Of a DNA stretch of 64,000 nt, positions 1 to 64,000 are shown in pieces. This DNA is from Phyllosticta citribraziliensis (lineage: Eukaryota): positions 62,001 through 126,000 of the forward strand of contig NW_027117353.1 in the NCBI RefSeq assembly GCF_038025025.1, written 5' to 3'. Positions within the stretch are counted from its first letter, which is position 1. The number at the start of each line of letters is the position of its first letter. Under the pieces are notes generated by a model. The model saw only the letters and a program-made list of their open reading frames with translations. It searched no databases and was not told the DNA's origin. The position numbers and the translations under genes are program-made.

Positions 1-767
1 ACGGCAAGGTGCCGCGGGGATTCAATGGAGGTCAGACACCGGACTCGGTGGTGAACCCGGAGAGAGGAAGGGGAAAGGCCAACAAGTACGTGATGGGGAA
101 GAGTGGGCAAATTTGTGGGTGGAAGGCACGGCTAATGCGGTGTGGTGTAGCTTCGCGGTGGACATGAGCCCGCTCAACTTGGACCGGGTGCAAGACTGGA
201 TTGACCAGGGACGCCTCGACCCTTCGAAGCCGATCACTATGAAGGAGCTCCACGACTCGAGGTGCTTGCACGGAGTAAAGGACGGAGTGAAGCTTTTGGC
301 GAGGGTGAGCAGAACCACACTGATGGAGAGAGTAGTGAGATAACCCAAGAGCGCAGGGTGCAGACCAAATCCGCACACCCATCCGAATAATCGTCTCGCG
401 TGCGTCAGCGGCCGCCATCGAGGCCGTTGAAAACGTAGGCGGAAAAGTGGTGACGAGATACTACTCGGAAGCGTGTCTTCGACGCGTGCTCAAGAGCCAG
501 ACGGACCCCATCCGCTCGAGACTGCTCGTCACGCCCGCATTCGGACACTTCCCACAAGCCAATGCAAAACCGTACCCGTACCGCCTGTCGGAGCCCACGG
601 ACCGCAAGGACATCGAATACTACAGAGACCCGGCGCATCGCGGTTACCTGTCTTACAAGCTCAGGGACGGCTCCGGACCCAGCTTGTTCTTCAAGACGCC
701 GACACAGCCCAAGAGCAAGAACAAGACCACCAAGACCAAGGAGAAGACGGACAACAGGATTTGGTAG
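1..767 (+). CDS. MRPL10: Mitochondrial ribosomal protein uL15m (YmL10-like), 5'-truncated by the window edge; introns 86-150 and 305-356
   Basis: The spliced frame reads GKVPRGFNGGQTP...MSPLNLDRVQDWIDQGRLDPSKPITMKEL...GVKDGVKLLARG...IIVSRASAAAIEAVENVGGKVVTRYY...IEYYRDPAHRGYLS, which are L15-family motifs. The introns have GTACGT/GTGAGC donors and TAG/CAG acceptors. Confidence 0.9.
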
Positions 768-3700
768 GCGGGGGCGCGGGGCGGGTTGCGACGACGGGGG
801 CCGGGCCCGCTTGTTGGTTGCTGTGTAGGATGAATGATGGCATGTGTCACTATGGTCGAAACCAGTGTGGAAACTCTCGTTGTCGCTCGCGCTCGCGCAA
901 ACGGAGGGAGCGACGAGCGAGCGAGCGAGCGAGCGAGGGAGCCAGTGTGCCACATCAGAATCAGAGAATAAAGCATCACTCCCCCAACCATGGGCATTTC
1001 AAGGCATTCGTATCCGGGGTTGTAGCCATGTCTCATGTCAAAAGAAGAAGTTGTGGATTGGGGGGGGGGGGTTTTGGGGGCTTTCCTGCGCCGGCCGGCC
1101 CCCGTCATCTCCATTTCCTGAATTGAGCCTCTCGTATTTCGGGACGTGGCAGAGGCGCAAGCAAATCCCAGATGGCTTTAGTATGTAGCCGGCTCACTCC
1201 CATTTAGTGCGATGTGGTCTGGGGGCTGGCTGCTGCAAGTAGTGACGCAGCGGGCGAGTGGTGGCGGCGAAATCCCATCTCCGCGTTGTTGTCGTCGTCG
1301 TCAAGCACGTTCCCGAAAGCAGGAGGAGAGAGCAGGCGCCTTAGATTAGACCGCCCGGAACGAGGCGCAAAAAGAGCGAAATGTGCGGAGCGAGCGGTCG
1401 AAAAAGGTGCTGCTGATTCTCGCTTGCTTGCGCTTCGGTTCATATCACACACGGCTGCCGCCGGCTGGCTGGCAGCGCGGCCATCAAACAGTCCGTGTCT
1501 GGCACAGCGTCAAAGAATGGATGCCTGTGTCTGTCTGTGTGTTGGTGTGCGTTGTGCATCACCAGCACCAAAACACCCAGACCATCAGCATTCCCGACCT
1601 AGCCCCAGCCGGGGGGGAGGGGGGCAGCTGATCTGTATGAGGACATGATGCTGCGGGGGGGGGGGGGGGGGGACTACTACATGTACTGGGAGGGGAGGGT
1701 TAGAAGCAGGCGCGCCACCGCACGACGCGGACGGAGAAGAGGGCTTTTTGTCAGATGCGTGTCCGACTCGGTTGGTTCCTTGTCTCCAGAGAGCAGCCGG
1801 CCAGCCAGCCGGCTCCAAGGGAAGGGCTCGGCTTGCTTGCGGCATGTTGGTGTCGCCGCATCTGGAAAGACATGGATGATGGGAGGGACGGAGGGACGGA
1901 GGGAGGCAGGCAGGCAGGCAGCATGAGCATACATAGATACAGACATACATATCAGGCAGGCCCGGCTGGGGGTGGGCGGTGACACGAGCGCAACCGCCCA
2001 TTTCTTTGCCTGTGTTTCCCTGTCCATCCATTTTCCGTTTTTTTCTTTTCCCTGTCCTTCCTTCCTGCTTGTCTCCTCGTGGTCGCTTGCGCGCCGGGCG
2101 AGCAAACAGGGGACCGGACGTGAAGTGCATGGCGCCGGATTGACGGGTGGCTTACCTGGCATCATAGGTCATGGAGCCTCCTCAGCGGGCAAGGCATAGC
2201 CTCGCGCCCCGTCACGTGCAGACGATCGCTTTTTCTCTTGCCTCATGTGTTGTTTTGTCGCTGCAATCTGCATTCTTTGCGCGAGTAGTCCAGTAGTCCA
2301 GCAGGTGTGGACTTTTCAAACGAGGGCGGGCGGACGGCGGACGCATGCAGCGAATGTGGAGCAGCAGACGACGAGGCTTACGTTGGCGGTCACGGAGATG
2401 CTTGAGGCACATCCCTACAGCAGCAATCAATGATGAGGGAGTTCGGTGATGATGATGATGCCGCTGATGATGATGGTGGTGGTGGTCTGGTGGTAGCGAA
2501 GGGGGGAGGGGTCGGTATGGTGGCCAGCGCGCAACAGGCAGGGGTCAGGGCACGGAAGAAACACAACCACTTCCGGAACGCTCAGCGATTGCACGCACGG
2601 GGCGAGCAAGCGAAGCACCTAGCGTATACGTACAACGGACGGAGGCAGAGACCAATGAGCCACCGCACCCGACTCCGGCGATGATGAGGCTGGCTGGCTG
2701 GCTGGCTGTCTCGCGTCCTGTTGGCCCACCACCCACGAGCCTCCCCCCCTCTCCCCCACCGTCCATCACAACCACTCAGCAACCAACGCACAGGAAAGAG
2801 GGAGCAGCAAATAAGGCGTACGGCTGGCGCGGTGAGCCGGTCGATTGGACCCTGCTGGATGCAATATTTCCTGGACCCAGCAGTCGCACAAGCAGTTGCT
2901 CCACAGCCCGCCGCCGCCGCCGCCGCCGCGCACACGCGCATCACGACCGACCGGCGGACGGATGGACGGACGGACGGCCAACAAACGCCCACTCGGAACA
3001 TGGAGCGCCGCAGCGCGCCGCGCATCATTCGCAGCTGAGAGTGAGCGAGGGAGGGAGGGCTGAGGCGAGGTTGGTTGGGGTTCGCGTCGGCGGTTTGGGG
3101 TCAGTGGCACGTAGATACGAACGCGCAGACAGGCGTGTGAGATGATCTCGCTCTGTCAGGTCGGTCGCGCCCTCATCTCGATCAAACTAATGCCAGAGGC
3201 GGAGAGACGGGCACTCTGTTTGGCCCGGCGCGCGAGAAGGCGGGACGTTCGACGCTGCTAGACTGCAACATAAGAAAAGGGCCGGCGGTCAAAGCCTAAG
3301 CCCACTGCCGCCGCGGTCGACGATCGAGTGGACAAAGAGGTGTGCGACTCCTGAGCACTGGCTGCAGGTGTGCCGCGTACGGAGACGGACGAGGAGATGA
3401 TGGGAAGGGGTGGAGGGTGTTGAGGCCGAAACCCAATCTCCTGGTCCGTTTGGTCAGATGGGCCTGCGAATGATAATGACTGCGACGATGCTCATGCGCT
3501 CTCAGTCATGCCGATAGAGTAAGGTAATGATTGGTGTCCGCGGGTTCGCCTTGGCGGGTTTAGCACCGCGCCGGCCAGCATATTGGTTGCTTGCCTGCCT
3601 GCCTGCTTGCTGCGTGGTTGCTCACGCACAGCTACAAGATTTTTTCTTCTTTTCTGCCTCGTTCCCGTAATCAGCGGCCGGCGTTCCCTGCTAGAGCATT

Positions 3701-5045
3701 GTCTGCGGTACCGTGCTCCGCGTTGCTGGCCGGCTGGCTGGCTGGCTGGCTGGCTTGGGCTGAAAGCAATAATGACGCCGAGACGACTCATTCGCGTTCG
3801 ATTACCGATTGATATGGGGTAGCACGCTTAAGAGGCCAGTCGCCGGCTGAGGCGTTTCATGTTGACGTCTGCAAGGAGAATCAAGAGGCTTTCACACGCC
3901 CGGACGACGGGTCGGTCAGTCGGTCGGGCGAGATGTTGAATGAAGCGGCGCGGAGAGGGGTGAGCAGAATCCTTGCGACGGCACCATGTAGTTTTCTATC
4001 GCGATGGTCAGAAGGATCGCGACGCAGCGCAAAGTTTGATTAGGCTAAGGGAGGGGAGAGAGCAAGATATGGCTGGAGGCGTTGACTCGCTGGGCCAACA
4101 ACATGGCGTTTTTTTTCTGGCCGCGCACCGGCAGTGCAGCACAGCACAACCATGGAAGAAGGCGACGAAACTGATTACTGCTGGAGCAGCACATGATTCA
4201 GGCCGGACAAGGTTCATGTCCACGGCGGCCATGAGGTCACACGCGAACAGGCGCGTCGCCCGGCTACTCGGGACGGCATACGGTATAGCACTCTACGCGT
4301 CAGTCAGGTCAGGGCGACGTAGGCGGGCACAGAGTTTGCAACTGGACAGAGCATGTCCAGCTTAGCCGGCATTGATTCGATAGTCGGCCGTCCTTGTCCC
4401 CAGGGCCCAGGGATGCACACTCGTAAGCCCGCCATCACGTAACCACCGGTGGCTCTCACCAGCCTGACGCAGCGATGGAACTCGGGCTGGCTGACAGCTC
4501 GCCTTGCCCAAGGTTTTTTTTTTTTTTTTTTTCGCTGCCCTCCTGTGACTGTCCCTGCCCACGCCCACACGCTGCAGATCCCAAATCAAATCACGGAACG
4601 GGTACGGTACCTACCTGAGGACGGAGCTGCTGTTCTCGTCGACGGCAAGGCATGGCATGCTGATGCTGACGGCGGCCCCTATATTGACGAGTGACCGAGG
4701 CGTGGCACAAGCAAAGACGGGCTGGGCTGCCCAAGTGATTGATGGTACGGTATCAGGAATTGGACGGGGGTCGACGGTCAGGAGGAGGCAAATGACGGAC
4801 GGGGGGGGGGGTTGAGTATTCCGCGGGGCCGATGATGAGCATGAGGACCTTCCTTTGTTCTCCACCTGGCGACGAAGGACGCGCGCGCAGCAAAGGATAA
4901 AGAATGAGGCCAGCTAGGCATCGATTGACCGACTGATTGACTTGACTTGGGTGCTGGCTGCATTGATGGCGGCGTGCCTTTTGCCGGGCGACGTGAAACT
5001 TGGCTCTTGGCGGGACGGAAGAGTTAGCGCGCGTGTCGCTCATTT

Positions 5046-5140
5046 GGCCGCTTTGGCTTTGGCTCTGGTTTTGGCTCTGGCTTTGGCACTGGCACTGGCT
5101 CTGGCACTGGCTCTGGCTCTGGCTCGGGCTTTGGCTCTGG
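5046..5140. repeat. Imperfect hexanucleotide microsatellite (TGGCTC/TGGCAC/TGGCTT)n
   Basis: Visible tandem hexamers, which generate the spurious ALALAL, QSQSQS and EPEPEP ORFs. Confidence 0.9.
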
Positions 5141-5746
5141 GGGTCCACGTAACGACGAGTACGAGTAGGGGCGGCCGGCCGGCCTGCGCGCTGCAGTCTT
5201 GCGCGGTGCTGCGCCTGCAAGTGACTGCAACGAATGATACATGATTTTTTAAAAAAAAAAAAAAAAAAAAAAGTCGAATCGACGGGCGCGGACAACACGG
5301 ACGCGATGGCGCTGGCGAGTGTGTGAGAGGCGCGCGCGGCCCCTTGACACGCCAGAGCAGGCAAGGAAGGCAAGGACAGACAAGGAGGACAGGATGGGAA
5401 GGAAAGGCCGGGCCAGGCCTGACCAGGACAACACCGACACGACACGACACGACGATTGCGACAAGCAAGGCAGCTGTGCTGTGCTGTGGTGATGCCGAGC
5501 CGAGCGACATACGGACGGGATCAGTGGCACCCACTCAGTTGCTGCGACACCCTGGCCTGGAGCAGCGGGCCCGTCGGAAGTGAGAGAGTGCCACAGGGCA
5601 GGCTCAGCGTCGATGGTGTCGTCGTGGTGGAGGTGGAGGTGGAGGTAGTGGTGTTGTTGTTTGTCCCGCCGGCGCCGGGCTCGGGCAGGCTCATGCTCAT
5701 GCTCAGCGCAGGATCCATCGGGTCCCGTCCAGTCAGGTCAGGTCAG

Positions 5747-5786
5747 CGAGGGTGAGGGCGAGGGTGAGGGCGAGGGTGAGGGCGAG
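5747..5786. repeat. (GAGGGT/GAGGGC)n microsatellite
   Basis: gagggtgagggcgagggtgagggcgagggtgagggcgagg is seen directly. Confidence 0.85.
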
Positions 5787-6906
5787 GCGGCGCGGGCTAG
5801 CGAAGCCAAAAAAGACACAGGCATGGCATGGCATGGCATTGAAGAGGCAGAGAATGGGTCTCGACGCTGCATCTGGGCTAGCCCCAATTCACTGAGGGAT
5901 CCTTGTCTGCGGTGGCTCCAGCCGGCTGCATGTCGCCCGGTTGCTCTGACATCAACCACCGCCCACAATTTGGATCAGCCTCTTTTCAACCTCGCTCCAG
6001 ACTGACCTGACCGTCGCTTCTGCTCCACTCCGGCGCCCGCAGACAGACATGGACTGAACCCACACACAAACCATCCCAGCTCATTCATCCCATCGCATCC
6101 TATCCCGGCTAACCACCCACAACATAGCCCATCCCATCCCATCCCATCCTCCCCCCCCCTGCCCTGCCCAGCCCTCCCTCCACCCATTCTGCCCGCCCCT
6201 CTGCTTCCTTGACCTGACGCCCGCGTCGCCGCCGTGCCCGTGGCCGTGGCCGTGGCCGTGACCGTCTCCGTCAGTGCCATCCATCCAATGCGATGCGATG
6301 CCATGCCATGCCATGGCACCCAGCATGCCTGGAACTTTCCTTCCATCCCGGCGGCGCGAGCGTGCTCCTCTCACGATACGCCTGACTAGTCCTGAATAAT
6401 GTTTTATCAAAAAGAGGTGCCTCTCCGCCGCGCCCACATGCAGCCTACGCAAAGCGAAACGCCATCATCCTCACCTACTGCCTTGGTCGCCGCTGCGTCT
6501 CTGCCCCGTCTCTTCCATTCGCAGTCCTGCAGCATCCTTTCCTCGTCCTTGTTCCAACCCTCATCTCCCGCTGCCTTTTTCTTCCTCCGACGCCTCCATC
6601 TCTTCCTCCACGTCCTCCTTTCCGCGTAGCTCCCAGGAAACCATCGCACATATTTTGCGAGCATACCTCGACCGCCGCTCCTTGCTTGGCCGCCAGCGAA
6701 TGAAGGGACCAAGCAGCATTTCACTCATTCTGGAAATGTTGTGAAGCTCCACCCACCGAGCACCTTCCTCAGCCTCCCTCGACCACGACGGTGACGACAA
6801 CATACAACCCACCTCACTCACCCACCCACCACCTCACCACTGCCTCCCCGTACCTACTACGCTCGCCGCCCACCGCCGCCGCTCCTGCTCCTGCTCGCTC
6901 GCCCTC

Positions 6907-8857
6907 ATGCTCCAACTACAGCGGCCCCAGCCAATGCCTCACGCTGTCCCGCTCCACTCCTCCGCCCTCCACTCGAAGCTTGCCCACCACCACCAACAAC
7001 AACAACAACAACACGGTACAAGACAGGCACGGCCAAGCCTTGGCTCTCTCGTCACGCCTCCTGCGGAAATGACAAGCATACATGGCGCACCCAATGGCAC
7101 CGTTCTAAACGGAAGTCGCCCTGCTCAAAGACCTGGTGGTGCCGCTTCACTCGACCGGAGGCACCTGCAGCACCCCGCCGACGTCAACGCCGTCATGGCA
7201 AATGGCAGCAGACCACCTCTCCCAGCTCCCTCACAAAGCTTTCACAGCCAGACCAGCAGGCCTTCTAGTCCCCCCAAAATGCCTGCAACGTTCGAGGACT
7301 ACGCGTCTGCTGCCAGACCTCCAAACAATTCCGTAGCCTTGTCGCTGCAAATACCGTCCACAATCACCACACCCCAAACGAGCATGCCTCAACTTGCTGC
7401 AGAGGTATCTTCTTCAGACCTGGCAGGTTCACATCCAGTGGCTGACTGATTTCCAGATTACATGCCTTTTTTGGTTCGAAAACTCGTCCGTTCTGCATCA
7501 GGCGCTCGACACTCGCACACCTCCACTTCCAATAGCTCCTCTCGTCGAAGATGCCCAGCCTACGCCTGGCTTCCGCAAATGGGTCGCGACAATTCTCTCA
7601 ACTACGCAGGTGACACAAAACGTGGTTCTTCTGGCACTGCTCTTCATCTACCGCTTGAAGACCATCAACCCAGCTGTCAAGGGCAAGCCAGGCAGCGAGT
7701 ATAGGCTGCTCACGGTAGCCTTGATGCTAGGCAATAAATTTCTCGACGACAACACCTACACCAATAAGACGTGGGCCGACGTGTCTGGAATATCCGTCCA
7801 AGAAGTTCACATAATGGAGGTTGAATTTCTCAGCAACATGAAGTACAATCTCTTCACGTCCGCAGAAGCTTGGAACAAATGGCATGTCACGCTTGGAAAG
7901 TTTGGAACCTACGTCGACAAAGCTTCCAGAGCACGGCACGAGCTGCCGTTGCGGACGCTGGGACCCCCTACGCCGACCCTCCATGTCCCCCCGGCTTTAC
8001 CATCTCCACCGCACTCGACCCATGCGTCGCCGCCCTTTGCCAATGGCTTTTCGCCTAATCACTCATACTCCAACACGCCGACCTTGCCCCCCCAAATTTC
8101 CTCCACCGCAGTATCACCTATTGGACCGCTACCGGAGCTCAACCTCCGTCCAGGCACAAGGAAGAGGAGCCATGACGAACATGTCCTTGAGCCTGCGTCT
8201 AAGCGTCCACTCCGCGACTTTGCGTCTTCCACTGGCCCGCGGGAGACCCTTCTAAATTTCACCACAATGTCTCAGCCACCCCCGATGACGCAGACGTCAA
8301 ACCCGGCCACAACAGCGCCGCCCCCAATGCTGCCGCCCCTACCAAATCTGTCGGTGCCCCAACTGCCACCACCGTCGGGACGTGCCATGTCTCTTGTGTA
8401 TCCGCCCCCCATGCAGTGGGGCCAGCAGCAGTCAAGCATCCCTACCTCTGGCGGGCCAATTTTGCCGATACCTCAGCCCCAGCAACATGCCATTGCGGCA
8501 TCGCGACAACTGAGCCCCTATCCCAATGACCTTGCGTCCAACTCGCCAATCCATCCCTCCTTCAGCTCGGCGGCGCCTCCCAAGCAGAATAGACTGTCAC
8601 CGTCTTTCTACCTGTCGCAACGCAGCTCTCCTTACCGACCGGTCCGTCAGGTCAACACTCTGCTCGTCCCTCCGCCCTCGGGATCGATGAGCCAACTGCC
8701 TCGCTTGGGGACTGACCAGATGCAATACCAGCCTTTGGGTCGGCCGTCAAACGAGCGACGAGCAGGTCCTCTTCCCTACATGCATTTTGAGGCCTGGCCT
8801 GCGACCAACCAGTTCAACCAGTGGCCTGTCCTGCCTCAGCCCAACTTTAGCCGGTAG
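6907..8857 (+). CDS. CLG1: Pho85/Pcl-family cyclin-like protein (Clg1-like); intron 7405-7456; start could alternatively be the ATG at 7069
   Basis: Cyclin box FRKWVATILSTTQVTQNVVLLALLFIYRLK...GSEYRLLTVALMLGNKFLDDNTYTNKTWADVSGISVQEVHIMEVEFL. Splicing joins QLAAE|ITCLFWFE across GTATCT...GCTGAC...CAG. The tail is Pro/Ser-rich. Confidence 0.85.
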
Positions 8858-9903
8858 TCACTTTCCTTGGTTCACTTAATGATTTTTATTTCATAACGAG
8901 GAGCATCACACATTGTTGCATGCAAAACGGCGTTTTAGATGGAAACAAACATACGGACTCCCATCGAGTCACCTAGGGGCTGTATCCTTTTCTTTCATCT
9001 CATCCAAGCAGTCGCATGGGTCAAACCCCCTGTATATGCGCTGAGGCCTGGGTTTGGAGCTTAGCAGATGAACGCTTTGCTCATCGTATACATTTGCATT
9101 GCTCGGCGTTTATTTTGATATCCGAAACTTTACAGACAGCGAGCGGTCTGTTAGCAGGCAAAGGGCTCATCTTTTCATCTCTCAAAACTTGTATCCTAAG
9201 ATTGGCATGCCTTCGGTGCACAATGGCCGCTTTGAGCAGTGGTCGCCGAGGCTAGTGAGAATGGCGAACGACTGGCATTTTTCGAATTTGGCACAACACA
9301 GCCCTGCAAAGGTGTAAAGCTTGAGAAACGAAGTGGGCCTGGCAATGTCAACGGCAGCCGGTACACGCTTGCCATGGCCTTGACCTGTCTGGACGAATCA
9401 GAGGTGGCATTTGATGTAAGGAGAGGGGGCTTGGTGGTATAACGCGCGGCAGAGTCATGCACTCGATAAACCGAGTGTGCCAATCGAACAAAGAATACGA
9501 GTTATGATGGACGGCACAACGGGGGTTGACAGGGTTGGTGGAAGGCGTCTTTGTTTGGTGTGCGTCCTACGGCAGGGCGTTGGATTACATAGCTCGAGCG
9601 CCCTGGCACTCCGCGATGGTGGTGGCAGCCACTCAGGACCACTGCACCTCAGCCGAGGTCCGACAGGGGAACATTGCCAACAAGCATGTTGCTTTCCCAA
9701 CTGCGACCAGCACATCGCAATCATGCTTTGCACGAGTTTGCCTGCAGCCTGAGCCTTCATTGCCCGACGACGCCAAACGAAATCCAAGGTGGAGGGCATC
9801 TGGCGATCTCGCCCGCCCATTTGTTGAGGTTGCGTGGGAAACATCTCACCAAATACCGTTCGCCTGCCTTACTTTACCGAGTCGTTAAATCTCCGCGCCC
9901 AAA

Positions 9904-11101
9904 ATGGACCATGACGACGCCGCCGCTAATGGCAATCAATATCTGTCCTTTGCGCAGCTCATGCGCCTGGACAAGGTCGGCGACGGCGCCTTCAAGAGCA
10001 CGGCGAAAGCTTTTTCGCCTGGGGGAACCACGGCGGCGTACGGCGGTCACGTGTACGCGCAAGCTGTATGGGCTGCTAGTCAGACGGTGAGGAGAGGCTT
10101 TGTCGTGAGTGTATGTCGTGTCTGTACGTTGGTGCTTCTGCGGCCTCCCTTCGCGTTGTGTTTTCCTTTTCCGAGTACGGATGCTTAACGACAGACCCCC
10201 TTTCTGTACCTTGCAATCAGTGCTTTCGCATCTTTTCCTTGTCTGTCTGCCCCTTGTCTCTTGCCAATGTTGACAGTTGACCTTGGTTCTCCTCTTCCAG
10301 AACGTGACTGGTTTCTTCATTCTCCCCGGCGACACCACCCGCCCCTTTGTCTATCACGTTCGTACCACCCGCGACGGCGGCCGGTACTGTACGCGTAGCG
10401 TCGATGTGTTCCAAGAGCCACAGGGCGGTATCTGCTTTACATGCACTTGCATGTTCAAAGTGGATGAGCAGTCAGACTACGATTGCCAGGATCCTTACGA
10501 CCTGCCCCGGAGATATCGCAGCGCGCTTGGGGACCGCCGCCCCGAAGACTGGCCTGAGGCACCATCGGTCGACTCGCCGTGGTACTGGGAGATGCAAGCC
10601 GCCAACAACGGCACGAATCACGCCTTTCCCGGCCTGTCGTTGAGAAAGGTGGACATGGAGCCGTTCAACCAGGACCGCGGACCGCTGGAACGCCGGCAAC
10701 TGCAGTTCTACTCGACCACGGGCGACATGGCGGCCGTGGGCGAGGAGCACAACTTGCATGCTTGCGCGCACTTGTACGCTTGCGATCGTAACTCCCTCTT
10801 CATGATCCCGAACCACCTGGGTGCTGGGGACGGCTACACGCAGATGGCCAGTCTGAGCTATACCGTCGTACTCCATGTGACTAGTCAGGAGCTTGCTACG
10901 CAAGTCAATGGGAAGAAGAGGTGGTTTTGCCAGGAGGCTCGGATCAGTAGGGCTGGGGGCAATCGAGGGCTACATGAAAGTCGCATCTGGGGCGAGGACG
11001 GTAGACATATTGCTACCACTATGCAGGATGGGCTAGTCAGGATAGGGAGTCCAAGCAAATGGGCAGCGAAGATGGGCAGTGCTCGAAAGGCAAAGATGTA
11101 G
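9904..11101 (+). CDS. TES1: Acyl-CoA thioesterase II (hot-dog fold), probably peroxisomal; one intron 10105/10111-10300
   Basis: AYGGHVYAQAVWAASQTV, RPFVYHVRTTRDGGRYCTRSV, HLYACDRNSLF, MASLSYTVV and HIATTMQDGLVR are TesB-like motifs. The C-terminus is -AKM, a PTS1-like signal. Confidence 0.85.
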
Positions 11102-12115
11102 TGGCATGGCGTTCATCATACGTCCGTCCGGTGACGGACCTCTGCCCCAGACAATAGTCATGGAGTCGACCTGACAGAGCTTTCAGCATTTGCTTTGTCG
11201 GACGCTCTGGGTCATGCCAAACCCGACTGTTTGACTCGGACTTGCAGTGGGGATGTCATGATGTAGTTGTCCATGCACAAACCAGGCGTCTCGAGACAAC
11301 AGAGCGGCGTAGTCGCTTCTTGAGGCGCAATCCCGGTGCATCTCTTGCATTACAGCCGAACCAACTGACGTGCCATGGGGTGAGATCTTGACACGGGCAG
11401 CTGATCTGGTGTATATATTCAAATGCATTCTCAAAGTCTCCATGCCCCTCCCGCGGTTTCCTCCAAACCATTGTTTTCTTTCCCCTCCAGACGCCCTTCT
11501 TCCCCGCTCTCACCCACTTTCCTGGAATGAGCTATACTTTGACAGTTCCCGGTCTCGTCCGAACTGAGGCTGTCGCGCCCGCACGCCCGAGGGTTGTCGG
11601 TTGCCGTAAAGACCCGATGCCATCACTGCTAGCGGCACGGAAGGCGGGGTCTAGGGGTGAAGAGCAGAGGAATACATAAATGCCACGACGGCCGTGATCA
11701 GCCGGGGCGGAGGCGGAGGGAGAAGTCGAGAACCGAGAAGAAGTGGATAACGAAGCGGCGCGCTGCAAATTCTCGTCACCACTCGCAGCGCCAAGGGCGA
11801 GAGATCCGACGACGGCGGCGAGCCGAGCCATCAGCGAACCATCAGCCTCGCCAACGTCGAGGGGCCTTGAAAAAGAGGATCCATTGTCGCCGACGCCGCT
11901 GACCTAGGAGCTGAGATAGGGCAGGCTTTTGTCATTCAGCGTACGGTTGGCACGGCAGGGCAGCTTCAGGGTCGGGTGGTTGGACGGCGGCGTCTTATCG
12001 GCGCCTTGGGATCAGTCAGGGCCGAGCGGAATCGTCATCGCTTCCCTTGAGAAAAACTGCCGCCGTCTTTGAACAACAACACCAACAACACCTTCTGCCC
12101 TTATCCCTAGGCAAC

Positions 12116-14087
12116 ATGGCAGGAGCTGCCGCCATGAGGCCATTGGCCTCATCTTCCGTCTTCGCAGCCCTCCGCTCCGCCGGTCGTCGCACCTTGACCA
12201 CGCACCGGCCCTCACCTCTCTCTTCCTCTGTCGCAAAGGAAGCTATTCGCCCTGTTCTTCCCAGACAGGTCTTTCAGCAGACCTTCCGCCGCGCCTACGC
12301 TGATGTCCCTCCCAAGACTGAGGCTAAGAAGAAGGGCTTTCGCTTTCTGCGCTGGACCTGGCGCTTGACCTGGCTCTCGGCCATTGCTGGACTCGGTTAC
12401 ATCTCTTATGGAATCTATCAAATGCGCAACCCGGACGATCAGCCTGCGCCTGATCCGACGAAGAAGACTCTGGTTATCCTTGGTGCGCTGCTCCAACTCG
12501 TTGGTTTCGTTCTTGTCAGGGGCTGATTTTTGATTTTGCTTTTGCGCAGGTACTGGTTGGGGCTCCGTCTCTCTCCTGAAGAAGCTCGACACGGAAAACT
12601 ACAATGTCGTCGTCATCTCGCCTCGCAACTACTTCTTGTTCACGCCGCTGCTCCCGTCCTGCACCACTGGTACCATCGAACACCGCTCCATCATGGAACC
12701 GATCCGCAACTTCCTCCGTCACAAAAAGGCCGCCGTCAAGTACTACGAGGCCGAGGCCACCAAGGTTGACTACGAGAAGAAGGTCGTCTACATCAAGGAT
12801 GAGTCGGAAATCAAGGGAGACGTCTCGGCCACCGAGGTTCCCTTTGACATGCTCGTCGTTGGTGTCGGCGCTGAGAACGCAACCTTTGGTAAGTTGCCTC
12901 TTTCGGGGATCTCCGGGATCCATCTAACCCGTGTAACTCAGGTATCCCCGGTGTTCGCGAACACGGCCTGTTCTTGAAGGAAGTCGAAGACGCCCAGAGA
13001 ATCCGCAAGCGCATCATGGACTGCTGTGAGACTGCCATCTTCAAGGACCAGAGCGAAGAAGAGGTCAAGCGTCTTTTGCACATGGTTGTCGTCGGCGGTG
13101 GCCCTACTGGTGTCGAATTCGCCGGTGAGCTCCAGGACTTCTTCAACGACGACCTCAAGAAATGGATCCCGGAAATCAAGGACAACTTCCACGTCACTCT
13201 CGTCGAGGCTCTTCCCAACGTATGCCTCTTCCCTGGCTTGGAAAATGTCTTGCGCTGACGATTTAGGTTCTTCCCATGTTCTCCAAGCAACTGATTGAGT
13301 ACACCGAAAAGACCTTCAAGGAGGAGACCATCACCATTCGCAACAAGACCATGGTTAAGAAGGTTACTGAAAAGTACATCGAGGCTGAGTCAACTGGTCC
13401 CGACGGTCAAAAGCAGATTGAGCGCATCCCCTACGGTCTTCTTGTCTGGGCTACTGGTAACGCTCTGCGTCCCGTTGTCCGTGATCTCATGTCGCAGATT
13501 CCCGAGCAAGCGAGCTCCCGCCGTGGTCTGGCTGTGAACGAATACCTCGTCGTCAAGGGTGCCGAGAACATTTGGGCTGTCGGTGACTGTGCCGTCGCCA
13601 ACTACGCCCCGACTGCCCAGGTTGCCGCCCAAGAGGGTGCTTTCCTCGCCCGCCTCTTCAACAACATGGCCAAGACTGAGCAGATTGAGGTCGAGCTCAA
13701 GAACCTTTCCGACGCCCAGGAGAAGGCTCCTTCCAAGGACGTCCGTGACCAGGTCTTTGGCGAAATCAAGGAACTGCAGAAGCGTCTTCGTCGCGTTAAG
13801 CAGATGGGTCCCTTCGAATACTCTCACCAAGGTTCTCTTGCCTACATTGGCAGCGAGAAGGCTGTTGCCGACATTTCCTGGTTGACTGGAAACATTGCCA
13901 CGGGTGGCACTTTGACCTACTTCTTCTGGAGGAGCGCCTACTTGAGCATGTGCTTCAGCAGTGAGTTTTTGTCCTCCATCTTCACACCAGCCAAGAGTAC
14001 TTACATGAAGCAGCGCGCAACCGCATCCTCGTCTTGGTTGACTGGATCAAGGCCAAGGTCTTCGGACGTGACGTCTCTCGCGAGTAG
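12116..14087 (+). CDS. NDE1: Mitochondrial alternative (type II) NADH:ubiquinone oxidoreductase, external Nde-like; introns 12483-12549, 12889-12941, 13220-13266, 13961-14013
   Basis: It has an Arg/Ser-rich presequence and a TM segment, then VILG|TGWG (FAD Rossmann), FTPLLPSCTTG, VVVGGGPTGVEFAGE (NADH), WAVGDC, APTAQVAAQEG, YSHQGSLAYIG, and ends VFGRDVSRE*. Confidence 0.92.
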
Positions 14088-15224
14088 ACGGCCGGAATGG
14101 CCACATGAATCGTTTTTCTCTTGGAAAGTACGCACACTGAATAGATTTTTTTCCTCTCTCCTCGTCCTTGTTTGACATCCCTACCCGTTGTCGTTGCTGC
14201 TCCTCGTTGTACCCACCTTCTTTCCAGAACCTCCTTGTATCATTAGCACCTCTGCCGGCTGGCCAACGTTTTCGGGCTTTTTGTTACGGTGTGCTCGAGA
14301 GTTTGGGGGGCAAAACAATTGCATATCTTGGATTGATTGGAGATTGGAAATTCGGGGAAATTTGAAGGAGGCTTCCTTTTTTCTTTTTTTCCCTGTCGTT
14401 CGACAATCGCAAAAGGTTTGGGATCCTGCTCGTTTTGGGGGATTTGGGCTGTTTTTTTCTTATAGATAGAAGGGGCTCCTGTTGGGATGTGTGTGGGGCG
14501 GTGGGTGTCAAAGTCACTCAATGTTTATTCTTATTTTTCTCCAAACGGTGCAGGTCTCGTGTCATCTTGGTCTCGTCTGCTTCGCGTCCTGGTGGAGCAG
14601 AAAAGTGAGTGGTGAGGTCCATGTACCGGGACGTGAAGCAACTTTGAGGCATGAGTTCCTCGATGACGGGCGAACTTGCACGAGTAGTAGTAAGCTGACT
14701 TGACCAGGTTGACCCCAGCTAGTAGCTAGATGGTCAGTCTTTCTGGAATCCTCATACCCTCCGGGTGCGCCGCCGCCGGCGCCGACCTAAGCCACTGCCT
14801 AGGTAAAGTGTAAAGTCTCTTGCGTCATGCCGTTCGTAGCTTGAGCTCCTACTTGTAGCTACGTTAGCTATCTACCCACCTCCTCCAGTCTATCACCATC
14901 ACTTGTGAACGCAAAACCAGCATCTGTCGATATTGTTGGCCATTTCCTTTTCGGGGCTGCCAGTTTCAATTGCCTCTACGCTGCGCTCGCTGCCAGCGTC
15001 GTCTTCCTTGACTAGGCACCACACCGCGGGTCTCGTGCCTCCACATCCCCCTCTCCCGCCGCCGCCGCCGCCGTCGTCGCCGCAACCATCCGCACGAACG
15101 AACGCGCGCACGCCCACCTCTCACCATTGTCCGATTTTCCAACGGGCCAAACAGTTCCATCCATCGCACAAACCAAGCCAGCAAGCAAACAAATCACAAA
15201 AGAAGCAACATCACCACCATCAAC

Positions 15225-16441
15225 ATGGCCGCCGCCCTCGCGCTGTCGCCCGGCGCCGCATGCGTCCTCGCGCCGCTCTCCTTCGTGTACAACGTGGGGT
15301 TGCAGTTCTACGGGCTGTTCAGCACGCCCAACATGAAGGACGTCAACGACGCCAACCTGTCCGTTTTTTCGCCGCAGCCGTACATGGTGGCGCTGTTTTT
15401 CTTCCCGTTGCAGGTTGCGCAGGTGTTGTGGATGGTGAGGTTGTGGCGGGTGAGTAGGAGAGATGGGGCTACTGCGGAGAAGGACGTCGCTGAGATGACG
15501 GGGTATGCTGGGGTGCTGGTGTTGGGCAATGCGTGTATTGGAAGTGAGTTTTCTGTTTTTGCTTTTTTGTTTGGTGCTTGGGGTAGTGGAGGTGGTGGAG
15601 ATGGAGAGAGGAGACGGGCAGGCATGGGAGGACATATAACGCCTTTCCAGCCATTGTCCAACTTCACCTCTCCATCACCTTCACCTTCACATCACCTCAC
15701 CTCCACCCATCAGCTGCTCCCTACGTACCCACCTCCCTACCTCGCTAACACACCCCAGCCTGGCTCTTCTTCTGGAACTCCTCGCACCTCGGCCTCTCCA
15801 ACATCTTCGTCGCAATCACCACCCTCGCCCACCTCCTGTACCTCACGACCGCCCTCCCACCTCTCCGCCGGCACTCCTCCGCCTCTTTCCTCACGCACGC
15901 CGTCGCCAAAGCCTACACCGGCATCTCCGTCCTCGACATGCTGCACAACACGTCGGCGGCGTTCTACGCGGGCGTTGCCGCGCCCTCGGGCGCCGTCAAG
16001 GTGCTGACGGGCGTCGGCTTTGCCGTCGGCGCCGCGCTGGGCGACTGGATGCTCGGCGCGTGTTTGGTCTATGATTTGGCGGCCTTCAGTGTCGGGCAGC
16101 GGGGCAGGACGGATGCGGATCCGGCGGCTAGCCGTGAGTGGAGTCACTTGCTGGGGTGGTATATTTTGGGGACGGCGGCGATTGTGTTGGTGAAGAATCT
16201 GTGTCGGTGAGTTTGTTCTTTTAATTTTTTTCTTCTTCTCTTCATTTCTTGGGCATGAGCGGATGAACCGGTGAGTTGGTGGTTCGGTAGGGCAGAAGAG
16301 GTGAGGAGAGGTGCGATGGGGGATGTGAGTACGTGGTGGATTGGTTGCCGATTCTGACTGACTGACTGGCGCGACAGGCCTCCGTATCCTGAGGAAAGGG
16401 AAGAGTACACGCGCATCCAGGAGGACGATGAGGGCATTTGA
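15225..16441 (+). CDS. Hypothetical multi-pass membrane protein; introns 15544-15758 and 16207-16377
   Basis: The spliced frame is continuous: MAAALALSPG...FSPQPYMVALFFFPLQVAQVLW...GNACIG|TWLFFWNSSHLGLSNIFV...VKNLC|RPPYPEEREEYTRIQEDDEGI*. It has several hydrophobic segments and canonical GTGAGT donors with CTAAC/CTGAC branch points. Confidence 0.75.
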
Positions 16442-18446
16442 TCGACAGTCGCCCATCTGTGAATTCCTAGTTGCCAAGCGCGGCGTGGACTGCCCTGTTC
16501 GTTGATCTGAAGATTGTCAAATACTGTAGCCGTGTGTGTATGTCTTTGAGCCAGGGAACCTTTCAGTCAACCTTTTCCCGTACCTTTTCAGCGCGCAGGA
16601 AAGAAAGCGGAACGTCTTTTTACAAGTTGCCCGTCTCACTTTTTCGTCAACACCTTGGTCTCTGAACGGTCTCGGCACTTTGGCAGTGTTGTCTAGCCGA
16701 CAGACAAATTGGACGGTGTTCAGTGTTCAGTGTCCCAAAATATCGATGCATAAAAAGCGTTTCAGAAAGACAATATCACTGTGCAATCATCCTTGGACCG
16801 GCTATCATTCTTTTCGTTGCGACGAGCAATCCAAGTCAGTGCCAGATGATAGCAGGTGTGCACTGAGACTCTGACCATGATCACCATCCATGTGATCTAT
16901 CCGTGGTAGCAACATTTCCTTTGTCGCCGCGAGGTGTCTGATTCACACGCACCCCTCACTCAAGCGTACGGGTAGTTGGTAACCGTTCGCGAAGAGGGTT
17001 GCTCGCACCCGGCTCAACCGCCCAAAGACCGCATCTGCGCAGGAGCGACGTCTCGGCCTCGGCGGCGTCAAACAAGGAGGCGGTGTCGAGGACACCAAAA
17101 GGGCGTCGACCGCGGTATCCGCGACTGCTGGAGCACGTCCGTCCAGCGGCGGCAGACGTATGCTGTCATGGCGGAGAGGACTGGAGGCGACGATGAGGAC
17201 CATGGGCCAGCGAGGTGGTTTCGTTTACATAACGCGCGGAACCGCATGATCATGGCACGGGAGGCCAAGGGACATGTAGAGCGAGATAGTGGTCAAAGGG
17301 ATGTGTCACTCGCCACGGAGAAACCGTTGAGGAACGAGCGCATCAACCTTGGCCCTCTCGAAGCATGTTTGTAGGAATTTTGGCTTGGTAGGACGGATGT
17401 GGACGGACGAGAGGAACGGAAAAAGAGGGTGAGTACTTGATTAAGCGAGCAAGTACTACAGAAAAGATGGGATACTCGACGATGCTTGGAATGCAGGCAG
17501 GGCGCAAGATCGACCTGAGCCGTGTCTTTCCGCATCTTTTAGGAGCCCGGCGACGAGAACAATGAAGCAGACGGGGCTTGGGCGCCTATATGTACAATGC
17601 CGTATACACGGCCAAATACTCGGTGCCTCGTCGAAGTATAGACCTACCACACACCGAGCTTGGTCCACGCGCGGAGTGACGTCAGGGCGGAAGAGGCACG
17701 TGTTGTCGCAAAGTTCCCCATTAGGCAAGTGTAGGAGGTTGCAGAGAACTGAAGGAAGAGCGCTGGGTGTGAGGACAGAATTACGTGAAGCGTCGTCGGC
17801 GCGCGATAGTTGCGGTCGATCGGTCGGCCAGTCACACAGAGACGCTGCAGAGGCGCAGGAGGAGGGGACGGGAGGGGTACCACCATCTGATGTTTGGTTG
17901 AGGGCGAGCCCCGGATGCGATGGCTGTTTTGGGAAGCAGAGTGGTCGGCTGTGGTTGTGGGAGGTGGCTTGTTCCTTGGTGCCGCCGCGGGAGCGGGCAG
18001 TCTTTGAAGCGCTGAAGGTTCTCGTTCCCAGCTGTAGTCCGAAGCGGTCAGTAGATATGTAGATACATAACCTAGGTAGCCATGTTGGGTGGAGGTCGTG
18101 GGATGGTCGCGTGGGCAGGCGGGCGCAATCGGGAGGATCCCCACGCTACAGTCACAGATTCAATTGCACTTATCGCCTTATCAGCCGCCCTCTGTTCAGC
18201 CTCGCATGCCTTGCCTCTCTCTGAGCGCGCATATCATGTGCGGATTATCTCCTACTCAGGTCGCTGGACCCTAGTCAATCTCCAGGCCCCGGTGGCTGTC
18301 TCTGTCATCCGACTCTTCAAGCCACCTGCTTGCCGTCGTCCGCTGCCTTTTTATAGACTGATTGTTGCTGTCTCCCTCTTCACGCCCTCCCCTCCTAACC
18401 GCTACCTACCTCCCACCGACCTGTTCAACACATCTCACACCTCACA

Positions 18447-19757
18447 ATGGAAGAGAACCCTTGGTCGACTCATCCTGGCTTGCCTCAGTACTGCGCTCCC
18501 GAGACCGACTTCCTCCTCCGCCTCTCGTCGACGCTTCACACCTGCGTCCCTACCAACCTCGCCCTCTTCTCCACCCTCCTCGGCACCCTGAGCATCGTTT
18601 CCTGGCTCTTTGCACAGCTCCCACAAATATGGAAGAACTACCAGTTGAAGAGCACTTCGGGCCTGAGCATATTCTTCCTGGGCGAGTGGCTGCTGGGTGA
18701 CCTGTCCAACCTGTTGGGCTGCGTCTTCACCGACCAGGCCTTGTGGCAGGTCATCGTTGCCAGCTACTACTGCTTCGTCGACTGCTGCCTCGTCGGCCAG
18801 TGGGTTTGGTATGAGCACCTCCAGCATGGCCGGCCCCTGCTGCGACCTTGGTCGAGAGACGGCCGCCGCTTCGACAAGAACGGCGACATGCCCGACATCA
18901 TCGACGGCATGTCGGTGACGAGCGTCGACACGCAGCCCCCCAACGACTCCAAGGCCACCGAGCCCAAGGACGTCCTTCGCTCGCCGCGCTACCCCTCGTC
19001 CCCCTCCAAAGAGGCCGCGCGGAGCCCCCGTGTCGGTACCCCAACAAACCGCACCATCACGCGCCTTGGCACCTCGGGCTCTTCCTCCCCTGCATCTTCG
19101 CCGCGTACAGTCCTCTACCTTTCTCTGCTCCTCGCAGTCGTTGCCCGCGCCTCCCCGCTCCACGGCCCCAGCCCTGCCCTTGGCCTTGTCGAGACTGCGA
19201 CCGCCTCTGCTGGCGAAACCGCCACGCAGATTGCTGGTACTCTCCTCTCCTGGCTCAGCACCCTCATGTATCTGGGCAGCCGCATGCCGCAGCTGTACAA
19301 GAACTGGAAGCGGCAGAGCACCGAAGGTCTCTCTCCCACCCTGTTCCTCGCCGCCTTCATGGGCAACCTGTTTTACAGCTCCTCCATTGTCGCCAACCCC
19401 TGTGCCTGGTATACGTTTCCGCCAAACGGCGGCCGCGGTTGGGTCGGCGCCGGTGGCAGTGACCGCGCCGAGTGGGTCGGGCGTGCGACGCCCTTCTGGC
19501 TTGGTGCGGCGGGTGTCTTGATCATGGATGCGGCCGTCGGCGTGCAATTCTGGCTGTACGGGGAGGGCACGGAGAGGACCGTCGTCGTGCCGGACGAGGG
19601 CGGCGCCAAGTGGCGCTGGCGGAAGCTGAGCGGATGGATGAGAGGCTGGATCCCCGGCCCACGCGACATGACGCCTCCTAGACGCGAAGAAAGGCAGAGG
19701 CTGCTGGGCGACGGCGTTGATGCTGGCATTGCGAGAGAAGACTACGGCGGTGTTTGA
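18447..19757 (+). CDS. PQ-loop vacuolar membrane transporter (Ypq1/Rtc2-like basic amino-acid exporter)
   Basis: Two PQ loops (SWLFAQLPQIWKNY...GLSIFFLGEWLLGD and YLGSRMPQLYKNWKRQSTEGLS) and a C-terminal acidic dileucine ERQRLL. Single 436-aa exon. Confidence 0.88.
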   Translation: MEENPWSTHPGLPQYCAPETDFLLRLSSTLHTCVPTNLALFSTLLGTLSIVSWLFAQLPQIWKNYQLKSTSGLSIFFLGEWLLGDLSNLLGCVFTDQALWQVIVASYYCFVDCCLVGQWVWYEHLQHGRPLLRPWSRDGRRFDKNGDMPDIIDGMSVTSVDTQPPNDSKATEPKDVLRSPRYPSSPSKEAARSPRVGTPTNRTITRLGTSGSSSPASSPRTVLYLSLLLAVVARASPLHGPSPALGLVETATASAGETATQIAGTLLSWLSTLMYLGSRMPQLYKNWKRQSTEGLSPTLFLAAFMGNLFYSSSIVANPCAWYTFPPNGGRGWVGAGGSDRAEWVGRATPFWLGAAGVLIMDAAVGVQFWLYGEGTERTVVVPDEGGAKWRWRKLSGWMRGWIPGPRDMTPPRREERQRLLGDGVDAGIAREDYGGV

Positions 19758-21204
19758 AAGACTGACGTCATTTCGTCATGACCCCTTGATCGGATTGCGC
19801 TGCGTTGCCGTTTTTGGTTCGTCATTGCGGGGTGCGAAGCGATTCCCCTAGATTTTCATTTTTGAGTTGATGGTTAGTGATTGGCATTTTTCAGGCGCTC
19901 GGGCTTGGTCTTTGGTTGTTTTCTATTTTTGCCATTCGCATCACATCAGTCTTTGTTGGTGTTTTTGGCGTGCGCATTTGCAGGCTTGGGACACGCGTGT
20001 GCGTTGGGAGCGTGTGAGTTGCATCTCGGTTTAATTACGATGATGGCGGCCAAGAGGTATTGAATTGTAGATTCGCTGGCTGGACTGGCCGGTTGAATGA
20101 GGATAGACGTTGACTTTGACGAATCGACTTGCGTTCTGCTCTTTTCTTTTTCTTTCCAGTCAGTGCTGCCCGTCATCGATTGGTAGATGCGTTTCTGCAC
20201 GCCTGCGATTGGAACGAGTCTCCTTCTTTGCCTGGCCGCGACGCGTATCCTTTCTTTCTCCTATGTTGTTGTCTGACGTGCTTTCATCTTTCCTCCTATG
20301 CTCCCAGTCTGGTAGACGAGGGGCCATGTTTGAGGACAGACGACACACTGACATCAACTGTGCTGGCATAAACTTGACAGACATGACAGGAATAGGGGTG
20401 CCGGCTTGCCGCGCGTTTACTGTCAATCCGAACTTGCTCCATCATTCAATACATGCGCCAAGGCAGGTGAATGAACACACAGTCTTCGGTCGTGGCAGTC
20501 AGGGGTTGCCTCCTCGTCTGCCGCCATGGTGTCTCATGGCTCCTCCAACGGTCTCACCGTGATTCAAGGAGACGGCCATGCTCTCCCGAGAGCCTCTCCA
20601 ACAACGTCCAAGGCGCCCCGGAGCCGCTGTCCAATGCCGGCCCGTTCCGCTGGTTTCGAGATGGTAGACGATGGATGGGAGGACGAGACCCGAAGTATCG
20701 CCTCCTTGCAGGCGTCATGTCCAGTGCCGGGCACTTAAGAACCGAGCCGTGAAAGCATCTCGCTGTCACCAGCCACATTGGAGATAACGAAGCATCCCCG
20801 GACCAGCTGCATGGGCCAACATGGTTCCACATTGCGCCATCCAGACTCCATTCGCAGGCACATGTTGGCTCCTGTGGCCAGGCAAAAACGCAGCATGTCG
20901 ATAGGCGAAGGTTCCCGAGAATCTATCCAGAGGCGCAAGACAGCGATGCTCCTGCCAGAAATGAAGTGGTGAGGGGGAAATTCGCGCAGTGCCAGTGGGC
21001 TGACGATACATACGTGGCCGCAGCTGAGAGAGCATGCCCATTTCCGTTGTTGGACAGAGGATCGTGCAGAGGCGGTGCTTTCACGGCATGTGGGCTCCCG
21101 AGCTGCGCCGTTGTGGCTGAATGCTCTCCATTAACAACGCAACACACAACAGCTTTGGAAGATTCCACCTTAGGGTTGATCTTCGCCGTCACTTGGCACC
21201 ACTT

Positions 21205-21212
21205 CTATAAAA
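21205..21212 (+). promoter_or_regulatory. Putative TATA box (CTATAAAA) of the WW-domain gene
   Basis: ctataaaa lies ~70 nt upstream of the ATG at 21280 and is followed by a CT-rich leader. Confidence 0.55.
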
Positions 21213-21279
21213 CTTGCCCCGGCGCCTTGCTCTTGTCCATCTTGATCCCATCACCTTCTCCTCACTCCAACAGCCCAAC

Positions 21280-22246
21280 ATGTCTTTCATGAACAAACTC
21301 ACAGATAAATTTGCCGGGATGATGAAGGATAAGGAGGACGGTGAGCTGCTTGCATTGCCGCTATGATCTTTGACTCACGACTGACACTTGCTACAGGAAG
21401 TCAGCAGCGTGGATATGACGGCGGCTACGGAGCACCCCCTCCGCAGCACTACGGCAGCCAATATGGCCAACAGCAGTACGGCCAGCCTCCTCAGCACTAC
21501 CAGTCTCCTCCTCCAGACCAGGGCTACGGCAGTCCTCCTCCCCCTCCACCGGAGCAGTACAGAGCTTCCCCTGGAGGATCCGGATACGGATACCCCCCGC
21601 CAGGCCCGCCCGACTACAGATCACCTCCGCCTCCGGCCTCGGGATACGCACCTCCGCCCTCTGGCTACGCTCCCCCAGGCCCGCCTCCGCCGCCATCCCA
21701 CGACCCCCCGCCTCTGGCTTACGGCTGGTACTCGCACTGGGACAGCACTCGCAACAGGGCCTACTACGCTGAGCCTGCCACGGGCCGTGTCCAGTGGGAC
21801 CAACCGCCGTTTGCTCCTCCGGCTGACCGCGGCCCGCCCGGCGGCGAGTTCTACAACCAGTACGGTGGCGCGATGCCGCCGGTAGGCTACGGCCAAGGCA
21901 GCGGCTACGAGGGACCTCACGGCCAGCGCGCCGAGCAGTACTACGGCGACGTGGAGAACAAGGAGAAGAAGGAAGGCCACTCGACTGGCGCCATGGTGGG
22001 CGCGGCGGCCGCGGGTGTAGTCGGTGGCGCGGTGCTGGGAGCCGTCGTCAGTAAGTCTTGTCCCGCTTCTTTCCTCTCAACTGCATTGTCCCGGACACGA
22101 GAAGCTGACGCAATGTGTTTTCTGTAGCGCACGAGCTCGAGGAAGACTCAGACTCGCATCACTCCGATTCTGACCACGAGCGTCCACCTCCGCCGCCCGA
22201 AGACTACTACGAGCCGGAGGAGGATGACGGTGGTTTCTTTGACTAA
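21280..22246 (+). CDS. Pro/Tyr/Gly-rich protein with one WW domain (Wwm1-like); introns 21341-21396 and 22051-22127
   Basis: WW-like LAYGWYSHWDSTRNRAYYAEPATGRVQWDQP, PPPY/YAPPP low-complexity tracts, the motif GAMVGAAAAGVVGGAVLG, and an acidic tail ending GGFFD*. Confidence 0.75.
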
Positions 22247-22970
22247 AGTGGAGAGTTGGGGGGCGGTGCGGAGGACGGTCCACACAATACCACGGCGGAC
22301 ATGGGTCTGGACAGCATGGCGGGCGCATGGGCGCATAGATAGATGCCAACAGGAATGAAATGGGATTTTGGCCAGTGTCTACATTTCCGAACGCGGCCGT
22401 CGGATTTCTGCCGGAGCCGTGAAGAGGGCGGGTCCTGACACGTTGGAGAATGGGTGGGGCGTCGACGCGGTGGATGGAATGGGTCGGAGAGGACGACGGC
22501 CTGGAGACGAGCGGAGGACGAGGGCCACGATTGATGCAATGGTGAGGTGGTTCTGGTTGTAGATGGCGTGGATGATTGGAAGGGCGAAGTCAATGCAGGT
22601 GTTGAAGAACAAATGCAACGGGGATGCCTGCCCATGTGCCCCGCTGACGCCGACCGCTGTTGGGATGCGGCGGCGGACGGCTTCCGCCATGAATCCTGGG
22701 CATTTCTTCTCACCTCTCACATCGCCCTCACCAATTCCACTCCCCGCTCGCAATGACGATACGATAACCGAGCACCGCACGCGGTCGCAACGCTCGACCG
22801 ACCCCCTTACGCTGACCAACCCACCCCGGCGCGCGAGCCACTCGTGTGCTCATCCGTCTGCCTCCTGGACCTCTCCTCCGCACCCGAAAGCCCTCCTCTT
22901 TCTCTGGTTCATGGGCTCACGGCTTACACCGGCGCATGGCCGTTGAACGACCACCTTTGGTCTCTCCATC

Positions 22971-25900
22971 ATGGCATTCTCTCTCTCGGCCCTCTCCGGC
23001 CTGGTCGTGCTCCTCTACCTGTCGACCTTTGTCATATTCGCCCTCGTCCGAGTCGTCACCGGCGTTTCGATACAACGACTTGGCTGGTACGGCTTGCGAC
23101 GCATCTCTTTCACACCAAAGGACGGCATTCGCCTGGATATTCGCGGCTTGAGGATATCGTTACACCGGCCAACTTTTGCGCAACCCACCTACGTGAGCGT
23201 GGTTGTCGAGGAGCTCAAGCTCACGATTGATCTCAAGGCGCTGGGAGAGGCAAAAGCCAAGGGCTCACCGGAACCAAGCTCAGAAAATGGGCTGGCCAAG
23301 GAACTGCAGGAAACAAGCCCGGCGCAAGGGTCAAAGACGAACGAGAAGCAGGGCCGCAAGAGCGAGGACACAACCAGGACATGGCAAAAGCTCACGGACA
23401 TCAAGGATCGCATAAAGAAACTGCACCGCCAGCTCGACTGGATTCGCATGTTCGACATTGTCGCAACCACCACATCCCTGGTCATCGAGGATGTCGGGTC
23501 CGTGCAGATTGCGCAGTTCACGGCGGCAGTCGATACGAGGCGCAAGATGGTCGATCGCAGCCGGCTGTTCCAGCATCGCAGAGCCAAGTCGAGCGACCAG
23601 AGTCCAGCCGAATGGATCTTCACCGTCCGCAACGTCCTGTTCAGTCCGGAGGGCCAAGAGTCGACCGAGATTCTGGATCACTTCACGTTGAACATTCATG
23701 GATTGCTGTACAAGGAGCTGGACGGCCTGCGCGATGCATCGATTGCGCTTAAGCTGGGGCGCCTTCACATACCCTTTGACGAAATCGAGGGCTGCCTAGA
23801 CCGTATCAAGGCCAAGCAAAAGGCACATCTTCGCAGTCATACCAAGTACTCGCTGAATGATCTCGTGGATGAGCTGGACAAGCCAGGCAGCCATGAGCGG
23901 GACATTGTGCAAACCGTTTCGGATTCCAAAGAGTTCATTAGCTCGACCCTCAGGGGTATTCAGGAAATTCAATTCGCCGTTAGCTTCTTTGGTCTCACAA
24001 AGCGAATCCGCTCAGGCTCCGAGTCTGAGCGCCCTGTCTACCTGAACATGTCAATGAAGGAAGTCGGCTTCGATCTCCTGCGCCTAGATCCTCGCAGCCC
24101 CGCGCACCTCATGTACTTTGGCCCTCAGGATGTCGCCCACCAAGCCTTGCTCGCCGCCATTTCTATCTCAGTGGGAATAGACCATGGTCAGGACAATCCA
24201 GAAAGGTTGCTCTACATACCAATGGCGACCACGACTCTGAAAACCACGCTCCCTGCGAAAACGATCCAAATCGACAGAGACAGAGACGTTGCCGAGCGCA
24301 ATACGAATATTCTCTTCGCCAATTTTGTGGTCACTTCTCCTTCTTTTGACCTTGATCCTAAACATTTACCTTTAATCCTTGCGCTCCTCCAAAGCCCAGA
24401 AGGCCGCAAACCTGGGGCATCCACCAGTATCCATACCAAGCGCCACATAATATCTCGCCTACTTCCCAAAGCGAATGTAAAGTTCTCCATTCACGAGCCA
24501 GTCGTGAGGGTAACATTACCGCCAATGGAGTCCGGAAAGAAGGACACCGACGAGTTCGACCTTCTAATATCCACCATGTCCTCGATATCCCTGGATGTGG
24601 AGGCCTCTCACTCTGGTGGTGGAGAATTACATTACGCCGTATCTTCTAATTTCCGCATCACTGGCCACGAGCTGTACTACCAAACTGCGTCCCGCGAAAA
24701 GCATAACCTCCTCGTTACGGACGCAGCCGAAGTAAAGCTGCAGCTCGAGGCTTTCCCCGAGGTTTCTGTCGTCCTGGCAGGCAATCTCGAGACCTTCAAC
24801 ATCTTCATGGTGCGGCCCGAAATCAGCGAAGGCGTGCGGCAGATTGTTGCTCAGCTGCGGACCATGGAATCCTCCACCACGCACAAGGCTTCCGACAAGA
24901 GCAAGCCAAAATTCCTAAGAACACTTCCAAGGTGGCTCACACACCTCCATTTCCACGGCTCGGACTTCAACGTCGAAGTCGCTGGTGTTGATCCGGATGT
25001 GTCAAAGCACTCGCGTGGCGTCGCGCTGCACTTGGACACCTGGACTGCCGAGTACAAGGCCGACAAGAGTGATGATTCCGACAAGAGATTGTCCAGGAGA
25101 CGGGCGACAAGTCGATCGGTGCCAACTGAATCTCAACTGAGAGCGGTATCTCCTTCTTCTCCTCCGTCCTCACCCGCACCGCGAAAGAGGCATCTGACCG
25201 AAAGCGATGGACGGCGACTGGCCATACACATACAGGGTCTTGAGGGTTTCACGATCGAATCATCGGACTCGCGAGAAGAAGAGTCTTTCCTGAGGCTGCC
25301 GAGATTCGAGGTTGCTTTTACAACTTCGACAGATATCCAGGGCCCTGTCTTCCACATCAACTCTTTCGCTCAGAGTCTTTTCGTCCACTACTCTCTGTAC
25401 CGACACTTTGCACTTGGCGTGGCAACCATGGTCCTTCGGAGAGCCTTTGTCAAACAGTATTCAGATCGCACCTATGTGCCCGCTCCGGCACCCAAACACC
25501 AAAGAAGTCTGACCGTCGAGGATGCCGAAAGGGAGGATAGGCTTTACGGGGATCCACGCATCCCATCCAAGGCCGAAATCGTCACTATCGACTTCCGGGT
25601 CGCCTTTGTCCAGGTCAAGGCTACGGTGCCGGATGATCCACCTCTTATGCTCCAGATCTACGGTTTCGACGCCGGTCGCCACAGATGGGCCCCGCCGTTT
25701 GCTCGCGCCAAGCTGCTGCGTCTCTATGCAGAGGCTCCCGGTCTCAAGAAGACTTGGGCTCGTATGGTCAGCGTCAAGAGTTTGAAAGTCGACCTGCGGT
25801 CGTCGAGAAGGAAATTTGGAAACCAAGTGTCAGAGGAAAAGTCAATCGACATTGGAACTGATGCCGTTCGCGTGGCTGTTCCCCATCAACTGGTTGTCCA

Positions 25901-28900
25901 CAAAGTCTTCGACAACATTACCAACACGGTCAAGACGGTCGAGCAGCTCCATCACCGGTTCAAGACTGGCTCGAATGAGTACATCCTCGAGAAGGGGCCT
26001 GAAGCACCCAAAAAGGTGCCAAGGATCTCAATCAGGAGCCAGGCCGTGCTCTTTGAAATCGAGGACAGTGGCTTCGAGTGGAAGCTTGGAACAATCTTCA
26101 GACTTGGCTTGCTCGAGCAGAGACAACGCATGGCCCGCGAGGATGCATTTGCTCTCAAGGTCAAAAAGCTCAAGGAAGGCGAACGCCGTCGTGGCAACAC
26201 AAGTAACCGTGCTAGGTCTGCACACATGCGTGGCCGAAGCCAGCAACGACCTGGAAGTGAATTCGAGCGACGGAGCAAAAGCTTGACGCGCGGCGATGGG
26301 AAGGGCAGCACCGAAGAGCGTGGGCGCAGACGAATGCGGTACGACGTCGAAGGTGCCTCCGAGATGAGCGACAGTACTCGAGTCCATATTGCTCAAGCTC
26401 GCGAGAAACTCGACAGGTTGCATGCTCAAAGCTGGAGAAATCGCATTGACAACGGTCTCAAGTCCACGAACAACGGCGTCAAGGATATACGCGCCATGTT
26501 CTGGGGCCTCGACGACATGCCCGACGGCGTCGAGCAGCAGGAATCAATCCTTGCTATTCCCCAACGGCCAGCGTTGATGGCTTTCTTGGTCAGCGACCTC
26601 CACTTCATTGTCGACAAGCCAAGTTTCCCCTTGTCGGAGTACCCAACTTTCTTGAACCGCATCGGCAAAGGAATGCCCGTTGACATGCAGTACTCATTAC
26701 TCATTCCTCTCAGTGTCCAAATCAGCATGGGTGAAGCACGAATGAACCTGCGCGACTATCCTCTGCCATTCATCCACATACCCGCCATGCGGACTGGGCA
26801 GTCGACTCGTCTTCCAAGTTTTTCCCTCAAAACGGACTTTGTCATTGCAGAGGAGTTTCGCGACCGCGAGTCCAGCAGACAAATCGAGGTTGAAGTCGTT
26901 CCTCCGGAGATGCTTGAAGATGGTCAAAAGTCTGGTGGCTTTATTGTCAACGTTCGCAAAACCATTGCTCCTGTCAAGACTTACTCCGATATGAGTGTCG
27001 ACGTCAACACTAGCTTCCCGACGAGGATTACGTGGGGCAGTAGTTACCAGCCGGCCATTCAGGACATGATGCAGGTCATAGAAGGTTTCACCAAGGCCCC
27101 CGTCGACCCGAGTGAAAAGGTGGGATTCTGGGACAAGATCCGACTGAGTTTCCACAGCAAAATCAGAATTGCATGGAAGGGAGACGGCGATGTGCACTTG
27201 ATCCTTAAAGGCTCTCGCGATCCCTACAAGGTTACTGGCGATGGCGCTGGCTTTGTCATGTGCTGGCGCAACGACGTCCGACTCAACGTGTGTCAAGACG
27301 ACGACCCGAAAAAGTTCATCACCGTCGACAGCGGTGTGTACGTACTCGCGATTCCCGATTTGAGTCACTATGCGAGGTCAGTCGATCAAGAGGAGGTGGA
27401 CAACGAAACTGTCATCAGCAGTTCCAACTTCAAGCACGGTGCATCCTTCCGCAAGACTGTCATGAAGCTTTCCGGCAACGTCAGATGGCTTGTTGGCCTT
27501 GTGTTTGAGAAGACTGGGAATAACGGCAAGAGATCTTTCGAATTTGCTCCCCACTACGACGTCATCCTCAGACATCCCGACTACGCCAAGTCTCGCGACG
27601 GCAAGGAGTACGACGCCTTCCGCGGATTCCGTAGCCACCACATCCATATGTCGGTCGCCATCGCTGCACCCCACGATAGGGATTGGTCTGTTGCAAACAC
27701 CAAGGCTTCATCCAACTACAACAGCCTTCACCTTACTCCTCGAGTCTTCGGTCACTTCTTTAGCTGGTGGTCACTGTTCTCCGGTGCCATGCAGCTACCT
27801 GTGCGCCAGGGACCTCTATGGCCTGGTGTGGACAAGTCTGGCAAGAAGTTTGGAAGACATCTCGGCACCATCAAATTTGGCCTCTTGCTGTCTCCTCTTT
27901 ACATGAGTCACATTTACAAGCACAAGGATCCAGACGACTATGGACAAGGTGTGGTATCGGCGACTGGTCTCAAGGTTCGCCTAGACAGCTTCATGCTTGA
28001 TCTTCACATGCGCAGAGAGGAGTTTCGCTCTTCGGCTCAAGGTGCGAACAAGTCGACTACGACGACTGGTATGCGCATCAACCAGGTGCAGTTGGACTTT
28101 ATGTCTGCCGATATCCGCGCCATCTCGGCGCGCATCACGGGTCCGGAGAGCAATGATCTAGAGGAAGAGACCGAAGACACCTTGAACTCGTTCCAGCAAG
28201 ACGCGACGCAGGTTGACTTGTCCAAGTTCACGATTCCGGACAACGATCTCTCGTGGGTAGACATGGATGATTTTGTGGAGCTGGACTGGATCCTCCCCTC
28301 AGAGAACAATCCGGAGACTAAAATTTTGCCATTGGCTTTTGCCCCTCGCTTCACGTACTTCCGCCAGACAGACCATCAAGACCACATCTCTGGAGATCCG
28401 CACAGGACCAGCATTTTCGGCAATGAACCAACTCACTACTGCGTCATGTCAAAGCAAAACGACCCAAGGCGTGTTCAATGCGAACTCATTGCAGACCGGC
28501 TGAAGAAGGTCCACGAGCAACTAGAATCAAACAATCGCTCCATTGGTGAACAACAACTCAGGATCCTGCGTTCGACCGAAGACGACGACGTTGAGCTCGA
28601 AGAACGCTTGCGGGTATACCAGCATCATCACGAAAACCTGCAGCGCAAGCGCGACATCCTCCAGTCCATGTACCACAGCTTGATCGTTCGGCTTGAGCGT
28701 GACGAGAACTCTGCCGTCGCGTCTAGTGACGCTGACGACGAGTACTACCAGGCGCCGGAGATGTATGACCAGACTGACAATAACGCTAAGAAGCTGGATG
28801 CGACGCCTCTGGCAGATTACATTAGCGACTTCAACAACCGCTTCGTCATCCACAACGCCCAAGTCAAGTGGAACAATGCGCTACGAAACATTATCCTCCG

Positions 28901-31900
28901 ATACATTCACCAGGTCAGCCAGCGTCGTGGTTTCGTTTACTACATGTCGCGTCGGGCTGTCAAGTTTATCCTGGACATCATCGATGAACAAAGCAAGTCC
29001 CGCAAGTCGACCGATGTACCTGTGACCAAGCCACGCTCTGCATCAACGCCAATGTCTCCCCAAGCAGATGATGACTTGGACGTCAATTCGAGGATTCAGC
29101 AGCTGCTCCAGGATGGCCGAAGATTTGTAGATGCCAACGACCCAGCCGAATCCGAAACGAACAAGCAGCCCTCTGCCGAGAATCCAAACGACGACATTGC
29201 TCAGGAATTTACGGCGCAGAACACGTACCACGTCCGCCTCATCGCACCGCAGATTCAGCTGCAGAGCGAGAAGAACACAAAGTCTGCGGTATTGGTGACG
29301 GCCAAGGGCATGCAGCTAAAGGTCATTCAAGTCATGGACAAAGACCGCGTCGAGGACGACGTCTCTGGTCTCGTGCAGCGGCGCTTTTCGGCTGCTATGG
29401 ACAGCCTGCAAATTTTCGTGACGAGCACCAAAACCTTCTCCACCGAATACCTGCACATGTACTCGGGCAATAGGTACGGAGCGAGCGTCGGCTCCAGTTG
29501 GCCTCCGTGGGTACCTTTTGAAGTCATGTTCGAATTTGACACGAATCCGTACGGCTTCTCCAGGGTGGTTCAGAGGACTTCGGCCAGCTTGAGATATGAC
29601 AAATACAACACTCTTCGTCTCAAGTACAACGACGACGTCAGTGGCGAGGAAAACAGCCACTCACACAGCCCTGAGAGTGCGGAGAGCAGAGTCGACCATC
29701 TCTGGGTCGAGTTCCCCCACGTCCGCGCCGTTTGCGACTCGATGCAGTACTACGCCATGTACATTATTGTGCTGGACCTCCTTCTCTACAGTGAACCACT
29801 CGAGAAGCAACGCAGCGAGAAGCTGGAGAAGATCATGCTGGCCTCTGATTTTAGCGACCTCAACGGTGCTCCGGAGCTTGTCGTGAGCCTGCAAGAACGT
29901 ATCCACCAGCTGGAAGAGATCAAGACACGATTCCAGGTTCACGAGCAGTACCTTGACCGTGAGGGCTGGAAGAACAGGATCGAGCTGGAGAGAACGCTTG
30001 CGGAGAACGAGGAGGAGTTGTTCTTCATGATGAAGGCCATTACCACGTCACAACGCAAGACAGATGACAGAGCCGCCGAGGCGACTCAGCCCATGGGATT
30101 GCTGCGCTATCTCATCACCGCAAGCGAGATTGTGTGGCATCTTGTCCGCGAAGGCGAGGAGAGCTTGGCCGAGTTTCAGCTGGGCAATGCAAGCTTCGAC
30201 CGCACAGACAACAGCGACGGCTCCAACCTCAACTGCATGGAGATTGAACGCATCCATGGCCTCAATCTGCTGCCCGATGCTGTCTATCCCGAGATGATTG
30301 CTCCATATCTCGATGAGAGTAGGAACTTTGTCGACGGCAGGGACGCAAAGATGCTGCGTGTGCACTGGTTCATGCTTGAAGCAATTGCAGGTATTCCTGT
30401 CATGGACCACTTTGAAGTCAACCTCTTCCCTCTCAAGGTTCAGCTCGAGCGCGAGATTGGCAAGAAGCTGTTTGAGTACATCTTCCCAGGTGTCGGCAGC
30501 AATGCATTCGAGAATGGCGGGTTCTCGCCGTTCATGGTTAAGCACATTCTTCCTCCACAAGAAGAGGGGATGGAGGTAGAGAACGGCGATGATCAAGTCA
30601 ACCTCGTTCCGGACTCTCCCCAGATCTCGAGAAACTCGTCACAGCGGGCAAGCATTGACGGATCTGGTCCCGGTTCCCTGGAGCTGCGCCTACAACCGAC
30701 ACTTGCGTTGCCTGATCAGAACAGGCCAAAGACTTCTTCGGGAATGTCTGCAAAGAAGGGCAACATCGGGGCCCATCTCGACTTGACGCAATTCAAGATG
30801 TTTGACGCATCGAGTCGCACTGGCACCGGGTTGTTCAGGAACCTCCATACCTCTTCGGGATCTGCAAAGGACAACTCGGATACCCTTACCATCGCGAGCG
30901 CCCGACCTTCGAGTCGCCGTTCCTCGGCTACAAAGCTACCTGGCGTGGCCGAGAACGAAAAGTCGGCCAAGCGCGGCTTCGGCATGCACAGATCACCAAG
31001 CTCGCAACGCAAGGAAAGGAGCCAGAGCGACGACCTCAATCAGATGATGACGCGCGCCAGCAACTACATGACATTCGCCTACATCAAGATTCCCAGCATG
31101 GTACTCTGTCTCTCATACAAGGGCAAAGGTAATCGCAATGTGGAAGATGTACACGACCTCGTCTTCCGCATGCCCACCATTGAGTACCGCAACAAGACTT
31201 GGAGCAACCTTGACCTGGCACTTGCACTTAAGAAAGACGTCATCCGCGCTCTCATCAGCCACGCAGGTACCATTCTAAACAACAAGTTCTCGCACCACCG
31301 CCCGAACAAGGGCAAGGGCGTGCAGCACTTGAAGCAGTTGGCCAATCCATCCATCATGCTCAACACGTCGTCCGAGGTTTCGTCGACGCAGGTGTCGGAC
31401 AGCTCGCGTGCTAGCCCCGAGGACGATACCGAAGCCGAGCCGCGAAGGAGTTTTGCCAGCGGACGGGACTCGGCCGTTAGTCGCGCGGACAGCTACTCGA
31501 GCAGCGCGCGGAGTGTGACTGGCACCACTTGGACTGGTGGCGGATTGAACGCCCACAACAGGTCTGAGGATCCTACTACTTTTGCCGACGAGCTGAGTGT
31601 GGTGGATTTCGACGTATGTTGGACCCTTCACTTCTAGGTCTTTCCAATGAGGAATAGATTGCTAATGCTGAACGTAGCGTGACACGGCAAGCATTCGCCA
31701 CGCCCCCAACACCTTGCACCGCGCCATCACGGCCATGAGCCATCGGTCAAGGGATAGGGATGACGATTCTGAAGAGAGGTAAGTTGCGCAATCGAACGAC
31801 CCGCAGTGGGGCCGCATGCTAACGTGGGTACGCAGTAACCGCATGAAGAGCAAGCTGCTTCTAGGCAAAAAGTTTGTCAAAAGCCTTGGACAACACAAAT

Positions 31901-31902
31901 GA
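22971..31902 (+). CDS. FMP27: Fmp27/Hobbit (BLTP2) bridge-like lipid transfer protein, ~2940 aa; introns 31614-31677 and 31779-31835
   Basis: A 2888-codon first-exon ORF with an N-terminal TM anchor and the family signatures GFWDKIRL, WPPWVPFE, RMPTIEYRNKTWSNLDLALALKKDVI and AQSWRNRI. The last exons splice in frame to ...KSLGQHK*. Confidence 0.92.
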
Positions 31903-33415
31903 TTGTGTCATCTTTGCGGCAAAACACCTGTCTCGGCCGACATCGGACAACTCACGCTCTCCTGAACACATCACATGCCTTTGCAGAAAAATGGTACAGC
32001 AAAGTATGACTGATTTCTAGTTACACGGACCCATTGCTCTCGTTTTCTCTGTTCGAAATGCAGCATCTCCACGGCGTTTTCTTGTCTGGCAGTGGCTCCA
32101 CTGGTCGGTATGCGTTCATTTCAAAAGATACGGAACGAGGCAACCTTCTTTCACTTTTTCTCTCAACTATAGACTTGCTTAACGGGGACCATGGCGGTGG
32201 CGTACGTCGACGGAGTCTGGACGCAAAGCTAGGCTGAACCGACCGGGCTGGTTGAAGCAACAGGAAAGCACAAGGGCGGAAAGGGAGGGGTCGGTGGTGT
32301 ATTCTTTTCCGTACTCTTTTTTGTCTCGCGCGGCAGGGTGGCGCGACACGGCGTCAATGTAGACACGGACGAACTGGCATTGGGTTCAATTGTTTACGGT
32401 AAACGGTCGGTCGGTCCTTTTGGTTCTTTGGACTTTGGGGCAGGAGGACAGCGTTCCCTTCTGACTTTGGAGCGGCGGAACAGGTGGGGATTCGACTTTG
32501 GTGTAGATATTTTTGTACGATCATGAGAGAGCTGTGTGGGGCTGAGCAGCGGCGTTCCTGGGAACAAACTGCTCGAGCACTTGGAAACGACAGTACAAAA
32601 TCACGACCTGATTCGATCCAACAACCGGGGCGGGGGAGCGCGATTGCTATATCTCGGTTCGATCTCTCTGAAACTGACCCCACCGTGGAGATCGCACCAC
32701 AGATGAAGGGAAACAGAGCAGCAAGGGGCTACAACCGCAGGAGAACCGGGTAAGTGTTCAAGGGGTGCTGCGAATCCAGGAGGCCTAACTTTGTCGAGCT
32801 AACCGCATGGGGCAACTTCTAGACAAGCGATGAGGCTAGTTCAACGTCGTCTCTGAGTACGTCGTTGCATGTGCGGCCTCTTTGCGCAATGGTGTCCCAA
32901 AGACTTTGCGGCCGTTGGAGAGAATGTTGGGACTGCAATGGGTGGTGTTGATGAGGCAAGTTTTCGTTGTGCCTGCCGCCAGCAATTTTGAAGATGCTGA
33001 AGTCTTCAGGTCTCTCGTGCGATTGATGTGTGCGTCTTGAATTCGTCGCTCCACCACCTCCAAAGGCTTGCTGGCAGATGATGCAACCATGAGGAACCCA
33101 CTCAACAAGGGAGATGTCACATCATGGCGGGCTTCTAATAATGGAAGGGATTAGTTTGTCGGTCGACAGACTTAGTCCTGCATCGTCTCTAGACCATTGA
33201 CGAACGATTCCTCTCCGCGTCCGCCGATACCATCACCGCCCTGGTGGGGAAATGACGAGATGGTCTGAAGCGGCGTGGGCCGGACCAGATCGCAAAGACG
33301 AGGCAAAATCTCAATGTGGATTAAAAACTCGATTCAATCCTATTCTAAGGGAGGCTTCCAAATCCCCGCTCAACCTCTGACTGCCGCAGCTGCTGACAGT
33401 GCTGTGTCCGTCATC

Positions 33416-36400
33416 ATGGTTGCCAAAACCGCCTTCGCCAGCCTTCTCTTGCTGGCCACGGCTGCAGGGTCGCCAGCCCCTAAAGCCGGTCACAAAACCT
33501 CCCTCAGGCTCCAGCAACCAGTTCCTTACGAAATCAACCATGAGGAGAGGCTTCCGATGAAGAGCTTCCTCGATTACCCTTGCTACTTTCTCCACATGGG
33601 AGATTTGAACGGGTTCACTATTCCTCTCATTCGGACTGCCCTCGAGGCTGGGCAGAAACACGAGGCCATCATCGAAGGATGGACCAGCCACAGCGGCGGG
33701 TCATGCCAGTTTGCACTGTCCCCCGATTTCCCTCCAAGGCTCGACTCCGAGTTCAAAGTCATCACGTCCATTGAGGGAAATTGTCCCGGCAAGGTCGACA
33801 ACAAGTTGGACCCTGTACCGTTCTACATCCCCGAAAACGCTGCCAATGGCAACTACACGTTGGCTTGGACGTGGTTTCCGCAGGTTCCGAGCACCGGCAG
33901 ACCAGAAATGTGGATGGAGTGTGCGCCCGTTGAAATCGTCGAGGGCAAACCAAAGAAGAAGAAGCCCAAAAAGGCGGGCAAGGGATGGCTGAAGAAGCTG
34001 CCGACCATGTTCATTGGAAACGTCAATGTTGGAAGCTTCGACGTCGACAAAGAATCCAAGGCGGACTACCAAAACGCCTTGAATGGCAAGTACGGACCCA
34101 AGGGCAGGTGGAACAGGATTGCTTGCATCACCAAGAACGACACGGAGCTTGCGTTCCCATATCCGGGCGATCAGAAAATCAACAACGTTGAATCGGGCAT
34201 CATCAACGAAGTGGAGAGGCAAGCCAAGAGAATGAAAAGGTACCCCGTCGGCGATGGCTGCTGGGTCAAGGACAAGCCTGTCAAGGGACTCGACAAGAGT
34301 TGGGGTTACGGCAAAAGGGATGTGGACGAGTCTTTGGACGAGTCCGACGACGAGGTAAGTTGGCCTCCCCTTTCGTCCGAGCTGCCTTTGCTGATCTCAT
34401 TGCACAGGACGAGGTCAACCTCTTCGAACGTCGGAGCGTGTCAGGTGGAACGACCACGCGGCTCTTTACGTCGTCTTACGACCTAGCTCCGGGTGAGACA
34501 TTCGGTCCTTCGCCGCCGCAGCAGACTGTCACTGTCTCCGCAGACCAATTCTCAAGATATCCGGTCCTGCCTACTACATTCGTTATTGAGCCCGGATCTT
34601 CAGTCCGTGGACAGGTGGACTACAGAACCGCGACCGTTGAATATGATGGGCCCAGCACATTCAGTTTCTATATGTCAATCAGCGAAAGTTTTCCCAGAAC
34701 ATTGGCTGTTGCGACGCCTCGAGCGGCGTTGAGTACCCCCGCTCCATCGGCAAGCTCTACTCCATCAGAAAGCTCTACTCCATCAGAAAGCTCTACTCCA
34801 TCAGCAAGCTCTACTCCATCAGCGAGCTCTACTCCATCAGCGAGCTCTACTCCATCGGAAAGCTCTACTCCATCGGCGAGCTCTACTCCATCGGCAAGCT
34901 CTACTCCATCGGCAAGCTCTACTCCATCGGCGAGCACCACTCCATCGGCGAGCACCACTCCATCGGCGAGCACCACTCCATCGGCGAGCACCACTCCATC
35001 GGCGAGCACCACTCCATCGGAATCCACCACCCCGTCTGGTGGAACGACCACGACGCAGCTCTCTACGAGATTTTACAACCCAACTCCGGGTAATGCATAT
35101 GTTCCTGCTTCGCCACAGACTGTCACTATCTCCTCGGACCAATACTCACGATTTCGTACCCTGCCCACTACATTCGTTCTTGTGTCCGGAACTCCAGTCC
35201 GTGGTGCAATGTTGGATCGTAAAACCCTGACCTTTGAATATGATGGGCCCACCACATTCGGCTTTTATGTGTCAGATGTAAATGCTGGAAACTATTACTC
35301 TGTGGGAAGCACATTGGCTATTGCGACGCCTCGAGCACTGTCCAGTACTCCCTCTTCATCTGCCACCACGACTGCGGAGTCCAATTCCAATTCGCTCACA
35401 CAACCGACAACCACGACTCCATCGGCAAGCACCACTGAATCGACGACCACCACCCCGTCAACGTCCCTGTCTACAAAGAAATACTATGCAAGTGGCACTG
35501 AGCGTTTACCTTCGCCGGACGTGCAGACTATCGTGGTCACCTCAGACCCACTGTTCCGTATTTCGCCAACTACACTCGTTATTAGCCCCGGGGGCCCAGG
35601 TCTTGGGGCACCATTAAGTCATACCGTGACTATTGCACACGATGAGTCCAGGACGTTCAGATTTTTTGCCTGGGATGATTCTTATGGCCCTCAAACACCC
35701 TTCCTTGCGACACCTCGAGCTGTCTCAACTACCCCTACTACATCGCCTTCCTCTGCGACGACGACGACGGATTCCATCTCGAACTCGGTGACCCAGCCAA
35801 CAATTACCACTTCCTCTTCAGTTTCCTCGTCAAGAGGCCTCTCCACAAGATTTTACTACCCAACAAGGGGTGGCCTTCTTACGCCGGGTGTCGAAACGGT
35901 CACAGTCTTTGAGGACCCGAGGTATCCTAGTTTGCCAACCTCGTTCGTCATTTCCCCTGATTATTCCTACTCGGGCGCAACGCAAGTGGTTCCGACCTTG
36001 ACTCTTGCGTATAATGGGGTCCAAACATACGGCCTCCTCATCTCAGACTCAAGGGGACCTGGCACAGCAACACGCGCGATTTTGACACCTTACACGTCAA
36101 GCACGTCAAGTACTCCAAGCACGTCAAGTACCCCAAGCTCGTCAAGTACCCCAAGCTCGTCAAGTACCCCAAGCTCGTCAAGTACCCCATCCTCGTCAAG
36201 TACCCCATCCTCGTCCTCTGCCACTACGACGACGGTCTCGAATTCGAACTCGGTGACACAACCGTCCATCATCATCAATCCTCCATCAACCGTCTCAGCT
36301 CCAACTCAAAGCGCGTCGTCTGGGACGAGTCCGAGCCAGCCCACCACTTCTCCGCCCACGACAACGCAGACGGCGTCCGCGACCTCAGGGAGTCCCACTC

Positions 36401-38958
36401 AGCCCTCGTCATCAACAACGGTCCTGATCACAAGATACTATTATGCCTCCCTTGGAGCCGACATGCAGACGAGAACAATCACAATAGATCGATCCTACAG
36501 CATCACGCCAAGCATATTTGTTGTCGCGCCCACTGACTCCACGTTGCCGGGTACTCCCCTGACAACAATTACGGCACAATACGACGGAATCACTACCCAA
36601 AGCGTCTTCCTGTATGGCACAACGTCTTTCGGTATCATTCAAAGGGCCCTCCCATCAGCCTACAGCTTCGTCCCAAGAGCGCCTCAAGCGGCCCTCACCT
36701 CTCAGGATTATACATTGCTCATAGAAACGCCTCGACCAACATCAAGCGCACCAAGTTCCACGCCTACTGGGACAGCCTTTACTACTTTTGTCACTTCGTC
36801 GACATTGGTCATTACCAGCGCCTCTACGGACACGGATGCTGTGTACAACAGCTACTCAACTTCGATGACCACTTACTTGACTTCGACGCCTGTAAGCGGT
36901 TCTCAGACGAGTTCAAGCCAGCCTTCCTCTCCTTCAGCAACGACATCGGCAGGGCAGACGACTTCCGCGCCAAGTACTTCCTCTCCTAGCGTGACAACTA
37001 GGGGTTACTTCTTCCCCCCTGGATCTGGAGTGGCAGCCGCCATAAACACGATCACGGTCACCTATTCACGCAATTCGCCGCCAACGAAGACCTACGTCCT
37101 CACTCCTCTTACAGAGACGCCGGCCAGTTCTCCGTCTTCACTCTCTTACGCCAGATATACGATAACTGCAGAGTACAATGGTCCTACGTCCCAAACCATT
37201 GTGCTGGCTCCCGCGGGCGTCACGGCATTTGCCCAGATATACACGTATGTTGTCGAGGTTCCTTATTCCACAGCAAGTGGGTCCTCGGGAACAGACTTTA
37301 TCACATCTTCGCTTACAAGCCGGGCAACGACCAGTTCGACCGTGTCCCCGTCACTGTCCTCGAGCAGCACGAGCCCCTCGTCTGCCCCTCCAACGTCAAG
37401 TCCTAGCGCAAGTTCTAGTCCTTCGAGCAGCACGACGCCCTCATCTAGTACTCCAACGACAAGTTCTGGGACAAGCTCTAGCCCTTCGAGCAGCACGACC
37501 CCCTCGTCTGTCCCTCCCACGACAAGTTCCGGAGCAAGTTCCAGTTCCTCGAGTTCAGCGTCGGCAAGCTCGACGCCCACACCAAGTTCCTCGTCGACGA
37601 GCCTTCTCACGCGGTTCTTCAATCAGGGCTTCTTTGGCGCCTTGGCGGATGCGCACTCTGCCACGGCTCTTTCAAGATACGGGCTCACACCGAGCTCTTT
37701 CTTCCTTGTTCCTACATCAGTGCCAGTCAGGTCAACCGGTATCAGCGCAATCATCACGGCTGCTTATGACGGCATTGGCACCCGGAGCCTTCTGCTTCTC
37801 GACGAGAACCCGGCGGCTTCGACATACACGGTCCTCGTTGAAACACCATCGCAAACACCAGCGAGTACGACGGCTTCGGATGCAGTAAGTTCAAGCACTC
37901 CTAGCTCATCGCTAACACCGTCGAGCCCGAGCTCTGTGAGCTCCAGCTCGACGTCGTCTGTGGTGGTCTCGAGCAGTCCGTCCTCGGGTCTCATTTCAAC
38001 CTCCTTGAGCTCAATCCCGATATCGGTGGTTACTTCTGGCAGTCCCATCACGCTGTCGCCTCCTACTACGACTACTCCTTCAAGCAGCCCCAGTCCTTCG
38101 TCCAGCAGTCCAAGCTCGGTCTCTCCAGACACGAGTTCTCGCAGATGTACCTTCTGTTCGCCTGGATCCAGCTCGACCTCGGACAATACGAACTTGCGTA
38201 CGCATACTCACTTGCATACCGGGACGTATGCACATACGATAACGCACTCCCACTTCTCTCCAAGCTCGTCCTCAACGCCGTCGCCGGTGCCATCGACGCA
38301 GACGCCACCATCTCCTGACAGCAGCTCGCCGTCGTCATCGACCCCGGCCCCTCCCACGACGACAATCCTTTCGACCTTGTCCACCACCACGCGTATACGC
38401 ACCCGGACGCGGACCCGCACGCCGTCGAGCTCCAGCCCAACACCGACGCCCAGCTCCACCACGCCAACGCCGACGCCCTCGCCCTCGCCCTCGCCCTCGC
38501 CCGCGCGCCGCTGCACGCCCGAAAACAACGGCCAGCTCGTCTGCAAAGCAAACGACAAGACCGTATACGCGCTCTGCGACAACGGGCGCGTGCGCTGGAA
38601 GCCGGTCGCTCCAGGCACGCAGTGCGTCAACAACGCCATCGTGGCCGCGAGGGACGACAACGCCGAGGGCAACAAGGTCATCGGATCGGCCTCGACGCCC
38701 ACGCCCACACCCACGCCCTTTGCGAGCGGCCCGTCAACCAATGGGAATACCGTCGTGACGGAGCCGCAGTCCAGCGCGGCGCCCGTGCCGACGACGGGGG
38801 CGCAGAGCTCGTCCTGTGCGTCTGACGGCAAGCTGTATTGTAACGGCGAGGCGCTGTTTGGGCTCTGCAATTGGGGCACCGTTACGTGGCAGAGTGTTGC
38901 GCCGGGCACCAAGTGCGCTGATGGTGCCATCACGTATGGAGATAGCCAGGCGTATTAG
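33416..38958 (+). CDS. Large secreted modular protein (~1829 aa): AA11 LPMO-like domain, 7 repeated beta-rich modules with S/T linkers, and 2 X278/CBM19-like modules; intron 34355-34407
   Basis: Signal peptide MVAKTAFASLLLLATAAG; AA11-like motifs PVPY, DYPC, HSGGSCQFALS, FKVITSIEGNCP, GNYTLAWTWF and EMWMECAP. The intron GTAAGT...GCTGAT...CAG joins ORF 33275-34486 to ORF 34300-38958 in frame. The C-terminal modules follow the pattern C..G...C.....C..G...W..VAPGT.C. Confidence 0.8.
34744..35031 (+). repeat. Coding minisatellite, ~16 x 18 bp, encoding (PS[A/E]S[S/T]T)n
   Basis: Units of ccatc(a/g)g(c/a)(a/g)agc(tct/acc)act are seen directly. Confidence 0.92.
36106..36213 (+). repeat. Coding minisatellite, ~6 x 18 bp, encoding (SSTPSS)n
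   Basis: Units of tcaagtacccca(agc/tcc)tcg. Confidence 0.85.
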
Positions 38959-39450
38959 GAGGAAGCGCCAGGAATACACACCCCCCTCTTTCCCCCCTTG
39001 TTTCTGGATTTGATTCGCATTTGACATAGATTGATAGTCATGTCCTTCAATAAGAGTGAAGTGGCATTGGCGGGATTTCTTGTCGACTGAATGACTGTCG
39101 GTCGGCAAAGTCTCCGCGTCGTAGCGTAGTCGGCAAAAGCTAGTTTAATAGAACACATATTTTCTGTGTCTTGCTCCAAGCTTGAGTGTGAATGCGATGT
39201 TTATACAACGTGCCCTACGACAGATCAGACATACAATAATGACTGGCCATTCTACATATATGCTTACATACAGATTTAGCGTCGGACACAAATCCTCTTG
39301 ACACGCGGAAAGATCAGGACGTTGTTGCAACAGCCGTCGTATCGTGGCACATGAGTTTCGAGCTGGAATCGTTCTTGCGTCTTTTCCTCTTCTTTTCGGT
39401 CGTGTCACCCACCACCCGATCTACACAGAAAAGCATCTTTTGCAAGTTCT

Positions 39451-41060
39451 TCACCTCTCCAGCGCCTTCGGAGCAACCGCAAGGATAACGACCAGGCTCG
39501 TGACAATCAGGGCGGCGGCAATAAGGCTGACGATGACGACGCTGCCCCGGCTGGCAGGGAATTTGCCCCTAATGACGTAGTGCTGCGACTCAAAGTAGCG
39601 ATGGAAACCAATGAGCAGGATAACAATCGAGACGCCGATGAAGGTAGCGCCTAGAGGCTTGCCCACGTGGCGGAGGTGGACGTCTGAGGGGTTCGGTGGA
39701 GAAGAGAGCGATGTATTGAGCCGGAAGAGTTGGGTTACTGCGATGCCTATGCTGGCGAAGGAGAGAGAGGTGCGGAGCCAGGCGAGAAAGGTGCGCTCTG
39801 TTCGGTGAATGTTAGCTGTCTGAGCATGTGGAGGCTCGTAGATGAAGTGGACATACCCAATGCCAAATGGTCGCGAGCAACAGACCCCTTGTTGTCCAGC
39901 TCCACGCTTCCATATCGATCTGCGATCTTCTTCCACCATCCTTCTTCAACCGCATCAACGACAGCGCCATTGCCGCTACCATTGCCCACGCCACTGGCTC
40001 CGGAACCGTTGCCGTGTGCTCGTCCATTTCTGGACGTCGACGCGCCGCCAATGCCTTGTCTTCTGGAGCGCACCGTCGACGCGTAGCTGCTCAAGCTACT
40101 CTCTCTTGCCCTGCTGCTCCTGTGTCCAGCGTCTCTCCCCGTGGCCGTCTCATCCGTATCCCGCGACTCAGCATCAGTCTCCGTCTCCGTGTCTTCCTGT
40201 TCGACCTGGGGCTTGCTTGTGCCTTCGCCCGCGGTCGCCTGGTAAGATCTCACGCCACCATTGCGGTCCGCGCCCAGAATCCCCGTCGTCTCATCCGCAC
40301 TGCTGCTCACGTATCCGGTGTCGCGCTCCTGGCTCTTGGCCTCTCTTTGCTGTTCCTCGTGCAGTCGCCGCCGCCTCTCTGCTCCAGGTGTCTCCATTGG
40401 CTCGCTGAATGTGACGACGCTGCGGCGCCCGGGGCTGTCGCGCCCAGAGGCAAAGCTGCTGCTGCCAAGACTCAATCCTGCAGCCTCGCTGCTGCCGCCG
40501 CTGCCGTTGAGAAACGCGTCGAGAACGGTGTCTGAATTGGACGTCGAGAGAGCCGGCGCGCTTCGGTATTGCTGTGTGCGCGAGGAGGAATTGCTCGTGG
40601 TCGAGGTTGTAGTGTACAAAGCGTAGCGGTGAGAAGACGATGCGTGGGAATATGTGGTGCTGCTTTGGTTGAGTGCAGGAGAAGAACGGAACAGCGACGG
40701 AGACGCCTCTGACGCCAGATAGAACGATGACGGTATCACTGGTGCGGTGATGGTACTGGACAAAAAGTCAGAAAAAGAATTGAACGGAACCAAGGGCGGG
40801 GTCCAGGTGGATAAGAAAGCAAAGCGGGATGGCGGACACGATGGGCTGGGTAGAGCCAAGGCAAGATGGGTAGAGAAATGAGTAGCGCACCGTTGCACGT
40901 CGTCCAGACCAGGCCGCCTGGCAGTACTAGAGCTTGAACGGTCATGTCCAGCTCCCGCGTCTTCACAGTCGGCATTGTTCCTTGTCGACCACGACGACGT
41001 GGTGGTCTCCGCGGATGTGGTGGCTGCTGAGGCATTCCTGTCGCCGGTTGCGTGATCCAT
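39451..41060 (-). CDS. DUF202 (YidH/Vtc1-like) membrane protein with a long disordered N-terminus; intron 39798-39856; start uncertain
   Basis: The spliced motif [42 protein letters not shown] is followed by two more TM segments and [20 protein letters not shown]. Confidence 0.8.
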
Positions 41061-41870
41061 GTCTGCGGGCGGCACCAGGGAGCAGAACCACCACCCTGAT
41101 TACTGGGTATGGCCTGGTATTGCAACCAAAAGCTGCTGGACAGGCCGCGGAAACAAAAACGTCAATGCCGCACCAGCAGCGCGCGATATCGAAGCTAGCT
41201 AGCTTGGTCTCTTGCGACAACGGCCTTTGTTCCACGCCAGCAGATTCTGAAGTTCGTCCAGCAATCGAGACGAGTCGGAGTCTGGGTTTCGGCGGTTTAA
41301 CCTGGTAGGTAGCTTTAGGACTTTGGTACCGGCCATGGTGTGGTGGTCAGATGCTGGCTTGCCTATGACGAAGGGCATTTTAGTGCGGGGCAGCGGTATA
41401 TCGCCGCTGTACGTGTCGCTGTAGATCTTTCCAACGCGGACACAGCGAAAGTCCCATTGAGCTCGGCTTGTTGCGAGCATTTTTCACGACGATATCAGGG
41501 CTGTTGGCAAGGATGAGCAATTTCCTCGGGCAGATGTCATGTCAATACCGGCTCGAGTCAGTCCAAGCTGTCCAATGAGCACATTAATCAAGCTTTCAAT
41601 TGACCGCACGATACTCTGGTGGCCGCGTTTGATTGTCTCGTAATTCAATCTATCCGGCTGGATTCCACCGTCTAGAACTTTTTTTCGCTGGAAGTTTTGT
41701 CCTTCATCGCATGCAAATGTCCACCCTTTCATGGCTTTTGGACCAACGCCTTATCATGATATCTTAGCACCTCCATATTGCAAATCCGACCTTTTTCGAA
41801 ATGTCTCGTACTGCGTGGGACAGTCATCACGTCCTGCAAGTCACAAGGCCTTCGTGGACGCCGTCCCATC

Positions 41871-43518
41871 TTAGGACATCATTTCCGCAGTCGACTTGCC
41901 GGCACGCGAGCTCTTGATGACCTTTTGGATGGTTTCCTCGGTCCGGTCCCAGTCATCCGTATCGAGGGGCTGTAGCTCTGTGTGGTAGAACTGAGCAATC
42001 TCAGCCAGGTTCTGCCAACTCCTCTTGTCATGAATGAAGCTGATGGCCACGCCAACACGGCCGAATCTTCCCGTGCGACCAATGCGGTGCAGATACGTCT
42101 CCATGTCCGGCTCACCACTGGCCGTCTCGGGGATATCCTACGCTCAGTCAGTGGGAGTTGAACTTCACCAAGGGTTTGAGCCTACATAGTTGATGACCAT
42201 GGTGACAGATTGGACGTCGATGCCACGAGCGAGCACGTTGGTGGTGATGAGAACCTTGGCCTCGCCACTGCGGAATTTATCAATGATGATGTCACGATCA
42301 GGACCCTCCAGAGCACCGGAGAGTTGCGCGACTTTGTGGCCTTCGGCTGTCATGCGCCTCTCGAGTTGAGCAGCGGTATCGCGACGCTTCAACCTGTTAG
42401 CAGCGTCCCTGATTGGTTGAATATCGGACGGACCTTGACGAAAATGATGGAAGAAGCGATTGTCATCAAGCCGTAGAACTGCAACAAGACACGGAATTTG
42501 TCTTCCTCGCCTTGGCAATCCAGGTAAAACTGCTTGATGCCTTCTACGGTGAGCTCCTCGTGTCTGAGAGTAAGCTGGTTGGCTGACGGCGCAAAGCCCT
42601 TTGCGTAGCGAACAACTTCGTCGGGGAAGGTAGCAGAGAAGAGGACAATCTGAGTCTCCTTGGGCAAGAGCCTGCGACAAGTTAGCCTTCATGTTGCGTC
42701 GAGACGAAGCTCCTTACATCTTGACTCTCTTGCACTGCTCTCCCAAGCCTTGCTGATCGAGCATGTTGTCGGCCTCGTCCAAGACGAGCACCTTGATGCC
42801 TCTAGCATCCAAAAGCCTCTTCCTAATCATGTCCATAACAGTACCGGGTGTACCAACCACGACCTGGCCCTCGTACTTTTGTCCGCGGCGAGAGGGGTCA
42901 GGAATCGCAGCCGTGACCGCAAGTCCGCTCATGTACTTGCCCATCTCTTGAACGACTCCAATAATCTGTCGCGCAAGTTCTCTGCTCGGGGCGAGAACCA
43001 GGGCCTGAGGCTGCAGCGTTGAAAGGTCGATGCGCGAGAGAATGTTGAGCGTGAATGCAGCAGTCTTGCCGGTACCAGATTGGGACTGTCCGATCATGTT
43101 CGCAGGAGGATTGATGAGAAGCAGGGGCAGAGCCTTTTCTTGAATCTTGGAGGGTTTCTGGAACTTCATGCCGTAGAGGCCCTGAAGCAGCTCCGGCTTC
43201 CTGATCATTGCGCGTCAGTACGCGCGCTTGGCGCAGGAGATCCAATCGCACATACAAGTTGAGGTCCTCAAAAGACTTGGCCGAGAAGAGCGGATTGTTA
43301 GGGTCCGCCTGAAGATCGGCCAGCTTCACCTCGACATCATATTCGGGCTCTGCCAGGCCGCTGCCGCTGGCGGGAGCGCCATCGACTTGGGCGGCTTCGA
43401 CGCTGTCCTCCGCAGGCGTCTCCGCAGGCGCGTCCGCAGGGGGGTCCGCAGGAGCTTCGCTGGTGATTCGGCTCTCGAGGGAGGGAGCAGTGGTCTGGGG
43501 CTGCTCTTCGGACGACAT
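41871..43518 (-). CDS. DBP5: DEAD-box RNA helicase Dbp5 (mRNA export), four introns
   Basis: [73 protein letters not shown] and [13 protein letters not shown]. Confidence 0.95.
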
Positions 43519-43872
43519 GGTGGATGTGACGTCGCGACGACGAGTATTTGGAGGAGCGAGCGTTCCGAGCAAGCTTTCGTCTGGTGAGGACGGGTTGGTG
43601 GGCGCGTCGAGTGGGGTGAGCGCGCAGATTCAGCAGGCCGGCGCGTGAGGGTTCGGGTTGTGGAGTAGAGACAATGACGGCGTGCCGTGGGGTTGAAGGT
43701 GGATTGTCAAGTCGACGTAAACCGATGTTTGGCCGCGGTTGATGTCCCCCGCCATCACCGCCGCAGGGGCCGCGCGGTGTGTACGCCAACCCACCTGCAG
43801 CCCTGCCCGACTGCTCTCCATGCTCCCAATCGCATTCCTGCCACTGCGCTCCCCACCTTGAGGTTTGCAACC

Positions 43873-46508
43873 ATGGCCGAACTGGATATTGCTCCCAACT
43901 TCGGTGCCGAGCTGAAGGTACGCCGTCCTGCGCCTATCAGAGCGCCCCAGGGCTAACCGCTTGAGCAGGATGGCTTCAAGCCAGTGAACGCATGGGTACG
44001 TGCAGCTCACCCACCCCGCTCCCGCATCCCCGAAACGTAGAGCCACGGATCGCAGCGCGCGAGCGAAATGCCTCGACATGACTGACTCGACCCTCCTAGG
44101 TCGGGAACGGCATTGCCTGGCTCGATGATATACAACAGTTCTACCGCGAACGGAGCGCCATAGAGAAGGAATATGCAGGGCGACTCAACGGGCTAGCAAA
44201 GAAGTACTTTGAGAAGAAGGCCAAAAAGTCCAGCTTGATCAGTGTTGGAGAGAATCCCACTGTGACTCCGGGCTCGTTGGAATGGTACGTCTCCTCGGCT
44301 GGGGTCCGTGGGGTCCGGACTGACGCGCGAGACAGCGCCTCCATGACAACATGGCAGGTCCAACTTACCACTCTCGAGAATCGCGCCAACCAACACGAAC
44401 AATTCGCCGGCGAACTTCTCTCGAACCTGGCTGAACCCCTCAAGCAACTGGCCACCCGGTACGAAGAACTCCGCAAGTCCCACGTCGACTATGCCGGCAG
44501 ATTGGAAAAGGAGCGAGACTCTCAGTACAGCGACCTCAAAAAGATGAAGGGTAAATACGATGGCGCCTGTCAAGAAGTGGAGAGTCGGCGGAAAAAGTCG
44601 GACGCTGCCATGGACCACGGCAAGCAAAAGGCGCGAGCTGCGTTTGAGCAGACACAGGCAGAGATGCGGAATATCAAGGTACCGTCGACTTGCCATCTTT
44701 CCTACCAGCTTGCTAACACTTGCTCAGAGCATGTACTTAATGAACATAAACGTTACAAATAAACAGAAAGAAAGGTACTACCACGAGTATGTGCCGGAGC
44801 TTCTAAATGTAAGAATCCGGGGGAGGTTCTCCAAGCCGTTGGAAGCAGTGGCTTATCTTACACGATCAGAGTTTACAAGACCTTTCCGAGACTCGCGTCT
44901 CCAGACTGAACCAGATCTGGCTACACGCCGCGGAGATTGAGACGTCCACGCTGGCCCGAAGTACAGAATTCTTGAACCATTTGGCCTCCGAAATTCCACG
45001 GAATAATCCCGCCCTAGACTCGATGATGTTTGTCAGACACAACGCGACAGAGTGGCAAGATCCGCCCGACTTTGTTTTTGAACCAAGCCCCATCTGGCTT
45101 GATGACGACTCAATTCCAACCGACGATGGCACCAAGGTCTTTTTGCGGAACGTGTTGATGAAGAGCAAAGGGTCACTCCGGGAACTAGAACGTGAAATCG
45201 CCAAGAAGCTGGGCGAAGTTGAGAATGCGAGAAAAGTAAGGCATCTCATCCAAGAGGGCAAAGACAAGAGGGACGAGGTGGAATGCGTACGGGCCCTCTT
45301 TGCGATGCAAGAAGCGCTCCATGAGATTCAGAAGCAAAAGACGACTGCCGAAGTGGAGGTAACGACCATTACCACGGCTGTCGGCGACATCAGCATTGGC
45401 GCACGGAACCACAACTTCAAGTCCCAGACTTTTAAGATTCCTACAAACTGCGATCTCTGCGGCGAGCGGATATGGGGGCTGTCGGCGAAGGGATTCGACT
45501 GTCAAGACTGCGGCTACACGTGCCACAGCAAGTGTCAAATGAAGGTCCCCACGGATTGCCCGGGGGAGCAATCCAAGGAGGAGAAAAAGAGGCTTAAAGT
45601 TGTCCGTCAAGAATCTGCCCGTGCATCGTCAACCAATCTGCCTCAGTCAGACTCGCAGTCTGACATGCCAAAACTGGGCCGCAGCGACACGGTGAATTCG
45701 ATGAATACACTTAGCTCTGGCTACTCTGCCTCAGCACACCGGTCAGTGTCGGCAACTTCGGTCGAAGCGGAAGAGAAGCCCGAGAGGAGTAGCACGATCA
45801 AGGGGGCACTGGGCGGCATTCGGAAGCATAGGATAATGGCACCGCCGCCAGCACAGTACATCAAGCCAGCAGAGGACGGAGGTGCAAATGGAGACGGCGC
45901 AGCAAAGCCTGGCGAGCCAAGAGGACGTATGCTCTACCATTACCAAGCACTGGGCGAGGGCGAGATATCTGTCGACGAAGGCAAGGAGGTTGTCATTATC
46001 GAGCCAGATGGTAAGTCACCAACGCTGATGCATTGATTGTCCATTACTGACCCAAGAAGATGGCTCTGGCTGGATGACTGTCCGCGCCGGCACGCAATCC
46101 GGCCTCGTCCCTGCGAGCTACGTCGAAACTCTACCTACACCAGCTCCGGCACTGCAAGCAACCCCAACACCGCTCGCAGCAGCGTTACCCATATCACCCG
46201 CGCGTCCTTCATCCGCCTACTCTAACAGCACGGCTTCGATCCACTCGTCCACGGCGGCCGCAAACAACCCGACCATGTCGCCGGCAGGCAAGAAAAAGGG
46301 GCCAGCAGTAGCGCCCAAGCGCGGGGCGAAGAAACTCAAGTATGCCGAAGCGCTGTACGACTACGAGGCCCGTAGCGAGGCCGAACACAGCATATTTGAG
46401 GGCGAACGGTTCGTGCTGATCAACGGCGACGTTGGTGAGGGGTGGGCAGATGTCGAGAAGGGCGGCATTGTTAGGAGCGTGCCGGCAAATTACATCAAAG
46501 AGGTATAA
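43873..46508 (+). CDS. BZZ1: Bzz1: F-BAR, C1 zinc finger and two SH3 domains; about six introns
   Basis: MAELDIAPNFGAELK; FYRERSAIEKEYAGRL (FCH); HNFKSQTFKIPTNCDLCGERIWGLSAKGFDCQDCGYTCHSKC (C1); SH3 motifs GLVPASYV and ALYDYEA...VPANYI. Confidence 0.92.
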
Positions 46509-49500
46509 GTCCATTGCCGAAGTAAGTTGGTGGTGTCCATTCTTCTCTTGGGCTTTGCACTCTGTGTTTGGTTTTGTGCTGCTTGCTTGCTTGCGTTGTT
46601 GGACTCATTTCCGGGCGTTGACAAAGCGAAAGCGCAGTGCAGCAGAGAGCGAGTTTGCTGTGGTTTTATTCGTAAGCAGCCTTTTTGACCTGCCTTTTTT
46701 CCTTTCTGCTGCGCCCTCCTCCTCGACCCTCTGTACCTTATCCCTCCCTTTCATGACGAGGTGTCTGCTCGTGCGTCTCTTCGTGTCTGGATCAACAGTC
46801 GTTTTGGATTGTACAGGAGGTGGAAGGACGAGCGCAGGAGAGAAGCGCGGCCCGGTCTTGGAAAGTGACTGGATAGTGGTCGCGCAGGCGACGACGGATC
46901 TTTGATTCTCTTTTCCCTGTTTCTTTTTCTCTGGTTTTCGATGGGCATGAATAGTGGACGAAGAGAAGAGACAGATGTCGTTCACACGCAAACACTTGAG
47001 AAATGTCTATCCTCGTTCGAACTTTCTGCGCCTACCTCAACCTCACCCTTTCACTTCAGAAAAACACCATCAGGCAGTCAGTCCCATCCACCCACCCATA
47101 CTTCGTTCCCTTACTTTCGACCAGCCTCATCTCATCTCGTCTCGTCTCCAACACAGCCTCACCGCACCCAAGCCCGCACCCAAGCCCAAGCCCAGGCCCA
47201 AGGAAGCCACGTCGCCGAGCCGCATCCAAATTTACGTCTTTCTCCTTCCATCGATTCATAGTCCCAACTCTATGTACACATATATATGCAGCCGAGACCC
47301 AGCAGCCTTTGCCTTGGGCGTGGTAGAAAGAAGAAAACCCAAGCGCCCAAGCGCGAGTAAAACTCAAGTCGTCTGGGGACCCGCCGCCGCCAGCCGCCAG
47401 CAGCCGTCCCTGGCGCGTTGACTGACTCTATGTACTGAAGTGTAGATAGGTACCGTGCTGTTCCTGCTTGTAAGATAGGTACGTAGGTAGTTCCATGGGT
47501 AGGTGAGGCGCAGGTACCCGCCCCCTATTTTCCTTGCTGATGTTATTCTTGTCATCGTTCCTGTGCTTTTTTTGAGGTTCTGGGCGACTGCTGCTCCGCC
47601 TCTGTCCAGCACAGCCTGTACATTTGGCTTGTTTCTCGCGTATGGACGGTGCGGGCGGGAGAAGTTTGTTTGCGCGTCACGACCTCGCTGCATCGCTGCG
47701 TCAAGCGTCAACACCACAACACCTGCACGCAAGCAAGCAAATGGGGTTTTCGGTGGCCAACGTGCCTTGGCGCCCCGCCTGTACTTGCCACATGTGTTCG
47801 GAGATCGGAAAGGGCTGAGCTGGGCGCTGCGGCGCGGCTGCGGTGGCTAAGGTAATGCGGCGACTCGAGATAGATCTCAAGTGCGTTAAGCTCGAGGAAA
47901 TCGTTTTGCAAAAAGGCCACCAGTCGATCCGACAAGGACAAAACCTACGGCGCCTACAGTGTGCGCGGATAATTTATGTTGCTTTGGGCTTATCACGCTT
48001 TTCGATGTGCTCTAGAGATGTTTGGTCTGTGCATCGCGTTTGGCTGTTTGGCTGGAATGCTGTCGGAAGTCTTGAGAGTGGTTGTATGTTTACTGAACTG
48101 ATGCAGGGGAAGGGGGGCGTGATAGGAGAGGAAAGATGGGGTGAGTTTTTAGAGCGTTCGTCTCGAGTGGGCGGAAACGTTACAGCCAGAGCGTGGTGCC
48201 AATTAAGCTTTTTTCACACTTTCCCCCTTCACATTGGCCCCTGTTGGTGTGCCCATCTCATGTCCCCGCCCATCTCACGTACCGATACACAGTGTAGTCT
48301 GCCTTGCCTACGCGCCTACAGCGCCTGCTCTAATCTTGACCGACTACCAGTAACTTTTACCAGCACGTAGATATCCACTGCAGTCGGCCAATTCCCATAA
48401 CCGCAGAAGCAAAGCAGCACACGCCACCGCGCTCTACCCCGAGCCCTACGCAGCCACCAGCCATGCGGTCATCTCATCTCACCTCAAAGACAGGTAAGAG
48501 CAATCGTGCTTGTGTGTGTGCCCGGCATGGCTATCAGCTCCACCCACTCGTCTCCCCTGACTGCACCAATTTACCCACTTTACTTTCCCGCCGACAAACC
48601 CACCTTAGCCTAGGTACCCCATCCACACCCCGGGCCGGAACGTCGGTATCTACACCACCCGCCCACCCATTCGAGCGGATCGCAGACACACGATGAACGG
48701 TTTGCCCTGGATCGCGGGAGCAGTGATTACTCACGCATCGTCTCCGCGGGCTGCCGGTTAGATTTTTGTTTCTCTCTCTTCGTCTAGGTAATTGTTGTTT
48801 CATTGCTGCTGCTGTATCGGCAGTGTTGTGAGGTCACCTACTGCGGTCAGGCTCATTTCACGGGTCCGGTGCATTGGGATGGGATGGGATGGTCGATGAC
48901 GTGCTTGCGGACGGGTATGTTGAGAGTGCGGTTTTCTTGGAATTGAAATTGTTCCTGCTTTTGCTTTCATGCCGGGTGGTGAGGTTTGATGGGATGGTTG
49001 AGGCATGACGTCACTGTTTTTGTCGCGCGCTGTGAGAGCACACACATGGCACCGCCAGCTCCTGCGTGCCAGACTGTAATTCCGTGCCATTGCAGCAGGA
49101 AGAGCAACTGTGGATCAACGTTGCGCTAATCCTTCAATGTTCAGGTATTTCATACGTACAAACGGTGACCATCTCTCGCCATCATTCGCCGGGCTGAGTG
49201 GAGAGACAGACAGCTGGAGAGAGTGGGGCGGGGGCGCCTGGCCCGGGTGTCACAAAAGCCAAGAAGGTTGTTTTAAGGTTGTTTTTGCGGCGCGTGCGGC
49301 GAGATAATTTGTGGGTCGCGAGGCCAATCACGTCAGTCTGTCATGCACCAGCGCCGTGTGTTGGAAGCAACAACGATGGCAAGGAGGATGGGGAGGTTCT
49401 GGGGAGGTTGGATCCCGAGTGGCAGGGCGTGGCCATTGGTAGACGGAGAAGCAAGTTGCGACCTCCTCGTCGTGATTGAGAGGCCGAAGACAAGCCACGG

Positions 49501-51669
49501 CTGGGTGCATTGTTTTTGGATGTCGTGCCTGGCAAGCCAGCAGCCCGCCAGCTCTCAGGCACGCCAGGAGGGAGGCAGTGCAGGTGTTCCCGCCTGTCAA
49601 GAAGCGAGGGGGGCGCCCGTTCCGCGCTTGACGCTTCTCGAACGCCCGTCGATGGGTCGGGACGGGCGCGGGCGTTGATCGTCATAGCGGGGGCATGCTG
49701 TTGGGGATGGCAGGGAGAAAGGGGGCCGACCAAAAACAGACGATGCGCGCGGATCCCCCGACCGACGCAGACCACCGCTTGATGGTTGGCGGGAGCACAG
49801 CATGAGCCGCGATGCGGAGGCGGATGGAGAAGAAGAAGATGGGGCCAGGCATTTATTACTTTTGTTGCGGGTTGAAGAGTTGAGGCTCTGCCGGGTACCG
49901 TGGCGCACACTGGGGTCTTGGGGAAATGTTTGATCAAAGGTGAACTGTCAGGGCGGAGTGGTTGGTGGTTGGTTGACTGGACTTTTCTGTTCTGTTTCCT
50001 GTCTCGAGCGCAGGAGCAGCAAATGTGGATCCCCCGGTCAGTCCACATTTTGTTTCACCCCTAACGTTAACCTTGATCTGGTGGTTATTGCTGGCGCTCT
50101 GCTCCTTCTTGAGGGAAGACTTGCGAAGACTTGCAAAGCGCTTGGGTTGGCTTGCCCAGACGGCACAGCAGCAGAGGGTCAGCACCTCGTTTCCCGCATT
50201 GGTTTCGTGGCCGACGCCACTTCGGGAGCGTTTCTTGTGGCGTAGGCCTAACCGCCGTCCAAGCTCCACCCAGTCCGACCACACGTTCCGTACAGAAACA
50301 CGAACCCAAAGAGACTTTCTCCGTCGCTCCGTCTCAGCCTCAAGGCAGCCGAGGCAAATGTCATTGACGACATGCAGCGGTCTACTCGGATACTTAGCAG
50401 AGGATTGCAGCGCCTAACAGAACCAATGCACGCCGTTACTGGTGCTCTTGCGCCCGCAGCCGCGTCGTTGCCATTGACGGTGGCCGGTTGCAAACGACGG
50501 CCATGCTGTGGTGGTGTAGCGGTTGGACAGCAACCTGGCACTGGCGGTTTCAAATTTGACTTTTCCAAGATTTCGCAAACGCCCCGAGCAGCCAGACCGA
50601 CGAGACAAGGCAAAAAGGCTCGCATGGGAAATTCGGATCCATGGCAGGCTTTACGAGCTGCAGCTGGTGATTGGCTTGGGGTTTGAAATGACGATGAATA
50701 AACAGCAGTGTCCTTGTGGGCATGGCGGTGTAAGGCAACAACATGCACGGCGGCTGGACCTTTTGTCAATCATGACAGCGGAGGGGCTTCCTAGAGCAAC
50801 GGGTGGATTTGGATCGGCCCGCTGCTGGAGCGTCGTCTGGAGACTTGGACAGCACGGCGACTGGGAAGAGACGGCGTGGCTGGGTGTGGATGCGAGAAGG
50901 AGTGGGTAAGGTACATGTAGGTGTGGAACAAAAATAGCACACGGGGTCTCTCCACTCGGCCCCGGTCAAGCTAAGCTGCTGTACAGTCCAGCTGGAGTTC
51001 GTGTTGAAGCTTGGCGTGCTTGGAGTGCTTGGAGTGCTAGCAACCATGCACGTCGTTCAATGGTGTCGCTGCAGACGAGCCGTAGGTAGTTATAGTCGCC
51101 ATGGTTTTCAGAGGTGGCAGAGGGACAATTGTCAGGCCGTCAGAGGCCGTATTGGGTCGCTGGGGAGCCCTGGCGAGCAGGCCAACGGGCGTCTGAGATT
51201 GAGCAAATGACATCGTTTGGTTTCATGAGTGGTGGTGGTGGTGACTTGTGCGCCGGGGGCCCCTCCTTCGATCGACAGAGTGCAACTGCGACTGCAAACC
51301 AAACCTTCAGCCTACTGGACTGGCACCTGGCACCTTGCCTTTCTGCCATCCCTGCCTCTGCCTCTGCCTCTGCCTGCATGTGTGTGCCCTGTCTGCTCTC
51401 CTTTTCCTGCCCTACAAAGCCCGTGGCCAGCCCCTCCCACCCGCCTTTCCTCTCGCCCGTCTACACTCAGTCCCGTCTGCCAACCTCCTCCTTCCTCCAC
51501 ACAGCTTGACCGTCAACTAATTCCGTTGCTTCTTCTCTGGGAAGTCTCTCACTCTTTTGAGCTCCCTTCTCTTTACAATCAACCATCTCCTTCGACTCCT
51601 TCGCTCGCTGGCTCTCCATCTCGACGACTCGTCAACCTCGTATCTCCCCTTCTTCCATCTTCACCCACA

Positions 51670-53025
51670 ATGAAGTTTGGCACCACTCTCCTCGGTGCCG
51701 CCTTAGCGGCTGCTCCGGCCCTTGCCACCCAGACTGGAAACAACAAGCTCCCCGCCGTCACCGTCAAGGGCAATGCTTTCTTTGCTGGCGATGTGCGCTT
51801 CTACGTCCGTGGAATCGATTACCAGCCCGGTGGTTCTTCCAACCTCGACGACCCGCTCGCCAACCCAGACAATTGCAAGCGTGATGTCAAGTATTTCAAG
51901 GAATTGGGCGTCAACGTGGTTCGCATCTACACTGTCGACAACTCCAAGACTCACGATGAGTGCATGAACGAGCTGGCCGACGCTGGAATTTACCTGGCCC
52001 TCGACGTCAACACCCCCAAATACTCCATCAACCGCGCCGAGCCCAAGGCGTCTTACAACGATGTTTACCTCCAGAACGTTTTTGCGACCATTGACGCATT
52101 TGCCAATTACACCAACACCTTGCTCTTCTTCTCCGGCAATGAGGTCATCAACGACGAGCAGAGCACTGGGTCTGCTCCCTACGTCAAGGCTGTCACCCGT
52201 GACATGAAGCAGTACATTGGTTCCATGGGCTACCGTCCGATTCCCTGCGGTTACTCCGCTGCCGACGTCGAGTCCAACCGCTACGAGACTGCGACCTACA
52301 TGAACTGTGGCACCGACGACGAGCGATCCGACTTCTTCGCCTTCAACGACTATTCTTGGTGCAACCCCTCTTCGTTTACCCAGTCTGGTTGGGATGCCAA
52401 GGTCAAGCAATACGGCGAATACTCTATTCCCCTTTTCCTCTCCGAGTACGGTTGCAACAAGGGTACGCGTACTTTCGAAGAGGTGAGGTCGCTGTACGGC
52501 ACCGATATGATCTCGGTCTACTCCGGCGGTCTTGTGTACGAGTGGTCCGAAGAGGGCAACAAGTACGGTCTTGTCGAAATTGAGGGCGACCAGGTCAACC
52601 CCAAGCCCGACTACCAGGCCTTGAAGGATGCTCTGGCCAGGACCCCGCCACCCGAGGGAGACGGCGGCTATAAGCCCAACGGCCCTCCTTCGCAGTGCCC
52701 CAAGAAGTCCAACACCTGGGATGTTGACACGGACGCTCTGCCCGCCATTCCGGAACCGGCCAAGAAGTACATGTCCGAGGGTGCTGGTACGCCCAAGGGT
52801 CTCGATGGCCCCGGCTCTCAGAACGCTGGCACCGAGTCGAAGGGCACCGCTACCGCTGGCTCCGGCAAGGTTACCGCGACAGCTTCTGGCAAGGGCGCTG
52901 GTGCGACTGGTGGCAAGAAGACCGGCGCCGCTGCTGCTGTCCCCATCCCCAGCTTGGAGACTACTCCTTTCATCTTCAGTCTGGTCGTCCTCGTCTCGAC
53001 CTTTTTGGGCGCCGCCTTGCACTAA
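51670..53025 (+). CDS. GH72 beta-1,3-glucanosyltransferase (Gel1/Gas5-like, no X8 domain), GPI-anchored, intronless
   Basis: Signal peptide MKFGTTLLGAALAAAPALA; RFYVRGIDYQPGG, FFSGNEVIN (acid/base Glu), FNDYSWC, LFLSEYGC (nucleophile Glu) and YSGGLVYE; hydrophobic GPI signal at the C-terminus. Confidence 0.95.
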   Translation: MKFGTTLLGAALAAAPALATQTGNNKLPAVTVKGNAFFAGDVRFYVRGIDYQPGGSSNLDDPLANPDNCKRDVKYFKELGVNVVRIYTVDNSKTHDECMNELADAGIYLALDVNTPKYSINRAEPKASYNDVYLQNVFATIDAFANYTNTLLFFSGNEVINDEQSTGSAPYVKAVTRDMKQYIGSMGYRPIPCGYSAADVESNRYETATYMNCGTDDERSDFFAFNDYSWCNPSSFTQSGWDAKVKQYGEYSIPLFLSEYGCNKGTRTFEEVRSLYGTDMISVYSGGLVYEWSEEGNKYGLVEIEGDQVNPKPDYQALKDALARTPPPEGDGGYKPNGPPSQCPKKSNTWDVDTDALPAIPEPAKKYMSEGAGTPKGLDGPGSQNAGTESKGTATAGSGKVTATASGKGAGATGGKKTGAAAAVPIPSLETTPFIFSLVVLVSTFLGAALH

Positions 53026-53594
53026 GAAGCAGAGCCCACTTTCCAGATTTCTTCTTCCTCCCCTTCCTGTTCTTATACGATAATTGTTCATTCGGCGGCC
53101 GGTATTTTGTCCGGCATGGGCTTTGCATGGAAGGTTGATAATGCTTTTTTTGCTTCTTATGGATGGTACTAGAGTTAGGGTCTGATACGATTCGGCGTAG
53201 TAACCCTTGACTATGCTCGTGGGGAAAAGTGAAGCGGATGGGCGAGCAATAAGACGAGCTTTATGAAATACACTTACCAAGAAGAAAGACGAGGTTCAAT
53301 GTGCCTGGTTCGCAACGCCAAACGACGATGAAATACAAGTGTGCCCCAGCGTCAACATGTCTCGGCGCCCAGACCGATTTCGAGGGGCTCCGGCTGATCA
53401 CTGCGGAATAGAGCTGCGGCCTGCAATTGGACACCGCCGTTACGTTCCTATCGATAAGCGAAAAGAAAGTCGCGGTGACGGCATCCGCATTTCTTTCGCT
53501 TCAGTCTGGTACCGTCAGTCCACGCCGCGAGACAAGCTACCTCTTCTTGCGCCGGCCCTCAACACAAAGCCTACCTCGACACCTGGTCACCGCA

Positions 53595-55393
53595 ATGCCT
53601 CGCGATCCATTGATTGGCCTTGTTGGCAAGCCGTCGTCGGGAAAGTCGACCACGCTCAACAGGTGCGCCAAGCTAATTCCCTCGACTACCACACCTTGCT
53701 GAATCGATGCGCGCCAGCTTGACAGACGCGACCTCGAAAGTTGGTACGTGTCACGCCGTTATAATATACAGTCCCTCAAGCCCTACTAACTGCGCTCTTC
53801 AGGAAACTTCCCGTAAGCCGCCCCACCACGTCATCGTACCATCGAACCACCACCCGCGGCCACCGCTCCAACCCGCGACCAACTCGCGAAATGTGACGCT
53901 GAGTCTGTTGACCAGGTTCACCACCATCGACCCGCAGCGCGCAATCGGATACCTTCAAATCGAGTGCGCATGCGCGCGCTTCGACCTGCAGGACAAATGC
54001 AAACCCAACTACGGCGGCTGCACGGACGGTCGGCGATCAGTGCCGATTGAGCTGCTGGACGTGGCAGGTCTCGTTCCAGGCGCACACGAGGGCAAGGGGC
54101 TGGGAAACCGCTTTTTGGACGACCTGAGACATGCGGATGCGCTGGTGCACGTGGTCGATGTTAGTGGCGCGACAGACGCCGAGGGTGAGTGAGGCGCGGT
54201 CCCCGAGTTGGCGGGATGAGGAGCTGGCGGTAGAAAATGAAGAGAAACCGTTTTTTTGGGAGCACGTCGTTTGCTGACTGGGCGGCTCAGGCAAGGCAAC
54301 ACGAGGTTATGATCCTTCACAAGACATTGCATGGCTGCGCTCTGAGATTGTGCGCTGGGTGCAGGGAAACTTGATGGAGAAATGGTATGCTTCGCACTCT
54401 TGTTGATGGTTCAAGAACTCACAGTCTCTCCAGGGGTTCAATCAGACGACGGCACGTCGCCGTAAGTGAGTTCCAACCAACTTCTCGCCGCTTTCAGAGT
54501 GTAGATGCTGACCTCGCCACAGAGGCCAACGCTGTTGAGACGCTCCAAACGCAATTCTCTGGTTACGGCAGTACTTCTACCGTTGTCGCCCGCTGCCTCG
54601 ACCGTCTACAGTTGAAGGAACCTTTGGAGCACTGGTCCAACGAGACGATAGAAAAGGTCGTCAACGCCTTCATCGACGAAAAGTTCCCTACCGTCATTGC
54701 CCTGAACAAAATAGACCATCCAGATGCTGACAAGGTTGGTCCTCGCTGCCTCACGACCTCCGCGAACGAATAATTGACTATCCTAGAACATTGCCAAAAT
54801 CACCAAGATCCACGACCCACAAACCATTGTCCTCTGCTCCGCCGTCAGTGAGGTTTTCCTGCGGCGCCTTGCCAAGCAAGGCTTCATCAGATACACCGAA
54901 GGCAGCGAGTTTGTCGACACGCGCGAGGACCTGCTGGAAGCGGGCGAGCCCGACGGCGGGGGCCTTTTGGAGATGGACGAGAAGCTTAAGCAACGCATCG
55001 AGAATCTCAAGGACATGGTGCTGTACCGCTTCGGCAGCACGGGTGTCGTCCAGGTGCTGACCCGTGCCGCTGAGCTGCTAGGACTGGTACCCGTCTTCCC
55101 CGTCCGCACCATCCACGGCTTTGGCGCCGGCGGCTCCGGTGCTGCTACCCAGGCCGTCTTTCGCGATTGCGTCCTCGTCAAGAAGGGCAGTACCGTTGGT
55201 GATGTGTATAGAAAGGTCATGGGCGATGCACCGCTGGCGTTTGCCGAGACGGTTGGTGGCGTGCGTGTAGGCGAAGATGATTTGGTTGCTGTGGGCAAGA
55301 ACGATGTGAGTTCACCGTTATTTCTCGCCCTCTTCGCGATGAAGTTGACATTTATATGTACAGGTTCTCTCCTTCAAGGTCGGCAAGGCATGA
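53595..55393 (+). CDS. OBG-family GTP-binding protein, YGR210C-like; about 8 introns including a 10-nt microexon 53803-53812
   Basis: [16 protein letters not shown] (G1), VGNFPFTTIDP (G2), [31 protein letters not shown] (G3), ALNKID (G4) and CSAVSE. Confidence 0.9.
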
Positions 55394-55897
55394 TTGGCGG
55401 AGCTGGTGTCTTTGGTAGTTGTCTGCCACTTATGGCGGTAGATATTGGAAAAACCCCATCTGCATTCTCCCTACCTATCCTCTTACATACTCTTCTACTA
55501 CCTATAGACCCTTCAGACTCTACTTGCATATTTCGAATCTTCTGCATTCAACAACAATCTCTCTCACATATTCGGGAATTTATTTCAAAATCGCCCTTTC
55601 CCTTCCTCCCCGTTCTTCAATCAACCCTCTTTCTAAACGGTGCTAACGACCGCCAGCCAGTCATCTCGGCTTTCTTCGACCAAAACTTGTTGCGCTTTGT
55701 TATGGAGACTTGCCAAGACTGCTTAGAGAGCCAACGGGGACAAAGTTTTGTTTGATCATTATCGATTCAGAATCACAAAACAAGCCTACATCGTCAACAT
55801 GAGAAGAACCACGAACGCTTGAACACAAGAAGGAAGGAAAAGCTACAACGTCAAACAGACAGAACATTCGGCCATCATCTCTCTACCCGTCAATCAA

Positions 55898-58800
55898 TCA
55901 AGCCTCGACCGCCACAACGACCGGCAGCCCATCCTCAACGTCCATATCCATCATTATCTCACCATCGCCAACCTTCCCTCGTCCGCCCGTGGCTTCCCAT
56001 AGCTCACTCAGCTTCGCCCTTGCCTCCTCCAACGGCGTCGTCTCTTCAGCAACAACCAACTCCAACGTCGCCACGACAAGCTTCGCTATTTCATCTACGA
56101 CACAGCCGTCGAACATGGCCTCGTCGTACTCCAGGTCCAACGCCAGCTGCCCGCCACACGGCGACTCGGTGAACTCAAACATGAGCGGGTACTTCGCGCC
56201 GCGCGCGTGGGCGTGCAGGAGGACCGTCTGCGTCTGCGTTGCGCCGTCTGCGGCCAGATCAGCCTGGATGCCAGAGTCTTCGGATTGCGAGGAGGGCAGC
56301 GCGAAGTGCGGGACGCGTGTGCTCGTTTCGTGCGCCGTGTGGTATGTCACCATGCTGTCGAAGAGCGGGGGGAAGGTGTGCGTGGAGACAGAGGTAGAGG
56401 GAGAGGCAGAGACGGCGCGCGCAACGTCAGCCAGCGGCACATAGTGTGCCAGCGACGCCTGGCTCGATGCCGAAATGGCAGCGAGGAGCGCTGCAACGCT
56501 CGATTTGTCGCTCTCCCCCTTCTCATTCTCAATTCTACCACCTGCAACGGAAGAAAAGGGGATCTTGATTGCGACTCGATCCAGCAGCAACCCGACAATG
56601 TCGCCCGTACCCTCCTCGGCACGATTCGCGTACGGTGCGCCAAGCACGATATCCTCGCCTGCAGGCAGCTTCGTCATCGTTGCCAGCGTCAGCCCGACCG
56701 CAGCCAGCGCGATGCTGTGCGGCGGGACGCGCGAGCGGGTGGCGCGGCGCTTGAGAGCCAAGTGCAGACGCGGCGGGATGGGAACGTGGAGGTAGGACCC
56801 GCGATGCGAGGGCTGCCTTTGCGTGAAAGAGGTGAGCAAGTTGGGTGTCGCAGTGGCAAGGTGCTGCCTCCAGAAAGAGATGGTATTTGCAGGTGCAGGC
56901 AGGTGAGTGGAAAGCCACTTTGTCCAAGTTGCGAAGCGGTCTACTGGTGCTCCTTGAGCGGAAGACGAAAGAGAAGGAGAAGCATAGGATTTGGTGAGTT
57001 GATCCAGCAGCACCGCGAGCGAGGTCGCGTCGCCAACGATGTGGGACATGGTGATGCTGACGACGGTTGAGGTGTCGTTCTCGATGAACAACTTGGCGCG
57101 GATTGGCTGGTCGACAGCGAGGTCGAACGGTGTGTTGATCTCGGCTTGGATCAGAGCGTCGACGTCTTCGCTTGAGGTACAAGTGAGGACTTGCGGTTCC
57201 TCGATTGCGTCAGACAGTACGCGCGCCGGCCTGCCATCCACGATGAAGTAGCGAGAACGCAGAACTGGATGCTTCGACATGACATCCGCAAAAGCTTGTG
57301 CGAAGCGTGCCTGGTCAAAGATGCCGTGGACGCGAAAGACGAACGGCATGTTGAATGCGCCACTGTCCGGTGCCGTCATGTAGGTCTCGAAAAACTCGGC
57401 CTCAAGGGACGAGAGCGGCATGACCGGTTTTGTCTCCACCAGCGGCGCCTTGAGGAACGGAACCACAGACGCATCGGATGTCTCGTGAGCGTTCAAAGCA
57501 TGGTCGTCGAGGGCAGCGGCCAAGTCACGCAGGACGAGATGGCGGATGACAGTCTTGAGCGAGATGCTGCGGCCCAGCGCCTGCGAGAGCTGCTGCGCAA
57601 CTTTGATCTGGAGGAGCGAGTGTCCCCCAACGTCGAAGAAGCTCGAAAGGGCGCCAATCTCAAGGCCGCGGTGTTCGCTGCCGCTCGTCGCCAGAGTCTC
57701 CTGCCATACCTTTGCGACAAGCATCTCCGTGTCCGTCTCCAGCGGCGTCGAGTCCGCCGATCCCACATCAACCTCCAACGCCTCGAGCGCCTTGCGGTTC
57801 ACCTTGTGGTTCTGGTTCAGGGGCAGCTGGTCCTTGAGCACGAAGCGGTTCGGCTGGCAGTAGTACGGCAGACTTGCCTGAACAGCGGCCCTGAGCGCGC
57901 GTACGTCGACATCGATGGGCGTGACGAAGGCAATCAGGCTGTTGGATGACAACACAACGGCCACAGACTCGATCGCGGGATACGCCTTGCGTATCATGGC
58001 TTCCACGTCCAGAATGTCCACCCTGGAGCCGCGCACTTTGACCTGGTTGTCCGTCCGCCCAATCACCTGGAGCTGCATGTCCTCTGTCCACCGACCAATG
58101 TCGCCCGTCCGGTACATGGTCATGGCCAAGTCCGGGTGGAATTGGTCCGGCAAAAACACCTGTTGCGTCTTCGCCGGAAGCTTCAAATAACCGGGAGTAA
58201 CTTGGACCCCGGAGAGCAGGATTTCTCCCGTGCAGCCGACCGGCACTGGCTGGTTGTCTTCGTCCAGCACGTAGCTGGCCATGCGTGGCAGCGGGCGCCC
58301 TGCGTTGATCGGCTCGCCCGCTCTGCAGTACGAGTAGTTGACCGACAGCGTCGCCTCTGCCGGTCCATAGGCGTTGATCAGATGGCGGTCTCTGCCCCAT
58401 TTTTCCACAATCGTTTGCGGCGCCCCTTCGCCGACAAGCGTGATCTGAGGCCTCTAATCAGCTTTCCGTCACGCGAGAACTGGAGAACGCTCCTACTTAC
58501 AACTCGGAGATGGCCGTATGCGTTGTGGTCTAGCGTCCCAAGCATCGACGGCGTGATGAAGGCAGCGTCGGCGATGTGCAAGTGGCCGAGAGGGTCGTTC
58601 TCGTCCTTGAGCACGAAGACGCCGCCGTACAGCAGCGTTGAGAAGATCTCCATAACGCAAATGTCGAAGCCGTACGCGACGACCTGCGCGTTGCGCTGTC
58701 CGGGGACAGTGTGCGCCCTCGCAATGGGGTTTGCCAGGCACGAAAGAATACCCGAGTTCTGGAGTTGGACGCCTGTGCCATGTTAGGGCGTGCTTACGCG

Positions 58801-61800
58801 GAGAACGAGTGAACGAGGGAGCATTCATACCTTTGGGGATGCCAGTGCTGCCAGATGTGAAGATGAGACAGACGACGTCGTCGTCGGCCGGGACGTCGTC
58901 CTGCGGGACCTGGTCTAGATCAGCGCCAACGGCTTCGTCGAGTATCGTGTCGACCGCCAGAGCCGTCACCCCTTCAAGTCTCTGGGTCACGGATGCTTCC
59001 GAAGGATACAGGACGAGATCGGTCTCGGCCAATTCCAGCATCAGCCGCTGCCGCTCGTGCGCGATCTTGTGGTCAAGGGGCAGGTACGCCGCGCCCGTCT
59101 TGAGAACAGCCAGGATGGCCACGATCCACCCGATCGAGCCGTCGGCGAGGACTGCGATGAACTTTGACCTGGATCCTGTGCTCACAAGCCTTGATGCCAC
59201 GACGTCGCTACGGCGGTCGAGTTCTCGGTACGTCACGGCGACGCTGTCGAACTCGAGCGCAGGCAGCGAGGCAAACCGTTCGGCGGCCTCGCTGAACGCT
59301 GCTTTCAGAGTGCGGGGGCCGACATACGGCTCTCGCAGACCTTCGAAGCCGTCGACCAACGACCTCTGCTCGACGCGGCTCATCATGGAGTGTGCAATCT
59401 CGCCAATCGCGCGGTTCCAGGCGCCTTCGACCATGGCGAACAGGACGTTTTCAAAGTGCTGCGCCATGCGCTCGACGGTGGCCGCGTCGAAGCGGTCGTG
59501 GCGGTAGATGAAGCGCGCTTCCAGAGCGCCGTTGGCCGACTCGATCAGGACGCTCAGGGGCAGCTCAGAGGTCTCGGTGGCTTTGACGTCGTACGGCGCG
59601 GGCACGTCGGTCGACGGCCAGGCCGCCTCGGGGAAGTCGTACTGCAGGGCGAGCAGCGTCTCGAACAGGTCTGTCGCCTTGGTTCCGGTGGCCGACTGGA
59701 TGAGAGCGTTGGAGGACGTCTGGTAGTCGCTCATCTCACACAGCGACGCGAAGACGTCGTGCAGAAGCTCAAAGCTCGAGTCTGCATGGCCGAGACGCAC
59801 ACGCAGAGGGAGCGTGCTGAGGAGTGGACCGCAGACTTCGGCGATGCCCTCGACAGGGACGTTTCTTCCTGCGAGGACTGCTCCCATGATGACGTCCTTG
59901 GATGCGCAGTACTTGGAGAGCACGACGGCCCAAGCGGCGTAGAAAATGGCCGCCGGCGTGACTTTGGCGACCTGCGAGACTTGTTCCAAGTCGGTCGGCG
60001 CCATGCGCAGGCGGATGGATCTCTCCGACTGCTTGTTTGACGTGGGAGTCGAGCTCTGAGGGAGTGTCAGGCGAGGCACGACGTCCAGCTGGCCAATCTT
60101 GCTTGCCCAGTAGTTGCGAGCCTCAGCTTCCTGCGACGCCTGCAGCGACCTGATGGACCTGGAGACTGCGGCGAAGCTCGGCCGCCGTGGGAGGATCGCA
60201 GTGTTTCCTGTAGCGGCGGCGAGCGCAAAGTCGTTGACGAAGCTGGCGATGGACCAGCCGTCCGTCAGACTGTGGTGCACCGTCCACGTCAGACGAGTCC
60301 GTTGACCGGGAACTGTCAACAGCTGGACGGATGACAGGGAAGAGACGTGAGGCAGCTCCAGAGCGACGGGATCGCTGCCTTCCCAGTTGTCGAGCCTGCG
60401 GCAGGCTTCGTCAAAGTCGGCGTCCTGGATGAAGTCTTCTGTCCAGGCCATCGACGCTTCGTCGTGGATGAGTTGCACTCCCGCACCTTCTGAGAGCAGG
60501 AATGTCGTTCGACAAATCTCGTGGCTACCAACGGCTGCATACCAGGCCTCTTTGAGCTTGGATGCAATGTTGCGTCCGTTTTGGAGATCAAATGTCGCGC
60601 TGACCCGGATGTAGTTGACGGATGGGGACTCGATCGTGCCGTGCACCATCCTAAGCTGCATGTCGGTCATTGGTGCAACTTTGATGACAGAGGCAGGTCT
60701 CTTGCCAAAATGGTGCTCCACTGGCTGCCACAATGCTTGCTCCTCTTCAATACTGTCCGAGGGATGGTCCGCCGCCTCCGCAGTGACTTTGACCAAAGCG
60801 TCGCTAATCGCTTCGACAGTGTCCAGAGAAAATATCTGAGGAACCGTGATTGAGTACGAATGCTTCCTCAGTGTTGTCGTGATGCGGACAGCTGCGAGGG
60901 AATGCCCGCCTAATTCTCGGAATGACTGATTATTTGAAAGATCTGAAAGGCGGACGCCGAGTGCGGTTCTAAACGCCTCCATCACGGCCTGTTTGGGCTC
61001 CAGGTCTTCTCCGCTCATGACGGCATCTTCTGCATCGTCGACCACAAGACTTCGGAGCGCCTTCAAGTCTATTTTGCCGTTGCTGGTCATGGGCAGTTGG
61101 TCCAACGCTACGATGTTGTCCGGCACAAGGAAGCTTGAGTATTCCTGGAGCAGTCGTTCCCTCAACCCATCAGCAGCGCTGGACGGCGTGACAAAAGCGT
61201 GTAGACGACCGTTCTCCATCAAGGCGGCTGCGGCGGTGACTGAACTTACGCTCAGAAGGGCTGGTTCAATTTCGGTCTCCAGGTTGACCAGGAACCCGCG
61301 GTTCTTGACCAAGCTGTCCTTGCGGCCGGCGAAGGTGATGCCAGCCGATGTCATCTTGCCAAAATCGCCGCTCTTGTATAATCTTTCGCCTTTGTGCATC
61401 ACAAAAGCCTTCGCGGTCCGTTCGGGGTCATTGAAGTAGCCGACGGCGAGCCCAAGGCCACCGATGCAGATTTCGCCCTCGTCTGCTTCGTTTCCGGACT
61501 CGTCCAGCAAAATGACAGACGTGTTGTTCACGGGATAGCCTAGCACTATCGGACTTCCTGGCTGCAGCTCTGCCATCAACGTGACGCAGGTTGCTTCTGT
61601 GGGGCCGTACGCGTTCCACACCTTTCGTTTAGGGTTCGCCCAAGCATTGACGAGGGCTTCTGAGGGCTTCTCTCCGCCCAGGAGGACAGACTCGACCGAA
61701 TAGTATCCGGACGTTGGATCCAGGGCCATGAGTATACTTGGCGTCAGAGGAAGTTCGGTGCACGTTTGTGCTGCCTTTGCAAAGGTTTCTGGGCTAGCGA

Positions 61801-62535
61801 TGACGAGGCAGCCTCCGTTGCAGAGGGTGCTGAATAAGACGCCAGCACAACCTGCATAAGACGACCGATCAATAACAGGTTCAGGGGTAGGGTGATACCC
61901 TTGGTGGACTTACCGTCAAAGGCGATGGAGAATAACATCAAGACCCGGCTGCGTGGAGTGACTTTGACGTTGAAGGAGGATTCTTGACCATTGCTCCGAG
62001 CATAGTTGGCCATGGAACGATGCGCCACCATGACACCCTTTGGCTTTCCTGTCGAGCCAGAGGTGAAGATGATGTACGCCAAGTCATCCGGCGAAGGCGC
62101 ATCCTCAACAGAGCCGTCGTGGACCTGATCGAAAACCATGTCTTCGTTCGCAAAGCGGATGATCTCGTATCCAGCCAGCGGCGCGTCCAACTCTTCGGTG
62201 CAGACGACAGTCCTGGCACCGACGATACTGAGCGTGGTCTCGATCCGTTCGGGGCCCCAGGAGCTCAGGTCGACGGGTACGTAGCAGGCTCCCAGCTTCA
62301 GTATTGCAAGGACTGCCACCACCATTGCGGGCGATCTTGCTGCCAGCAGGGGGATGCGGTCGCCTTTTCGAAGGCCGTGGGCTTTCAGCTTTTGGCAGAA
62401 GTTGCTTGATGCGATGTCGATTTCGCGATACGTGTACTGGCGAAGAGACGACGGTCCTTTTGTCCAGTCGTCTAGGGCGGGACGCGAGGCATGCTCTGCG
62501 GCGCATTGTGCAAAGAGGTCGACGATCGAGCCCAT
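55898..62535 (-). CDS. Bimodular NRPS A-T-C-A-T-C (~2153 aa), GliP/SirP-like diketopiperazine synthetase; introns 61852-61913, 58773-58830, 58445-58500
   Basis: A1: YIIFTSGSTGKPKG, NAYGPTE, YKSGD, SNGKID. T1: LGGHSL. C1: HHSLTDG. A2: FTSGSTGIPKG, NAYGPAE, YRTGD. T2: VGGHSL. Terminal C: SHIVGDATS. The three canonical introns restore a single frame. Confidence 0.9.
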
Positions 62536-63769
62536 TTTCGAGGTACTATTCGTGCGGCTTAAAGGTGTCGAGGAGATGATGAGCTCAAGAGATTTGCCAA
62601 ATCAAGAACGATGGATGAATTGTCTTGAAGAGGTTGCGATTCGGGAGGGCTGAGAGAAGAGGAGGATTGGGGTTGGATTATCACTGCGACAATCCCAGGT
62701 GCCCAAGAAAACATGGAAGAAAGTAATGGCTTTTGACGCAGATCGAGAGGCCTTGCAACATGGAAATCTTATGTTGTTCTGGGTGTTCGTAAAGTGGAAG
62801 TGATTCTTTCCCAAAAGGGCCCGGCCGCATATACTAACCGAAAGTAGTCGCCGACATGTGCGTGGGCTATGTTCGCTTTCTCTCCAACGCGACCGTCTCA
62901 TCGAGCCGCGATTATTCGCCGTGAGTGGCTTGGCTGGGAACTCGACTCAGCTTACTTCCAGAACGCTGCAGGTCCGCAGACCCTGGAGTAGTGGTTCCCG
63001 ATTGTGTGGCTTCGAGAGCCAAATTTTGGAAATTGAAGATTTGGGCACTGTCAATTCGTGAGAGCTCAGCCTTGTGGATCTTGGACTCGTGTTCCAAGGT
63101 CTATTCTCAACGAGGATCCTTCTTACCTCACGATCCGGGCCTGTCGTCGTTGGACCAGTCTTGTCCAACCGGAATGCGCCAGGCAGATGACGAAAGCATT
63201 GCATGTTCAGTTTCTCGTGCGTCTCTGCATCGAATTACATCTCGAGGTCATGACTTTGCATCAAGGCGGAAGAGTAACCTTGTTGCAATGCTTGACCAAG
63301 CTTCTAGACGTTCAGTGCTCATTCGCTCCCCGTACTGCTGCCGAAATACCAACTCCTCTTTGGAGCTTCTATGTTGCGCGGTAGTGTGGACTCAGCATCC
63401 GATGGAGAACTCTTGCAGTGGTCCGAAAACCCAGAGGGAGCATCCTGCTGACCGCACAAGTGTCTACGGCGAATTTGGAGGCAGGATGCCTCGAATGATG
63501 TTGGATTCGTCTCTGCCATTTGTGTCTCCGAGTCGCATCACTCGCCTTCCACGGAGCGTCCGCGGCAATCCGTGGATTTGCTGCTTATTCTCTCCCATAC
63601 TCAGGTGAATTAGTGTAGTCAGTCATACGTGCCGACAAAGGCCTTTCCATCAGGAGACAGGAACTGCCCAATGAACTCGTCGGAATTGGGGATATTCAAA
63701 AGGACCAAGAATCGCGACTTACACAATACACTTCTCTGCAACAGATCACTTCCACTTGTCTAGATTAGC

Positions 63770-64000
63770 TCAGGGACTCCCCCTCTTCGATCCAACATGG
63801 ACTTCCAAGACGCCTTTCTCGCTCAGTCTTCTAAGCATCTCTCTCATGATCTTTTCTTTCTCTTGGGAAGATACTCGAAGCGGCCCTCGATCCCTGCTGC
63901 TGCCATCTTTTCCAGGCTGGGCAGGGTTGCTAATTTGACTCTCTTTGTTCTCTTCACTGTGGCGATTGGAATTGTAAGTCTTGTTCATCTCTTTGAGAAG
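63770..64000 (-). CDS. Possible 3' end of a gene entering from beyond the window
   Basis: The frame is open from the window edge (LLKEMNKTY...) to a TGA at 63770. No recognisable motif. Confidence 0.25.
   Translation of the reverse strand, partial: LLKEMNKTYNSNRHSEENKESQISNPAQPGKDGSSRDRGPLRVSSQEKEKIMREMLRRLSEKGVLEVHVGSKRGSP

Follow-up and report, generated by a model that had tools for sequence, protein, structure and literature searches.

Within a 64,000-nucleotide stretch of Phyllosticta citribraziliensis DNA (the window) we identified a gene for a predicted secreted protein whose N-terminal head has the AA11 fold. Judged by its predicted sequence, this protein belongs to the AA11 fold family but lacks two of the features that define a catalytic LPMO, i.e. 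a histidine at position 1 of the mature chain and a tyrosine (in AA11) or phenylalanine at the axial site. Loss of LPMO activity in the head is very probable. We give about an even chance to the reading that the protein is an AA11 pseudoenzyme maintained by selection and restricted to Phyllosticta, which would act as a non-catalytic binding protein of the cell wall or extracellular matrix.

The gene occupies positions 33416-38958 of the plus strand, consists of two exons and encodes 1,829 amino acids (Table 1). The preliminary description had placed the feature at 33416..34354; its AA11 part is real, but these 313 codons represent exon 1 only and the gene continues to 38958. The positions and residues given there (ATG at 33416, His92 codon at 33689, Trp166 codon at 33911) were all found as described. 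Of two candidate acceptors, only the AG at 34407 opens a frame of 1,829 codons, and exactly the 53 intron bases (34355-34407) are absent from contig 1 of run X1. The gene is expressed. An RNA-derived contig spanning 33008-34352 showed no differing letters, so the residues encoded by exon 1 are not assembly errors, although the run may come from the same strain; contigs are called RNA-derived here though none of the runs with the locus is recorded as RNA, and contig depth cannot rank expression. In run X2 most of exon 1 was uncovered and later parts were covered, which is not evidence either way. An upstream in-frame ATG (33314) was rejected as the start: its context is weaker, and the named orthologue models begin at the equivalent of 33416. 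The predicted product comprises, in order, a signal peptide, the AA11-fold head, a Kex2-type site with an acidic spacer, a Ser/Thr stalk with seven repeats and two X278-like modules. The locus is gene-dense, with a GC content of 53-55% and housekeeping genes on both sides; the neighbouring genes are Hobbit/FMP27 and a DUF202 gene.

Table 1. Features of the gene and its predicted product; positions are those of the window.
Feature	Position	Strand	Basis or remark
Signal peptide, M1-G18	33416..33469	+	cleavage matrix; orthologues P0006 and P0002 start at the equivalent Met and continue SPxP
N-terminal extension, S19-T28 (10 residues), with His26 (33491-33493)	33470..33499	+	pLDDT about 53
Ser29 at the His1 position	33500..33502	+	Ala in P0006 (P. 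citricarpa); internal His in P0002 (P. capitalensis)
AA11-fold domain, S29-C282; Cys 56, 97, 123, 169, 237 and 282 conserved	33500..34261	+	phmmer, Foldseek, VIA, column counts
Thr90 and His92 (retained second brace His)	33683..33691	+	Thr in 3/3 Phyllosticta proteins; Ala in 139/148 matches listed
E164-M-W166-M-E168	33905..33919	+	second-sphere Glu kept; axial Tyr to Trp; Asn to Glu (Phe in P0002)
Conserved poly-Lys loop, KPKKKKPKKAGKGWLKK	33947..33997	+	alignment of three proteins
34-aa insert ending YGPxGRWNR, Phyllosticta-specific	34022..34123	+	equal length in 3/3 proteins
Kex2-type KR↓D (K300-R301) and start of acidic spacer	34313..34354	+	KRD in 3/3 proteins
Intron, 53 nt, GT-AG	34355..34407	+	GT donor 34355, AG acceptor 34407; skipped in contig 1, run X1
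Exon 2	34408..38958	+	Ser/Thr/Pro-rich stalk, repeats, C-terminal modules; stop 38956-38958
Unclassified beta-rich repeat, about 90 aa, seven copies	34447..37851	+	alignment A2; held-out copies versus shuffles
Repeat copies 1-4	34447-34737, 35056-35337, 35467-35730, 35836-36096	+	
Repeat copies 5-7	36415-36738, 36988-37272, 37600-37851	+	
X278/CBM19-like Cys module 1	38524..38631	+	41.8 bits; Pfam CBM_19 E 0.023, under cut-off
X278/CBM19-like Cys module 2	38815..38925	+	58.6 bits; Pfam CBM_19 E 0.032, under cut-off

The assignment of the head to AA11, proposed from the sequence in the preliminary description, was borne out by database searches and by superposition of a model. A phmmer search of the PDB gave three matches at E<=10, all of them AA11 proteins (9exj, 3e-26; 4mah, 1.1e-22; 7p3u, 1.4e-13). 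With an AF2 model of the head (102-row alignment, mean pLDDT 78.9), Foldseek placed five AA11 chains at the top, and VIA gave Z scores of 22.6-23.4 against five AA11 chains versus at most 12.1 for other LPMO families (AA9/AA14); the superposition on AA11 chains had an rmsd of 2.3-2.6 over 182-187 residues. Atlas grouped the head with LPMO-like clusters only. The Pfam scan, in which there is no usable AA11 model, returned no AA11 match and only DUF7492 under the cut-off (E 0.018). The six cysteines of the three-disulfide pattern and the second-sphere Glu164 are present in all three Phyllosticta proteins compared (the window protein, P0006 and P0002). The head therefore resembles the AA11 LPMOs AfAA11B (9exj, 9hdg), AoAA11 (4mah, 4mai) and AfAA11A (7p3u) in fold, cysteines, second histidine and second-sphere glutamate, and the domain-linker-X278 plan is also common to them. 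It differs from them in having no N-terminal histidine, tryptophan in place of the axial tyrosine and threonine in place of the alanine before the second histidine, as well as a basic surface with two inserts, a 1,500-aa stalk, seven repeats and two X278 modules.

The copper brace is built from His1, through both its amine and its ring, together with a second histidine, according to the available text of PMC12186267 and PMC5094447. The first pair of the VIA alignment is formed by model residue 11 (Ser29) and chain residue 1 (His1), in agreement with the serine noted earlier at this position. The second brace histidine is retained (His92, in HSGGSCQ), and the motif previously read as EMWMECA indeed carries Trp166 at the axial site. 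Residue frequencies were counted in the best 150 of 827 phmmer matches after removal of P0002 and of P0015 (a piece identical to the query). Among the 148 non-Phyllosticta matches thus listed, 128 carry His in the column of His1, 18 have a gap there (in most cases the gene call is truncated) and 2 another residue; the axial column holds Tyr in 141, Phe in 5, His in 1, a gap in 1 and Trp in none; His occupies the second-histidine column in 145 and Glu the glutamate column in 144. Loss of the brace was seen in 3 of these 148 other matches. The three Phyllosticta proteins all combine an axial Trp and a Thr before the second histidine with retention of that histidine and of the glutamate. Only one of the three nitrogen donors is left in the window protein, so loss of LPMO function would follow mainly from the N-terminus. 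Tryptophan at the axial site alone need not kill activity, since the authors of the CWR-1 study suggest, in the portion of their paper available (PMC9550227), that any aromatic residue may serve there; the decisive loss would be that of the N-terminal histidine amine.

The N-terminus was analysed with a home-made cleavage matrix (not SignalP) trained on 219 canonical AA11 presequences, whose scores have a median of 18.4 and a 5th percentile of 5.9. The leader is hydrophobic and ends in ATAAG, followed by SPAPKAGHKTSLRLQQPVPY. The best site, AAG↓SPAP, scored 19.1, by which measure the protein carries the secretion signal of AA11 proteins and its mature chain is predicted to start at Ser19. An extension separates the signal peptide from the domain in all three Phyllosticta proteins (10, 10 and 16 residues); as a point against our preferred reading, 9 of the 219 canonical presequences also have at least 28 residues. 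The preliminary description does not discuss His26 (33491), three residues before the His1 position. This residue is not conserved: it occurs in the window protein only, P0006 having His21 and P0002 His34. A cut before His26 (KAG↓HKTS) scored -3.8, less than the 5th percentile of the training set, and a cut before the in-register histidine of P. capitalensis, which has no dibasic site ahead of it and lies 16 residues inside the predicted mature chain, scored -34.2. All three lineages are thus predicted to be without an N-terminal histidine, the residue in register being Ser, Ala or an internal His. Loss of His1 is conserved in that none of the three has a predicted N-terminal histidine, but P. 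capitalensis retains the residue itself. The same scores speak against a histidine at position 1 and make it extremely improbable that the head is an active LPMO whose processing exposes one: the second histidine, the glutamate and an aromatic residue remain, and the P. capitalensis histidine is in register, but that position holds Ser in the window protein and Ala in P. citricarpa.

His92 and Glu164, both present in all three proteins, could instead form a rebuilt, non-canonical metal site together with His26 or the internal histidine of P. capitalensis, and serve to sequester copper or to produce peroxide slowly; stepwise removal of the dipeptides SP, AP and KA would leave an N-terminal Gly-His-Lys, a known Cu(II) motif. 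We regard this as quite unlikely. According to the text available, single-His variants of CWR-1 still bound copper, keeping about one atom, and reduced oxygen (PMC9550227), but they had their N-terminal amine, and the window protein has one of three nitrogen donors. The X325/Bim1 proteins use LPMO-like folds for copper handling, in this case copper uptake, but X325 keeps the full brace (PMC7924993, available portion). Furthermore, the three proteins have no common substitute ligand (His26, His21 and His34, respectively), and His92 belongs to an HxGGSCQ motif that may be structural. Of the roles put forward in the preliminary description, metal handling thus has the weakest support, for want of a conserved substitute ligand. 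Metal chemistry may be possible in P. capitalensis, because the in-register histidine, the second histidine and the glutamate are all kept there. Chitin binding by the head seems doubtful: Asn17 and Asn137 of AfAA11B, which contact chitotetraose, are replaced by Arg45 and Arg162 in the phmmer alignment.

An exhaustive phmmer search returned 827 proteins at E<=0.001, with a drop from 1e-84 (P. capitalensis) to 1e-25. A word-index search of 714 candidates left 2 hits, each from Phyllosticta; their clusters contain proteins of P. citricarpa, P. paracitricarpa, P. citriasiana and P. capitalensis, mostly as partial models, and the P. capitalensis members are almost identical within the domain. Among the proteins searched, close relatives, as judged by sequence similarity, are found only in Phyllosticta, where the head domain is carried by pathogens and also by an endophyte, P. 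capitalensis. No longer homologue (549-2000 aa) was present among 1,789 word-index candidates, which is weak evidence, and no relative of the head among 419 pattern matches of a metagenome scan. In a tree of 151 of the 154 rows (three gappy rows were dropped; 196 columns), the three Phyllosticta proteins formed one clade with an SH-like support of 1.0 and the longest branch (1.50); support for its sister among the AA11s was 0.47. The source genome carries four other AA11-like genes, all with His1 and the second histidine, three having Tyr and one Asn at the axial site.

The rate of change was judged against a control, L003, which is a canonical paralogue with orthologues in both of these species. 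Domain identity was 62.5% and 55.6% for the head versus 95.1% and 92.2% for L003, i.e. the head domain evolves 8-10 times faster (corrected distance). Columns conserved in canonical AA11s were identical in the three Phyllosticta proteins in 37 of 47 cases; the same held for 54 of the 145 remaining columns (Fisher p 6.9e-7). Under a neutral null without indels, for a copy drifting to the identity observed, a stop-free frame persisted in 1-5 of 1,000 runs, although the stalk needs an open frame in any case, and all six cysteines survived in 8-63 of 1,000. The best conserved parts are the newly gained ones, namely the poly-Lys loop, the 34-aa insert and KR↓D. The three Phyllosticta lineages compared have the axial Trp, the change of Ala to Thr before the second histidine and an N-terminal extension in common, so these changes are old and not the product of recent decay. 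Purifying selection across orthologues, which the preliminary description proposed to look for, holds for the domain as such, which is kept, but must be qualified by the much faster change relative to the canonical paralogue.

These data bear on the possibility that the domain is carried along by a mucin-like gene and is gradually disappearing under relaxed constraint. The low identity relative to L003, the differing residues at the His1 position and a stalk that is labile according to run X3 and the orthologue tails would all fit such a fate, which we nevertheless consider highly improbable given that all six cysteines are kept (with the reservation about the open frame made above), that conservation follows the structural core and that the gained segments are the most constant. 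From this protein-level comparison of three lineages, the head domain is maintained by selection and is not decaying. The reading of the gene as a non-catalytic or neofunctionalised AA11 paralogue, offered in the preliminary description, is hence supported, and none of the findings named there as incompatible with it appeared.

The surface of the head has been remodelled in a lineage-specific manner. For the poly-Lys loop (block 181-200), 17 of 20 columns are identical across the three Phyllosticta proteins; runs of at least four K/R residues occur in 9 of 267 other hits. At the position of the 34-aa insert, 125 other proteins have a median of 5 aa, and its terminal motif was seen, among the proteins fetched, only in those of the Phyllosticta group. 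The head, if released, would have a pI of 8.7-9.1, versus a median of 5.1 for canonical domains (n=125; 8/125 above 8). The acidic spacer behind the KR↓D site ends at a second dibasic site, R321-R322, encoded by exon 2 and present in two of the three proteins. Of 130 canonical hits, only 3 have a dibasic site within 30 aa after the last cysteine; 58 of 137 contain KR in an internal loop, so dibasic sites do not prove cleavage. We judge Kex2 cleavage between head and stalk to be somewhat more probable than its absence.

Such a cleavage could yield a free basic head of about 280 aa that acts in the apoplast on the plant or on competing microbes (on pectin, membranes or a host protein), with the acidic spacer neutralising it in transit and the stalk being a separate product. 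Proteins engaged in biotic conflict are expected to evolve fast, as this domain does, and the conservation of KR↓D and spacer in all three proteins (and of the second site in two), the rarity of such a site after canonical domains and the unusual pI all point in the same direction. On the other hand, the domain is not confined to pathogens, the gene lies in the gene-dense region of moderate GC described above, between housekeeping genes, and the cleavage itself is predicted. On balance, we find this explanation unlikely.

In the stalk that follows the acidic spacer, Ser makes up 23% of the residues, Thr 19% and Pro 11%. Each held-out copy of its repeat scored above all 500 of its own shuffles (13.4-68.8 versus at most 12.1 bits). 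The repeat had no Pfam family (two copies scanned), no match in a PDB profile search (best E 0.62) and no relative among 306 pattern matches of the metagenome scan; Atlas left it unclassified (best score 0.77). In the source genome there were four matches, all within the gene itself, and none elsewhere. The AF2 model of the repeat was poor (pLDDT 46), and the repeat stalk had no counterpart in those parts of the P. capitalensis tail that are known (hhalign probability 0.6). The C-terminal modules were scored with an HMM trained on 32 such modules taken from canonical AA11 hits, and are of the X278 type described for CWR-1. The window protein thus shows the organisation of three-part AA11 proteins, with a low-complexity linker followed by a C-terminal X278 module; among the three Phyllosticta proteins, X278 modules are documented for this species only, the orthologue models being partial.

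The Flo/Als/Epa adhesins consist of a signal peptide, a folded N-terminal binding head and a long Ser/Thr repeat stalk. The window protein likewise has a folded N-terminal head on a Ser/Thr-rich repeat stalk. It differs from these adhesins in its AA11-fold head, in repeats without a Pfam or PDB match and in the absence of a GPI-type tail, i.e. of the hydrophobic C-terminal signal of GPI-anchored adhesins (over the last 20 residues, hydropathy averages -0.18); its anchor would be X278.

Retention of an LPMO fold without the brace has a precedent in AA9. LsAA9B, reportedly described by Frandsen in 2019 as an AA9 member lacking the histidine brace, is said to have a conserved Arg at position 1, to be processed normally and to be widespread in wood-rot fungi. 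PDB entry 6rs6, encountered among the structures in our Foldseek/VIA comparisons, represents this protein. LsAA9B and the window protein are both naturally brace-less LPMO folds retained in fungal genomes; LsAA9B belongs to AA9, whereas the window protein belongs to AA11 and has an extended N-terminus, a variable His1 position and a range found to cover one genus.

A catalysis-independent role of AA11 has a precedent in CWR-1 of Neurospora crassa. As described in the available part of PMC9550227, CWR-1 is an AA11 protein of three-part plan, with X278 proposed as a wall tether, whose variants His20Ala, His78Ala and Tyr>Ala are inactive on chitin and still trigger allorecognition. From these inactive variants it follows that an AA11 fold can act without catalysis, as a recognition surface. 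CWR-1 itself has full LPMO activity besides this moonlighting role, and its gene is linked to cwr-2 (DUF3433); the gene of the window is naturally brace-less, and its contig carries no DUF3433 gene.

It is conceivable that the protein is a determinant of self/non-self recognition like CWR-1 that has dropped catalysis altogether. Family, three-part plan, fast divergence of the domain and the working of the CWR-1 checkpoint without catalysis (PMC9550227, available part) are compatible with this, as are two contigs of run X5 over 33649-34019 that differ in 13 and 48 of 371 letters and could be alleles, but run X5 may be a mixture of species. Moreover, no cwr-2-like gene is found nearby (the seven DUF3433 (PF11915) matches of the source genome are on C6, C9, C11 and C17, with none on C16, the contig of this gene), and the P. 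capitalensis proteins are almost identical in the domain, unlike haplogroups. A role in allorecognition is therefore very unlikely.

LPMO folds are increasingly found outside biomass decay. Besides X325/Bim1, PxLPMO1 is reported to dampen chitin-triggered immunity (PMC8035642, available portion); both of these non-biomass roles are performed with a histidine brace, which the window protein lacks. The portion of the Phyllosticta genome paper available (PMC12506662) only counts AA11 genes, and nothing on brace loss appears in the available text of PMC8668981 and PMC12537917. In the literature searched, as far as its text was available, we found neither an AA11 described as lacking the brace nor a mention of this gene, which supplementary CAZyme tables of Phyllosticta genome papers may list; natural AA11 proteins without a copper site that selection has kept did not come up there either.

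In the reading that we prefer, a selected, non-catalytic binding protein, an ancestral three-part AA11 gene (domain, linker, X278) would have been duplicated. One copy may have gained the N-terminal extension, which would remove the free His1 amine needed by the copper brace; in the same copy the axial Tyr would have been replaced by Trp and the surface remodelled by the poly-Lys loop, the 34-aa insert and a rise of the pI to about 9, while the His1-bearing paralogues would retain the enzymatic role. The product would be secreted as a large precursor, from which the head is probably cut at the conserved Kex2-type site with its acidic spacer during secretion. The head would serve for binding and not for catalysis, its ligand probably being an anionic glycan or a partner protein, and the putatively O-glycosylated stalk would project it or form a matrix. 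The two X278 modules would hold the protein on wall chitin, the likely site of action being the cell wall or an adhesive extracellular matrix. It is the combination of a basic remodelled head, a long glycosylatable stalk and putative chitin tethers that suggests a wall or matrix binding protein. Glycosylation and chitin tethering are inferred by homology, and the data give a weak hint of the ligand and of an adhesive role of the head.

Spores of Phyllosticta have a preformed adhesive sheath (PMC11671520, available portion). It is a plausible setting for the protein, with no link to the gene. A specific version, in which a metal-free polycationic AA11 module is produced as part of a Kex2 polyprotein with a chitin-tethered mucin carrying the new repeat domain and is a component of this sheath, by which spores are glued to leaves and fruit, is a rather distant prospect. 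If true, it would be the first case of a natural family of AA11 pseudoenzymes whose role is defined, and would provide a molecular handle on spore adhesion in Phyllosticta; should it act in that sheath or where fungus and plant meet, the protein would offer a genus-specific handle on pathogens of citrus and grape and on their endophytic relatives. The clade also constitutes a natural experiment on a copper-free AA11 fold that complements the engineered dead variants of CWR-1, and it illustrates that CAZyme counts can include non-enzymes. The long protein had been missed because most public gene models at this locus are partial.

One or both histidines of the brace (His1 and the second His) are absent from three of the 148 listed AA11-like matches from outside Phyllosticta (P0062, P0086 and P0158). 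These proteins are unrelated to the brace-less head studied here, so loss of the brace recurs sporadically in the AA11 family. The fifth AA11-like gene of the source genome (L015) retains both histidines, and its motif reads EFNMNC, which places Asn at the position of the axial Tyr.

Features of the window and of the fifth AA11-like locus
Feature	Position	Strand	Remark
Intron, GT-AG	window 32749-32821		upstream of the brace-less AA11 gene; skipped in X1 contig (RNA-derived)
Intron, GC-AG	window 32954-33007		upstream of the brace-less AA11 gene; skipped in X1 contig (RNA-derived)
Hobbit/FMP27 ORF	window 22971-31637
GH72 glucanosyltransferase gene	window 51229-53025	minus
Multi-module NRPS gene	window 55898-61909	minus
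L015, fifth AA11-like gene	G000:C8, around 346,000-346,600	minus	two introns

Sequencing run X3 skips a 90-nt GT-AG stretch of the leader different from either of the two introns listed in the table, and 23 ATGs are present 5' of the brace-less gene in the 1,288 spliced bases examined. These spliced upstream sequences could belong to a long 5' leader of the gene or to a non-coding RNA of their own, or they could stem from transcription running on past the end of the Hobbit gene. An upstream in-frame ATG at 33314 would add 34 codons to the gene (33314-33415), the first residues being MWIK; the P. capitalensis Logan models P0013 and P0014 are likewise extended in frame, by 35 codons, and share these four residues. 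The shared stretch could be promoter DNA that has been conserved, or it could encode a longer form of the protein.

Within the stalk, positions 34730-35020 form a tandem array of hexapeptides (ASSTPS/ASTTPS), where run X1 displays differing letters and a contig break, and the length of the array may therefore be variable. One contig of run X5 fits the window solely at the conserved insert motif (34092-34135), and on visual inspection the sequence at either loose end looks like an in-frame continuation similar to the P. capitalensis protein, which hints that a fourth orthologue exists at a greater distance.

Inspection of the sequence by eye also revealed that the Hobbit/FMP27 ORF apparently extends beyond its listed stop, across two short introns (31610-31860).

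What the first reader, a model, noticed from the sequence alone, without database searches (positions are those of the whole stretch)
34453..37850. Seven copies of an unrecognised Cys-free ~80-100-aa module on a mucin-like stalk
Seen: seven diverged repeats start near 34453, 35061, 35470, 35841, 36428, 36994 and 37605. They share [ST]TR-aromatic…TxT[VI]…P.[TS]FV[IL].P…T.T..Y[DN]G..T…[LV].[AE]TP (for example TVEYDGPSTF, TFEYDGPTTF, TLAYNGVQTY, TAQYDGITTQ, TAEYNGPTSQ, TAAYDGIGTR) and are separated by Ser/Thr/Pro linkers. A linker SSATTT..S.SNS[LV]TQP follows repeats 2, 3 and 4, which shows tandem duplication of module plus linker. Inference: a beads-on-a-string adhesin or lectin array of possibly undescribed small beta-domains inserted between the AA11 and X278 parts, loosely reminiscent of flocculin-type repeats.
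Basis: partly seen in the sequence, partly recalled or inferred. Interest (0 to 1): 0.8.

Follow-up and report, generated by a model that had tools for sequence, protein, structure and literature searches.

The report
Adhesin repeats inside disabled chitin enzyme
A fungal gene for a secreted chitin-oxidising enzyme has lost its copper-binding residues and gained seven repeats related to those of yeast adhesion proteins, so it probably makes a long, sticky surface protein rather than an enzyme.

Summary
The seven Cys-free 81-102-aa modules are real. Each scores above all 500 of its shuffles against a profile of the other six. They lie in the linker of a spliced 1,829-aa secreted protein: signal peptide, AA11-LPMO-like head, Ser/Thr/Pro stalk, two X278-type domains, no GPI tail.

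The module is not wholly unrecognised. It is a diverged copy of an ~80-aa two-part repeat found here only in Botryosphaeriales (Phyllosticta, Diplodia, Macrophomina). Seven to eight such repeats sit in a 6,885-aa protein of the same genome, which has 87 Pfam Candida_ALS (PF05792) matches. The module's C-terminal half is an Als-type repeat by transitive homology. None of the seven hits PF05792 directly, and the N-terminal half is unassigned.

The AA11 head has Ser for His1 and Trp for the axial Tyr, so it is probably non-catalytic. In a related organism, modules 1-3 differ three times more than the rest of the gene.

Best reading: a chimeric, chitin-tethered surface adhesin or matrix protein formed by inserting adhesin repeats into a duplicated LPMO gene. 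Function is untested and the fold model is weak (pLDDT 59). The scan had not reported this on other DNA.

The parts
33416..33469 (+). ATG and signal peptide (aa 1-18), followed by an SPxP-type pro-segment
   Evidence: hydropathy; cleavage site judged by eye, no SignalP available
33491..34270 (+). AA11-LPMO-like head. Six Cys, the second His (H92) and Glu164 are kept; the His1 position is Ser29 and the axial Tyr position is Trp166
   Evidence: phmmer to PDB 9exj E=3e-26 and 4mah E=1e-22; alignment with two intact paralogues of this genome
34313..34434 (+). KR (aa 300-301), acidic spacer and RR (aa 321-322) just before module 1; candidate Kex2 processing junction, spans the intron
   Evidence: sequence; processing is inferred
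34355..34407 (+). 53-nt GT..AG intron, phase 0
   Evidence: sequence; skipped in a contig of run X1
34453..34722 (+). module M1 (90 aa)
34742..35020 (+). 18-nt minisatellite, 15.5 copies, encoding a hexapeptide S/T/P linker
35062..35334 (+). module M2 (91 aa)
35343..35416 (+). repeated linker, copy 1
   Evidence: D5
35470..35718 (+). module M3 (83 aa), most diverged
35736..35809 (+). repeated linker, copy 2
   Evidence: D5
35842..36090 (+). module M4 (83 aa); probably absent in related organism B
   Evidence: joint 35793-36259 and zero depth at 35954-36164 in run X3
36201..36274 (+). repeated linker, copy 3
   Evidence: D5
36430..36735 (+). module M5 (102 aa, long loop insertion); 45% identical to a module of the giant C5 protein
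36994..37263 (+). module M6 (90 aa)
37606..37848 (+). module M7 (81 aa); its C-terminal half is the closest to single Als-type repeats
37849..38505 (+). 219-aa S/T/P stalk (72% S/T/P)
38506..38643 (+). first four-Cys X278-type domain
   Evidence: 46% identical over 37 aa to the C-terminal domain of the intact AA11 paralogue on C7; the name X278 comes from the published AA11 architecture, not from a profile
38815..38958 (+). second X278-type domain and stop codon; no hydrophobic GPI tail
   Evidence: 55% identical over 53 aa to the C7 paralogue; weak CBM_19 hit E=0.027, below cut-off; mean hydropathy of the last 25 aa -0.21

Best explanation
A duplicated AA11-linker-X278 LPMO gene took up an ~80-aa two-part repeat from a giant Als-repeat surface protein, and amplified it in its linker to seven copies, partly as module-plus-linker units. 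The homology is shown; direction and mechanism of the transfer are inferred. The head lost its copper site: the residue changes are shown, loss of activity is inferred. The product is a secreted, heavily O-glycosylated rod with about 730 aa of linkers and stalk. It has no GPI anchor and most likely rebinds to wall chitin through two C-terminal X278 domains (inferred). Each module is a small beta-sheet unit, an Als-type three-strand repeat plus a second three-strand element. It is taken to work like Als tandem repeats: low-specificity, avidity-driven sticking to hydrophobic surfaces or to matrix, tuned by copy number (inferred by homology). The dead head either acts as a non-catalytic binding tip or is cut off at the dibasic junction, which would expose the fast-evolving modules M1-M4 at the outer end. 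Odds: origin from the Als-type repeat family about 0.85; non-catalytic head about 0.85; adhesive role of the modules about 0.5.
For: Homology holds in both directions. The window profile finds 7 of 7 double modules in one part of the C5 protein (13.4-36.6 bits) and an eighth in another (21.8), against a shuffled maximum of 7.0. A profile of the C5 modules alone puts 5 of 7 window modules above the null maximum of 4.6. A Diplodia-only profile puts 4 of 7 above 4.9. M7 alone, searched against the whole genome, returns the C5 protein right after its own gene (40% identity, E=0.018). 7 of 7 C5 modules match PF05792 (best E=2e-7). The C5 ORF has 87 PF05792 matches, 23 over the cut-off. Window C-halves against the single repeats score 27.1, with a column-shuffled maximum of 13.3 (0 of 150). 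Both models give beta-strands in two groups. The head changes are seen; His-brace or axial-Tyr mutants of the AA11 CWR-1 are inactive on chitin (PMC9550227, passages). The intron is spliced in run X1. Als tandem repeats are three-stranded sheets that mediate adhesion to plastic and fibronectin (PMC10144551 and PMC6308950, passages). Bad-1 is a GPI-less adhesin that rebinds through a C-terminal chitin-binding domain (PMC6023273, passages). Als repeats recombined onto a foreign head are known in yeasts (LELG_04272; PMC8712946, passages). Window modules form one side of a branch at 98/93 in the 76-row tree.
Against: 0 of 7 window modules and 0 of 14 half-modules hit PF05792 directly. M2 and M3 do not exceed the null with either outside profile. 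The N-terminal half is only weakly like an Als repeat (2-4 of 150 shuffles reach it), and the window's two halves are not significantly alike (12 of 150). The models are poor (pLDDT 47 and 59), and the better one is of a relative's module. The window modules are less hydrophobic than the C5 and Diplodia modules (KD -0.04 against 0.19-0.29) and richer in aromatics and Arg, so they may no longer work by the hydrophobic effect. Against the P. paracitricarpa orthologue the modules keep their length, but are no more identical (68-74%) than three alignable linkers (63-73%). A 32-row tree puts M6 outside the group with weak support, though one clade is not rejected (p-AU 0.51). Expression rests on one run whose RNA status is a guess. 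No functional data exist.
Confidence: 0.55

Rival explanations
1. Spacer only: the modules are stiffening stalk elements that hold the AA11-like head away from a chitin anchor; binding is done only by the head and the X278 domains.
For: Repeats of adhesins are also described as presenting the binding domain (PMC6308950). The X278 domains are far better conserved (87-91%) than the modules (68-74%). M4 seems dispensable in organism B. The best, non-significant structural rows include rod-forming three-strand domains (Z 2.8-2.9).
Against: Dibasic sites could detach the head from the stalk. Modules keep their length while linkers do not. The modules gained aromatic and Arg residues.
Confidence: 0.2
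2. Lectin array: after insertion the modules evolved glycan-binding faces and give multivalent binding to fungal or plant polysaccharides.
For: Aromatic content is 12.3% against 7.6-7.9%, and Arg 5.6% against 1.3-2.4%, in the C5 and Diplodia modules. The host gene is carbohydrate-active by descent.
Against: No lectin or CBM match by sequence. There is a single Trp in all seven modules. The invariant positions are Thr and Pro, which look structural.
Confidence: 0.12
3. Recognition protein in the manner of Neurospora CWR-1: a non-catalytic AA11 head and polymorphic outer modules label self or host at cell contact.
For: CWR-1 is AA11-linker-X278, and its catalysis is not needed for allorecognition (PMC9550227). 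M1-M3 differ by 16.4% (170/1039) from organism B, against 5.2% (213/4060) for the rest of the gene.
Against: None of 7 DUF3433 matches in the genome lies on this contig (that cwr-2 carries DUF3433 is recalled). The neighbours are Hobbit/BLTP2, DUF202 and a DEAD helicase. The head is not the variable part. The two runs labelled organism A are 99+% identical to the window. The fast divergence could come from comparing paralogous repeat copies.
Confidence: 0.08
4. The head is still a copper-binding or atypical oxidative enzyme (using His26 and His92) on a long tether, and the modules are incidental.
For: H92, E164 and six Cys are kept, and there is a His at position 26. Single His mutants of CWR-1 still bound copper.
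Against: His26 is not at the predicted mature N-terminus, and the brace needs His1 (PMC12186267, passages). The axial Tyr is Trp. At least three paralogues with His1 and the axial Tyr exist in the genome.
Confidence: 0.05

Closest known systems
Candida Als tandem repeat (Pfam Candida_ALS, PF05792)
   Same: The C-terminal half of each module is homologous through the C5, Diplodia and Macrophomina modules; Thr-rich, Cys-free, predicted three strands, ends in a hydrophobic-E/T-P motif
   Different: The unit is 81-102 aa with an extra N-terminal three-strand element and spacer; copies are separated by 41-114-aa linkers instead of being head-to-tail 36-mers; window copies fall below Pfam detection; no NT-Als domain and no GPI anchor
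Giant Als-repeat protein family of Botryosphaeriales (G000:C5 6,885-aa ORF; KAK8174362, OJD37430, KAL1648380, EKG09806; all unnamed hypothetical proteins)
   Same: Same two-part module, 3-23 copies per protein
   Different: The three full-length relatives compared share an N-terminal cap (40-44% identity of two of them to C5) and none has an AA11 or X278 part; the window copies are more diverged and richer in aromatics and Arg
AA11 LPMOs with linker and X278 (AoAA11 4MAH, AfAA11B 9EXJ, Neurospora CWR-1)
   Same: Signal peptide, AA11 fold by sequence, S/T linker, C-terminal X278-type domain
   Different: His1 and axial Tyr replaced; about 1,370-aa middle region with seven modules; two X278 domains; acidic dibasic junction; no linked DUF3433 gene
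Hybrid Als-repeat proteins of yeasts (LELG_04272; Spathaspora 80/89-aa repeats) and Blastomyces Bad-1
   Same: Als-type repeats recombined onto a foreign head; long repeat units; Bad-1 shows GPI-less anchoring by a C-terminal chitin binder
   Different: None of these, in the passages read, involves an LPMO-derived head; Bad-1 repeats are Cys/Trp-rich 24-mers, unlike these modules

Membership tests
Candida_ALS repeat (PF05792) | Direct score at or above the Pfam cut-off (25 bits) | tested here: not met
   0 of 7 modules, 0 of 14 halves and no hit for whole exon 2
Candida_ALS repeat (PF05792) | Homology of the C-terminal half to PF05792-positive repeats | tested here: met
   HHalign probability 87.6, score 27.1 against a shuffled maximum of 13.3; 7 of 7 C5 modules hit PF05792
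Candida_ALS repeat (PF05792) | Head-to-tail unit of about 36 aa | tested here: not met
   Units are 81-102 aa with long linkers; the N-terminal half is only weakly similar
Candida_ALS repeat (PF05792) | Three-stranded antiparallel beta-sheet | tested here: inconclusive
   Three strands in the C-half of both models, but pLDDT 47 and 59; no solved match
Als adhesin protein family | NT-Als adhesive domain (defining per PMC8712946) | tested here: not met
   The head is AA11-like; no Candida_ALS_N hit
Als adhesin protein family | C-terminal GPI signal | tested here: not met
   Ends in an X278-type domain; last 25 aa KD -0.21, best 19-aa window 1.58; simple hydropathy only
AA11 LPMO | Sequence homology to AA11 catalytic domains | tested here: met
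   E=3e-26 to 9exj and 1e-22 to 4mah
AA11 LPMO | His1 at the mature N-terminus | tested here: not met
   Ser29 aligns with His1; His26 lies 8 residues into the predicted mature chain (cleavage judged by eye)
AA11 LPMO | Second brace His and second-sphere Glu | tested here: met
   H92 and E164 invariant with the paralogues
AA11 LPMO | Axial Tyr (Y141 of AfAA11B) | tested here: not met
   Trp166
AA11 LPMO | Copper binding and oxidative chitin cleavage | not testable with these tools
   needs biochemistry
Flocculin repeat (PF00624) | Match to the Flo1-type repeat profile | tested here: inconclusive
   No match in the genome, but the control genomes did not ring either; no hit on the modules
cwr-1/cwr-2 allorecognition locus | Linked DUF3433 membrane-protein gene (domain label recalled) | tested here: not met
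   7 matches on C6, C9, C11 and C17, none on C16
cwr-1/cwr-2 allorecognition locus | Allelic haplogroups under balancing selection | not testable with these tools
   needs population genomes

The most novel reading that the evidence does not exclude
This is a natural pseudo-LPMO adhesin: an AA11 that gave up its copper site and became the tip, or cleavable cap, of a chitin-tethered Als-type repeat rod. It forms part of the preformed spore or appressorial adhesive of Phyllosticta. Its outer modules diversify in sequence and number with host surface, and the two-part module is an undescribed fold unit made of two fused three-strand repeats.
Probability: 0.18. Interest if true: 0.75.

Novelty: new variant of a known kind. 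Interest (0 to 1): 0.5.

Why it matters
Molecularly defined adhesins of filamentous plant-associated fungi are few (PMC6023273, passages). Phyllosticta spores are known to carry preformed adhesives (PMC11671520, passage), and my searches found no protein named for this. The finding supplies two concrete candidates: this chimera and a 6,885-aa Als-repeat protein. It extends Als-type repeats to a Dothideomycete order in an undescribed two-part form. It shows an LPMO gene apparently repurposed by losing its active site and gaining adhesin repeats, a natural counterpart to the catalysis-independent role of CWR-1. It also warns that counts of AA11 enzymes in these genomes can include non-catalytic members.

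Tried and rejected
Pfam on single modules and halves gave only sub-threshold, unrelated hits (DUF6935, Wza_C, DUF3869, TLP1_add_C, NtrZ).

PDB sequence searches with two module profiles found nothing under E=0.05, only antibody-chain noise.

Of 5 hits among 1.84 billion representatives, 3 were dropped as summed weak matches in unrelated repeat proteins: cadherin/Ig-like P0003, TbpB-like P0005 and Kazal P0007.

ESM Atlas gave no usable hit for M2 or for a relative's modules.

Foldseek against the PDB gave 0 matches at E<=0.001, and the wide VIA search a best Z of 2.9. With a pLDDT-59 model this shows neither a new fold nor a known one.

The metagenome scan with M7 confirmed 0 of 604 pattern matches. 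A search for longer proteins with the AA11-like head found 0 of 1,789 candidates, which is weak evidence; I could not test whether the His1 and Tyr changes are shared by orthologues. The unspliced read-through product is not in the protein collection.

Aligning whole relatives to single modules failed.

The two-copy complex prediction for M7 returned 'no answer', which is no evidence either way.

No RNA holder was on record in the run search; RNA status of X1 is a guess, backed only by its skipped introns.

The idea that each module is an exact tandem pair of Als repeats was tested. It is shown for the C-half and only weak for the N-half, so it is not claimed.

The cwr-1/cwr-2 locus reading was rejected for lack of a linked DUF3433 gene.

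Third-position GC is lower in the modules (0.41-0.62) than in the head (0.71) and tail (0.81), and near the C5 gene (0.54). This fits an insertion but is confounded by amino-acid make-up and was given little weight.

Look-ups of earlier scan findings by sequence, place, relatives and words returned nothing on this gene or module.
Full report
**Gene structure.** The finding lies in exon 2 of a fungal gene on the + strand: ATG at 33416, exon 1 to 34354 (313 aa), a 53-nt GT..AG intron at 34355-34407, and exon 2 from 34408 to the stop at 38958 (1,516 aa); 1,829 aa in all. A contig of run X1, 99+% identical to the window, skips exactly this intron, and X1 contigs cover the coding region apart from short gaps at simple repeats. 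This is one study, and its RNA status is the tool's guess. Named relatives are from Phyllosticta, Diplodia and Macrophomina, so the organism is taken to be a Phyllosticta-type fungus; I do not name a species.

**Observation.** In leave-one-out HMM tests 7 of 7 beat the best of 500 shuffles. 18 of 21 pairs were reached by at most 6 of 1000 shuffles, the exceptions being M3-M6, M3-M7 and M4-M6. No further copy exists in the window. The linker after M2, M3 and M4 is a three-copy DNA repeat with spacings of 393 and 465, which supports duplication of module plus linker.

**What the module is.** Pfam gives nothing significant for the modules or their halves. A profile search of 1.84 billion representatives gave 5 hits. 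Three were summed weak matches in unrelated repeat proteins and were dropped; two were real multi-copy carriers, from Phyllosticta citrichinensis and Diplodia corticola. Further searches added the 3' part of the orthologue in P. paracitricarpa (1 of 8,000 candidates) and proteins of D. intermedia and Macrophomina (3 of 7,999 including the query). Four of these five proteins carry PF05792 (Candida_ALS) hits; the Diplodia corticola and P. citrichinensis ones are above the cut-off, the other two below, and the P. paracitricarpa one has none. In the Diplodia and Macrophomina proteins the best stretch falls on the C-terminal half of a module.

**A donor candidate in the same genome.** Searching the own genome with PF05792 gave 90 matches at E<=1. 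87 of them lie in one 6,885-aa ORF on contig C5, 23 over the cut-off. This ORF shares its N-terminal cap with the Diplodia and Macrophomina proteins (40-44% identity) and contains about 110 repeat ends. Among them are seven two-part modules in one stretch and an eighth elsewhere. All 7 scanned C5 modules match PF05792; none of the 7 window modules does.

**Controls on the homology.** The window profile scores the C5 modules at 13.4-36.6 bits, against at most 7.0 in 1,600 local shuffles. A profile of C5 modules alone lifts 5 of 7 window modules above the null maximum, and a Diplodia-only profile lifts 4 of 7; M2 and M3 pass neither. M7 alone against the whole genome returns the C5 protein next after its own gene. 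By profile-profile alignment the window's C-halves match the single Als-type repeats (27.1 against a shuffled maximum of 13.3), and the N-halves match the relatives' N-halves (19.8 against 12.6). The N-half resembles an Als repeat only weakly (2-4 of 150 shuffles reach it), and the window's two halves are not significantly alike (12 of 150). So the module is an Als-type repeat preceded by a second, unassigned element.

**Structure.** AlphaFold on M2 with 7 rows gave pLDDT 47. On a relative's module with 12 rows it gave pLDDT 59 and six strands in two groups of three. Neither Foldseek nor the wide VIA search found a significant solved match; this is inconclusive.

**History.** In a 76-row tree the window modules and their orthologues form one side of a branch (98/93, bootstrap not fully settled). 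In a 32-row subset (one in three Diplodia corticola and Macrophomina modules, none from D. intermedia) M6 falls outside with weak support, and one clade is not rejected (p-AU 0.51). M1-M4 form a well-supported subgroup in both trees. M5 is 45% identical to a C5 module, more than to any sibling. The genome has intact AA11 paralogues, one with the plain AA11-linker-X278 layout. The simplest history is duplication of such a gene, uptake of one module from the Als-repeat gene family, and local amplification; direction is inferred, not shown.

**Variation between organisms.** In run X3 (organism B), the pieces over M1-M3 differ at 170 of 1,039 positions (16.4%) against 213 of 4,060 (5.2%) for the head and M5-to-end. 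A joint skips 465 bases between linker copies 2 and 3, with no depth over most of M4. The joint has only 38 letters on its short side, and divergence beyond 20% could mimic the gap. 509 letters replace 130 before M1. Run X5 shows a shallow joint lacking M3 and M4 (side 30). Copy number therefore probably varies. Against P. paracitricarpa, M5-M7 keep their length (57/59, 90/91, 81/81) at 68-74% identity; three alignable linkers change length at 63-73%; the X278 domains are 87-91% identical.

**The flanks.** The head is AA11-like (E=3e-26 to AfAA11B) with six Cys, H92 and E164 kept. Ser29 stands at His1 and Trp166 at the axial Tyr (residue roles from PMC12186267, passages). In Neurospora CWR-1, mutation of the brace His or axial Tyr abolishes activity on chitin, while allorecognition persists (PMC9550227, abstract and passages). 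A KR-acidic-RR junction separates head from M1 and may be cut by Kex2 (inference from established fungal processing). Two four-Cys domains at the C-terminus match the X278-type domain of the C7 paralogue; X278 is only hypothesised to bind chitin. There is no GPI-like tail.

**Mechanism.** Most likely (0.55) this is a secreted O-glycosylated rod, tethered to wall chitin by the X278 pair, whose modules stick by avidity as Als tandem repeats do. Those repeats are described as three-stranded sheets mediating hydrophobic adhesion to plastic and fibronectin (PMC10144551, PMC6308950, PMC9306254; passages). Bad-1 gives precedent for GPI-less rebinding (PMC6023273, passages). Against this, the window modules are less hydrophobic and richer in aromatics and Arg than their relatives. 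Rivals are an inert spacer (0.2), a lectin array (0.12), CWR-like recognition (0.08; no linked DUF3433 gene) and a still-active head (0.05).

**Membership and novelty.** The protein is not an Als family member (no NT-Als, no GPI; definition from PMC8712946, passages) and not a canonical AA11 LPMO. The module fails PF05792 directly but descends from it in part. Recombination of Als repeats onto foreign heads, and 80-89-aa derived repeats, are known in yeasts, so this is a new variant of a known kind. I found no description of this module, of the chimera, or of a brace-less AA11 in nine literature searches (search listings). Term searches in two Phyllosticta genome papers (PMC12506662, PMC6612112; passages only) also found none. 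PMC8231555, PMC8615602 and PMC11671520 were seen as passages. The library lacks most subscription journals, and I opened no supplements; CAZyme tables there may list this gene simply as AA11. A brace-less AA9 subgroup is recalled from memory and was not checked. The scan's earlier notes hold nothing on this gene.

**Verdict.** Their identity is largely resolved as an Als-derived, Botryosphaeriales-restricted module, and the more striking feature is their fusion with a probably dead LPMO. Interest 0.5.

Noticed in passing
G000:C5:677559-698213 (- strand; L037-L039): Single 6,885-aa ORF with signal peptide, a cap shared with Diplodia and Macrophomina proteins, about 110 Als-type repeat ends, 7-8 double modules and a Cys-rich C-terminal region (26 Cys in the last 450 aa), with no obvious GPI tail. 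A strong adhesin candidate in its own right.
   Followed up: partly
G000:C11:419898-422060 (- strand; L040): About 690-aa secreted protein with roughly ten single Als-type repeats and a hydrophobic, GPI-like C-terminus.
   Followed up: no
window 32956-33009: Probable GC-AG intron upstream of the gene. It lies on a 14.6-kb X1 contig that extends about 12.8 kb further upstream, which suggests a long 5' UTR, read-through or merged transcripts with the Hobbit/BLTP2 gene.
   Followed up: partly
window 39214-39266: Minus-strand intron (CT..AC) in the presumed 3' UTR of the DUF202 neighbour; the same contig runs into the last 440 coding bases of this gene, so the convergent 3' ends may overlap.
   Followed up: no
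window 34432 (run X5) and 34356-34485 (run X3): In related organisms other sequence follows the dibasic junction, about 380 extra bases before M1 in X3; possibly an additional module or segment.
   Followed up: no
L002 (G000:C7), L003 (C1), L004 (C9), L005 (C8): Four further AA11-like genes; three show His1 and the axial Tyr intact, the C8 one was seen only in part. The C7 gene is a single-exon AA11-linker-X278.
   Followed up: partly
P0008 (KAK8204506): The public P. paracitricarpa model starts inside M5 and seems to read part of the stalk in another frame, so the orthologue is probably mis-annotated or mis-assembled.
   Followed up: no
window 33950-34000 and 38143-38260: A Lys-rich loop in the AA11-like head where the paralogues have a short loop, and a CxxC followed by a His/Thr-rich stretch in the distal stalk.
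   Followed up: no
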